DNA from: Raillietiella orientalis
Taxonomy: Eukaryota
DNA: 64,000 nucleotides
Reading direction: 5' to 3'
NCBI GenBank assembly: GCA_036172245.1
Contig: JAYWIR010000006.1
Coordinates: forward strand, 4,030,001 to 4,094,000
Shown: piece after piece, positions 1 through 64,000 of the stretch
Position numbering within the stretch: the stretch's first letter is position 1
Layout of the letters: every line of letters begins with the position of its first letter
Notes under the pieces: generated by a model
The model's database searches: none
Told to the model about the DNA's origin: nothing
What the model saw: only the letters and a program-made list of their open reading frames with translations
Program-made: the position numbers and the translations under genes

Positions 1-82
1 GGGCGTTATGTCTGCCAAATTTTCATGGCTTGTTTACATTATTCACCATCAACGTTCTGTTGCACTTATTTTATGATTTTAG

Positions 83-1368
83 TTACAGCTTGCCTTTGCT
101 GAAGGAAAGCTGAAGCCAGGACTGAATGCAATAAAAATAAAGAAAAATCCAGTCAACAACGTGGTAAAAAATACTGCTTATATATTGCATTGTTCTTATG
201 TTATGTTTGTTTTGATAGAATTCTATGAAACAAAAGTTACAGGAGTTTAAACTTCACTTGGATTGGCTAGAAACTCTGGATTCATCTGTATCTGTTGATG
301 GAATTACGGAAAAGATTCTTAGACAGGTCTTTTTTTTGTTTTTTTTTGAATCCAGAAATTCATAATTTCGTGAGTGGTGGGTGAAAGGAAGCTAATGAGC
401 ATTTCTACGTGGGCAAATATTGACAGTTCATTTTTGTTTTTGTTTTTTTCTATTTGAAGGAAGAAACACTTGAACTGGATTTGAAGTCAGATTTGTCCAT
501 GTCAAAGATTTCAGCTGATGATGATTTAAAAAGAGAATTATCATTGTAAATATGTTTTCATAAAAACTGTTGACTGGAATTATTGAAACTGAATGTTTTA
601 GTTATAGACAAAGTCAAATGTCTGTAATGGAAGCTCTTTCAAAATTGCATGCCTTAAATGTAGTCACAAAAAGACCAAATGATTACTTTGCTGAAATGGT
701 GAAGAGTGATGATCATATGCAAAAGGTAAGACCTTTAGATGCACTAATTTTAATTTATCATGAGCACTCAGTCCTATTGGATAGTACTTGTATAAATATT
801 AAGCAAACGTAAAGTTTATATTGAAAAAATGGAACTGTTGCTTTCAATTGCCCATTTTGCTTTTCCCAAGGTCCAAGAGCGGATAATGATGAAGCAATCC
901 GAAATGGAACGATCTGAAAAGGCTAAACAATTGAGATTGTTGAAAAAACAGGGAAAGAAGATACAAACTGAGGTATCTTTGCAAAAAAAAAAGGAAACAA
1001 AGCAGTTCTCGGAAAAACTTAAGCAATACAGTAAAAAAGAATTAAATAACTTAGATTTCTTAGAGGAGAGTAAGCAGAAGAATCAAGGGCATGCCAGTAG
1101 CAATCCAAAAAGGTAAATCAAAGAGAAGGGTAGCAGTTTTTACAGTACTTACAGCAGAGTTCAGAAGAAAAAAATTAAGGATCGTAAATATGGGCATGGT
1201 GGGCAGAAGAAGAGAAGCAAATACAATACATCATCCAGTTATGTTAGCGTTACGAATGATATGCTCCCTAAAAGGAAAAAATCTAAACAAATGCTCACTA
1301 AAAAGCAAAAATCCAGATTACCAAAAAGAGTTCATTCTAAAAATAAAAAAAAAAGTTTTAAAGCATGA
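83..1368 (+). CDS. EBP2: rRNA-processing protein EBP2 (EBNA1BP2 homolog), 5'-partial, 6 exons in window
   Basis: GT-AG exons join in phase: 83-163, 219-326, 460-545, 602-725, 871-1112, 1158(or 1155)-1368 (TGA). The translation has Ebp2 motifs LQLAFAEGKLKPGLN, LDWLETLD, DDLKRELSFYRQ, KRPNDYFAEMVKSDDHMQKV, KAKQLRLLKKQGKKIQ and KDRKYGHGGQKKRSKYNT. The first exon lies upstream of the window. Confidence 0.95.
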
Positions 1369-2232
1369 ACTGTGTGAGCACATTTGCTTTCAAGTTTCAG
1401 ATTTTCTCTTTATTTACAGTTTTTGCTTGGCAGTATCATGAGATCTGACAAGACAAATGGACTCTAATTGCTTTTTTTTTTTTTTTATAGTTCTTGTTGA
1501 GAAGTGCTGTTCATAATGTTCTTGCATATTCCAAGACTGTATTAATATCTTGTGAAGTTTTCAAAATTTCTTTGGTACCTGGATAACATCAATGGTTATG
1601 AATATGCACATTTTGAGTACATGCTTCTTCATTTTATGAGGGATGCAAAACTACTTTTTGTCTCTGCAGAGTGCTTGCTTTAAATGATTTGATGGAAATG
1701 TTAGTAATTTCTGATTACAGAGGAAATGCATTTTAAAGGTGTCTCAAATGAGCTCTACACATTAAAAGCAACTATGCACAAAAAATGTTGCAAGAATTAG
1801 ATACTCATGAGTCTGTAGCAAAGCAGTGTACTTAATTTTGTATCACTCATGTTACAAATCACTTCAAGTGATCACAGGTCATAGGAAGAAAACACGAACA
1901 ACCACATGTATTAACAGTAAAATATTGAAACTTGTCTTCATATAAGTTTTAGAACTCTTCTTTAATGGTATGGAACCATTTGCATCAAGTGAGTATGAGT
2001 GCATGTTCATTTAAGAACTTTTCTAGATGCAAGTCTGCATGAAATGAGATTGCAGTACGTATACACAGATAATTCTTACCATGGGACTTTCCGAAAACAC
2101 TCTCCAAACCATGACTGATAGTCTATTTGTTCACAAAAATTGGAAATGCACACAGTTAAAGTTCTTTGCCGTTTTTACACAGAATACAAAGAAAAAGCAG
2201 AATAAGTCGGCAAAAATTACGGTATACACAGA

Positions 2233-2238
2233 TTTATT
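2233..2238 (-). terminator. Probable poly(A) signal AATAAA of PRKCSH
   Basis: tttatt on the + strand, ~115 nt downstream of the PRKCSH stop codon. Confidence 0.5.
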
Positions 2239-2352
2239 TAAATATCAGCATTAGAATTAAAAAAAAAAAATATACACTTATATATCTGTTGCTATAGATG
2301 ATAAAATATCTTTCTAAAAACAGTTCTTCTTGCTTCAGTTGTAGTTCTGAAA

Positions 2353-5300
2353 CTATAATTCATCATGAAAAACATCTTTCAGTGGCTTAGGTGGTGAACA
2401 TGCTGCCACTGTTGCAAATTGGAAAACGTATTCACATCGAGAAGGTTCTGATACAGATGTAATTTTATCTTCAACATCACAGATTAAATGAACCTGAAAC
2501 AACTGTTGACAACTGACATTGTAAATAAGCAATTTACTTGTGTTGATCGATGGGGTCCATTCCAACATGCAGCTCCATGAGAATATTTCATGGAAGCATA
2601 TTTGTCAACTTCAGGACCACTCCATTCAGACCAGGAGCCTAGTCTTGTTTCCATCCCACCAGTCAGAGGGGCCTGGGTGACCTGGAAAACCAAGCATCTT
2701 TTAGAGTTGAATTCCATTTTTTGTCTTCAAGTTTCACCTCTTTGAATAGACAGAGCTTGTAAATATAATCCTGATCTTTATATTCAAAACACTGATCTCG
2801 CAATGGAACAAACTGATGACTGTCTCCCATGTCCATATTCAGGAACTGATTTAGGTTTTTGATTTCATCCTGGAGATTGATTAAAATCCTACTTGTGTTT
2901 TCAAGTTCTTCCCTTGCCATGTTGGCAACTTCAGATCAAAATGAGCTACTACTCAAAGCTGATCGTTCTCACCAGTAATCAGTCTCTGAGTTTCCTCATC
3001 ATATTTCTGATATATATCCTCTTCTGAAGCTACAGGCAAAGGTGGAGGAGGCGCATCTATCACTTCTTCCTCATCCAGTTCTTCCTGAATACAACAGATA
3101 TCAAAAGCACTCTAGTTCATCCTTCAAACCTCATTCTCACTGTCAGCATCACCAGTGCCACCTGGGAAATTTAGGTCATCTTCCTGAGCATCAGCATTAA
3201 AATCACTAATCTGAAACACAATGCAAAACATAATGGTGCATTTGATGTTTACCTTTTGAGGTAGATGGCTTTCGGATAATGAAGGACTAGATGAACTTTC
3301 CTCCTCTGAGGAAGTGTCTTTCAAGTGTAAGTATGGCTTCATTAATTGCCACCCTGTATTGAGAAATTCTTCAAAATTCATCCCTTCTTGATTTGAGAAA
3401 AAAAACTGTAAGTGCATAGTGAAAAAACGCTTTACATTTTACTCTGGGAATTTTACCTTGGCTTCCTGTTCGGAAACTTCCCCATTCTTGTCTTGATCAA
3501 AGACCTTTTGCTGTTGCACCTCACTGGTATGTAACCTAAAAAATTTTGTCAACCACTTACATAGCCAACCACCTCATGTACTGACATCCCATCTTTATTT
3601 AAATCAATATTGTCAAAAGCTTTGCGAGCTTCCTCTTCTTCTTTTTCTCTTTTTTGTTCGTCTAGTTGTCGTAGCTTTTCTTCTTCAAGCAATCGGTACT
3701 TTTCCAGAGCTGCTTTTTCTGGCTCTTCTGCTTTTGACACTTGTTCCTGTTTCTCAGCTTTTACAGCTTCCAAAAGAACTTTCTGGGCTTCTAAATCAAC
3801 AAGCAAACTCTATAAACAAAGATGTTTACTGGATTCTGTTTTCCAAAAGAAATTAACCTTTTTCTCTTCAATCAGCTGTTTTCCTTTTGCAGAATACTCC
3901 AGTTTGATTTTATAACCTGCTTCTTCTAATTCATGCTGTCGTTTGGCTTCTGCATATGCTTTTTTCCCTAGTTCTTTACATTCACTTCTGCAGCTTGCTG
4001 TAGAATTGTATTCATCTGATGCATCACAACAATCTAAATAAATGCATAGTAAACAGTCTAAACATATGCATGGAGAAGTTCACTTCATTAAACATGGAAA
4101 TAAATGCAATAACTTTTTTATAATTAAATTGAACAATAAAACAGCATTCAAAATGAATTGCATCCTTCAGAAATGTCTCAACGTAAATGAAATTTTTCAG
4201 AAATTAAATGCTAGTTTCAGCCATTATGTATTTGAGGCACTGAAAAAATATCAGACAAAGTATCTCACGCTTATTCGATATTTTTCCGAGTTGGAAATCT
4301 GAATGAACTTTCAATTTATTTGGTTGGATATCTCTTGTAAACCTCACTAAATTTCTGGTTTGAAAGATGAATTTTCGAGATTCGCATTTTCAAACTTATT
4401 CAGAATTTAAACTATTTATGCAACAATCATATCAATCACTGACCTTAAACAAAAACAATCAATTAAATGAAAGGATGAATTGAGATCCATCCCAATGTAC
4501 AAATATACATAAAGTGTTTGGCGAACTCAATAAAAGCCAAATATTTATAGGCTTTTAATGTACTATCATGAGTCCTTTAAGACTCAAGAATGAGTACACA
4601 TATTACCTTTAAACTACCTTTGATTTAATTATTACCTTTCAATATTACGTTTTTTCTTTACAAGCATTAGTCACTCTCAGATATAAAGATCATTCTGAAC
4701 ATTGAAAAGATCTTACATTACTTTCATTCATTACTTTTTCACACTTCAGTTAACTTTTAAATCGAATGAAAAATTTCCCTGTTTATTAAATACGCTTTTC
4801 ATTGCTAGAATGATTCTTTTAGCATTTCAGATAAAAGAAAAATCTGAAAAGGAAAACATGAACGAACCATCAGGTAAAACCCTGATTGCTCTCTATTACA
4901 AAAATAGGAAAATATATACTTCTTGTAAAGATTGCTGATAGGACATAAGTATTAATGAGGAAACATATGAAACAAAATTCAAATTCAAGGATTCAGGCTC
5001 AGAAATTCAGGGTTAAGACAAAATCTTTAGCTATGGTAGACATGATAAGTAAACAGAGGACATTTTGAGTTTCCTTGTGAACTTTCAACATAGCACTTCA
5101 GACTGATCATTGCCCAAATAGCTACAACAGTTTTCTAAGCCAAATGCTTCTACTTTTTGCTCTGGCTGTGTCTCCAGTAATTTTTTACTTTTTCACACTA
5201 ACTTTACATTGGTTCCACCTTCCATTTTCACACAATACAAAATATTTTAAAAATAATCAATAAATACCACAGAATCCATCGTTTACATAGGCTGAAGGAA

Positions 5301-6905
5301 TATATTTTGATTTGTATCCCAAATTATCACAGTGAAATCTCCCATTTGAGCAAGCAGAAGTTCCAGGTTCATCGGTACCATCTAAACAATCGCAGTAGTC
5401 ATCATTTACATATTTAAATTGAAAGCTTCTGCTGCCATCCAAACAAGTAAACTCTTCTGAGGGATCATAAAGTGCAGCATCTAAGCATAAATAAGAAAGC
5501 ATAAAAAGTATCTAAACATACAACATATTCTACTTTCGATAAATCTGTGAAAATGATGTTACAATCATTACAACTGTTATTAAGGTGATACATTCTGTTA
5601 AAACAAAATACTTGAAATGAAATTTATGGAAACATCAACCAAATTGTGGTGATGATTCAATAATCCCAACTGATATAGCAATCATATATCAAATACTAAT
5701 CGAACTTTGAAACAACATCAAGCATTCATGCTGCAAAGAGTTTAAACTCAATCATTAGAATTTTTGAATAAAACTAAAAATCAGTGTTCTTCAAAATATG
5801 GAAAGCAACTTGCTTGCTGAATTGATAACACCAAAATCTACCAAAACCTTGTGCAAACTTGTTACATTTCTGAATCCTTATTTATAAATCCAGATCTGCA
5901 ATAGTAAACAATTTAATGATGCTCATCAATAATTCAAAGTAACAGCCAATTTTGCTTTCTCGATTTCTCAAAATTATTAGATGAAGAGTCATGCATTACA
6001 GGAATAAATAGTCTGAAAACAAATCTTTTCAGTCATCAAATCTCTTGTTTCTCAAATACGAAATATACCCTCACTGTTATCTATCAACCTTAAACGAAAA
6101 TTAACGAAAGAGGTATTCAAGGATTATCATTCAGCAACACAGTCGAATCTACAAAAGACAGCAATACAATCTTGACAGTTTTGTGATGCACGGCCGTGAT
6201 CACCTTATTATGTTCTTGTGGGAGAATGATTTTTTTCCAAATGAACATACCAGAAGAAATCCCAAATAAAGCCAATTTTTTCTAACCTGGAATCAAATTT
6301 TCTTTCTCGATTTCACCAGTAACAGACTTTCTATACAAAATGTGCTTTAATTCCTAGGTTTAAATAGTTATAGGGCGATCAAAACACACACTAAGAAATT
6401 CTGAAAATGACTTGCTGTTGGTTTATTTGGTGCATTTCATATGAAATCCAGTAACGGGAAATTAGATCTATCTGTTTCAACTTCAGATATCCGAGAACAA
6501 AGTGAAACAAACTATAGGCCATGAATTTCCGATAAACAGGGACCTTGCATTAAAATGTGGATTTTCAGTCTACAAACCATGTTAATTTATCCAAGAAATG
6601 AACAACTAAGTTTCCAAAAGTTTGATTCTTAATAGCATTTAGATATTAAACCGCTAAAAAAGAGACATGCAATTCATGCAATTAGGGTGGGTTTGCATCA
6701 AACTTCTTTGTAATTCTCAATGAAACGCTATTTCTTCAAAAGTTACATTTAACGACTTGGTAAGGATCTATAACAGTATCAGGAAGTTGATCTAATTACC
6801 CACGATAGATACTCCTCTTGGACGTAAGTAATTTCCATATACGCCAATTGGGTACAAGAACAGGTATATTATGTTTAAAATAATAATGTATATTTTTGAT
6901 ATCAT
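2353..6905 (-). CDS. PRKCSH: Glucosidase II beta subunit (PRKCSH/80K-H), 11 exons, 539 aa
   Basis: Exons in minus-strand order: 6905-6800, 5480-5268, 4033-3858, 3809-3586, 3535-3457, 3405-3253, 3210-3130, 3084-2973, 2928-2738, 2681-2538, 2493-2353. All introns are GT-AG and the total is 1620 nt. Features: signal peptide MISKIYIIILNIIYLFLYPIG, RPRGVS, the LDLa-like FTCLDG..VNDDYCDCLDGTDEPGTSACSNGRFHC, EF-hands (DLNKDG, DQDKNGEVSEQE), an acidic tract, the MRH domain (CFEY..YIYKLCLF..MKYSHGAACWNGPHRST..SEPSRCEY) and C-terminal HDEL. Confidence 0.97.
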
Positions 6906-8983
6906 ATCACTGCAGCCAGGTGAAAAAGTACTCCGCTAAACGACTGCACGAGGCGACACGTGACACCCGTACATGATGAAGACAATGAGACCCCAGTGGC
7001 TGCACGACACCTTTCCCCTACCTACGAATGCATCCAGGAAATTTCGTGGGACATGGTGTGGAAACCTCTTAACCCAAACGTGGAGATATCCGTGATTTGA
7101 GTCCACTTTGTGATTTCCTTAAAGCCAATAATAATAATAATAACGCGGGGTACAGAACAACCAAATCAGGCAATAAGTAGAAAATTAGAATTTTCAAATA
7201 GCACCATGATGTATTAAGTTCAGCTCTGAAATGTTGACATTACATGGAATTTGTTCAAAGTTTTATATCCTTTATATTAAGCTTTCTTCCTACATATTAA
7301 GTATAGAACAAAATGAACAGGCAACGCACACTGTAATAGTAATTGAACACCACATATCATGTTCACGATTATGAAGAGAACAGAAAATTCCAAAATAAAA
7401 TATAAAATGGAATCTTCGAGAAAAAAAAGGTTTTTATAACCTACTTCACACGTAGTTATAATACATATCGTAAATTTGTAAAGAGTATACACCCTAGAGA
7501 ACAAACAAAAAGGAAACGAATCTAAACTCCTTCCATTCAAAAGATTTAAAACGATACTGAAAAGTTTTGTTAAAAATTGAAGCCATCAAATTTTTAACAA
7601 AGTACGGCGGATGGATGATGATAAAATCATGCTTTCATTTTCAATCATTTTTTCAATCATTAATTCCGGAAAATAATAAAGGCATGGTAGAACCTCAGCA
7701 GCTTAATCTACTGCAAAATTTTTACTGGTTTATTAAATTAATCGAAACTAGGGACTTAACATCCAAGATAAGATGGGTTGAAGATCAGAATTTGAGATCG
7801 TAAGACTAAATCATGTTCTCTTATTAACGAAAACGCACTTTATTTTAAAATTCTTTTCGAAGTTCCTAATGTTGACAACGAATCGATTATTAGAAATAAA
7901 TGCTTGCAAAACAAGCAAAATGACGTGACCATCAATGCTATACGAACTTTATCAGCGTGAATGTTGTCGTCTTATATGCGCCTTCTCGTACTTTCTGAAA
8001 AAATGTGATAGTCAAATCATATACAAAGACTTCTAGGTTGATAAATTGTTGGGTTGTACCAAGCACGCATTTCATCGTATAGGAAAGGTGTCGAAAGACA
8101 GTTAAACTTTTCGTAAGTCTTTCATATGAAAATATATTTGTGAAACAAAATGTTGAACAATGCAACAACTGTTTGGATTCCACCTGGAGCTCTCAAGTCT
8201 TTTCTCGTATAAACATACCTTGAAGCATAAGCTTTAAGGACTTCCAAACGACAAGGAAAAAAAATAAATGCCTTTGAGTGTTTTTGATATGAACAGCCAA
8301 AAATTCAGTCAGCTTTTAAAAATGCTGGAAAGACTTCTGAAAGTTTTTTTTTTTTTTGAATTACAAATTTAAATTATGAAGTGACCTGGGAAGAAATCCA
8401 AGATACATTTCGGTTTGCTATCTATTTAAAAGCTCTAAATGATAAAAATATGTTGAATCTAATAAACGCAAACGTTTTGTTCGCTTTTTAAAAATAGTAG
8501 CAAATTCTTCTTCATTGTCATTACTTTTTGAATAAGCGCCATTTATTATTGAAATAGAATGTATTCTAAGAATGTGAAACTATGTTTCTAATTATGAAAA
8601 ATAAATGTGAGAGATGAAGGTATCTACGAACTGTATATTTTTGAAACTATTTGGCGAACTAAATCCGTTTTCGGATGGGAAAGCATTACTCCAACACAAA
8701 ATAAAAGTTATAATATACACTGTCGGGGTTAGTGTTGACTCTCATAAGCCTCACTCCTAAATGAGGTAGTCAGAATGTTCCCCTTCTCGATTTGGCCGAA
8801 ATGATGTTTTTCGAAGATTTAGATCTATTCTCAATTTCTGTTTATCTAATATGAAATATCTTTCACACATTTAGAATAGCTTGGAAATTGTGTGAAGAAA
8901 ATTTGATCTGAGCAATAATTTCAGTTGGCAATGTTGAATTTTTGAATAGTTCTCAGTTCAGGTGGTACCAGGTGTCTGACTAT
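6906..8983. promoter_or_regulatory. Divergent (head-to-head) promoter interval PRKCSH/TMTC4, locally CpG-retaining
   Basis: The two genes start back to back. CpGs are visibly more frequent here than in the flanking gene bodies. E-box GACACGTGAC at 6955-6964 and TGACGTGA at 7921-7928. Confidence 0.55.
7188..7319 (+). repeat. Dispersed AT-rich repeat, copy A (similar to 9429-9545)
   Basis: Collinear similarity gaattttc(a/c)aatagca..ttaagttca..aatgtt..acattacatggaatttgtt..aaag. The 19-nt core at 7237-7255 is identical to 9478-9496. Confidence 0.7.
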
Positions 8984-11900
8984 ATGCATATTTATTTTTC
9001 ATCATTTGTGTTGTATGTGTTCCTATTTCTGCTCGGTGTTATATGTCATTACCCATGTATCTTTGGGAACTTTGTTTTTGATGATAGAGAAACAGTAATT
9101 AACAACCCAGATGTAACAGGCCAAAGAAATTGGATCAGTAGTTTCCAAAATGATTTTTGGGGAAACAATCTCACTCATAACTCAAGTCATAAATCCTATC
9201 GTCCATTAACAGTATTGAGCTATCGGTAAGAAATGATTCGTTTCTTGCTCGTTAACTTTGTGCAGTAAGAAATTTTGGGTGAAATAGTAATAAGTTGTAA
9301 CTTCATTTTGTAAAATTTCGCGGAAAAGTGCTTGCAAATTATTGTGAATTTATATGAACAGAAGACCAGACGCAAAGTATGTATCGGTGTAATATGTGCC
9401 GGATCACGACCAAAGGTGTATTTGGTATGAATTTTCCAATAGCATCATCATAGGTTAAGTTCAACTCCCTAATGTTCACATTACATGGAATTTGTTTAAA
9501 GGTTCATGTCTTTTATATGTATTAAACATTGAACAAAACTAACAATATATGGAATCATATTCAATATGTAGTGTTATTTATGATTCGTACCTTATGAATT
9601 CCGAGAGACCCCAAAGTTGTATTTTATATGGTGACGTATCATTTGCCTTGTTTGTGATGGTGGTTTGAAAATCTCTATTTCATTGTTCATTTTCAACTCT
9701 CTTCTTTCATTCGGTATGCTTTCAGCAGACCACACCAGTGAAACTGATTTTTATTGCCTGCATAGTAAGAATTTCTGGATAAAATGAATGAAGTAGTCCA
9801 TCTACTTTACACCAGTTTATGTTTAGAACATTGATAGCACAAGCATAGAGACCTCCAAGTTGCCTTGTGTTTTCTAAACACACTGAAATAAGTAGTACAA
9901 TTTAGGATATTGGCATTAATTTTTTTTATTTTTCATGATCCATGGTCATGGAAAGTAAATTAAAGGAATGCTTTGATGGAAATTTCAAGAATTGAGCATT
10001 CCTCATCTTTCATTAAGTAACCTTGCAGCATATGGTTCATAGAAAAAGGACATCAGAAAACTAATAAAAGTCTATTTGTTCAAGGATGTATGTGGTGTGT
10101 TCATTTAGGTTGCAATCTTTGTTTATCCAATCCTAGTGATGTGGATTTTGAAGAAACTATTTATGGATTCTCCTATTCTTATTCGAAATTATTTTTTTAC
10201 ACCTCACATAGAGTGTCTTATTTAGTTTTTTATTTTGTTTTTATACTGAATCATTGTTGATTTAGTTATGATGAAAGAGATAATTCTGGTAGCATATTTT
10301 TCAAATTAACCAACAATTATTACTTCAGAACAAGGTCTATAAAATACAAAAGATTCTCAAACTCATAACTTTGTTTCAACATGAATGCATTGAACTGTCG
10401 AATGTATGCATCTTTTTCATTCAGGTTATTAGCATGTCATCAGTTGCTTTAGATATGCATAAATGAATAATCTGTAATTACATGTTAGCTAGAAAGTTGA
10501 TAATATAATATCATAGGTTGATACTTTCTGGTGTTGTTCTGAAGTAGTGATTTGTCAATGTTCATTTAAGTGTTGTAAAAATAGTGTACACATTTCATTA
10601 TAATTACTTAAAAATGTTGGTTTGTGAACATGTTCACTTCATGTAGATTTAATCCAACCCAAGTGCAGTTATTAGTCAAGCTGGAATAACTGCAGCCTAC
10701 GTGATTATCATCACACATGCAGGATATCACAGTGCCACATGTTGCCTAAACTGTATAAGGATTCAGAAAAATTCTTGTATTTATGTACATGACAAAATTC
10801 AAAATATTTAAATATTAAAAAGTGAACTGCGTGAACATACTCAATGTAGAAGATGGAATATTCCAATATGTTGGTTTCTATATGTAATTCCCTTGCAAAA
10901 ATGAACATCAGTCTTGAGTTTAATTGTATCTTGTAATTAGTTTTGCTTAGCAAGTGCCATCAAAGGGAATGGCAGTTTTTGTTTCGAAAAGAAATTTTTT
11001 TTGTATAAAACTCTTTTTTCACACAACTTAGGTTTCATTTATTGTCTTATTTCAGTTTTAACGTTTGGATTGAAGGACAAATAAACCCCCTGTCATTCCA
11101 TGTGATCAACATCATGTTGCATGGGATAAACTGCATGCTGATTCTGAAGGTGTATTCTGATATTGTGACAAAACCTTGGTCTTTAGTTGGGGCTTCCTTG
11201 TTTGCAGTTCATCCTATAAATACAGAAGCAGTAAGACATATTTGAATATACACTGTTTGTTTAAATGAGAATTTCAAACCTTTGAATACTTTGAATTTCT
11301 TTTTAATTAATTTCCAGTTTGTGCGATGTCATTATTTTTGAGTGAAAAGCATGTGAAAAATCATTTCAATTAACAAGTCAGTGTTGTTCCAGGTATGTGC
11401 CATTGTTGGACGAGCTGATTTATTGTGTGCCTTATTCACAAATCTGTCATTGTGGGCATACAAAAGACATATGTGCCATTCATCCAGACAAAAGTGTCTT
11501 TCAATGCTTCTTTGTTTTATTTCTGCAGTCTTTGCACTTTTATCCAAGGAGCAAGGCATTATGGCTCTGGTATGAATTGAGTATTAAATATGCAGTATCT
11601 AATTAAGTTTCTCAAACATAAGATTATATGTTTATTGTATGATCTTTTCCTTGGTGTTGGAGTTCAGTTTTTTATGTTGAAAGCTTACTTCAGAATAAAT
11701 TATATTTTAAAATTAAAGCAGTGTGTTGGATATGAATATCTGTTCAGAACAGTCATGCTTTTTTTCATGACACTATTATTGTTACACTTCAGATTAAAAA
11801 TAATGGAATATTCAACACCAACATTCAGCATTAATGATAATCCATCTGCATTTATGGATTCCAAAATTTTTAGGGTAAGTATGATTTCCACATTGTGTAA

Positions 11901-14900
11901 ATTCTGTATCAAATCAGATTGGCAGAATGTTAATTTCTTAGTTTTTGGTCCCTGCATAATTTCATTCCCCAAATAAATTCCTGAGAAAGCAAATCTTTAA
12001 AAGACATTAATAATACATATAACATAAAACAATTTTATATATGGTAATTCATGAATTGTTTCTTGATATCTAGATATTGAATTATAACTATATTTATTCT
12101 ATAAATTCATTGCTCCTCATATATCCACATTGGCTTTGCTTTGATTGGTCAATGGGGTGTATACCAGTCATCAAAGATGAGAAAGATTACCGAATATGCT
12201 TTGTTTTTGTATTTTGGGCAACATGCTATATATGGATTCAAAAACTCTGGAAGTGTCAAAACTTTCAACAAAGGTTCCTTTTTGTTGTTTACAACCACAT
12301 GTTTTATTGACAAATTTTTTTCAGGCAAATTGCTTTTGTTTCGTTACTGATGTTTATTTCTTTCCTACCTTCAATGAATATTTTTTTCACTGTTGGATTT
12401 GTAGTAGCAGAACGCAACTTGTATTTTCCTGCATTGGGATTTTGTCTCATTGTTTCTATTGGATATCAGAAACTTGCATCTATGTACCCTGTGTCATGGA
12501 AAAATCTGGTAAGGATGTTTCAAATGTTAAGTGACGTTTATAAATGGATTTTAATTAATTCATTGAAATGATTTTTATTTATTTTAAAATTGGCTGCCAG
12601 CAGCATCATTTTTTGATTATGCACAAAACATATTTAGTGGGCACATTTTCAAATGCTGTGCCATGATTGCTTATCCTTTTTAGGTAGAGTTTGTATATAA
12701 TGTTTTTCCTTGTCATCTGATTGTGTTCCTGTTTTTGGACGAATGATAAAACGTAATTTGCATTTAGGGTTTCAATCATGACTATTTTTGTTTGCATGTT
12801 GGTTGTTTGATTCAGACACTTAGTTTTTAAACCTTAGTTGTTGTGGTATTTTTTATTCTTAGTTCCAACTCTGATCCCAAGTAAGTTCAAGCATTAATTT
12901 CCAGATTTTGAAGATGTGCATCGTTTACCTTATTTGTATCTTCTTTATCAAAAGTTTGAGAAGAAGTGGACAGTGGGTTGATGAAGGTGCATTGTTTCCT
13001 TCAGATATTGCAGTTTGCCCTTGGAATGCCAAGATCCATTACAATATTGCCAAACTTTTTGGAGACAGCGGAAACTCTCTACTGTCGGAAAAATACTATA
13101 AATCTGCTATTAGGTAAATTAATTTGTCATTGTCATTTTTCTGCAAATAACCATAGCAGAGTACTAAATGTGTATATGTGTATCTTGCATAAATAAGATC
13201 ACTTCTGTAGAAGTAATTTGTGTGCCTATTTATTTTATGATTCTAGTTGGTAATTGAAAGTAATATGCAAGTTGATTATAATTATTAAAATCTTTCAGTC
13301 TCAATCCAAGATATGAACATGCAATGAATAATTTAGCCAACATTTACAAAGACAGGGGAATGTGGAATGAAGCAAAAGATTTACTTTTGCAAGCAATACA
13401 TTTGAGGTGAGTGATTTTTACAGAAAATAATCTTCAACATTCATATTGTTGCATAGAAATTTTGGCGAAACAGGCTGGATTTTTTTTTTTAATTACGTCG
13501 CAGTTATCAATCATGAAAAGGAACCTAGTAAAAGATGTATTTTTTATTTTTTCCATGCGTGTAATTCGCCCTAGATTAGTGCCATGTGCATAGAGGCCCA
13601 CTATACATTCCATTTTTAATGAGTCAGTTTTGATGTCTATTTGTTTGCATGGAAGACGTTTGATTTTTCATGTAACTCTCGAGGAACTGAAGTTCTCAGA
13701 TCTACAGACAACTTGCATTAGAAAGCAACCAAATGAAAAATTTCAGTTCTCATCTTTAGGCCTGGTCTTCAGATGCAAGCCTTTTTACATGTGCAGTGGG
13801 AAAATTTGTTAGTACTTTGCGCTTGAAAAGGAAATCCAGATTTAAGCACACCATGAAACAGCATTAAAAAAATGGAGTTGTATGTTCTTAATGCAGAGAT
13901 TCTTATATGGCAGGGGATGTTTTCATGATGAGAAAATGGAAAATGAAGCAAAAGAAATAACACGAGCCTAGAGATTGTATTGTCTTGATGGTGTTTATTG
14001 TTAGGGCATTTCCATGTTGTGTTGGGCAAGATTGGCGTGAGTAAAGGTAAAGTTTGCAAGGTTCATTGGGCTACACATGACTTTCCTTATTAGCATCATT
14101 CAATCATTTGTAAGACCAAATCTTTTTTTTTTTTTTTTCATTTTCTAAAGTTTCACAGTCGAATGGAATGAGAAGAACCTGTGAAAGTCATTAGAATGAG
14201 CTTACAATTAGAATGATATCCTGGAAGGTGCTGAAGTGCTCAATCTTACACCAGCAATTAAATTCATAATTAGTTCATAGATGTATACTGGTTACAAATT
14301 ACTGTTGCTGCTTCACCAAAGGAATGTGCATAGGAGATGCGTATTATGTTTTATTCAATTAATACTTTGTGGAAGGTTGCGTACTAGTTGTCGTATTATC
14401 ATGTAAATGTTTGTCTTGTTATATCATAATGTTTGATATTTACCTAGGATTTCAAGACCGACTTTTCTTTGAAATATTAAGAACTTAATCTATCCAATTT
14501 ATATGAAAGAATTGTTTAAAAATTTATTTAGAAACAAGGAATAGAAATGATCTCCTCTTAGATGTTGTATCACTTGGAACTAAAAAGTGTGATTTGAAAA
14601 CATATCTTTCAACTTGGAGTGAAACCTATTGTCTGAATGTAAAATCTGTCCTATTTGCAACACTCTTGTTGAATTACGATTATTGATATTCCCTGAGTGC
14701 ACATGTGTAAAGCTGCTTTGTTGTAGATCAGATTTTGCTGCTGCTTGGATGAATTTAGGAATTGTGGAAATTTCTTTGAAGCATCCTGAAAATGCAGAGA
14801 AAGCGTACTTCAAGGCATTGGAACTTAGACCCAAATATGCAGACTGTTATTTTAATTTAGGCAATTTGGTATGTACAATTAGTACATTAAAATGTCATTA

Positions 14901-15901
14901 TTCATGTGTTTGGGTTTAATCTTTTTTCTCATGCACACACAGATCTTGAGTTAGAAACAAATTCTTGTGTGAACGATGGTCACGTGCTGCAATTTCCGAA
15001 TAGAGTACGATGTAGTGTTTCTTCTTGAAACCGTATTCTGTATAGCCACGAAACAGTTTACCGAGTAAACGTAGTATGTTACAGATAGGATGACGAACAG
15101 TTCTTTGAATATAATTTCGTTATTATTCTAGGTTTTCTTTTTAAAGGCATGAAAAATAAACTCGGTTTCTTTGTTGCTATGCCAGCTGAAATGGTTGTGT
15201 ATATATCATGTGTTTCCTTCTGGAAAAGGATGGAACTTGAAATTCTATAAATTACTGGATGGAAGTGTTGGAATGAACATAATATATTTAGTATTTTTAA
15301 CTTTAAAATTCTTGATCTAATACCCCAAATAAAATATTTAATTATTGATGTTTTTGAAAAATCCGTAATCTTTTATGTGTATTTAAAAGTATTTGGAAGA
15401 AAACAAAAAGTCTCAAGCTTTAGCAGCATGGGAGAAGGCTGTTGCATTAAAACCTGATCATAAACATGCGTGGATAAATAAGATTATTTATTTGGATACT
15501 GCAGGTAATGTTAATGTGTTAATAAAGTAGAATAACTTGTTATTGCAAATTCAGATCAGTGTGGGAAAGCGGTTGTCGAATGTGAAAAAGGATTGGCCCT
15601 CCTGCCTAATGAAGCAGGTTTACATTTTGCCTGCGCCAATTGTTTTGGTAAAATAGATCAGTACGAACAGTCAGAGAAGCATTTCCACAAAGCAATTGCT
15701 CTACAGCCAGGGAACCCTACCTATGCCACTAATTTAGGTGAGACTGAAAAACTTGATGAATACTTTAAGTGCTTTGAAATCCAAGGTATCTTGTATCATC
15801 GGTGGAAGAAGTATGATTTGGCTAAAGAGATGTATCAGTATGTGTTGTCATTCCGTCCAGATTACATACCAGCCCAAAAAAGTCTATCAATTCTTCCCTA
15901 G
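8984..15901 (+). CDS. TMTC4: Protein O-mannosyltransferase TMTC4 (multi-pass TM region, DUF1736, TPR repeats), 12 exons, ~700 aa
   Basis: Exons 8984-9225, 11056-11230, 11393-11569, 11623-11874, 12074-12273, 12325-12508, 12905-13113, 13299-13406, 14727-14868, 15390-15504, 15555-15737 and 15786-15901 join in phase (2103 nt). TMTC motifs: FVFDD, NDFWG..SHKSYRPLTVLSYR, LFAVHPINTEAV..IVGRAD, SKEQGI, DNP, PHWLCFDWSMGCIP, VGFVVAERNLYFP. TMTC4-type motifs: CPWNAKIHYNI, DFAAAWMNLGIV, LYHRW. The start ATG at 8984 is inferred. Confidence 0.93.
9429..9545 (+). repeat. Dispersed AT-rich repeat, copy B (in TMTC4 intron 1)
   Basis: Same orientation as copy A at 7188-7319, sharing the 19-nt identical core and similar flanks. 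Confidence 0.7.
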
Positions 15902-16044
15902 TTTACTGAAAACCTCAATTAATATTTAAGATTCTTGTAATATGTGGAACTGAATGGTGTCCTATTTTCAGAATATATTGTTAAAGACATTAAGTTTTCT
16001 CGATGATTTGAATATTCATGTAATCACGCATTTGCGTATTGATT

Positions 16045-16366
16045 ATGGCATTGAGGCCAAATATCGACTTAAAGTCTCGGGAATTGTTCATGCGTTGGTT
16101 TTCAACTCCAGGAGTGCTTGAACAACTGAATCAGGATATTGCATGCATAATTTCAGGTCTGCATTGTGCCATATACGTAGTTAATATTTATGAATGTCAT
16201 GTTTTAATAAGGAAAGGGAACGCAGATTCTACATGAGCTGCAAGTTCAGTTAGAAAGAACAAAAGCGTTAACACAAAGACAAGATACAGCACCTCCTCCA
16301 CCATCACCCAATGCTTCCATTTGTAGCAATATTTCGAAATCATTGGAAAGTCAGTGTAATAAACAG
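16045..16366 (+). CDS. PP2A B'' N-terminal exons 1-2 (AT-rich codons)
   Basis: ATG at 16045; GT-AG intron 16157-16211 (55 nt). Exon 2 encodes ..QDTAPPPPSP.. and ends in phase 0 at cag|gttag, compatible with the phase-0 exon at 35861. Confidence 0.75.
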
Positions 16367-19300
16367 GTTAGAAAACACAAGCCCAATTACTAGCAGATAA
16401 AGAGTAAACTCTTTCATTCAATCATTTCGAATGCCCCTTGCGTAGACCAAGAGCTTATTTCTCCGAACCGCAAATCCTCGTTAATCGGTGTTCAAAGCGG
16501 TATGGACCTCAGCGTCGTAGATGCCGTCTCTTGCCGTCTGAACTGTGCGGTCCCCGAACGTTTTTCACACGATTCCGTTGATAAACAAAACGTCGCGGTT
16601 GTCTGAATTTATCCTATGTGCTTTGCTGTAAGAAGGTAAGAACATATTGTGAAGCGCACTTGTGGAAGATGGGGAGAGGTGGAGGGGGGAAGGGGCGTAT
16701 CGTAAGAAGAAGAATGGGGCGTAATGGTCCTTCATGCCGAATCTTCGCCTCGGTCTTCACAGAACAGCGGAGGGCGAGACCAACCGTTATGCGAAGCCTT
16801 TCCAACGGGACAATACCTTTTTGCAAGCATCACCGTCCTTTTTCCCATTCGTTTCTCTCGAATGTCTGCAGTGTGCGCAGGGCGTACGTGCAGTCGCTTG
16901 CCAGCGGAGTACCTTATCTGATGGCTTACCTATCCCAGTAAATAAGTGTGCACACATCGGTAGGTTTTCTGGTCCCTGGAATCGATGCTACCCTCAACCG
17001 TGGCTGCCGTATGTGCAGACAAGTTGATGTTAATGTGCGCTGCAGTATTCCTAGGTGGTGAAGCTTCACTTTACGCATTTTTTTTTTTTTTTCCTTGCGC
17101 CCTCCCCCCCTCACCGCCCCCGCTTTTCATTTGCAGCATCATTTCGTCAGATAACTGGAATAAATGTGTTCTGATTAAATTGCCATACTTGGTGCGTACT
17201 GTGCGACGTGCCAATGGTGCAAAGGGGAATTCTTTGAGGGCATTTGTTTTTTTTTTTTTTTTTTGTTTTTTTTTTTTTGAGAACTGAATTTGTGCCACGT
17301 TTTCTTAATGGCTCATTTTTCACGTGTATCAATAGTTTGGTAAAAGCTTGCTTTTTCGACCCTGCCATTGTGTTCATTGCATTCGAAAGCAGTCTGGAGT
17401 TCAGTTCATTCATTATCGGGCATTTCATTGCCAGCAGCATCCCGCGTTTCTCTCAGCGATACATTCTTCCGATAATTCTGCAACGCAAGTCTTGTTTGCG
17501 AAACTCACCACTGCACAGTGACTCCATTCAAAATCAAGCAGCTTCTATTGTCTGCTCCACGCAGCGTAAAAGCCGAGGAAGCACTTTCTTGAATGTTTTT
17601 TTTTTTTGATTTGCATCTCTCCTCCCCCCCCCCCACCCTTTCCAAACGCACATTGGGCGTGCGCCAGGGGCAGAGGTGTGTGCCTCGGGGTCGGTCCACA
17701 CGCAGAGCACCACGGCGCGGTGCGCTGTGCGGGAAGACAACCAGGCGGATTCCTCCGTAAGCGAACCATTTTTCCTTGTGACTTTTGAAGAATCTCGGTG
17801 CTTAATTATCCAGTGTTTTCTCCCTTGTCTGCACGGACAAGGAGGGTCCCTGCGCGTCATTAATAAACGTCAGCCGTGGCGCTCCCTCCTCATCACGTGG
17901 AATTGTGGAGCTCCAAATCTCGGAAGACGGGTCCGTTTCAAGAGCACGAACTCTTTCGGGGCGTCTCTCTGGAGACGCGTACCTTTTAAGATCAGTCTTG
18001 GATTGCAAACGATGCGGTGGTACTGGACGCTGAGGAAGCGTCGTGGTTGCAAGAGTCTGTCAAATGCGCGGCGGACCAGGAAGTTTTAATTTTTGCGCAG
18101 GAGCTTGCCTCCCGTCGTATTCTGCGTTGGCTCGACGGAACCTGCATGTGAAGCTAGCGTCCCCACTGTGCCAAAAAGGAACGGGAAAAAGAAAAAAAAA
18201 TCCCTTCTGGGACTCTGACGTCAATTTTGATCTTTTCCTTCGACGGCTTCATTCCGAAGACGAGGCACACTGTGTTTGGCGCACTGTATTTGGTTCTGCA
18301 CTCTCCCCTAATCTTCCGGAAGACATCTGATCGTTGATTACTCAGCAACCCTGCTGTGCAATTCCGCTGCCTCGCGAAACGCGCGGTCGCGCCGCGCCCG
18401 CCCCGCAGGGTCGCGTAGTCGTCGGTTCCTTCTCTCTCGGCGCGGAACCCGTGGCGCCGTGCACCCTTCTTGAAGAGAGGGTTTCGTTTTCGCCCCGGTC
18501 GGGTTCCGATGGCTTTTCCCAGGAGGCCGCAACCCACTCGCTGTCGCATTCAACCGCGAGCGTTCGCGAATCGATTCCCGGTCCGTTCCCACAGGAGACG
18601 CGCGTAGCCGGTGGACGGATGGCAAGAACGGAGCTGGGAAACGCCGGTCCCTACTTCCGCGAGTGGCACACCATCTGCTAACGAGGATACTAAATCCACC
18701 AGCCGGGTTGTCGCACAACGGAACGTGGGAGAATCCTGCGCTAGGTCCGAGGCTCGTGTGCAGTTTCTCGAGTGGGGCGTGGGGCACAAAAGAGGATCCA
18801 GGGGAGGACGAAGGAAGCAATTGTGACCTCGAGCGGTTGCGGTCGAGTTCAACTCACAGGGAACGCTCATGAGCTCGCCGCCCGTGGTTTGCCTGGGAGA
18901 TCCAGATCCCGCCCATCTTTGTCCAAAGGGGAGGAGGTTCTGGTCTACCGGAAGTGCACCTTTTTTTTTTTTTTTTTGATGCACGCTTTCCTTCGGGCAG
19001 CCTCTTCCGCTACACTCGTGAGAAAAGTAAAAGCGTCTTCGCGAGATTTAGGAGGTTGACCCTAGCCCGCAGGAGGTTGCAGAGGAGCAGCCACGCTTCT
19101 CCCACGACACTTCCTTCTCCCCTCGGTCCGGCCTGCGAAAGAAGAAGGAGCAGCGCCCAGGGCGACCCACCTCCACGCAGCCCAAATCGTCCAAAGCCGC
19201 GCCAGGCGAACGGAGGCACCGCACCTCTGAGTTGTTCAGGCGCACGGGCACGAGGGCAGAAACGAGATGTCGCTGCATTAAGGGACGAAGAACCGGAAGT

Positions 19301-22300
19301 GCCCAGCCAGCTGGTCTTTGCTCCGTTGGTCCCATTCTCGCGGGTTAATCGTACGACCCGCTTCCTTGCCGTCTTCCCATGGAACTGGCCGTCGCACACG
19401 AAATGGAGTGGCAGACAGGCCGGTCAGCTCGCGGGGGCAGAGGAGGAGAAGCGAATCGGCGCCTCTCTTTCAGCAGTGATCAAAGGTGGGTAGTCGGAAG
19501 TCTTTTTGCCGTTGACTCTGGTTGAGAGATACACGCGATCTCTGCGGGGCCTCCTGAGGCTTTCCAGAACTTTCCCTAGCTCGCATGGAGGTGCTCTTGT
19601 GCTCATCTATCGTGCAGGGGTGGGAGAGGAGACCAGGAAGCTCCCGCTTGGAGCTCTGCCGAGGCCCCGAAGGCAGGCAAGAGAAGCCACGGGAGCGACT
19701 TGCGAGCGGCGGCCGGGCGAAAGAGGAAACACGTCCCCACTTTGGCTGCCCCACGCCAGGATCGGAAAGGAGAGAGCAAGCCGAGTGCTGCTTTCTGTCT
19801 GAGACCCCCTTCCCGCCTCTCCTGCGTGCTGTCCCAGACAAAGCGTAGGGGAAGACCCCTTCATGGCCATGGATGCGTCCGGACGCAGCCAGTGCTGCGC
19901 ACCGAACGGGTCCGGCACGGGGGAGGGGGGGGGGAAGAGTTTGGCACAAATGAGCCGTTTGTGTGCCTCAAGGGAAAGGTCGTTTCTCTCGGCCGAGTAC
20001 GACAAGAAGCAGCAGCCACCGTGCGTCCCTGCTCGTACGGCGATCACCACCGATAGCGGTGGGACGTCTTCGTCTTTACCGCTCGGATGCTTCGTTTCCC
20101 TTGTGAGGAGTCCGAGTGGTGGATGGACGGGATGCTCCTTGATTCTCCCTCTCCTTCTTTTTGCTCGTTTCTGGCATTGTAGGAGGCGGACTGTCAGAAA
20201 CTCGCGGGAAGGGGAGACGGCGACCGAGCGAGTTTACGAACGTTCGATTGCTCGCTCGTCCTGCTATCTGCCACCTTTCGCTTCAGGATCGTTCTCCTCA
20301 TTAAATGATAAATAACGCAGAGTCTCTTTGGGCGACGTAAAGATTGCCGAATGGTTTTCCCTATTCTTTCCTTTTCCTCTCAAGACCTTCCTTCCTCCTC
20401 CTCTCTCTTCGCCCACACTCAGAATCTGTTCATCTTTCTGGCTTGTGTCGCGGCGTGATAGGAAAAGGTGAACGATAGGAGCCGCTTTCTCCCTGCTCTT
20501 CCTCTCCCTCCTGTGATTCGGAACGTTCTCACAGCGGCTCACCCACCAAACTTTCCCCCGTCAACCCCGCACCAGGACCCCCAGGACTTTCTAATCCTCT
20601 GGGTTCGAACGTTTCATTCCGTCAGGTTTCGTTTTGGGAAAATGGAAAGCGGGAGGAAAGGGAGGCCCACCCCGTTCTTTCGTTTTCGTACTTCTAACAC
20701 TCCCTCTGCCCTCCTCCCCCTGCAGCGGGAGTTCGCGCCGCGCCACGGGCTGGCCGGCTTGCCCATCCGTCCCACATGGCAAGCCCCCCCCCACACACAC
20801 ACACACCTGCGGAGGGCACGCCGCGCGCGTTTCGTTCGTCCCCGCGGAAAACGAGCCGTGCGGAATTCGCCGATTCATCGAAAAGTCGGTGAAGGCAAGA
20901 AGGACGATGCGTGCGCAGAAGCGGGGCGCCTCTGCGCACCAATTCACTTATCGCCGATCTTCCGCGCAGCGCGGGGCGGACGGACGCCATTCAAGGGGTT
21001 CAAGTTTCGACCCACGCAGGCGGCCGGCGGCAGCGTTACCCGTTCGCGGCGGAGGTCCCCGCCGTGTTCCCCGGGCGCCATTTTCACTTTTCGCGGTTTC
21101 CCTCTTCTTCCCGATCTAGGTGCGCCCACGAAGCTCGTTAAGGAGGAAGGGGGAGGGAGAGAGGGTGGCGTGCGCGAACCGGTGTCCAACCTTGGAGGGG
21201 GATGGAGGCTGCTCCTTCGGTCACTGGAAGTCGCGGCGGCGGATTTCGGACGAAGGGGCGATGGGGCGCTCTCACCTGGTCCGCCCTCGACATGCAAAAT
21301 CGGAAAACTCCGCGGTGCGTTCCAATCCGCCTCTGCTGCGTGACCTGGGCGCGAGCGATTGCTGGAAGGTCAATCATCGATTGGCGTGGAAAAATGACTT
21401 AAGATGAGGCCAATCTACCCCTGGAGAGGGTGGCTGGAATGCTAGCGTTCGAAGTGACTCTTCCCCGTGGCTTCTCGGATCCTTCGGAAGAAGCTGGAGA
21501 GTTGAAACCCCGGGAAGGAATGTTTTCCTGGTGTTGTGAGCGGGGTCGAGCTAACAGCACATCCTTCCCGGCGGGCGTGATTCGCCTTGCTTGAGCGCAA
21601 CACGACTTTCGTAGTGTGCTCCAAGCGTCATCGCGTGGTACATGGCGTGGCAGCCGAGTGCCGGAGTGCGTCGTCGAGCCGCGATGAAAGCGAACGCGGT
21701 TTTCACGAGGCGAAGAAGAGTGAGGTGTAGGTGGAGGGAGGGGCGGGGGGATGCTCCTACCAAAGTTGCCTCCGCCTTCCCGCACCGGTCGGGAGATGCC
21801 TGCCTTCGTTTCCAGAGCGTGGCGGTTGCTGCCTTTCCTGACGGTCCCAAAGGGAGCCCCGCCGCAGAAGCCACCAGGCGGCGGCGGCGGTGGCTGTGTT
21901 TCGAGAAGGCAGCAAGGGGTTCCTCTCAAGGCGCCAACGCTGTGGTTTGCCTCCTCGCGAAAGCGGCACCACAAACTCTGTGCAGAGTGGCTGGCTGGGG
22001 GTGGGGCTGGGTGGGGGAGCCGCCGCCGCTCACGTGCCTGACACGCCAGAGCGACGGAAGACTCTCCCCGCGGCATGGTGGTCGAAGTGCCCAGGGCAGC
22101 GGCGCCAGAAGTCTGTCATTTCCGAATTTCCCCTTTTTTTTTTTTTTTTCTTTTCCTTTTTCCCCCTCTTCTCCATGGGTGCTTCACACTCCGTTAACAA
22201 GCAGCGGCTCTGCCGAAAGCTCTCCAGGGGCCACGTCGCAACAGGCGAGCGCGTGCACGTGCGGGCATCGCGTGTGCCCAAGTGTTGGGCGTGAGATGGG

Positions 22301-25300
22301 CCGCGCGTGGGCATTCGCGCGCGCAGGCAGGTAGGGCGCACGGGCGTGACGGTCGCCCGCCGTTCTCCTTCGGTCGCGCGCTGAGGGTTCCCGCGGAAGG
22401 GAGGCAGGCGTCGATCCCGGCTCCCGGGGCCGCCTCTGCCCGGGAAGGCGTCCCTTCGCGGACGCCGAAGCCCTCCCCCCCTTCCGATGAGAACGATGGT
22501 CGGCCGACTGCTTCCTCGCGCGGGAATCCTTCCGAGATGCGAACCAGACGGCAACCCCAGCCTGCGCCGAATTTTGCCCCCCCTTTTTTTTTCGTTTTTC
22601 CTTCTTCCGGCGCTTTTTTCTGGCCTGCGCTGTTTCAATCGCCATTTCCAAAATTCGGCCCTGTGCGACCGCTGCTGCTGCTGTCGTTTTCGTCCGTTTT
22701 GGTGGAACGCAGATCGCACGGTCAAGATAAAAGAGAAAAGAGGAAGAAAGGAGGAGGAGAAAGCCATGTGATGGGCTGCGGAAGCTGCTCGGAACGGATC
22801 GGATTTGTGCGTCTCCTATGCGGTTCCGTTCCGTCTGCGCCTCCAAACGAACCGCGGTGCGCGTGCGCGGGTGACACGCATTCGCGGAGGCGTGCGCCTT
22901 TTTAATTTTAGAATGCACGCGCGCGGGAGTGCAAAGGTTCGTCGCTACGCGGGGATGCGTGCCGTCAGCGGTGTTCCCGTCTTCCCCCCCTCTCCCCCCT
23001 CTCCCTGCGCGCGTCCCCCTTTGCTTTATCGTCGCGAGACGCAATGTCAAACGCTGACGGGCGAGAGCTTCGCAACGCCCCCCCCCCCTCCCTCCTTCCC
23101 TCTCTGGATCACGTGTGCGTGCGTGCGTGTTTCAAGTGTATTTTTGACCGGGCGCTTGGCGCGCTGTCCGCGCACCCAGGCGGCGACGTGGTCGGGTCCT
23201 TTGGTCTCACCCCCGCGCGCGTTTCTTAGCGCCTCGTGTCCTGCATTTTTCTCCCTTCTTCCTTCCCCGCTCTCCTTGCGGCAACGCTGCCCTTTTTGAG
23301 CCGACCGCGTTCGACCTCATCCGCAAATGGAAGGAGCGGAAAGGAATTTCGCGCGCGCGGGTGAGAGACGCGCATGTGGGGGGAGGAGGAGGAGGAGGAG
23401 CAGGTGAAGTGGGGGGGGGGGGGAGGGAAGGCAAGCGTTTCGACAGCGCGTCGTCCGACCTCCTCCTCTTCCGCCCAGACGGAGCAGCAGCAGCGCTGCG
23501 GGTTTGCTCTCAGGCCGAATGAATGACTGCTGCTGCTGCTGCTGCTGCCGCCCCCGCCCCCTCGCTGACGAAGCGGGGAGCATCGCGCAAAGCGCGCGAC
23601 GCAGCGGGGGAGGCCGAACGGACGGCCCGGCAGCCGTTCCCAAAGGCGGCGCAGCGTCCCTGGGAATAAAGCCGCAAGGGCAATCGGTCTCCACCGAGCC
23701 TCTCCCATCCATCCATCCTTCAGCGGCAGAGGGCGGAAGAAGCGCCGGGAAGAGGAGGCTCCTCCGCCCCCGAGCCCAGGGCGCGAGGCTCGCCCCTCCA
23801 AAAGGGGAAGTTTGGGACGGGGGAACGCGAGGAAAATGGACGCGCGGCGGCAGTCAGGTGCCTCTCCGCACGCGTTCCGGGAAGCACGTTGAACCGTTAC
23901 GGCGCATGCGCAGTTCGCGCGCCTTTCGTCTCGCCGGGTTCCTTCCTGCATTTTCTGAATGAGTTTTTTTTTTTTCTTTTCCTTTCTTTCCCCCCCCCCC
24001 CTCCCCCCATTCAGTAATGAAATCACGATCACACGCGTGGGCAGCTGCGTTTTCCCCTCCCACTTGTTTTTTTTTTTTTTTTTTTTTATCTCAAGATTTT
24101 GACGAATTTTTTTTTTTTTGGAAGTGGGGGGTTGCTCTGACCTGTGGAGACAAGCGCGCTTTGGACGACTGTGGACTTACGCATCGGTGGTTCCTCCTCC
24201 TCGCCGATGGGAATCCCGTGGTGCTTGTCCTTCCCATCCCCTTCCGCCTCTTGCGTTCGGACGCTGCATTTTCGGGACGACTTGGCGATGTCGGTTCCGC
24301 CGCCATCGAGCTCCGCCAGAAGGGGGAAAAAGAGGAGAGAGAGCCAGAAGAGCCGCCGGGAGGAAGCGAGCGCTGGTGGGGGCGCCCGCAAGTAGCGCAG
24401 GAGCCGGAGACTGCCGCCGCCCCCATCTTCGAAATCAGGGCTGCGTCCATGTCGCCGACGGAGAGGGGAAGGCGCGGACCGAGTAGCGGCAGCAGCAGCA
24501 GTTGTGCAACTCGGCTCGGACGAACGGCGGTCCTCGTTTTACGCATCTCCCGGAGAGAGAGGCGGCGGGAGGAGGAGGCAGCCTGTTTGCTCAGAGGAGC
24601 ATTCCTGAACGAGTCGAGTCCGCGCTTCCCCATACCGGTTATGCCGTGATTGCGCAGTGTGTTAGCGGTGGGCCAAAAAAAAAAAAAAAAAAAAAGGAAG
24701 AAAAAGGGGGGAGGGGGAGAGAGAGGGGGAGAGAGGAAAAAGAGAAAGAGAGGGGTGTGAATGAGGAGAAATCGGAATAGGAAAACGGAAGCTTTTTATT
24801 CCATTAGAACTTGCCGCGCCGTGTGCGCGCGCGCGCGCGCGCAAGCGTTTGGTTTGCTCCTCCCCCTCCTCCTCCTCCTATCCGCCCATCCCTCGCCCTT
24901 TCCAAGTGGCGGACCCATTGTTGCGTCAGTGTGTGTGTTCCTGTTCCATCCATCCGTCCCCTCCCCTCCCCCCCGCTTCCGTTCTCTGAGGATGCGTCGT
25001 CGGACGTGTGTGCACGCGGCAGCGGAGTCGGATAATGTACGCGGCTGTGTATGTACACTCACGTGAGAGTGCAAGTGTATGTGACGACGACTTTCTCCGC
25101 ACGCAGAAGTGATGAGCGCCAGCAGAGGTTTGCCCTTTTACGTGATTCTTCAAGTCGAGTGGCCGCGCACACTTCCCAGCCATTCGTAAAGGATCTTTTC
25201 GCATTTTATCTTTTTGTTTTGCCTTTATGCCTCTCCCTCTCTCTTTCCGCTCCCCTCCCCTCTCATCTTCTTTCTCCTCGCCTCCTCTCTTAATAATGAC

Positions 25301-28300
25301 GAAGAGAGCATGACGGATCTGTGATGTTCACCTTTTATGGGGGGGGGGGGGTCGAACAGTGTCTTACATGTTTGGCTGCTAAATGAAAGGGTGGACGGGC
25401 GCCCAGTTGTGTGAACGCGTAGGGCATGGGGGAGAAGGAGGGGGAGGAGGGTTGGGGTGGCGGGAAGGAGGGGAAGGAGAGCGGGGGGGGGGGAAGACCA
25501 TTGCCACTCGACCTTTTCTGTTTGTGTCTCGTTACTTGGTTGATGGGACATAATTTCCGGCAATTTGCGCGCCCGTGTGTTTTTCGATAATCAATGGAAT
25601 GTGCAAATGTCTTCCTTTCTCTTGGCTGTCTTCAAAGCCGGTGCGCACGCGCGCGTGCCCGCGTGCGCTTTTGCAGCCGTAGGCCAGGTGTCACGTGCGC
25701 GACGATTGTGGGACCACCGGGGGGATTGTTGCGTCGCGACGTGATTGTTTGTCCGAGAGTCAGGCCTTGCACCTGGCAACGCTTTAGTGCACAGCGGTTA
25801 TTTTTTTTTATCTTTTCGTATGCGTGCGTGTGCGTGTTACCGAAACCTGACCGTGATGTGTGTGCTCCTCACCCTTCCCGAGTGTGTTGCTTGCGTTCTC
25901 ACGACTGTCGCTGAAAGAAAAGAAAGAAAGAAAAAAAAAACGCTCGATTTTCGACTGCGCCCGTCCGTGCCGTTGCCATTTTTATTCTCCGCGCGCTCCG
26001 TGCTCGGCAGCCACGCGTCACGGCAAGCCGCCGCATGTGTTGCCGGTTGCCGTGCGGAGTGTTCCGTACCTTCGTGTTGATACGAAAAAAAACAGTTCCG
26101 AATCCGTTCCGTCCATCCGGAAAACAACGGTTGGTAATACTGTAATAAAGTGCCCGTGTGTTCCCATATTGTGCCGTGGATTTTTTCTTTTTTCTTTTTT
26201 CTTTTGGAATCTCGGATGCGGCTTTTCGTCCGCTCTTTTATGCTGGTAGCGAAAATGGATCGCCTGGTTCCGTCCGGGCGTGCTTCACGATCCCACAGGC
26301 GCAAGTGTAAGTTGTAAGAGCCCGTTTTCACTTTGGTGACGAGGCGGGGAAAGAAACGTCCCCGTATCTATTGCACATTTTCGCCTGGGGTCTTGTCGTC
26401 GTCGCAGTCCGGCGCCGTTTGACCTTCCATTCCCGAAGGAAAAGCGGAGGTGGGTGGGTGGGTGGGTGGGGGGGCAGCGAGCAGTTCGAATTTCCTATGG
26501 AGATTCATTCATTCATTCATCTATTTACTTATTTTTATTTTTGTGCTCTCTCTCCCTCTCCCCGTCTTGAGCACACGCAGCGCCTTCTCGCGCGCGCACC
26601 GTTCGCCTCCTTCCGAGGATTCTATTTTCAGCCGCGGCTTGGCACGCACGTCCATTTGTTCCTTCCTCCTTCGGTTTCGCCCGCGTTCGCTTCGCTCAGA
26701 CGCGAGTGATGCGCGCTGGCGAACGGTGGCTCCGCCGCGATACGGATTTCTCGCGTGCATGTGCGTGCATGTGTGCAGCTATGTGTTCGATTTTGAAGTT
26801 TGTTTGCAGATCTGCTGCTGTTTGTTTGTTTTTCGTCGTTGTTTCTCCTTTTATTTTTCTTTTGTTGTTTTTGTTCGTTGTCTCTTTTGCTCCGTCATCA
26901 CGAATTTGTGTGTGCCGTGTGAAGAACACGAAGCAGGCTGGTCATGCCCCCCCCCTCCCCCTCCCCTTCTCCTATTCACCCGACGCAGTGTGTGGGAAAA
27001 TCTTCCTGTTTGGGGAAATGTGAAGCTGTGAAATAATTTCTTGTTTCCCCTCAGGGATATTGTTCTTGTGTTCGGATTACTTGTGCTGTGTTGGCCGTGG
27101 CGTGCCGAGTGCAGCCCATGATTTTCCCTTAGTGACGCGTGTGAGCTCTTCTTCGTGTGGCATAGTTGATAGAGCGTCCCGGTGTGGTCGCGATGTTCCT
27201 TCCCCCCAGTGTACTGTCGCCGGAATTTGGTCGTCTCTCAGGGAAGGAAACGAGGAAGGAAGCGGAAGGGCATCGGGGTGTTTGTGGTGGTGATCCTCTG
27301 TGAACTACACGCGACGAGACGACGGAACTCACAGCGCTCGGAGCGCATCGGGATGATCTCACGGCCGCTCAGTCGGAGCTAACCGAGATAGAGCAGCTGA
27401 TCTCTGACCATGCTGAGGTCTTGTATCAGAGTTGGAGGGCAACCGGCGTCCACCCCGCCGACATGAAAATTCCCGTCCCTGATCCCGCCGCAAGGGCAGG
27501 TGCCGGGACCGCCTCCCGCTCCCCAAAGCCCGAGTTCAATCCTGTCGACCTCATCGGAGACCCCGACCTTGAGGACAAACTGAAAGAACTTGTGCACAGC
27601 TTCATCACGGAAGACAAGGCGAAGCAGGCCATTTACCGGAAGCAGAAAGGAGCGCAGCAGCATCCCTCCCCAACTGTATCCCGTGACAGCGACGACGACG
27701 GCAGTAGCGGCGGTGGTCGAGGGGACCACCGTCATCAGCACCACCACCCTTTCTCCAGGCGGAACGGCCCCCAGCCGGAACGGGAAGGTGGCGCGACCAC
27801 GCGGGTGACGGTGGCGAAGAAGCACCCGATGCGGTCTTCATCCGGCTTGTCTCGCGAGGAACCGATCGCCGTTGCCTCTCCTAATGGCGAGAATAGCCGC
27901 CTCCGCTCGCCTTTCCCCATGCCGGACGTTCCCCTCTCCAGCGGTGCGCGCGCTGCTTTGACTGCGAGAGACGGAAGCTACGCCAGGGAAGACGAAGACG
28001 ACGAAGAGGTGGAGGAAGAGCCGGGAGAGGAAGAGGAGGACGAGGAAGGGGAAGAGAAGGCGAACCTTCATGGTAACGATGAAGGCGAAGTGGAAAGAGA
28101 GCAGGCTTCCGGCCTGATCACATGGCCCGGAGGCAGTGGAAGGGGAGTGGCAGGGACGACGGCGACGAGGTGGAGGTCCGTCGAGCGATTCTGCTCGTCA
28201 TCGTCATCGTCGTCGTCGTCGTCTTCGTCGTCCTGCTCTACCTCCTCGTCCTCCTCCTCTCAGTTCGCCACGTGGAGAAACGGCTGCTCCTACCGAAAGG

Positions 28301-31300
28301 AAACAGGCAGGTTCCGTACCTCCGCCACTGCCGCATCCCCCCTGCCTTTGGATGCGAGGGAGCTGTCCAGCCAGCTGGAACTCACGGAGGCAAGCTTCCT
28401 CGAGGCCCTGAGGTTGAATCCGGGCGACAGCGAGCCTCGCTCCCGGGGTTTCGACGACGGTCGCCATGACGACATCGACGGCAGCAACGACGACGATGGC
28501 GATGGCGATGGCGAAGAGGGAGCCGATGACGGCATAAGGACAGCAGCTGCGAAGGCAGCACTTCGCCGCTGTCACGGCGAAGCGAGGTGCCGCCCTCGGA
28601 GTGACTTCTTCGAAGACGGGCTACTTCTGAGAGCCGCTTCAACCCACGAAGAGTCCAGCCGGAAGATGAGGATGTCCGTAGCAACTGCCCGTGGCGGCGG
28701 GGACTCCGACTTCTCGCGGAGCGCGCGCGCGCCGGCAGAGCGCTTCGGCATCTGCGTGACCAGCGCCGTGGACTATGCGAAGGGCCGGTACCGCGCCGCC
28801 CAAGAGCGCTCATCCGCGAGCGTTCGGATGGCAAGAGGCGGGGACGGTGGTGCGTTCTCGCCGCCATCCGGCGACCCGCGAGCGGCTTGCGTTGTCCTCG
28901 GCAGGAACGAGTTATTGTGCGTCGTGCCCAGCGTCCACGAGACGAGATCGAAGTTTGAAAGCGGAGGGAATTGCTTGGCAGCCACTGGCCCTGCTCTTGG
29001 GCGCCAGGACGCCTCGGGCAGAGCGCGCCGCCCCATCGAAACGGCCCGGCCCTCCCCGTCGTGCGACTCGATCTCCGCAGCCACCGACCCTTCCTTGAAA
29101 GTCGGCAGCAAGAGGTTTCGGAGGGTGCTGTCTTTCGAGCCGGCGACCGCCGGCGGGCTCCCGCACGGCGGGCTCCTTGCTGCCCCCGCAGCTAGGGAGC
29201 AGCAGCCATCCGCGGCGGCGACGGCGGCGGTCGGAGTGCCAGTTCGCCCATTCCTGACTCTCGGCTCTGTCGCCGAGAGGGTATCCATCTTCGAGAGGTG
29301 CCCGTCATCGTTATCCTCGTCGCCCTTCGAGCGCCGAGACGACGCGTCCTCGCCCCCGCTCCTCGGTCCCGCGGCCGAACAGCACCAGCCGGAGGGTGCC
29401 GGCGGTGCGGTATGGAGGGCGAGCGACGCCGCCCGCGCCCATCACCACCAGGAAGAGGTGAGTGAGAGCTTGGAGAGAGGGAAAAGGGAAGGGAGCGGGG
29501 AGGATGGCATCCTTCTCGGACGCACTCGGGACTCGATATTGTTCTCGGACGGAGAAGAAATCCTTCCTCCCGGTAACGTTTCCTCTTTGTCCTCCTCCCA
29601 CCACCACGAACAAGCAGCCGCAGGAGCAGCAACGACTGTGCAATTCCAATTCTGCACGCTGCGCCCTCTGGGAAGGATTCCTGCTGTCGCTATCGTTTCG
29701 AGCGTGGGCGGGCTCGAGCTGCGGAAGCGTTCGTACTCGTCGACTAGTTGGTTTCTATTTGGTCTCACGGAACGTCCGGGTTCGTGGTACCCGAGCTGCC
29801 TGCTTCCCCCTTTTTTGCAGTGGCGCTTCCCACGCCTCTTCTCGCTTCCCCCGTCGTTGTGCATTGGTGGCAGATACAATATGATAGCACCAGCGGTCCC
29901 TTCCTTCCGAAAGTCACGATTAGAAGTGGCCGTGTAGGGTGCAGTGCACATGTGTGCGTGAGCGCATGCGCGTACTGGTAGGACAGGCTCTCACGGGTTC
30001 GAAGACCGGCGCTTTCCTCGCCGGCAACGCAGCGGTCACGGAGAAACCGGTGGGACATGATTCCTCCTCCTCCTCTGCTAATACGAAGGATACGTTCGCT
30101 CCCCCGAGACCATCTCCTGCATGATTCGTCTTGGCTGCAACCTCCATCTTCTCGCCCAGGACGCCCCTAAAGCTGCACTGTTTCGTTTCGTTTTCAATTT
30201 TCTTCGAATGACCGTCGAAATCCCAAAACGATAGGAGCCGCTTCATCTTTCGTAATGTGCACGCACCCACACAAATGCACGTGCACTCGCGCTAGACGGC
30301 GGATGGCTTCGAAATGGTTTGTTTCCTTGGCAATGAACGCGCCGCACGATTTTAGAAGCAGCGGGACGTCGCAAGATGCGCGTGCACCTGTTGGAACTGG
30401 GGTATTTTGCCCAGTTCATGTTGCTCTTAAGCGCACACCGCGGCAATCACCAACGAAGTTCGTGAAATCATGAAACCTACCAAGTGTGATGACGTCTTTT
30501 TAATGGTTCCGCGCGGGATTTCCAGTTGTTCAAAAACTCACTCTCCTTAAGGTCCAGCACTCCCCATTTGGTGTTTTATGGGTTACGTTACGAATGTGTC
30601 GTTGAAAAGTATTTCGTACCGCCACTTGGCTGTATAGTGCATGCGAAGAACACTATATGGTCATGGGCAGGCAGGGCAAGGCTTCTCTTATTGCCGGTGC
30701 ATACAATGTATTACATTGTATTGGGTTTCCACCTCGGCTGCACGTGAAAGCACGCGCCCGTTCACCCACAAATACCAAGTAAAACCCATAGTAAAGTCAC
30801 TGCTGCATGCGCTCGTTGCCTTCCCTTTCGTGTGTATCCCGTAACCATGGTAATCAATTTTGGACGCCGTGCTTTTCCTTACCATGGTGAACTGCAAACA
30901 ACCACGGGACAACATGCAATTGAATGGTTGTCTTCCAAGTGTGCCACAACGACACGCAATTCATTGCATTTGTGGTCGACCCTGCGAAATCGTTGCGCGT
31001 GCGTGTCGTGCGTGATCACACCCCTTCCCTCCCCCCCCCCATCCAGAACTCATCTGTTCCGAAAATAAGCACTCACACTTAAACACAATGAAGTTTTTAT
31101 TTATTCATTGTGGAATGTTCACAGGGAGCAACCCACGTTATTTCCTCTGTAATGGGGTCGGCGTTCGGAGAGTACACACACTTTGGGATTGTCCCGAGTC
31201 GTGTTTTTCTCTCCTCTTCCTTGCCAACCGTTTGCACGGATGTCTGTACGGCAGAGATATGTATCCGAAGTTATTGTCACGTACCCTAATCGAAATCGTT

Positions 31301-31606
31301 ACACCCTTTCGGTTATGAATGTCCTATCGACACCTTGATTGTAAAATTTGCAGCGGAATTTACAGCAAAGGCGTGATTTTGTATTTTTTTTTTTTTTTTA
31401 CGCATCTTTTTCACTTCGGTTTCTTTCCCGCCATGCCTCCATCTCCTATTCTGATGGAAATACCGTGGCATAGGGAGATGCTTCACTGCCTCGGATTACA
31501 GGAAAATTTTCATGAAATTTATTGGGGCAGCCATCACCGCACACTCCCATGATTAGAATTTATGGTGTACCACCATGTATCTCACATTTTGTTCCAATGA
31601 TTTTCC

Positions 31607-31638
<32 letters not shown>

Positions 31639-34600
31639 GCGGAAAGGCACTTCGCAATTTTCAGTTTCAGCAGCGCTTCCGGTGTATCACGAGAAGGCAC
31701 TCGTAAAGCATGGCAATTTTTTTCTTCCTTTTCTTTTTTTTGTTCGTGTGTTTGGCTTCGTTTTCTTCTTCTCTCTCTCTGCCTTTTATTATTATTCTTT
31801 CCCCGCTTTGATTCTGGATGAGCACAGAGCTTGCATTCCGTTTGCGCCGGTAATTGGCAATCTGATTTATGAAAGCGATGCACACATGCTCTTCACGAGT
31901 TTGTTGCTCCCGTACTTTTGTGGCAAAGATTGGATGATGCAATCCTGGGGTTGCGTGCCCACTTTCCTTTTTCAGAGCATTCGGTATTTTTGGAATATTT
32001 ACCCATCTCTTCCATCCAACGCAACAATGTTGGCACCTCCCACTCAAATTCCCGAGTACGCGCGCGCGCAGCATCCGGTCCGATTGGAAAATAGGGCTCG
32101 TTCGCTTGCCACTGTTCGCAAACGTGGCTCGTGGTCAGCATTCCGTCTCCACTGGCAGCGTGGAGCAGGCATCATACCCTCTTCCGCGTCGGCGCGCATG
32201 GCACCGATGTCCCGGAGGCCAGAAGAGCGTTCCCCGGAGGCGGAAGGCGTCATACCGGAACGGATTCCCTTTCGTGCCTAACCTGTTTTTTTTTTTCGCA
32301 ACTCGTGACGAGCAAAGAGACCCTTGGGGATCTTGCGCCCTGAGATCAACCTGGCAGATCCAACTTTACCCGGTCCTCGTGTCTTTGCTCCGGCATGGCA
32401 GTGTGGCCGGGAGGATGACCTTTTGCAGCCTTCGCTGCGTGCTTCTCTCGCGTCCTACTACTCAGCCGTCGCATCTTCCTACCGGTAATTTTCGGCTTGC
32501 CTTACGATGCGCTCCGTCCTCGTGCCTCGTCAGCGGTCCTGTGGGTCATTCACAAGGGTCGTTTCTTTCGACCTTATCCGGACGTCACTTCCCTTCACCC
32601 ATCCAAATGGTGTACTCACATTCCAGCGGTTGGCAAAGGTGCTGTTCGACGCGTTTCGCCCGCATCGCGTTTATCCCGGCGCACCATGCGTGTAGTATAA
32701 GGTCGGTTCTTGGTCGACCACCACTTTGCAGGAATTTCTTTTTCCCCAGTTGCTCGTCAGCCGCTCGCATTCCTTCCGACTTCGCGTTGGAGGTGGTTCT
32801 CTGTTACACTTCACGCCCCCCGGAGGCAACGTCTCTGGACTAGGGGGGCCTCGATCCCGGAAGCAGAGTGTGATGAATGGAAGTGGAGACAGCCGCTCTA
32901 AGGAGCTCCTCGCACTTTCATCTTCGAATCGCCTTGGTCCCGGCGGACGCCTTGGGACGTTCTCACCTCCCTCTTGATGGTCGCTGTCGCGCGGGGCAGG
33001 GGAAGGCAAGCGGCACAGCCTCCCCACGCTCGAAGAACGAGGGTATTCACGCCTACTCCCTCGCATCCGACTGGGCCCGACAGAGATGGTTCTTTCGTGA
33101 GGACCTGGGGAACCTCAGCGTGTGCGCATGCGTTCTCTTTTTGCACACACACACACCCATCTGCCCGACGGGAAAATAAAAAAATAAAAAAAAAAACACG
33201 CAACACCCACGTGTGTCGAAGGAGGAGTCTTCCGTTTTCTGTTTCCCCGTGTCTCGTTTTGTTTTGCTTTCCCGCTTCGCTAGGGGGCGCGTTCTCATGA
33301 AGTGCGGGCGTGCCGCTCGCGATGCCCAGAGGCATTTCTCAAGAGTCTGCCCGACCGGGGTAGCCGTATTGCTCGAGGTGTTCGGCGGCGACATAAAGGC
33401 GCGCGTCCATGCAGAGTGACGGTCGGCCACGCTGCACGGCTTGCGCGCGCGCGCGTTGCCATCTGCCACAGGAGTGCTGCTCAGTGCGCAGTGCCTTCTC
33501 ATTCGAGCTGAAAAGCTGCTGCCACCACAGCACGTCCGAAGGCGAAGGTGACGACGGCAGAGATCGTGTTCCCTTCCCTTCTCCCCCACCCCCGGCGGAC
33601 GCGGAGCTTCGGAAAGCAGAAAGGAAGAGGACTGGGAGATGCAGGGCCACATCTCTGACGACCACCGCTCGCAAGCCTCAGTACGGCCCACCCGGTGGTA
33701 GTTTGCCCCCATCTCCCTGCAGAGAGACGAACCGTGACACCCTTTTCCGTGGCAGCCCGGAGTCGCTTCCGAAAGGCGCAGCCGCGTCTGCTGCTGCCTT
33801 CTGACAACCCACGCGTCTTCCTCTGAGGGCTGCGTACGGGGGCACGCTACGGGAAGCGCCGGGCCGGTTATCATGTCCTCCACTCTCCCGGAATGGGGGC
33901 TCAGATCGGCGCCGGGGAGGAGCACGGGTCGCGCCCCGGCGTGAGGTGCCGGAACCTGAGTTAACTTCATGCCCTGTCGCCTCCGTGCGGTACAGCTCAT
34001 CCTGCTGGACAGTAAGCCTCTTGGACGCCGCCGGTAGAAGTCAGCAGCATTCCCTCCGAGCGGTTTCCGTCTTCGAGAAGGAAGAGAGCGTGTATCGACT
34101 GGGCCCTTTTTCCGGACGAAGCGCCCACTGGGTCTTGGGCGCCTGCCGAGTCCGAGAGTCACCCTTCGTCTTCCTACGGGGTGCCCCTTCGATCCTTTGC
34201 GCCGCGGCCATCGCAAGCTCTCCGCTGCCGCCATTCCTGCCCCAGGCATCTCGAAAGCGACTTCCGAAGGCGGTGATTCTGGTGTGGGCGAGTGCGCAGG
34301 CGGCGCAAACGGGGAGGGAGCGGCTTCTCCGCGTCTCCCCGTACAGCGCCGTCGGCGTAGTGGCCCACTAGACATCGCTCCCCCTCCCTCCCCTATTCTA
34401 GTGGTGCTGCGGTTCCCCTCGATGGGGGGTAGACTCTCCTTCCCACCTTTAAGCCGGAGCTTGCAGGGGGAGGGAAGGGGTTTGTGGATCGCATGAGGAA
34501 GGCAGAAGGAGCCGGAACGAAGGAGAGAGGGATCCGTCGCGAAGTGAGCAGGTGGGTGGCACCCTGCCGATGAGGAGTTCATGGGGTCCGCGTGGGTGGC

Positions 34601-37600
34601 GATCGCAGAGATAGCGGAGTTGGAGACATTCCCGCTTGCCGGATGCGAGCGCAGCCCAAACTGCAGGTCGGGTCTCTTCCCCGCGTGCGCCTCCGCGGGG
34701 GGCGAGTTGGTGCGCGCACCCACTTGCCCCGTGCGGAGGGGCCGCCTCTGGTCGCGAGGCCCCTCTCGGCGACCTGCTCGCCATTTTCCCCTCTTCCCTC
34801 CCAGTCTCTCTACGCACGCGTTCTCGTCCAGCGCGGCGGTTTCCATAGATATCCGCCTCCATCTTCTTCCGCCTCCCTCGTCAGCCACAACCCCTCTTTG
34901 CGAAATCTGCCCTTTTCTCCTGTCGTGGCCGGGATAGCGGGCAGCATCCGCGTTGGCGCTGCATGCCAGTAAGTCTCCTAGGCGGGGGGAAGAGGAATCA
35001 TCGCCGAAAGTTCCCGGGGGCGAGTGGAAGGGAGGGGAACGACTGCGGGAAAACTTGTCCCAGGCGCGAGGTGTGGCGCCGTCCCCGGTTTCACTTTGGG
35101 GGGGTTCCCTTGGCAACGGCGGACTGTCCGAGCTCGACTTGTCTCGAAGCGCAGGGCGATTTGCTGGGATGGCGGCAGCGGCACCTGTGCTGCCGGTCCC
35201 GCAAGTGTGCGCAGACGGAATTGACCCTTGGCATTCTTGGATTTTGACCAGCGTATCCGCACGCGGGCGCACCGACCGTGCGCGTCTCTGTCGCCACCGT
35301 TTCATAATCCAGGACGCACTCCTGGGCTCCGGGATTCCTGGGATAGGAGTCACTGCTATCACCACCGCCTATCCACTTATTCCGTGTCGCTTCCGGGCTA
35401 CCACGTCTTGCCGTGCGCCCTCCCCTCCCTCCTCCCAGATGCTGCCCAACCGCCTCTTCATTTCTGCAGAAGGCCTGCGTTCCGAAAGGGAATGAATACG
35501 GGGCAGGGCCGTGGGGTCGGTAACGCGCTAATGCTCTACCAAGAAGACGGGCGGCCCGTTCCAAAGTCACCTGCAGCCAGGCCGTCGCCCCGGAGCCTCT
35601 GCCTTACGCGACGATCGCAGCCCGGTGTACACCCTTGGATGCCGCTTTCCTTTTCCGCGCGTCGGACGGAACCGTCCTCGTTTCCACACCTACCGGGGCC
35701 TTCGCTACCGCACGCGCGTCACGGGATCGTAACCAAAGCAGCCCCGATCTCTCCCACGCGCGTGCCCTCCTCCCCACTTCGAGGCGCAAGCCTTGACTGA
35801 CGCACAACTTCAGCGACCTGGTCCTCCCTGCCTTGCTGCTAGTGTTTTTTTTCGTTGCAGCCACCACAAGAAGCAGCAGCAGCAGGTGCAGATCACGCTC
35901 ATCCGCCTCCTGGCGCAGCCGTTCAGCCGACTCGTAACTCTGCAGCCGAAATTCCAAGGTTGGTATTTACAAAAAAATAAAAATCAGATAAGCAGTAGCG
36001 CATTGGATAGTGTGTGCGAACGCGCGTGCGTTCGTGTCTTTTTGTGCCGACAGCATCCCGCCTCCCCAGGCCTCCGAAAGTGCCTCCTCTTTGAGTTTTT
36101 GGTCCCTTTCCGTTCTTTGAATCCGCCGCCATCTTGCGGCAGGGCGTTTGGCGTTTCGTCCTCCCCGCATGTGCCGGGGCGCGCTTCCTCGGCGCCGCCG
36201 CCGCCGCCGAGGAGACTTCCATTGTTGCGCGGCGACGTTGCCAAGGTACGCGCTTCGTTCGACCCCGGTGCTTCTCGTGGCCAAGGAACGCAGCGAGTGG
36301 CAAAGCAAGGGATTCCCGGTGGGTGCCTCTCCGTGGTGGCAGCAGGTGCACGTCCCCCACGCAGCCTAGGGATTAGTAGGAGGGGGCCGGAGGAAACTCA
36401 GAGGGGCAGGCAGGCGAGCTGGAAACAAAGGCCGACAAGTGCGCGGGGGATCGTTTCCTGCCTCGGGGCGTGCATGCTGGCGAGGGCGGCGGTAGCGATG
36501 ACACGACCCCGTCCCGCGGATGAAGCGCAGCTTCGGGGGAAGAGGGCGGGGAGAGGGAGAAGCGACGGAAAAGAGAAAACAGACCGTCGCCGCATCGGAG
36601 TCCGCCGGGGCAGTGAAAAGCGTGCGCCCTTTCTCCAGCTCGCGCGCTCTCCTCGCCCGAACCGGACGCGCGAGGGGACAGCTTAGCCGATGCGGAATGC
36701 AGGGAAAGAGAGGGACGCTCCTGTTCCTTCGTCGGAGCGATGTCGGAGGCGGGGTGAAATAGGTGAAATACCGCAAGCTTGAGGGTTCTTGCTGCTGCTG
36801 CTGCCATTCGCTTCTTGGGGGGGGGAGAATTCCTCCTCCTCACCGCAGATGGTGAGCGTCACGGCGCATCTATTGCATTTTGCTCATCCGTTAGTGTGGA
36901 GAGGTGCTGCTGCGGAAGACTCCACTTGCGAATTCCCCTCCCATCCAAAGGGAACGCGCAACTGGTTCTTTGCGTCTTCCCCGCGTCCTTGGCGAGGACG
37001 AGGAAAACCTGCGCGCAGACCCGCCTCCTCCCCACCCGTCCGTTGGTGCTCGGATTCGTTACTTATCCGCCGCCGCCGTGGCTCGGTGACAACAAAGCGG
37101 CCATCCGTGCGGGTGGGCTCGCGTCGTTTGAGAAGAGACGCCGGAAGCTTCGAGGCCGGCCCAGGCCTGTTGTTGCTGGTTGCTCCCGAGCAGCAGGACG
37201 TTCTGCGCGCACCCATTCTCTGCCGATTCTTGGAACTCCCGCTTTGACCTCAGGAAGCGGCGTCGACTCGCTTGCAACCGGGGTGGTCGGAGGCAAAGAT
37301 ACGGTTCGCAATGTAGCCACCCACCGCAACCATTTTGCAGCACCAGGATTTCTCCCTTCTTCCTGCGAGCTTCCCGCCAGCATCGGCGCGCGCGCGAGCA
37401 TGCGGTTCGTCACTTTCCGCTGACCTCAGCGACCTTTGATCAGCCGGCAGGACAAAGTATGCGCTTGCCGCCGCCGGCTGCCAGGGCACGCTGCCTGCGT
37501 AACCAGGCGCCACTTTGGTCTCTCGCCGTCGCCTGCGAGCGGGTCAGTTCCGCGGGTCATCTCCGTCTCCCTGCCTCTCTTCCTATCCGGCTGCACGTCA

Positions 37601-40600
37601 CGAGGCTGAGCGGCTGCTGCTGTACCGCTATTATGGAGCCTGTGCCTTCCCAGAACCTAGAATTCTTCCAACAAGGGAGCCCGTCGGCGGGAACTGGTCA
37701 AGCAGGCTGGTTCGGCCACCGGCTGACTGTCGGCAGCAGGGGGCTGCAGGAAGAGAAGCCGTTTGCACACACGCTGATCTGTGCCTCTTTGGACACGGGA
37801 AGTGTGGTCGCGCGGCGCCGTCCACGATTCGTTTCGATCGGTGCCGCCGATGTCCCTTCCGATGTGGTCGCCTCACCCGCGTCCTCCGCGCCCGCTCCTC
37901 GCACGGATGATGGGGCGAAGACGTTTCCGCTCATGCGCGGCGCCCACCCACCCTCCGTCCGAGCCCATTCACAGGACCGCGCGAACGCCCCCGGCCGCTC
38001 CGGAAGACGGTACGGAGGACCGGGAAGGGGGTTTGGGGAACCTCAGATTCTTCGGAATCGATGGTGCTACGCATTGGTCCCGTCGTTGCCCCCCCCCCCT
38101 GCCCACGTGCCCGGTCGGAACCAGAGTGACCCCCTTTATTGCGACCACCTGTGCCCTCCGGGGGGGGGGGCAGCTTCCACGCCATGGATGGTAGTTATGC
38201 CTTTTCTTTCCATGGTATTCGGCAGTTCTCGCGAGGATCCCATAATTTGTGGGATCTGCGAGTGCGACAGCTGGCCTCGAAGGACGACTGGCGAGTGTTC
38301 CTTCCGGTGGCACCGAGATTGTTTGTTTCTTCGGGTCACTTGTAACGCCTCGAACGGGAAGAAGGGAAGACAAAAGAGAGAGAAGGAAAAAGTACGGAAA
38401 AGTGCATTCTCGCGGCCATCGGTACGCGATATTCCTCCGACGCCGATCCCGTCTTTCCGTTCTGCCACCAAGCGGGTCCACCGAACCGCTTCCAACCTTC
38501 GCCTCACGCGAAGGTTGGAAGCGGATTCAAAAGGTGAAGCCCAGTCGTCGTTACCGGAACGCGCGGGCGTGTTTCCTTTTCCGGGTCTTCGCTGCCGCCC
38601 AGCGGTGTTCTACCTCCCCCCACTCGTGACGATGCCTCGTCCTGCTCTCTCGCAGCCTCCGCTGCCGACAGTCAGCCGGCAGCCGAACCAGCTTGCTTGA
38701 CCAGTTCCCACTGACGGGCTCCCTTGTTGGGAGAATTCTAGGTTCTGGGAAGGCACAGGCTCAAAGGCAGCACTACCTATCCCACAGCGCGCATCCGTAC
38801 GCATCCCGGATGATTTCTTTGGGTGCTGGGAGGTGGGGAGGAAGAAGAAGAAGAAGAGGAAAAAAAGCAAAACGAAAAGGAAAGGAAGGCAAAACGGAGA
38901 GTCGTGCCGCAGGACAAAAATGGCTTCGGGTTTGTCCATCAAACGACTTTTCTTTCGAAGGTTCGATGCGTGATAAAAATCTCCTTTGCCAGGCAACATG
39001 CTTTTTCCCTGTCTTGGGCTCGCGGCGCCGCAGGCGGAGAAGTGGGGTGGGGGCGGAAGGCAGTCGACCTGCTGGATGGATGGGGCGTGGAGCGACAAGA
39101 GGAGTGGCGACATCCGCGCGCGCCAGGAGACACAACAGCTCGTTCGATGGGGAGGGGGAGGGGGATGCCAAGATGGACGGACGCTGCTGCCACCCCGACC
39201 AGAGAGAATGGTGCAGCGAGGAAGGGGAAACCTTCGGGGACTCCTGACTGGGAAGATTGGCAGTCTTTCCCATTCGGCATTGTGGAACCATCCGAGTTCA
39301 TCGCGTGGTGGCACCTTCGCTGACAGGACGCGCGCTCTACGGAGGCGTTCCCGAGGAAACAAGGAGGGATGGGTGGTCCCTCATGTCCTGGGTGCCGTTC
39401 TGTTTGGGAGGGCGCAGCACACGCTGGAGGCCTCCTGGAGCGTCGAAAGGACTTGGCAAGGGCCGGCAGGGCGGAGACCCGCCTTCGTCTCACTACCCGG
39501 AGCACGCGGACCTTGCTTCCTCCTCGGTTCCTCTGTGGAATCTGACCGTTCCCAAGCGGAGAAATGCCCCATTGGCGCAGCGGCGCGGGCGCCGCCGCCG
39601 GTTCTACGACCGCCTTCCCCGCTCCCACGGCGTGTCTTCCCTTGCCAGGCGATCTCCGCCAAGGTCATAGCGGGTTTCCCGGCATTTCTCTTCGCGGCGA
39701 CGCGCGGAATGCCCGGTGACGTCACTCGCCGCATCCTTCGTCGCGGGCGCTGCCGCACCATCCGTGCGCGGCGCTGCGTCGCCTCCCGGTCGCCGCGGAG
39801 CGGGAAGACCTCCGCCAGCTCGGCGCTCTGGCGCGTGTCCTCTGGCGGGACTCCCTCCATCCCCACTGCCTTCGCCGCGAGCAGACCGCGCTGCTCTCCG
39901 CCGGCGAGGGCGAGGTGCGCATTGACGTGCGATGCAGAGGTTGCAGAGGCACTCTTTGGCAGAGCGCGCACTCTGCCTGCCTGACCCGCGCCCCTCACTG
40001 CGTTGAGGGAGCAAGAGGGACTCCCTCGCACTGCAAGGGCAGGGGAGTGGCAGGCGGAGCTCGGGAAAGCAGGAAGCCCCCAGGGCCACCTCAACAACCT
40101 CCGCGGAATTCGCCAGCTGGCACGGGTCGTAGGCCTCCGTGACGATGGATGGACCGCGCTAGCGAGCGGCTTTCTTTGACTGTTGCTGCGGCCCTCCAGG
40201 TTGGTGCGTTGCAGCAGCCTCCGAGCCCCGTCGTGTCGGCACTACGATGCTGGTTTGCTGGATTCCGGCGCCATCTGCAGCCCTTTTTTCCGCGTGCGCG
40301 CAGGCCTGGAATCTTTCCGCGTTCTCCGGAGCGGCGGTTCGTTCGTTCGCGCCACGGGTGGCCTGTGGTCACTGCACCAAGGAAGAGTTGGCAGCGGCGT
40401 GCAGAGCGAAACGGACAAGCAGAATCGCCACTCTAATCCTCCATGGACCTTGACATGAGTTGCAGGGGGGGGCTCAGTCCAAGGTCGTCGTTCCACAGAG
40501 TTCCCGAAACCATCCCGCGCGTTCCCTGATCGAACCTTTCAGAATCTCCTCCCACAACTCCTGTGACGCAGGAGCCAACCGCGTCTTCGCACCCTCCTCT

Positions 40601-43600
40601 CAGGCAGGTGCAGTGCCCCACCCACCCAGCGATCCAATTCGCTCTCCCCCTCTTGCGCTGTTCTTTCCTCCTTCCCACTCCACTTGCCTCTGTTGCCTCC
40701 TCCATGTGGGGGCGCTTCGGACGTTGACGTCACGCTCGGGGGGGAACACGGCGCGAACCGCCATCGTTTCGTCCCGGGTCAGTCGTCCACGTTGCTTACC
40801 GTGATTGCGTCTTGCAGATTCTACTTCCCGTTCGGCCGCCCACAAGCTGCCGACGCGGCGGTGCAGTCCAGGGTTGTCGACCTGTTCCGACAGTTTCCCG
40901 ACTCCTGTTTGCCGCAGGACCACTGCGGGAGCTTAGCAAAGGCAAGAACCTGCCCCATTACCCCCCATCTTTAGATTCGTGTTCCGTCCACTCTCTTCCC
41001 CCACCCCTGTAAACCACCCCAACTCTCTTTCTCCGCGACGCCTTTCGTGGCCCCCTCTCCATCCGTCCATTCTGTCCTTAGGCATGTGGGTTCCCCCTTT
41101 ACTGGAAAAGACCGCTGTTCTTGGCAGCTCAAGAAGACCACCGTGAGGTTCTGGAATTGAATGCCTTCCGGGAGTTTTTGGAAAGGTAAGGCGCCGTTTT
41201 TGTTCTTGGTTTCTTCATGCCCTCCTTCCTGTTACACTCCTCTCTTCGTTGAGCCACTTACCCCGGGCTCGTACGAGTGCTCCTTACCGCGGTCGGTTGG
41301 ACCGTTTTTCATTCTCTCCTCCTGAGGTGGTTGAGGAGGTGGCCGTGGCGCACTTACGTCGTGCGGAAAAGGGGAGAGCTGCAGGCAGACGCTTCCCTAC
41401 TGCCGGCCGTTTCGTTCTCCTTACTGGCTCCTCCCCCCCCGCACTGGACGTCCTCCCAGAGGTGGTATGCCAGTCTTTGGCCACCGGTCGGTGGTGGCGG
41501 TGGTGGTCTTCCCAGCGTGGAATGAACTTTGGACGAACTCCTTCCATGGCGTGGCATATCCCTACGTGCTTACTCTCACCGAATGCGTGCGCTACTGCTG
41601 CCGCCGTCGCAGTTCCGGGCGCATGCCACGAAAGGAGGAAGCGGAGTTTCGCTCTGCGGATCTCTTCAGGCTCCGGTCTTGCTCGCGTCCATTTGCAGCA
41701 GCAGCAGCAGCAAAAGGGCTCGGCTCTCATCCTCCATGGCTATGGCCCTCCCTGCACACACTGCGAACTTCTGGCGGCGTTTCTCCCGGTCCGGCGGAAA
41801 GGGCCTCGGTCGAGACCGAACGCGCCCTTGACCTTCGCGCGAAGCGGAGAAGCCTCGCGAGTAGAGGAAGCCTCCCTGAAGCCTTTCCCCCGTGGCCCCT
41901 CCCGTCTCATCCCGGACCACGACACCGGCGATGCCTCACATCTCCGCGTGCTCACCCTTTCCACCGCCAAGGAGCTGGGGAAGGGCCAGTTACCCCACCC
42001 CTTTGCCGCCGCGGACCGGAACGAAAACCAGAGACCTCCGCCTCCTACTTTTTCTCCCGCTGCGACCTCATTGTCCTTGACCTTGGTCCCACGAGACTGT
42101 GGCATCGGATGGTCTTTTTCATACGCTCGTCCTGGGATGGGAGCTCAGATGGGCACGTGAAGCCATCGTAAGCGAGAGGGGCGTGTGTATTCCTGCCTAA
42201 AAAGGGTAGGTAGGAGGGCGCTCGCATCGACGAAGGCGCTGTTTGATGCGAGCGGGCTGCCCGGCGCGTTCTTCGATGCGAGCGCCGGGCTGCGGCGGCG
42301 AAGCTCCACGAAAGCAGCACCTTCCGCGCGACCTGTGACGAGCCGGGCAACAGCAGCGGGATAGTGGGTGTTTCGAACCGCGCGGGCGGCAATTCGTTTT
42401 GCGCGCAGGACCGGACGTCGCCGTTTCCACCCGGAAGCGACGTGCTCTCCGTTGATCGGAGGACGCGATCAGCTTCCGTTCTCTTTGAAGAGTTGTCCGT
42501 GTGCAACGGAAACCGCTCCAAGAGTGGTGGACAGTGGCGCGTGAGACCTCGGCCCGTGTGTTGGTGATGCTGCGGTGGGGCGGGAGCGACGGTAACCACG
42601 TTCTCTCGAGTTTCGGACGCTGTTTGCTCTGTGGGAGCAGAGGAAGAGGAGCAGAAAAGCATACTGCAGAGAAGGGCAGGGTAGGGTCCGAAAAGGAAGA
42701 GGAGGAGGTGCGAGGGGAGCATTCGTTTGCGGTTGGTTCTGCAGAGGGGAAAGACATGGGGGGGGGGGGGCTGATGACTTAAGGTTCTCGTCCGTCGCGG
42801 AGGATTGCGGAGTGCTCCATTGGGGATGCTCCGTTCGGCGGCACCGAGAACCAGGAGAGAGAAGCACATCCCGGTGGGATGTGTCCGCCGCCGCCTGTCG
42901 CTTCCGCCCTTCGAGAGCTCCTTTGCGCGGGGGGGAGGGGGTGCCAGAGTCCACTTCGGAAGAGTCGCGTTCTGCCCGTCTCCATGAATGCACGTGCAGC
43001 GAGTGCGTTTTTACGTTCGCCGTTCAGTGTCGCCTCTTCCGGGAATGGTGGTGGGCCGTCCTTCGAGCACTCCCGATGCAGGCTCGAGGGTCTTGCCGGC
43101 GCTCGGCTGTTCGCCGCCTCGTGCAGGATACCGCAACGCACACGTCAACGCACCTTCGTCTCACCAGTGTGTTGGGTCAGCTGATGCGCACCCCTTCTGA
43201 CTCCCTCGGGTAGGAAAGAAAAAAAAAAGAATGGCCCGTGGTAAAAACTCGCAGGTGTGGACCGGACAGAAAGCTGCAGGAGTGCATCTGCACCTAGCGC
43301 GCGAAACAGCGAGTACACGCCGCGCCAGCGGGCTGGCGCCATCTAGGCAGAGCAGCGAGAGTGCGCGCCTCTGCCAGCAGGAGGCGACGAGATGGCTCCA
43401 GCCCGCTGGCGCGGCGTGTACTCGCTGTTGCGCCAGTGATCGCCGCCGAAAAGCTGCTCGTGTCGGAGGAAAATCGCTCCGCGGTCACCCCGTGATGACC
43501 GACTGCCCTGCCTCGATAATACTCAGAAAAAGTCGCTGTGCAAATGTCTCTGTTGTCGCTGTGATGATGAGCGCACGTCATTGCAGAGCTCGCGATCTGC

Positions 43601-45761
43601 GAGGAGCCAACGCAGCGTTTGTGTTGCATCATGTTCGTGGGCTGGGAGAGGGGAGGGAGTGGAAAGGAGTGCTCGTCTTTCCCCCCGACTGGAGAGCGCA
43701 TCTGGATCTGAACGAACTAGACCTCGGGTGTTCGGACACCACTCGTCTTGCACTCTTGGTCCATTCCCTCTGAACCGTTCCGGACCGCACTCCCCGCGCT
43801 GAGCTTCCTGTTGGCGTTGTGGGCGTTCCCGTACCCGCATTCCCACCGCGCACGCGTCTTAGCAGGTCACCGTGGTCACGCGTCGCGTGCAAACAAGGTA
43901 CAGCGGACTTTCCAAGCGTGCGCGCAGGCACACGCGATGTCCTGCACCTGCGTGTGCCCGCCGCGCTCGCCCCGGGGTTTTCGCTGTCGGACCTCGGCAG
44001 TGTGCGCAGCTCCTATCCGAGGCCGGGCGCCACCGACCGCTGCCCGCATTTCCCACTATCTAGAACACGGAAGCCCCGCGACCGGTGCCTTTCCGCACGA
44101 CCTCTTGACCTGCTGCGATGCGGGCTAGCGCCGCGCAAGAGGGAGCGGAAGCGATCATGGAACAGCTGGTTTCTGCTGCCGCCATCCCTCAGCTGCTTTC
44201 TCCCACCCCAGTCCTCTGTCACTCCGCTACCACGTGGTGCTTGCACGGGTCCTCTCGGGCCACCCATACCGTAGTGTAGCATCACTCCGTTGCTGCTCTG
44301 CTGCTGCGGGATTATTCTGGAAGGAGTGGAATGCGGCCGCCGCCCACCTCGTACTGCTTGCTTCTGCCACCGCCACTCAGTGCCTCCCTGCCAATTTCTT
44401 CACTGCCTGCTGCTCTTTTTGTTTCTGGTGCAACTGGGCGGAAGTTGCGTGGTCGCGTGCTGAGCGTTGCGGGCATGCGGTCGTCTCTTGGAGACTGGGG
44501 GGAGGGGGAGAAGGACCTTGGGCGTATCCACCCCGCTCTCTCTCCCGAACCCCTAGGCTCTTATCCACCAACCACGACGCAGCGTCGCAGCTGGTTGCCA
44601 TCCTGACGAAAGGGCGGAGAAACTACTTGATCCCAGAGGACTTTCACCCTCTTATCCAGGACGTCATCGACACCCACCCGGGGCTCATGTTCCTGAGGGA
44701 AGCCAGCGAGTTCCACTCCCGCTACATCCACACAGTGAGTGCCGCGCGACCGTTCCCAGAGGTACACCCTTCCCCACGCCCCTTTTCCCAACAGGTCACG
44801 GCCCGCATCTTCTACTGCGTGAACCGCTCGTGGTCCGGCATCGTGAGCCTGGCGGAGCTGCGGCGCTCCGACCTGCTGGCCACGATCGAGCAGCTGGAGC
44901 AGGAAGAGGACATCAACCAGATCCACCGCTATTTCTCCTACGAGCATTTCTACGTCATCTACTGCAAGTTCTGGGAGCTGGACATGGACCACGACATGTT
45001 CCTGGACAAAAACGACTTGGCCAGATACAACGATTTTGGTGAGGAGGGGAGGAAGGACAGCGTGCGGGGAGGGGAGCATTCTGCAGCGCAGGGCACCACC
45101 TATCTCTTTCTCCCTCTCTCCCCCTCTTCGCAGCGCTGTCGCAGAAGATCGTGGACCGAATCTTCTCCGGCGCGGTGATGCGCACCTCGAAGAACGGGCG
45201 GATGGCGTACGGCGACTTCATGTGGTTCCTGCTCTCCGCTGAGGACAAGCGCAACCCCACCGCCATCGAGTACTGGTTCCGCTGCATGGATCTGGACGGC
45301 GACGGCTTTCTGAGGCCCTTCGAGCTGCAGCACTTCTACGAGGAGCAGACGCAGCGCCTAGAAGCCATGGGTGTCGATGCCCTCCCCTTCCCGGACTGTC
45401 TCCGCCAGATACTGGACATGGTAGCCCCTTCCCTGCCTGGCTGCATCTCCCTGCGGGACCTGAAGAGGTGCAAGATGGCGCCTGTGTTCTTCGACACCTT
45501 CCTGGACCTGGAAAAGTACCTGGAGAACGAGCAGCGCGACCCATTCGTCTCGCAAAGAGACCCCGACGCGGAAACGCCGGAGGTAGTTCTCTCCTCCACC
45601 GCTTCCTCGCCCCGCGGCCCACCTCGCGTTATGGCGCCGAGAGCAGCATATCCAACGGCACCCTCTCTTTCCAGGTGTCCGATTGGGACCGCTACGCGGC
45701 CAGCGAGTACGAGGCACTCGTGGCGGACGAGATCAGCGGCGAGCAGCAGAGCCATTTGTAA
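16045..45761 (+). CDS. PPP2R3B: Ser/Thr protein phosphatase 2A regulatory subunit B'' (PR72/PR70 family), short-N-terminus isoform, ~516 aa
   Basis: Exons 16045-16156, 16212-16366, 35861-35958, 40818-40941, 41082-41185, 44557-44734, 44795-45038, 45134-45582 and 45675-45761 join in phase (1551 nt). The N-terminus MALRPNIDLKSRELFMRWFS resembles PR70 (LKMKVDELFLYWLS). Core motifs: EIPR|FYFPFGRP, ACGFPLYWK, YLIPEDFHPLIQDVIDTHPGL, EFHSRYIHTV..RIFY.VNRSWSG, YFSYEHFYVIYCKFWELD, EF-hands DMDHDMFLDKND and DLDGDGFLRPFE, IEYWFRCMD, SDWDRYAASEY. Co-ortholog of PPP2R3A/B. The join of exons 1-2 to the core and the 3' end are inferred. Confidence 0.88.
23527..23548. repeat. (CTG)7 microsatellite
   Basis: ctgctgctgctgctgctgctgc read directly. 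Confidence 0.85.
24821..24843. repeat. Alternating purine-pyrimidine tract including (GC)9
   Basis: gtgtgcgcgcgcgcgcgcgcgca read directly. Confidence 0.85.
27304..29457 (+). CDS. Large alternative N-terminal exon of PP2A B'' (PR130-like long isoform), mostly disordered
   Basis: The frame is open from the TGA at 27301-27303 to 29937, with the first ATG at 27463. A strong donor GAG|GTGAGT after 29457 is in phase 0, matching exon 35861. Helix-like islands (IEQLISDHAEVLYQSW, GDPDLEDKLKELVHSF, SQLELTEASFLEALRL, RPFLTLGSVAERVSIFERCP) sit among acidic and poly-Ser tracts. The 5' boundary is uncertain. Confidence 0.75.
28195..28260 (+). repeat. (TCN)n trinucleotide tract encoding poly-serine in the long PP2A B'' exon
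   Basis: tcgtcatcgtcatcgtcgtcgtcgtcgtcttcgtcgtcc..., in frame as SSSSSSSSSSSSSCSTSSSSSS. Confidence 0.85.
35861..45761 (+). CDS. PP2A B'' common core exons (A-subunit binding and EF-hand region)
   Basis: Seven exons with canonical polypyrimidine acceptors. Third codon positions are very G/C-rich in 44557-45761. The B'' family motifs listed above are unmistakable. Confidence 0.95.
37636..38762. repeat. Inverted repeat pair, 102-bp arms (37636-37737 and 38661-38762), ~920 bp spacer
   Basis: The left arm gagcctgtgccttcccagaacctagaattc..ctgactgtcggcagc matches the reverse complement of the right arm at 96/102 positions by hand alignment. Confidence 0.92.
43305..43429. repeat. Near-perfect inverted repeat, 40-bp arms (43305-43344 and 43390-43429), 45-nt loop
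   Basis: aacagcgagtacacgccgcgccagcgggctggcgccatct matches the reverse complement of the right arm at 39/40 positions. Confidence 0.92.
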
Positions 45762-48700
45762 GTACCTCGGCGGCCGCCAGAGTGCCGCCCCTTCCTCCCC
45801 TCCATCTCCGCGGCGAGTGTGTGTGAGCCCCTTCCTTTTCTCTCCTCGGCGTCTTCCTCTTTTCATCACCTCACATTTTCCATACATATGGATGTATACC
45901 GGAAGAGATTAATCCTTCACAGCTTCCGCACAGTTAGCATCCACATCCACCGATCTAGCAACTTCCATCTTCTGCGCCCATCCCACAGCCACCCCTAAAG
46001 CGTAACGGGACCCAAGCGTTGAAGTAAAAATCACCTCCATCCCCCCTTTCCCGGGAATGGGGTTCTGGACGCGACGTTCTGAGCAAGCGCTGGGTTGCAC
46101 CTGCGCCTCGACATCTCCTCTTTTTGGAACGCTTATTCCCCTGGTCCATTCTTTATCAAGACAGATTGCCTAACCTCCCGCACAGCAACCCACGCGGAGT
46201 CACGTGCCACTTCCTGCCAGTACCCTTGTCCCGTCCATCATGCTTGCCAGGCGGCAACCGCACCCACCTCAGCGCCAGTACTGCTGCAAAGTTGACAGGA
46301 CCACAGAAAGGAAAGCAAAGAACCTTAAGAGACCGTCAATACCCGCTGCACCCTGGCAACCTAAAGACGATGCTGCTGCTGGAGAAGGGCTGCTTCAACC
46401 GCAGCATTTGTCGTTATGGTCAAATTGCACTTTCTGACCCCACGCGCGTCCCTACCAAACAAACCACCCAGCTCTGTACCTTGAACAAAGCAAGCCGTGG
46501 CCAACTACCACAGTAAAGGTGTGACCGCCGTATACCAAGACATGCAAACCCGCGCCCCTCTGCTCTACCGTGCCACAATCGTTGCCATACCAGGATCATT
46601 TCGTCTGCCATGAAGCGAGAAAAGAATCAGCCGGTAACCATGAAACTCGATATAGTGACGCCACCGTCGTAAGCATGGATTTCCCACCCTCATTCTCCTC
46701 ATCCTTCATTCCAAATCATGACGAACGAAAACACACACACACTCGCACAACAAAGAATTATAGCAGCCAGCCACACCTTCTACCCCTAAAAGGTTTTTCT
46801 TGCCTATCCACCCAATCATCCGCAGTCATTAATTCCCGACAGGCCTTCCAGGAACACCCCTCTGGAAAAAAATAGCAATAATAAAATCGGTAAGAACACG
46901 CCGGCAGGCCGACTGTAACCATCACCTTAACCAGCGAAAGCAATCAAACGCTCTCCCATTTCCCTTCCCCGCTCTCGTCTCCAGTGAAAAAGGACCCGTT
47001 CTACCCTTCACTACCAGTTCCAACCTTTGTGCTTCCCCATTAATTAACGAGCCTTCACACACCCATCCGAAACGCAATCATCCGACCCACTCCATTGCCT
47101 TTCACTTCCATCAGCCCCAGCCCTAGGATACCTCAGGAACTGAAAGCTGCTCTTCCCTCCGGTCCAGACACACAGCTACCCAAACCGTCCCAGATGTAGC
47201 AGACCATCTAGTTGGCCCGGTGCAGCAGCGGCAATAACGATTACGTGAAAATGATGAAGCCTCTCCTACTATTCACATTCATAATGCAGAACGCATTGTC
47301 AACTCCCCCTCCCCTCCCCTCTCACGCTAAACAAACCGCTTCTACCCATTGTGCCGCTGCAGGTGGAACTTCCCGCAGGTCAACCCATCACTTGAAAAAA
47401 CGATTGCTACCCGTCCCCCCAAACCCTGATGCCACCCAGTGGTGACTTGGCCCTCTCTGCCGAACCCAAACCCGGCACGGCCCTTCCTCATCCTGCTCAA
47501 GATGCGATGATGACCCGCATCCTTCACGAATCCATCCTAACCATGGCGGCCACTTTGCAAGTGCTCCCCGTCTCCCGTGGTGTCGCAGATACGTGCTCAT
47601 CCTAATCCTAGATCGTCCTGGCCAGTCACGGTGCGTCTCCCTCATCCACACCTCGTTTTCTGTTCCCATGCGTACCCTATAATCGCAGGCTTCTTATGTG
47701 CGCCCACTTTCTTTTCCGCAACCCTCGATTCCCCCATCCCCATTGCCCCTCGTTTTCCGGGATCCAGGTCTCGCGTGCACCGGAGCCTCGCCCCGGTAAG
47801 AACACGCCTCACGGAAGACGGTCAGCATCTCCTGCTTCCGTGTTCCATATTACACCCACGAATAATCCAGGCGATCGCGCAAATCATCTCCGTTAATTAT
47901 GTTTCGCTTGCGCCGCGCGCACAGCACACGAAAGTCTTCCTAGCCAAATCATCCAGTTGGTGCATGGCGCCAGCACCCACTGACCTGGGCTGCCGCCTTC
48001 TTCCCTGTCTTTGTGGACTGCCCTCTCGCGCGCATCTTCCGCGTCCCCCACTGCTCCTCGTGGAAAAGCATCACAACCTGAAGAACGTTGGTATCTTCTG
48101 GCTCGATTGCTCGATGCCGTGCGGTTGCCATGCTTGACGTAGTCATGAGACTTGGGGACGCATCTTCCCCTGGTTGCCAGTACGGTTTCGATCCGGCCAT
48201 TAGTGGCCTTTTTAATTGCTATTCTCCCCCAACGCACCCGACATAGCTTTTCGACCCCTTATAAGGGGATATTCTCGCCTCAGGTCCGACGGCGCTCAAC
48301 CGACGCTTACCCCCCTAACTCTTTCTCCGAGCACTCGCAGTTCTTGCCTGCGCGCCCTGCCCACGGGCCCCAAATTCTCCGGTCTCCTGGGGTGCTAAAG
48401 ACACCTGAACAGATCTGCTCCCATTCTTCATAATCAAACACCAAAAAAAGCTCTGTCAGCATTCCTCCTCTTTGCATTTGTCATCTCTTTTGCTGCTGCT
48501 GTTCCCCATCGTGACGCGCACCTTCCAACAACTTTCTTTCTTCGCTTCCCTTCCCTTCTCCCTGCCTTTCTCGACTCAGCGGGACCGGTGCTTGCCTTTC
48601 GGTCGCCACTTGCCACCGCTGTTGTGCTTCTCGACTGTTCCTCTCTGGCTTCCTTTGGCGCCTCGTCTCCCCTGCTTCTGTGTACATTTCTTTCTCCGCC

Positions 48701-51700
48701 CCGGTCCTTACACCGTCTTTGCTCTTCCGCCTCCCAGCACTTTGCTTTGTGCGCTCCGCCCGTTTTGATGTTCCTCCTTCCATTTCTCTTCCCCCTCCTT
48801 TTCGTCTCCCGGCCGTTGCCGCCGCCACTGGCGTCTCCCCGTGTGCTTGTCAAGCGTTCGCTCGAGAGCGTCCCCCGCCAAGCGTGCTTCCTGCTGATCT
48901 GTGCTGTTCCCCAGCCTGTACGACGAAAACGAAGATCCGCTCGACAAAATTGGTGTTCTAGTCAAGTACCCGGAATCCGCGGATTCAGACGAGAGCTTCC
49001 GGTATTGATGGGACTGCGTCCCAGTACTTCCCTTCACCACTTCCGAAAAGCGTCCCTGTGCTCCCTCGTGAAACCTCCGGCGGCGAGTTTCCAAATGCAG
49101 CCCCCGTTTTGCTGGGCCCATCTCTGAGAGCAGCAGCCATCTTTCCCCGCGGAGACGACGGAGACAGCACACCGCCCGCAGCCGCCGAACTCTCGGAGAA
49201 CTCGTCACGTGGACTCGGACAAGACACCCGATTGCGCCTTGCTGCTGCTGAGGAACGGACAGAAGGATGATTCCCACACCCTGCAGTTTCTTTTTTTCAA
49301 AAAACAAAACAAAACAAAAAAAGAACAAAGCAAAACAAAGCGAAAGCCATTAAAAAAAAAAAAAAAGAAGAGAAAAAGAAGTCGTCCATGTTATTTTATT
49401 CAGTACATGCCCGGCTGCCTGCCCGTCTTTTTAAGAGGATCCAAGCGTGTTCGTGGCGCACGGTTCGGAACGGTTTCGTTCTGTCCGCGCGCATGCGTGC
49501 GTGCAGTCCGTTCCGCCGTGTTCCCCTTTCCGAGAATTGGTGCTCGCGAGACTTCACTGTCCCTCTCTCCGCCCGTCCCCCCAGCGCAGAGCGCGCGTGG
49601 CGCCCGGGGGATCAGCGAGCCGCCGCGCCACCTCCTCCTCCTCTCCCCCGAATCCCAACGACGTCGAGCAAAACGCGGACTTCGTTTTGTTTGCCCGATT
49701 TTCGGTCCATTTCTTCGCGCATGTCTTTGTGGGCTTCCCCTTAACCCCCGCCCCGATCATCTCGTCCATCACCACCGGGTCAGGCCGACTGGCTCGACCA
49801 CCATTCCCGAATTCCAGCGGCTGCGCGCGCCGGCACAGCCACGCCTCGGAAGTTTCTTACGCCTTCCTCCTGTTTCCTTTTCTTCCTTTTTTTATTCTTT
49901 TTTGCCATTTGGAGCATCTCCGAGCCGTTTCGCACGTGGCATGCGAAACATTTTCTCTCCCTCCACGCCCTCTTCCAGCCTCCCACTCGTGGCATTCCTG
50001 AGTACTCCCTCCGCAGTTTTTATGGATCAACCGGCGAGTTATCGGCGGTGCGCTTTTTGGAAATCGAAGGTTTCCGGTCTATAAATACCCGCAATTACCG
50101 TGCGTTGCAGGTGCGCTCTTTCCATGGCGTGCGGCGGCTGGCTAATTGGCGAAAGGCTGCGGACACCTCGGGGAGACCCACAGCCCGAAGGACCGTGGGC
50201 GAGGGAGAACACGCCGAGGTCGTTCCCCGTTCTGTGTGCGCGTCTTCCTGATCCCCCACCCCACCCCCCCTCCGCATCGTCATCCGGATCATCCGGCGAA
50301 TCGTACCGATCGCAGGAACCGACCCTTTCTGCAGTGGGGGTGGCCGAAGCGCAAGCGGGCGGATCGGCACGTGCCGCTACACGCCGATCGGATACGGCCT
50401 TTTTCGAAGGGCGTGACTCGTGGCGACTGCGCCAAGCCTGCATTTCCCGGATGGCACGGAAGAGCTTCTCCCTTGGCCGCCCCACCGCGAGGAGGGAATC
50501 CCTACGCCCAGAGGCTGCGCGTAATCCTTCTGCCTTGCCACTCCTCCCCTTGCGGCAGGGGGAGAGCGCGTCTTGCCTCTGCATTGGTTCGCCGAATCCC
50601 TCGGCCGCGCACCACCCGGGCTCGACGAGCTTCGCCGCCTCGAGTTTGCGGACCGACGTGCGTGCGTGCGTTCATTTCGCAATCCGGAATTTACGGCGCT
50701 TCAAGGATCGCGGCACGACCTTCCCCATCTTCGTGCGGAGAATTCCATCCGGCTCAGCTGGTCTTCCCTGCTTGAAGGAGCAGTCGCGGGACCCGGGATG
50801 CGCTTTCGTGCGAGCCTGGAACGATGCTTCCCGGCGAGCCGGAGGACTTGTCCGTTCCCCGTGGAGGGAAAAGGATGCTGCCGCGAATCGGTGATGGCGT
50901 AACCTTTGGGAATGTTTGTGGCGAAGGACCGAGAGGCGTCGCGGAGGCGGCGGAGTGGAGCTCTCGATGCGGGAACGCGCGCCCCTACGGATCCCCTCGA
51001 CCCCGTCGTTGCACCGATGGCCGCCGTCGGGAGCTCGCGGATGCGCTCCCTACTCGGCGACGGGACAGCGCGTTTCCTCTATCCAGCTTCTTTCCGCCAT
51101 TTTGACTGCAAACGCGATGAGAATTCACATTTGCGGCAGCATCGTCGCCGTCGTCATTTTTGGTGTGCTCTCCGTGGCGTGCCGTGCGATGAAAAAATTA
51201 TTCTCTTCCTTTCATTGTTTTTTTGTGTTTTCGTCTTCCTCTTCTGCGGAGCTCTGTTTGTTCGTCATCTGCCTTGTTTTTCCGAATGTTTGTATCAGGC
51301 CACCTGCTCTACTTGGGTGATCCGCAGCCTTTTTCCCGCGACGTCTCCAGACGCGCTTCCGAATTCCTTTTTGCACGCTTCGTGCTCTCGCGAAACGAGA
51401 CGGTGGTCGCAATGGTCCCAGCATCAACCGGGCTCCGTGTAAAGCGGGGGGGGGGGACATACCGCGTTGTACGAACCCTGTGGGTCGTGCGGGGCTACGG
51501 AACGGCATTCAGAAGGATGCAAAAGAGCGTCCCGAACGTTTCGGCAGTGGGCGCTTATGAATGCAACCTGCCCGGTCCGCGCCTTCCTCGTCTTTTCGAA
51601 AGCCGCTGAGCAGGGGTACCACGGCGTTGCGCCGGACTGAGTTGGCTGCGTCGTACGAGGGCTGTGGCGATTTTGGCCGTCACGTAATACGCGGGCCTGC

Positions 51701-54700
51701 TGTGTTTTGTAATCAGAGAACCGTCAGCGGTGTCGTCTTCGTTGCATGGTTGCACGTGTTGCACAAGGAACAAACAAATCAGTGCTTTGTTTCTGTTTCT
51801 TGTTCTGTTTTCTTTTTCCAGCCTATAATGGGAAGTGTTGCGGAGCGGCGTTCTGCACTGACCATCTCGTACACTGACAGTGCACGAGAACATGCGTTTC
51901 AGCTGCTTGGCGCCGCCGCAGCTTGCGGAACACGCTGTCGGAGGCTCCCGTGTTTATGCTACGCCCTTCCGCGCAGCGGCACGCGGTTTTCTGCCTGCGC
52001 TTCCCGCGCTAAAGAGTTGCAGGCTCTTCCGAGATGGCGCAAAAAAATCATCTCCGACCCTTGGCAGAGAGGCCGAGGGAGAAGCGCGAAAGGGCGCGCT
52101 CGCTCTTTGCACGTCGGTGGCGCTCCGCGCTGGCAAAAGGGGCGAGGGCACAAGGAACGTCGTGGAAGGTCCCCTTCCAAGGGTGGGCGTGCTCCCCGCG
52201 CGAGCACTGGGTGGTGGGCGGCGGAACCGCGTCGGCGTGCTGCCCGCCTTCTGCAGGCAGCTTTTCGGATTGTCGACCCGGCGGCGCTCCGTCCGCCGAG
52301 CGGGCGGGCGTGCGTGTGAAGGTGAGTGGAAGGCGCCCCGCATCCGGACGGAAAGCGGGAAACCGCCTCACCCTGGCGCCGCCGCCACCGTCCAGCCGCT
52401 CAATTGAGCTCCGCGCCTCTAGGAATCCGCCGGTTTTATTTTTGTCTTTCGTGGAGGGGGAGGAGCGCCGCAGCAGCAAAATGATGAGCCGCCTCGCTCG
52501 GTTTTTCTCCCAGAGCCTTCCCTTCGGCCTCGAACATCGTCGAGGATCCTCCCCACGCGAGTTTGGCAGCAGATGAGGCGCGCGGTGGTGGTGGCGGTAG
52601 ATGCGCACACTTCAGGCGCCGAAGGTCAGTCGGTATCGCATCGAGCGAAACCACCAGCAGAAAAAGGCGGGGGGGGAGCATCGTTGGCACCGTCCCGCCA
52701 ATCGCAGGACGATGCGCTTTTCCACAGGCTTTCTTTCTTGGGGGTGCAAGGAATCCACCTGCCTGCCGGACCGGTGCGCCGAAACCCGAAACTCTCCACG
52801 CCCTAGTGATCCCCTCTTCCCGGTAGCAAGCACTCGAGGTCGATGCACGGAGTTTGGCACCCCAGAGAATCGGGTCCGTGGGTCGTGGCGGGGTGTAACC
52901 CTGGCACGCTCTTCACTCCAGTTCTCCTGTTTGCTCGTGATCTGGACCGCTGCAGGGGGCGGCCCATCGCAGAGGCACTCAGGATGACATCACTCGGTTG
53001 TAAGACGGCCAAGCACGCCGTCTCGCTCCTTCGGTGCGGGGGTTGACCGCGGTGCGTCTCCGAGTCCTTCAGCCAGCCCCCCCCCCCCAGATGGCTGCCC
53101 AGGTCTCCTCGGGAGAGGGGGCATGACCCACGCCCGCATTGGGGCCAGGTACTCTTCGGGAGGGGGGCTGCGCGTCTCCGGTGTGCTTCTCCGCCCTCCC
53201 CTCGCCTTGGAGTGCCTGTTTCCGCTGGAATTGGGGCGGGAACATTCCGGGGCGGCGACCCACCCCCGATCTTGGCAAACGTTTTGTCATCGCAGGCACC
53301 GGGGTCATGCAGGCTGCTGTGGCGCCAAACGGTGCCGCTCCGGTGAAGAGGAAGCGGCTGCGGGCGTGACTCCCAGAGCGCACGGCCTTTCCCCTGACCG
53401 TGGGACCTGCCTCCACGGCAGAACAGGCCGGGCTCTTGCGCGTCGGACCGCTCGCCAGCTGATGGTCCCGGGTCTTTCGCTCCAAGAGGTCGCTGTGCCT
53501 GTTCCGGGGGGGGGGGCTCACCGTGTCTCTGGAAACGACGTCAGCTTGGATCCATGATCCTCCCACGCGCGCAACCCGAGCGCCGCTCCGAATGCGCTCC
53601 GCCATTCATGCGGTACGAGAGGTGGCGGGCCCCTCCAATTCCCGGCCATCCGTCGACGGACCTGCCCCCTCCGGAGGCGGAAGGTCAGCAGCACCGAATT
53701 CGCTGCGACGAACCAGGAGCGCACCCGCAGTGCTCCGCAGCGGCGGGACTCGGCGAGGTCTGTGCTCGTGACGTCGACTTCGCACCATCGGACTCCGCAT
53801 TGTTGCCTCGATGCAGGCCTTTGTTTGATGGTGGCCGCTCTAAAAGAAAAGGAAAAAAAAGAGGTGGGGTGGAGGGGCAAAGAAAAAACATAAAACTTTT
53901 GAGTTTTCATTGAAAATCTGAAGCGTTTTGAGCTCTCCTGTGGGACAGCGAGGTCTCTGGGCATGCTGACACATTCCAACAATTTTCCTACCAAAAATGC
54001 GGGGGTCAACGCTCGAATGCTGGACCGGAGGAACCAAAAAGCACCCCGGGCGAAGCAGCAGGAATGCAGGAGCGAAGGAGAAACTCACCTTCGTCTGCCT
54101 TCTCTTCAGCGACGATGCGGCCTTCCGAGCGCGCCTGGTCCTATAGGCGAACTTTTAAGTAAACACGAGAAGAGGTTAAAAGACAGCTGGTCGGACACCC
54201 CGAAGATACTTGGCCCGCCGGCTTGGCACCTGCAGATTTTTCCTTGCCCCCGTCTCGGATACTGGGCTTGGCCCCCGAGCGCGGGGGCAAGGAGACTGGG
54301 GGCCGCATCCATGGGCTGGCCCGTAGCGGCACGTGAGCGCCCGGGTGCAGGCGGCGCCATCCATCCTGCCACTTCCCTCCTGACGTTTTCGCTTCCCACC
54401 GTCAGCTGCTCCGTTCGGTGCGGCGAAACATTTCGGAAGCCCCGAGCGACCGTCGTGCAACAGCAGGGGTGGCAGCTAAAAGACTGATGTACGCTCTTTC
54501 TCCGTGGCACTTCCCTGACGTCTCTGGCGGTCGGACAGCTGGGGTGTTCTTCGCGACCACGCCTCGCTCACCCAACGTGTTCTCCGCGTGTGCGCGAATC
54601 GGACTATAAATGGATGTCGCTCTGGAGGCGAACAGCGCGCTTCGCCACAGTCTTTGCGCCCATCCGCTTTCGGTTCCTCCAAGTAGGGGGCAGCAGGCGC

Positions 54701-57700
54701 GCCGAAGACGGGAGCGGCCAACTTTCTGCAAAAAGGAGGCGGAATCGCGCCCCGATCGAGCACGCAATGAGTTGCAGGTGTTCGTTTCGGGAAGGTTCGG
54801 GGATAGGATGCCGAACGGTTGCCACGTGAGGGGGTGGTGAGAAGGTTGCGCGTCTTCTCCGCACGTTCCGCGATCCGAAACCGTCCCGCGATGTTCCCTC
54901 GTCGTGGTCCCGTGAGAGCAGAGGACGGCTGGATGGAAGGGAAGGGATGGCTGCGCTGCCCGGCTCGACACCGCAGCACGGAAGCGTCGCAGGAGCGAAA
55001 ACGAACGGACGGACAAAGAGAGCCGACTCGACCTCGCGCGGTTGACCCGACATCAGATGACCAGGTCCTGAAACACCCGGACGATCAGGAAGAGTGCGTA
55101 AAGGCGCGAATCCCTCCTGCAGCTGGACGGAAGCGGGCCGCGAATCCTTGCGATTCCGGAAGGCCTGCTCGCACTCGGCCCGGCGTCGGCAGACGAAAAC
55201 GCGAACACCCAGCGGAAACGGCTGCAAAAAAAGAAAAGAAAAAGAAAAAACGAAGCAGAAAACGGGAAAGCAGCGCGCGCGAGCCGCGGGGCCTGAGGAC
55301 GAGCGCTTTCGCCATCTTGAAGGTGCTAGGTGAACTTTTGGAGTTCGAGTACGCCCGCTCCGTAGCGCGCTGCCTTGCGGACCCGAAAAAACTTCGACAG
55401 CCGCGGGCGGTATTGACAGAGGGTCGTCTTCGCGGGGATGGGACCACTGTGGTCTTCCCGTTCTTGGGGATGCGGTTCTTTCCGTCATTCGGTGGTGATG
55501 CACGCGGTTGCGCGGGTGTTCCCCACCGCGATGCAGCGAGTTCGACGGGTGTTTTTGTGGAAGCTCACCATTTGCCCGCGTCCTGTGCTTTGCTTAAACT
55601 CTTTCAGCAGATTCGAGGAATTCAGTGTTCCATTGCCCATGGTGCCAAGTCAGTCTCGCACGTTTGCAGCTTTTCTTTTTACAAAGAGTATAAAAGGTCA
55701 ATTCTTTTCCAAAGATTATGAAAAGCCTGTAGGCGCTCTCGTATGGTTCACAGAGGTTTCTTGGGAGGGTTCCCGTGTACGTGCAGGAGTTGGAAAGAGA
55801 ACGGATATTCCCTGCAAGTCCCTGCTTGCCTTGCGCCGCTCTCGAGGCATCATCATCTTTGGCTCCTTGCGGAATTTCTCCGTTGCTTGCTGAGCAGCTT
55901 CGGAAATCCGAAAGAAACGCCTCGCTACCTGCCTTTCGCCCTGTGCGAGCGCCAGCTGCGAAACTGCGAGCACGCCACGTGTTTCCCTGCAAGCAGCCGG
56001 ACAGCAGAAGACTGGATGAGTACGGCGGACAACTGAAGGACGAAAGATGTTGTCCGAAGGATGCGCAGCTCGAGATTCAGTTTTTTCTTCTTCTTCGGGC
56101 ACCTGCTTCTCATCTTTCGCGCGATTTTCAGCAGCAACCTTCGTATGGCTCTTCTCGCACGCAGGAAGGGCGTCATCCGAAGTTGCCATTCGGAGGCGGC
56201 TCGCGTGCGCACCAGTGCGAAGACCGAGCCGCCTACGTTCGCACACGCGAAGGCTAGCTGCGCGCGCCGCCATCCGTCGAAACGAATCGGCAGATTCACT
56301 TCAGCGCTCCTCGGTCAACCGCCTCCCGTCCTCACGCGATTCACTACGCGGTAACGCATTTGACGTACATTTTTGTTTATTTTGTACCACGAGCGGTCCC
56401 GTGACCTCCCGGCATGAAATTGGCTTCCGGCCAGCCTCCAGCGGCGCCATCCCGCTTTGCGTTTCTGCGGCGGATTGCGGTTGCCAGCCGCCGCCCTTGC
56501 GCTCACGCGCGCCACTGCCTGTCCAGTGGGCGCGCTCTCGCTTCCTCCCGCCCGGTTGCCCCTGGGGCGTTCACCGCAACCCACGGACGTGCAGAGGCGG
56601 TGGTGGGACTGTCACTGCTGCTACGTGGTCTGCTGATCGAGGAGCCTGCTGGGGGGATGGTGGGCGAGGGTTGCCTCGGCAGCAGAGGGGAGAGGAGCAG
56701 ACAAAAGGGGAAATAAAATAGAGGAAACTCGGGGGGGGAGGGGGGGTCGCTCGCTTCGAAGCGTCTTCTGCATCTGTCGGAGGGTGCTGGCAAGTTCGTG
56801 CTGCACGCTTCCCAGACCTCTTTGCCACTCAAAAAGCGGGCTGCAAGTGGATGGAGTCCCCGGCGCCCCAGCCCTTCTCGGCGGCATCCCAGGTGGCCGG
56901 CAGCAGCAGTCCCGCGGTGGCAGCAAGGAGCTGCTGGGGATGCGGCAAGGCACCGCTTACGAAGAGGCGCCCCTGGGGTTGCCTTCGGGGGTCCACCGGG
57001 TCGCTTCAGAAGGTCCTTATGGGGGCCGGAGGGCAACGCGCCCAAGAGCCGGTGCGAGAGGGATTTCCGCTCTCCTCACCTGCTGCAGTTTGGACAGGCT
57101 CATCCCCTCCTCCCCCTCTTCTCGGGTCCAGTGATGCCGGAGGGCGTTGCACGAGAGGCCCCAGCGAAACAGCAGGATCTCCGCCTCCGCCCCCCCCTCA
57201 ATAGGGGGGGAGGATGCGGTCGCTCAGGAGCTCCGGGGGACAGGTGGAGGTCTTCCCATTGGAATTCCGAGCAACTCACCTTAGCACAAAAGTCCTTTAG
57301 GGGGGTGGGGCAATTGAAGTCGGGGCATCAGTCAGCTTGTCTGTGGTCCAACCGCTTTCCTCCTGGAGTCCATCTCCTGCGAGGTGACTCCACCTTGCCA
57401 GCGGGCTGCCGCCATTCGGCTCCCTCAGGGAGGGCAGCGCTACCGCACGGGAGGTTCGCTTCGCCTGCGATCCCCTTCTGGGACGGACGAGGACCTCACG
57501 GAGCCCGCTGCAGATTGAGCAACGCGAGCGCCTCGGGGTGGGGCTTGTCTTCTGCCGTGATCCTGCGTGTCGCTGGTTGCAGTGGATACACGAGGGTCCC
57601 CCCAGCAGGCTCGTCTTCAGTTTGTCGTTTCGACCAGGAGCTGCGAACTGCTCGCCGCGGTGCGGTGTTCATCGCACCGTCGTCGAGGGGCGTTCCCTTT

Positions 57701-60700
57701 ATTTTGGACTTTCCTTTTCCAGTGGGGGTGGGGAGCGTGCGCCCCCTGGCCCGCTTTGCCCCAGTCCGTCAAAGAGATACAGAGAGAGTGACCGTCACCC
57801 TCGAACACGGAAGATGGCGCGGCATCGTCGTCGTCGTCGTCGTTGCGAAGACGCCTCTCGCCGCGTCGGCTGCCCAGCGCTGCTGAGCCAAGGGACGATT
57901 CGGAATCGGGCGGTTTCACGTTGGCGCCCGAAAGGATGGTCATCAACCTGGGGCAAAATCTGCTGCGTTCCCGCTTCCCAGGACGCGCGGCGTGGTAGCA
58001 GTGGGGGGCCGGCCGGAACGTAGAGCGTCCCCGCAGAGGGCACCGAAAACGCAGCAATCCGTGGGGAAAAGGAAAAATCCACAAGATCCGCCTGGACCCG
58101 ACGCGGAAGGCGGTGCCGGAGCACGGCAGACCTCCGGGGTGACGGATCCAGGCGGAGGCGGGAGGACGCCCGAGGCCCAGGCGAACCCCTGCGGTCCTGG
58201 AGTGGCCGCACGAAACAGGACGCGCTCCGTACCCGCACGGCGAGCATGCCCGGCGTCCAGGGGCGTTCCTGCTCGCTCCACGTTCCGTTTTCCTCCCGGA
58301 TTGTCTCCGTCGGTGATGAATTCCCTGCAAGTTGAAATCCCCACTCTCATTCTCTGGATCGACATCCTGTACTGACTCTCCGATTTGCCTCCCCCCTTTT
58401 CGAGGCCTCGTTTACGCGTTTTGCGTCAGCAGCCCCTCGCGTTCGTCTCAGTTTTCTATTCTTGCCTACTCGTCACTCCTCACGCATTGGCAACATCTTG
58501 AGGATTGGAAGTCTTTTTTATCTCTTTATTATGAAGTGCGCCTCGGGACAAGGATCAGGAGCGAAACAGGATGTCTCCGTTCCTGTTGCTGACAGCGTCG
58601 CCATTATCTTCAGTGCCGGTGCCTCCTCTAGTCTTATTATTGCACTCTTTCGGGTGTCATTCCTAGGAACAGGAATCTCCAGCGGGTCGAGAGAGATGAC
58701 CTCAGCCTTGCGAGCAGCAGTCGCGCGGCTGTTTCGATTGCGTGTCATTTCAGAGAAAAAGAAAAAAATTCAAAGAAGCGCAACACTGGGGTAGCGCTAC
58801 GAGCGAGCCCCGGCGGTTACTGCACATTCCCACCAGCACCAGGTGCTGCTGTTCGCTCGTAAAGCAGCGAAATCTCGGGGGGTGCCGCGAGACACGGTGA
58901 GGTTTTCCCCCGTCCCGTTCCCTGTGTAGTTTATGTGGCCGCAAATGGCTGCCGTGGAACGAGATACCACACGTGCGGATGCGGTTGCCTTGGATACGTC
59001 GCTCACTTATGAGCGCCTGCTCTTCCTGGTACCCACAATCCGCCATAGTTTAAAAATGTACACCAACAGCGTTTTCGCCAGGACTTTGATGTTCGTTGTT
59101 CCTCCCTCCTCGTTTGGGATGCCCGCAGAAGGTGGTGGACCACCAACTGCACCCATCACTTGAAATTTCAAATGATGCATGGGATAGGGCAAATCAATGG
59201 AGTCACTGCTGTGCCCGGCTTCCACCATGTTTTAACCACTTCGCCGTTTGGTGGATTTGGATCTGCGCTCCTCCTTGTACAGGCGTGGCACTGTTGGTTG
59301 TTGATCTGTAACATATTTTATGCGCGCATAACATGTACATGGTATACGCCCATATCATGTGCTTATATCGTGACAAGTGCAGGACGGCATATGCGAAAAC
59401 ATCTACACCAGGGTGCCACCAATTTTACCAGAAGGGGGAAGCCATAGGTGGACTCCCTGATGCATGTGGTGGGAAAAGAAGTTCCTGCTCTCGGAAGGAG
59501 TCCGGGTTTTCCGGTGCACCCACTGGAAGGAACCTCCGGAGGCATCGCAGCCGAGTTGCCCAGCGCTCCGGTCCACGAGGCAATCTTTCAAAACGTTGCT
59601 TTAGCGAACGGCAGCCTTCGCAAAACAGGAAGAGTGTGATTTCCGGTCAAATGAAATTCCACTCGTCTGCGGGTGGGAAGCGGAGGTGACAGTAACGCGA
59701 CGACTCGATTCTTCCGCAGCGATGAGGCGCACCAGCCGAGGGATCCGTCACGCACAAAATGCTTCGGGAAAAAAATTCCACAAAGGGAACACGTTTTCCT
59801 TCTGGAATGCACGACCACCTGTGCATCCGAATCACGTTGCAAACGCATACGTGACGATCTTGAGCCACCAGGAAGGGTTGCCTCATGTCGAAAAACCCAA
59901 TAATTCAAATACACGAAAAGTGATGTTCCTTTTGAATTTGTTTGAATTAGATGGCTTCTCCGGTCAATGGCTGGACAATTCAACTATATGGTATAAGAAG
60001 AGAGTGGAATCTATTTTGAAAAAATTCAGATGCAATGATGCACGTGCAGTGCAGTACCTTAGAGGTATCTTTTATCGTTAAAGACATTCTCGAAGCCCAT
60101 GGAATAATACAGCTCACATCCTGATACGGTAATGCCGAAAGTCCAAAATATCTGTGCACTAGGAATACTATACTATTACTCACTTTTGGTTTTTGCAGTT
60201 ATACTACTCCTCGAAACTCCCATCCTTTCAAACCACTGTTAGCTAAGAGGTCGTTGGAAGGTCACTCAGCTCACCTTAATGATTTTATTAACAATTTTTC
60301 GCCAGCGGAGGGAAAGAGATCCAATGTTGCTAATAATTGATTTCTAGAGGTCCAGAATCTTGGACCTGAATGAACTGCCTGAGGACTCTGCAACTGCATA
60401 ACGTTCGTTACCAGCATTCATTAATAAATAATTGCATTCAGCATTCATTCATAATGCATAAAAATACGGAAACGCTAAAGGCTCTTGAAAATTCTTATTC
60501 AGTCTCTCTCATCGAGGAACGGCAACGATACGTATTACAATCAAAATACCAATATGCTGCAGTATTTAAGAAACTCACCAGCATTGCATCGAGCCTGACC
60601 TTGTCGATGACCGCGCACTCCTTTCCACATGAATTCCAGTCCGTGTACACGGAACGCGAAGGCAAGATTTTCCCCAGGCGCTCTTCAGATGAAATTCACT

Positions 60701-61000
60701 TTCCAGCTTGATGTCTCGATTGCAATCATTCGAAGCAGCGAGACTCTTCGTCATCGAAGCCATCTGCTCCAAATAGCTACATCGGCTCCGGTTGGGTCAG
60801 CCATGCCCATCGGGAATCGTCAAGCGCTTTATCCGGGAACACTTCACATTCTCAACCTGTTGGCCATTTGCTTATCAAAGTGTATTTCATTTCACTTAAT
60901 TAGGAGCGGTATCTTTCAAGAGGAAGAAAACTTTTGTCCCTTCCCCTTCCTCAACACCACGTGTCTTGGTTTAAGCTGAAGAGAACGAAAAACGCCTTCC

Positions 61001-61108
61001 TTTCACATGATTTTGAGTATTAGTTACTCGATATCATGTGAAAATATGACACTCCAGGTCTCACCGTTCGAAATTGGGAACGATGAGATACCTGGAGTAT
61101 CGTTTTTC
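61001..61108. repeat. Two abutting imperfect inverted repeats (hairpins)
   Basis: First: tttcacatgattttgagta-ttagt-tactcgatatcatgtgaaa (61001-61043). Second: actccaggtctcaccgttc-gaaattgg-gaacgatgagatacctggagt (61051-61098), extendable to ~61040-61108. Confidence 0.75.
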
Positions 61109-64000
61109 AAGAGTGGCAAACGGTTATAAAAGCGGCATGAAGAATCGACAGATAAGTGGATACATGAAGCTCAAGAGATGCGACATCTTTAAAGACCAAT
61201 TGCAAGTAAAGTGAACCTACAGATTAAAGTTTCCAACGATCCCTGAAATAGGGATCGTCGGAAAAATTGTTCAGGAGATTGAATGACGAATTTCCTTTGT
61301 ATAGTGACTTCCCGAGTTTGAAATTCCAGAGTTTCAAACGCAAGTGCACCTCGTACGCTCACTCCAAAGAATTTAATTTGAACAATTAGCGGTCGTCTTG
61401 AAAGCTGCCTGACCGAAATATAGGAATCCTTGCTTAAAATGCACAGACTTCTTGAAAATACAATGTTCTGGATAAGAGCCATTGAAAAAAAAATCTTTAA
61501 AAAGGCACGGTCGTCTGGTCACATTTGTGTCCAGTTTGGTTAGAATTTCTATCACAATGGTTTCTTTTTTTGCAACAAGGCTCTATTTAACTTCTTTCGT
61601 GGCACTCTACTCAGAGAAGCTGAACCCTTCTTTAAAATTCATTTGAAATGAAACTTCTGTAAACTTGTCCTAATGACAATCTGCTTCGAAAGAGGCGGCA
61701 GGAGATAGCTGCAAGAAGTTACTTTAAAAAAAACAAAACAAAACTTCTTTTGGTGTAGCCTTTCTTTTTTTTTGTGCACCCGGATTAGAAAGACCATGTG
61801 GAAATAAAACAGGATAAAGAAGGACCTTGCACTGTTCTTTGCATCGACACGCAGGAAGAGGAATCGGAGCAGTGTGGGAGGAAGAAGAGGAGGAATTGAA
61901 ATCTTCTCATCGACAACCATAGACGGCTCATTTATTTTACACCATCACCGGTTCTCGTCTTAACTTTCGCAGGTGCTTCTGCCATCATCTCCTCAGCGTC
62001 CGTGAGTGGATACTTGGCGTGGCTAAGCCATGAGGTGGTTTCGAGTAATTTCCGAGGGCTTCCTCGTCGTGAATTCGTGAACTGTGGTTGAAAGGCTGAG
62101 TGATGGGGAGCGCCTCCACGTCAGCTGGGAGGCGTTCGCGGCAAAGGTGGTGTTGCCAGAGCAGAAACGTGTGCCGGGATGGCGGGTTGAGGAATCAGAA
62201 GAAGGATCGAGCCCGACACAGCAGTTTCTCCTCCTGTCCACATGTAAAGTTTACCAAAGCAAAATTTTCTGTTTTTTTGAACCCAGATGCAACCTGCCTT
62301 CCTAAGGAGTGTGTTTGTGTGTCTTTGTGTTACGTGTTGCGCTTGCGGTGCCGTGGTCGTTACGACGTAATTCTTTTAATTTCAAGGGTTTCCCCTGCTG
62401 GTTTCTGCAGAATTTTCCACTCGTGGCTGCATTGTGCACGCCTCGGATGTGGAATTTCATGAGATATCTCCAAGATCCGTTTTTTTCAGATTTGCATTAA
62501 GTTGTGTTACATGTGAGGTAATGCTAGTACTCAATTTAGCAAAAACAGATCGTTTTTTCCTCTCTCTTCCTCTCCTCTTTGCAATTTTGATGGGTTGTGG
62601 GTTTCTCGCTGTTGTAACTGTTGTAACTTCGGGTGTTTTCTGTACTTTTGTTTTTTTCTTTGGCCTTTTCTCTTTTTGAAGAATGAACGCTCCTTGTCCC
62701 CGGAGCACCCCGTGTGACGACCACCCGGATGACTCAGCAACTGCGCTCTAATGCCTCCTGCAGGAATGGGAATTCATATCTGGAAGTGGAAACGGGAAAC
62801 TTATAGGTCAAAATTCATGACCAAGGAGAGAGAAGAAAAAAAAAAAAAATGTTTTCTCACGAGTCCCGGGCTGTATTTTACGGTTATGAGAGGGTGTATA
62901 ATTAGGGGCACATCCAGGTGTGATGTTTTGTTGTATGATTTATGACTGAAATCAGTTGCAACCAACTAGGAACGAGTTCTTCAAGGTACCTCCCTGACTG
63001 ATTGTTCTATAAGAGCAGAAGGGTGCCAAAATAAAAATCGAGTAAATGACCCTGTTAGGATTTTAGAAAGTAGGGCCAAGTTTCATATTTCCCACTATAG
63101 GACTGCGATGTGTGGAAAAATATTACAGTACTTACAAATATTTTTTGCCATGATTGTTACTTCTGTGGTCACATATGATCTCTGTGAACACTTTTTTGTT
63201 TATAAGGTGAATATTCAGAAATGTGATATCGTTTGAGGAGTGTTCCAAAAAGCAGGATGATTACAGGTTTTCATCACTTGCAACAAATTCTGTAGTCAGG
63301 TTTGTGTGGAAAATGCATAAAAAACATTTCATCAGAATTGGTTAAGGAATTAATTTCGAGTCTGCTTTAAATTATAGCCAATTTATAACTGTTGCTGGTT
63401 GGGTTGTAAAGTACAGGCTTGCATGTAGCAAAACCACTTTCCAGTTACCTAAAGTTTATACCTATATGGGAATGCATAAGCATTTATTAGTCAGAATCGC
63501 ACAAGTCTGATTTAGGGTCATTCTTCCATATAGGTTCATTCCAGAAGAGAAAAGGAAATGAACACATATTTTGAATATGCTCAGTTTTATTCAAAGTTGA
63601 GGAGTTGTATAAAAAGATTATTTTTCTCTCGAAATATTTGAAGTTATTGATTATCCAACTTTTATTTGGAATCATTTCACCATAAGTCATGATTTCACAA
63701 ACATTCTTTGCATGGCAAATAGCCTTAGAGAAGTTGGCTGATGGTAAGTGAATTATGTGATTAAGTAATCTTACAAGAGCATGTAGTGCAAGTTATGTAA
63801 ATGGCAGTGTAGCTTGCATTTCCTACCATTTCCCATATTGGAAAATGAGCAAAAGGGAAGAATTTATTTGCTTGTTTTCTCAAAATATAATTGCAAATTG
63901 CATGAAAACAAGATTGATTTAATTAACATTAATGCCAAATTTATGTTCGTTTTTTAAGATTTTGCTTTTCAGTTAAAAACTCAAAGAAAGAAATGTCAGT

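What the first reader, a model, noticed from the sequence alone, without database searches (positions are those of the whole stretch)
15902..16044. Operon-like junction: 143 bp from TMTC4 stop to PP2A B'' ATG, with an orphan TTTTCAG acceptor and no poly(A) signal
Seen: TMTC4 ends at 15901 and the PR70-like ATG is at 16045 on the same strand. The gap has no AATAAA/ATTAAA; the first AATAAA is at 16358-16363, inside PP2A exon 2. The gap does contain cctaTTTTCAG (15965-15971), 73 nt before the ATG, and an in-frame TAA after it rules out a fusion protein. There is little room for a 3'UTR, promoter and 5'UTR. Established: nematode SL2 operons have ~100 bp spacers with a TTTTCAG trans-splice site, SL trans-splicing occurs patchily in other animals, and dicistronic mRNAs occur in Drosophila. 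Inference: the short PP2A isoform comes from a polycistronic TMTC4 transcript (trans-splicing or dicistronic mRNA), from a 5' exon shared with TMTC4, or from a promoter buried in TMTC4. Acceptor-like sequences also precede the PRKCSH ATG (tactttttcacctggctgcag|tgatATG) and the TMTC4 ATG (aatttcag, ending 8924).
Basis: partly seen in the sequence, partly recalled or inferred. Interest (0 to 1): 0.72.

Follow-up and report, generated by a model that had tools for sequence, protein, structure and literature searches.

The report
Tight gene pair, possible crustacean operon
In what is probably a tongue worm (a parasitic crustacean), a sugar-transfer enzyme gene ends only 143 bases before one form of a phosphatase-regulator gene starts; this fits a worm-style shared transcript cut up by leader splicing, but a hidden promoter inside the first gene is a serious rival and no RNA was available to decide.

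Summary
The layout is real. TMTC4 ends at its true C-terminus (15901), and ATG 16045 opens a real PR70-type PP2A B'' first exon. The spacing is what counts. I confirmed three other same-strand pairs 12-77 nt apart and one at about 90-220 nt, all CpG-poor at the junction. The scan had already noted many such pairs in this genome, one with an RNA-based leader claim that I could not check. COX1 places the animal with pentastomids, not nematodes. Against the operon reading, this junction has an isolated CpG patch with an E-box 0.9-1.1 kb upstream, inside a TMTC4 intron, which may be a buried promoter. No leader RNA gene was found. Best reading: co-transcription resolved by leader trans-splicing at 15972 (about 0.42). 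Rivals: buried promoter 0.22, start inside the gap 0.13, shared first exon 0.12. It is not an SL2 operon.

The parts
8984..15901 (+). TMTC4 coding region, 12 exons, 700 aa; last exon 15786-15901
   Evidence: Spliced frame open end to end; tblastn with P0241; Pfam TMTC_DUF1736 E 2e-18
6750..9500 (.). CpG-undepleted region between divergent PRKCSH (ATG 6905, minus strand) and TMTC4: inferred shared promoter zone
   Evidence: CpG o/e mostly 0.7-1.6 against 0-0.5 in most gene-body bins; promoter role inferred
8728..8924 (+). Candidate 5' UTR intron of TMTC4 (donor 8728, acceptor 8924); the exon before it could be a shared leader exon
   Evidence: Donor score 4.4; background 3 such sites in 6150 nt; use not shown
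14974..15164 (.). Isolated CpG patch (11 CpG in 190 nt) in TMTC4 intron 14869-15389, with GTCACGTG at 14979 and a modest donor at 15074: candidate buried promoter
   Evidence: Permutation p 0.0002 within the gene body; single copy; no RNA family at gathering score; fold z 0.16
15902..16044 (+). 143-nt stop-to-start gap
   Evidence: Sequence; not structured, z 0.69
15917..15922 (+). AATTAA, possible variant poly(A) signal of TMTC4
   Evidence: function inferred only
15950..15954 (+). CTGAA, branch-point-like, 17-21 nt before the end of the AG
   Evidence: consensus recalled; use not shown
15965..15971 (+). TTTTCAG acceptor-like site, best AG of the gap
   Evidence: Score 2.96; donors inside the gap all score -1.2 or less, and the best of them would give 35 nt against a shortest local intron of 42
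15972..15977 (+). AATATA, second variant poly(A) hexamer, directly after the acceptor
16003..16023 (+). Two minimal upstream frames (ATG-ATT-TGA; ATG-TAA) in the would-be 5' UTR
16045..16156 (+). PP2A B'' first coding exon with the PR70-type N-terminal motif
   Evidence: donor 16157 scores 1.7
16212..16366 (+). PP2A B'' exon 2 (Pro/Ser-rich linker), in frame with exon 1 across a 55-nt intron
   Evidence: donor 16367 scores 5.5; its splice partner downstream was not found
27304..29937 (+). Long alternative N-terminal exon of PP2A B'' (PR130-like isoform)
   Evidence: tblastn pieces hit by up to 59 of 120 homologs, best E 2e-13
40818..45758 (+). Shared PP2A B'' core exons (EF hands)
   Evidence: Pfam EF-hand_13 E 3e-29

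Best explanation
The short (PR70-type) isoform of PP2A B'' is the downstream member of an operon. Polymerase starts at the TMTC4 promoter (about 7-9 kb) and runs through TMTC4 into the PP2A gene. The TMTC4 message gets a 3' UTR of at most 70 nt, cut near the weak AATTAA or at the acceptor itself. A capped spliced leader is added at 15971|15972 and gives a message with 73 nt of 5' UTR before ATG 16045. The long isoform starts separately in the GC-rich region. SHOWN: both genes, the spacing, the acceptor-like anatomy, and other tight pairs in the genome. INFERRED: co-transcription, the leader, the leader RNA and the cleavage site.
For: Both ends are authentic. The order of elements suits a resolution site: variant hexamer, branch-like CTGAA, pyrimidine run and AG, with no usable donor in the gap. 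Tight same-strand pairs recur in DNA I read myself: DUF4538/SMIM20 to ANAPC4 12 nt, a transporter-like gene to QARS1 36 nt, REXO4 to CNBP 77 nt, AHCY to a kinase 87-150 nt to the first candidate ATGs (families). For ANAPC4, CNBP and the kinase the 1.5 kb before the ATG holds only 9, 9 and 11-14 CpG, whereas 14 of 17 unpaired genes with at least 1 kb of flank hold 26-73. Pairs that appear to have promoters between them are about 2 kb or more apart (PRKCSH/TMTC4 2078 nt; QARS1 to RPB3 about 2.6 kb with a CpG-rich gap). Leader splicing is documented in calanoid copepods (PMC4664967, passages). Most Ciona operons lack AATAAA, 16 of 18 (PMC1488885, passages).
Against: The acceptor and the missing canonical signal are at chance level. 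Good acceptors before start codons are not significantly enriched: 7 of 18 unpaired genes against 26% background, p 0.16. This junction has a CpG patch of 11 in 200 nt upstream, against 3, 4 and 7 for the ANAPC4, kinase and CNBP junctions (the QARS1 value of 11 is the upstream gene's own 5' region). It also has the highest CpG count after the ATG among the tight pairs, 18 in 500 nt. No leader RNA gene turned up. Two tiny upstream ATGs would remain in the leader-spliced message. The ANAPC4 and CNBP gaps have weak acceptors (-4.8, -1.3), and 3 of 17 unpaired genes are as CpG-poor upstream as operon candidates (9, 17, 21). The tight pairs were not an unbiased sample: two were followed from earlier notes and one lies beside them. 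Convergent pairs are tight too, so some compaction is general.
Confidence: 0.42

Rival explanations
1. A promoter buried in TMTC4 intron 9 (CpG patch 14974-15164) drives the short PP2A isoform. The acceptor at 15971 then receives either a short non-coding exon in cis (donor 15074) or a spliced leader that removes an outron of about 0.9 kb.
For: The patch is significant within the gene body (p 0.0002), single copy, unstructured and not a known RNA. It carries GTCACGTG. CACGTG occurs in 21 of 289 promoter-like bins (9.2 expected from resampling) and 3 of 340 gene-body bins. Low CpG marks methylated gene bodies and promoters are mostly spared in honeybee (PMC2975444, passages).
Against: The patch is 190 nt, while the CpG-rich zones before most first genes span 1 kb or more. 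Patches also arise elsewhere: 10 rows (9 distinct places) in about 75 kb of CpG-poor DNA, of which two are in the TMTC4 5' region and at least three in coding exons. The donor at 15074 is ordinary (30 as good in 6150 nt). A cis splice would have to skip three TMTC4 exons, and 26 ATGs lie between the patch and 16045. The patch could be a decayed insertion or an enhancer.
Confidence: 0.22
2. Transcription starts inside the gap (about 15975-16040) from a compact promoter overlapping the TMTC4 3' end; the TTTTCAG is incidental.
For: CpG returns from 16001 (o/e 0.93-0.96 at 38-40% GC in 16000-16500). AATATA at 15972 could end TMTC4 near 15995. The acceptor is at chance level. A 3' UTR overlapping the next 5' UTR is treated as unremarkable in Drosophila (PMC4528330, section 8).
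Against: 15902-16000 has no CpG. A similar CpG ramp is seen at the other edge of this AT-rich block (window -12750 to -12250), so it may be a boundary effect. This reading does not explain gaps of 12-77 nt elsewhere.
Confidence: 0.13
3. TMTC4 and the short PP2A isoform share the TMTC4 promoter and a non-coding first exon: donor 8728 splices either to 8925 (TMTC4) or, skipping all of TMTC4, to 15972.
For: A strong donor exists at 8728. Shared promoters with 5' non-coding exons are annotated for 130 Drosophila genes (PMC4528330, section 8). No new machinery is needed.
Against: It needs skipping of 12 exons over 7 kb past many good acceptors. The exon upstream of 8728 is not shown to be transcribed.
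Confidence: 0.12
4. A dicistronic mRNA carries both frames (one exon 15786-16156) and PR70 is translated by reinitiation or internal entry.
For: 143 nt lies inside the range of obligate Drosophila polycistronic loci, -34 to 319 nt; 159 dicistronic pairs are annotated there (PMC4528330, passages). There is no canonical poly(A) signal in the gap. The 12-nt SMIM20-ANAPC4 gap fits this type best.
Against: Reinitiation after a 700-codon frame is inefficient (recalled); four ATGs lie in the gap; the gap has no stable structure.
Confidence: 0.06
5. Exons 16045-16366 are a relic that is no longer expressed.
For: The exon joining exon 2 (phase 0) to the core (phase 2 acceptor at 40817) was not found.
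Against: Motif, frame and both donors are intact.
Confidence: 0.05

Closest known systems
SL-resolved operons with a single leader class: Ciona intestinalis and Oikopleura dioica (PMC1488885 passages; PMC7986045 passages)
   Same: Unrelated housekeeping genes head to tail; acceptor just before the downstream gene; usually no AATAAA upstream; 0-30 nt between poly(A) site and acceptor, which this gap would allow.
   Different: There the leader, the dicistronic precursor and the poly(A) site are shown by cDNA; here none is. Here the downstream unit is one isoform of a 30-kb gene that also seems to have its own start.
Chaetognath operons, Paraspadella gotoi (PMC12460157 passages)
   Same: Candidate operons were defined as genes less than 250 bp apart; this pair meets that cut-off.
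   Different: 1,470 of 2,151 candidates were validated by leader reads there, so spacing alone is not proof. That animal lacks gene-body methylation, while this genome shows CpG-depleted gene bodies.
Caenorhabditis SL2-type operons
   Same: About 100-nt spacing and a TTTTCAG site.
   Different: Host is an arthropod; no AAUAAA before the site; TTTTCAG is not the dominant acceptor here (1 of 25); SL2 is described as a clade V nematode speciality (PMC1488885 passage).
Copepod and amphipod SL trans-splicing (PMC4664967 passages; PMC7986045 passage)
   Same: Crustacean precedent for leader splicing.
   Different: [quoted passage not shown]
Drosophila dicistronic loci and shared-5'-exon gene pairs (PMC4528330 passages and sections 7, 8)
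   Same: Arthropod genes with stop-to-start distances in this range, or sharing a promoter and non-coding first exon.
   Different: No leader is involved; they are solved by translation or by cis splicing.

Membership tests
SL-resolved operon (any animal) | Same-strand genes very close together | tested here: met
   143 nt stop to start; both ends authentic
SL-resolved operon (any animal) | Unpaired splice acceptor before the downstream start codon | tested here: inconclusive
   Good site at 15971 with no usable donor in the gap, but at chance frequency, and distant donors exist at 8728, 15074 and 15738
SL-resolved operon (any animal) | Downstream gene lacks its own promoter | tested here: inconclusive
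   CpG-poor up to 16000 but an isolated CpG patch at 14974-15164; CpG is only a proxy
SL-resolved operon (any animal) | A spliced-leader RNA gene exists in the genome | tested here: inconclusive
   Rfam SL1 no match, with a control that rang nowhere; no leader-donor-Sm family in 3 or more copies in 983 kb of fetched DNA (overlaps included), under 0.5% of the genome
SL-resolved operon (any animal) | Leader joined to the mRNA at the acceptor; polycistronic precursor | not testable with these tools
   Needs RNA reads over the junction
C. elegans SL2-type operon | Nematode host with SL2 snRNP | tested here: not met
   Chitin_bind_4 14 matches, Col_cuticle_N 0 of 3 candidates, COX1 with pentastomids; the SL2 family itself was not searched genome-wide
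C. elegans SL2-type operon | AAUAAA about 100 nt before the acceptor (feature recalled) | tested here: not met
   No AATAAA or ATTAAA in the gap
Ciona-type operon without intercistronic DNA | Upstream poly(A) site coincides with the downstream acceptor | not testable with these tools
   Needs 3' end sequencing; AATTAA at 15917 would suggest a cut 20-35 nt earlier
Ciona-type operon without intercistronic DNA | Usually no AATAAA within 40 nt of the upstream 3' end | tested here: met
   but expected by chance in about two thirds of windows
Drosophila-type dicistronic locus | Stop-to-start distance within -34 to 319 nt | tested here: met
   143 nt
Drosophila-type dicistronic locus | Mature mRNA spanning both frames | not testable with these tools
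   Needs long reads
PR70-type PP2A B'' subunit | N-terminal motif at residue 1 plus EF-hand core | tested here: met
   the linking exon between exon 2 and the core was not found

The most novel reading that the evidence does not exclude
A pentastomid crustacean has evolved leader-resolved operons across its methylated housekeeping clusters, an arrangement my searches did not find described for any arthropod. At this locus the operon supplies only one isoform (the ancestral PR70 first exon) of a large, otherwise separately promoted regulatory gene, so that isoform choice is tied to read-through from the TMTC4 promoter.
Probability: 0.4. Interest if true: 0.78.

Novelty: new member of a known kind. 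Interest (0 to 1): 0.5.

Why it matters
Leader splicing is known in copepods and amphipods, but operons were stated as unreported there in 2021 (PMC7986045). My searches found nothing on pentastomids (0 papers) or on Argulus (0 papers). If true, arthropods gain an independent origin of leader-resolved operons, in a genome that keeps the CpG footprint of gene-body methylation, unlike the chaetognath case. That gives a direct test of the proposal that trans-splicing substitutes for gene-body methylation (PMC12460157 passage). It would also give a parasite-specific RNA-processing step and a leader primer for full-length cDNA. This junction is a weaker flagship than the 36- and 77-nt pairs, but it is the one where an operon and a buried promoter can be told apart in one 5' end experiment.

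Tried and rejected
RNA: the one search for sequencing runs (14500-16500, kind rna) gave no RNA holder listed, so no reads were laid; this says nothing about expression.

Leader RNA gene: Rfam SL1 on the genome, no match and control silent. Rfam on the window 0 matches; on 14700-16500 one sub-threshold viral intron RNA hit, taken as chance. U1, U2 and 5S loci were located, but I saw no shared upstream element from which to search for further snRNA-type genes. Flanks and 350 kb of fetched 5S/snRNA neighbourhoods gave only 5S, U1 and U4 (one search scanned 15 of the 20 stretches). Pattern scans gave no convincing leader anatomy; one search listed 16 repeated hits among 100 keys, up to 4 copies, which I read as repeat-array sequence.

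Retrocopies as fossil mRNAs: a partial PRKCSH copy and a CNBP copy exist, but are 70-90% identical and decayed or rearranged at the 5' end, so no leader can be read. The Ras-family search (18 of 30 loci inspected) gave no retrocopy with a leader. No retrocopy of the PR70 exons appeared.

snoRNA or structured RNA in the CpG patch: not supported. TMTC4-PR70 fusion: excluded by four stops. An intron inside the gap: best donor gives 35 nt. Nematode origin: rejected. A possible tight pair before REXO2 (202 nt) was dropped from the count, because the three upstream frames have no Pfam match; it shows 24 CpG in 1409 nt upstream, like this junction. A possible pair before METTL16 was dropped as probably its own 5' region. 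The linker exon to the PP2A core was not found. The sigma-70 scan does not apply to an animal.

Full report
OBSERVATION. The coordinates are right. TMTC4 splices into 12 exons and a 700-aa frame from ATG 8984 to TAG 15899-15901. Its end aligns to residue 691 of 693 of a butterfly TMTC4, so the stop is the real one. ATG 16045 aligns to the first residues of PR70-type PP2A B'' proteins of an annelid and a bat. A profile built from the 3 of 120 homologs that carry this motif ranks the frame first of 1704 in the window (E 1.3e-4). Exon 1 (16045-16156) and exon 2 (16212-16366) join in frame across a 55-nt intron. A long alternative N-terminal exon lies at 27304-29937 and the EF-hand core at 40818-45758. 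I did not find the exon linking exon 2 to the core. The gap is 143 nt, with TTTTCAG at 15965-15971 and no AATAAA or ATTAAA; four in-frame stops exclude a fusion.

CHANCE. With a matrix from 25 local acceptors (21 from verified frames, 4 from EBP2 placed by eye), the site scores 2.96; 6 of the 25 score higher when left out. An AG as good occurs in 189 of 726 overlapping 143-nt windows of local non-coding DNA (8967 nt), and TTTTCAG in 53 of 726. Both canonical hexamers are absent from 493 of 726. So neither signal is informative alone. Variant hexamers exist (AATTAA 15917, AATATA 15972). Donors in the gap are weak, and the best would give a 35-nt intron against a shortest local intron of 42. Across 18 unpaired genes, 7 have an acceptor this good within 150 nt of the ATG, not above background (p 0.16).

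THE ANIMAL. The genome (210 Mb, 491 contigs) has 14 matches to the arthropod cuticle domain and none to the nematode collagen domain. The three best COX1 hits are pentastomids at 72-73%, ahead of insects at 68-71%. In a tree of the query, those 3 and 17 insects picked from the 120 hits, it groups with pentastomids at 100/100. The branch is long and no other crustaceans were in the set, so 'probably a pentastomid' is the limit of the claim.

CpG FOOTPRINT. The first 16 kb are AT-rich, and gene bodies are CpG-depleted (o/e 0-0.5 in most bins), while the stretch between divergent PRKCSH and TMTC4 is not. From about 17 kb the DNA is GC-rich and undepleted. In honeybee, low CpG marks methylated, compact housekeeping gene bodies (PMC2975444, passages). 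I use this as a proxy only; methylation was not measured. Inside TMTC4 intron 9 there is an isolated patch of 11 CpG in 190 nt (14974-15164; p 0.0002). It is single copy, unstructured, not a known RNA, and carries GTCACGTG. CACGTG is enriched in promoter-like bins (21 of 289 against 9.2 expected; 3 of 340 gene-body bins). Such patches are uncommon (9 distinct places in about 75 kb), but several fall in coding exons, so the patch is a candidate and not a proof. CpG also returns from 16001; a similar ramp at the other edge of the AT-rich block suggests a boundary effect.

GENOME CONTEXT. Earlier notes of this scan list many tight pairs in this genome; one reports an RNA-supported leader at REXO4-CNBP. 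I could check DNA only. I confirmed: a transporter-like gene to QARS1, 36 nt, with AATAAA and an acceptor 4 nt before the ATG; REXO4 to CNBP, 77 nt, AG 5 nt before the ATG. I also found DUF4538/SMIM20 to ANAPC4, 12 nt, and AHCY to a protein kinase, 87-150 nt to the first candidate ATGs with the start uncertain. Pfam supports these families except the transporter (no match) and DUF4538 (below cut-off); the gene symbols are recalled or taken from the notes. Upstream of ANAPC4, CNBP and the kinase there are 9, 9 and 11-14 CpG in 1.5 kb; 14 of 17 unpaired genes have 26-73, and three have 9-21. This junction has 24, nearly half of them in the patch. A sixth pair (before REXO2) was dropped because its upstream frame is unverified. 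The sample is not unbiased.

LEADER RNA. Not found: Rfam SL1 (control silent); flanks of U1, U2 and 5S; 350 kb of their neighbourhoods; pattern scans over 983 kb of fetched DNA. Two retrocopies were too decayed to show a leader. This covers under 0.5% of the genome and cannot show absence.

MECHANISM. The recurrence of 12-150-nt gaps without a promoter footprint makes co-transcription likely in this genome. With the copepod precedent and the unverified RNA note, leader splicing is the simplest way to cap the downstream messages. For this junction I give 0.42 to a TMTC4-headed operon resolved at 15972; 0.22 to a promoter in the intronic patch (cis exon or outron); 0.13 to a start inside the gap; 0.12 to a shared non-coding first exon from donor 8728; 0.06 to a dicistronic mRNA; 0.05 to a dead exon. 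These odds are judgement. They lean in part on a note I could not test; without it I would put the operon near 0.3.

COMPARISON. It would work like the single-leader operons of Ciona and Oikopleura (PMC1488885, passages; PMC7986045, passages) and meets the under-250-bp screen used for chaetognaths, where 1,470 of 2,151 candidates were validated (PMC12460157, passages). It is not an SL2 operon. Membership in 'SL-resolved operon' is undecided: spacing met, acceptor and promoter tests inconclusive, leader untestable. Arthropods have leader-free alternatives: 159 dicistronic pairs and 130 genes sharing 5' non-coding exons in Drosophila (PMC4528330, passages and sections 7-8). Copepod leader splicing is shown in PMC4664967 (passages; 'operon' occurs 0 times). 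Douris et al. 2010 was seen only as a citation. No supplements were read; they could hold crustacean operon data.

NOVELTY. Searches: 'pentastom' with 'trans-splicing' 0 papers; 'spliced leader' with 'Argulus' 0; four-term arthropod/operon search 25 papers, 24 listed; crustacean/operon search from 2020, 7 papers, 5 listed; on copepod leaders and dicistronic loci. By listing and abstract start none describes leader-resolved operons in an arthropod; the library omits most subscription journals. If true, this is a known kind of system in a new lineage. The scan has noted the pattern before on other DNA of this genome, and this junction is one of the less clean examples. Interest 0.5.

Noticed in passing
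L017-L028 (G000, several contigs); L138: The 12 best U2 snRNA matches all lack the first 30-40 bases and start at about the same point after an A/T-rich tail; one other locus keeps only the 5' part. This looks like insertions of a U2-targeting retrotransposon (Keno/Utopia type; names recalled).
   Followed up: partly
L030-L033, L034-L038: Complete U1 snRNA copies sit directly before a LINE-like first frame, some in arrays with a period of about 5.5 kb; at least two families.
   Followed up: partly
L009:2767-3066 (G000:C6 about 3952770-3953070): A small DUF4538/SMIM20-type gene ends 12 nt before the ANAPC4 ATG, after 4.5 kb of CpG-poor DNA with no evident frame: the tightest pair seen, more like a dicistronic or shared-exon unit.
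   Followed up: partly
L061:5283-6012 (G000:C6 about 1075400-1075700): AHCY stop followed within about 90-220 nt by an HRI-like kinase (name recalled); a run of A near its start may hide a frameshift or assembly error.
   Followed up: partly
L126:940-1170 (G000:C1): An unidentified frame ends in an ATGA overlap with a short frame resembling a mitochondrial targeting peptide just before REXO2; an acceptor lies 36 nt before the next ATG.
   Followed up: no
L072/L073 (G000:C38:1151951-1152689) and L131 (G000:C22:3060295-3061064): Old processed pseudogenes of PRKCSH and CNBP; the PRKCSH copy confirms two intron positions.
   Followed up: yes
window 1-16400 versus 17000-60000: Sharp two-compartment layout: AT-rich, CpG-depleted compact housekeeping genes with 42-56-nt introns beside GC-rich, CpG-undepleted long genes; the PP2A B'' gene straddles the border.
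   Followed up: partly
window 15901-15972: A splice from the GT formed by the last base of the TMTC4 stop to 15972 would rebuild a stop (TAG to TAA); the donor scores -5.0, so probably coincidence.
   Followed up: yes
L004:1774-2966 (G000:C282): After COX1 a short stretch is repeated and a decayed COX2-like piece precedes the intact COX2; 54 COX1-like matches genome-wide point to many nuclear mitochondrial copies.
   Followed up: no
window 6910-6930 (minus strand) and L061 about 3750-3765: A TGGCTGCA word follows a T/C run shortly before the ATG of both PRKCSH and AHCY; possible core-promoter element.
   Followed up: no
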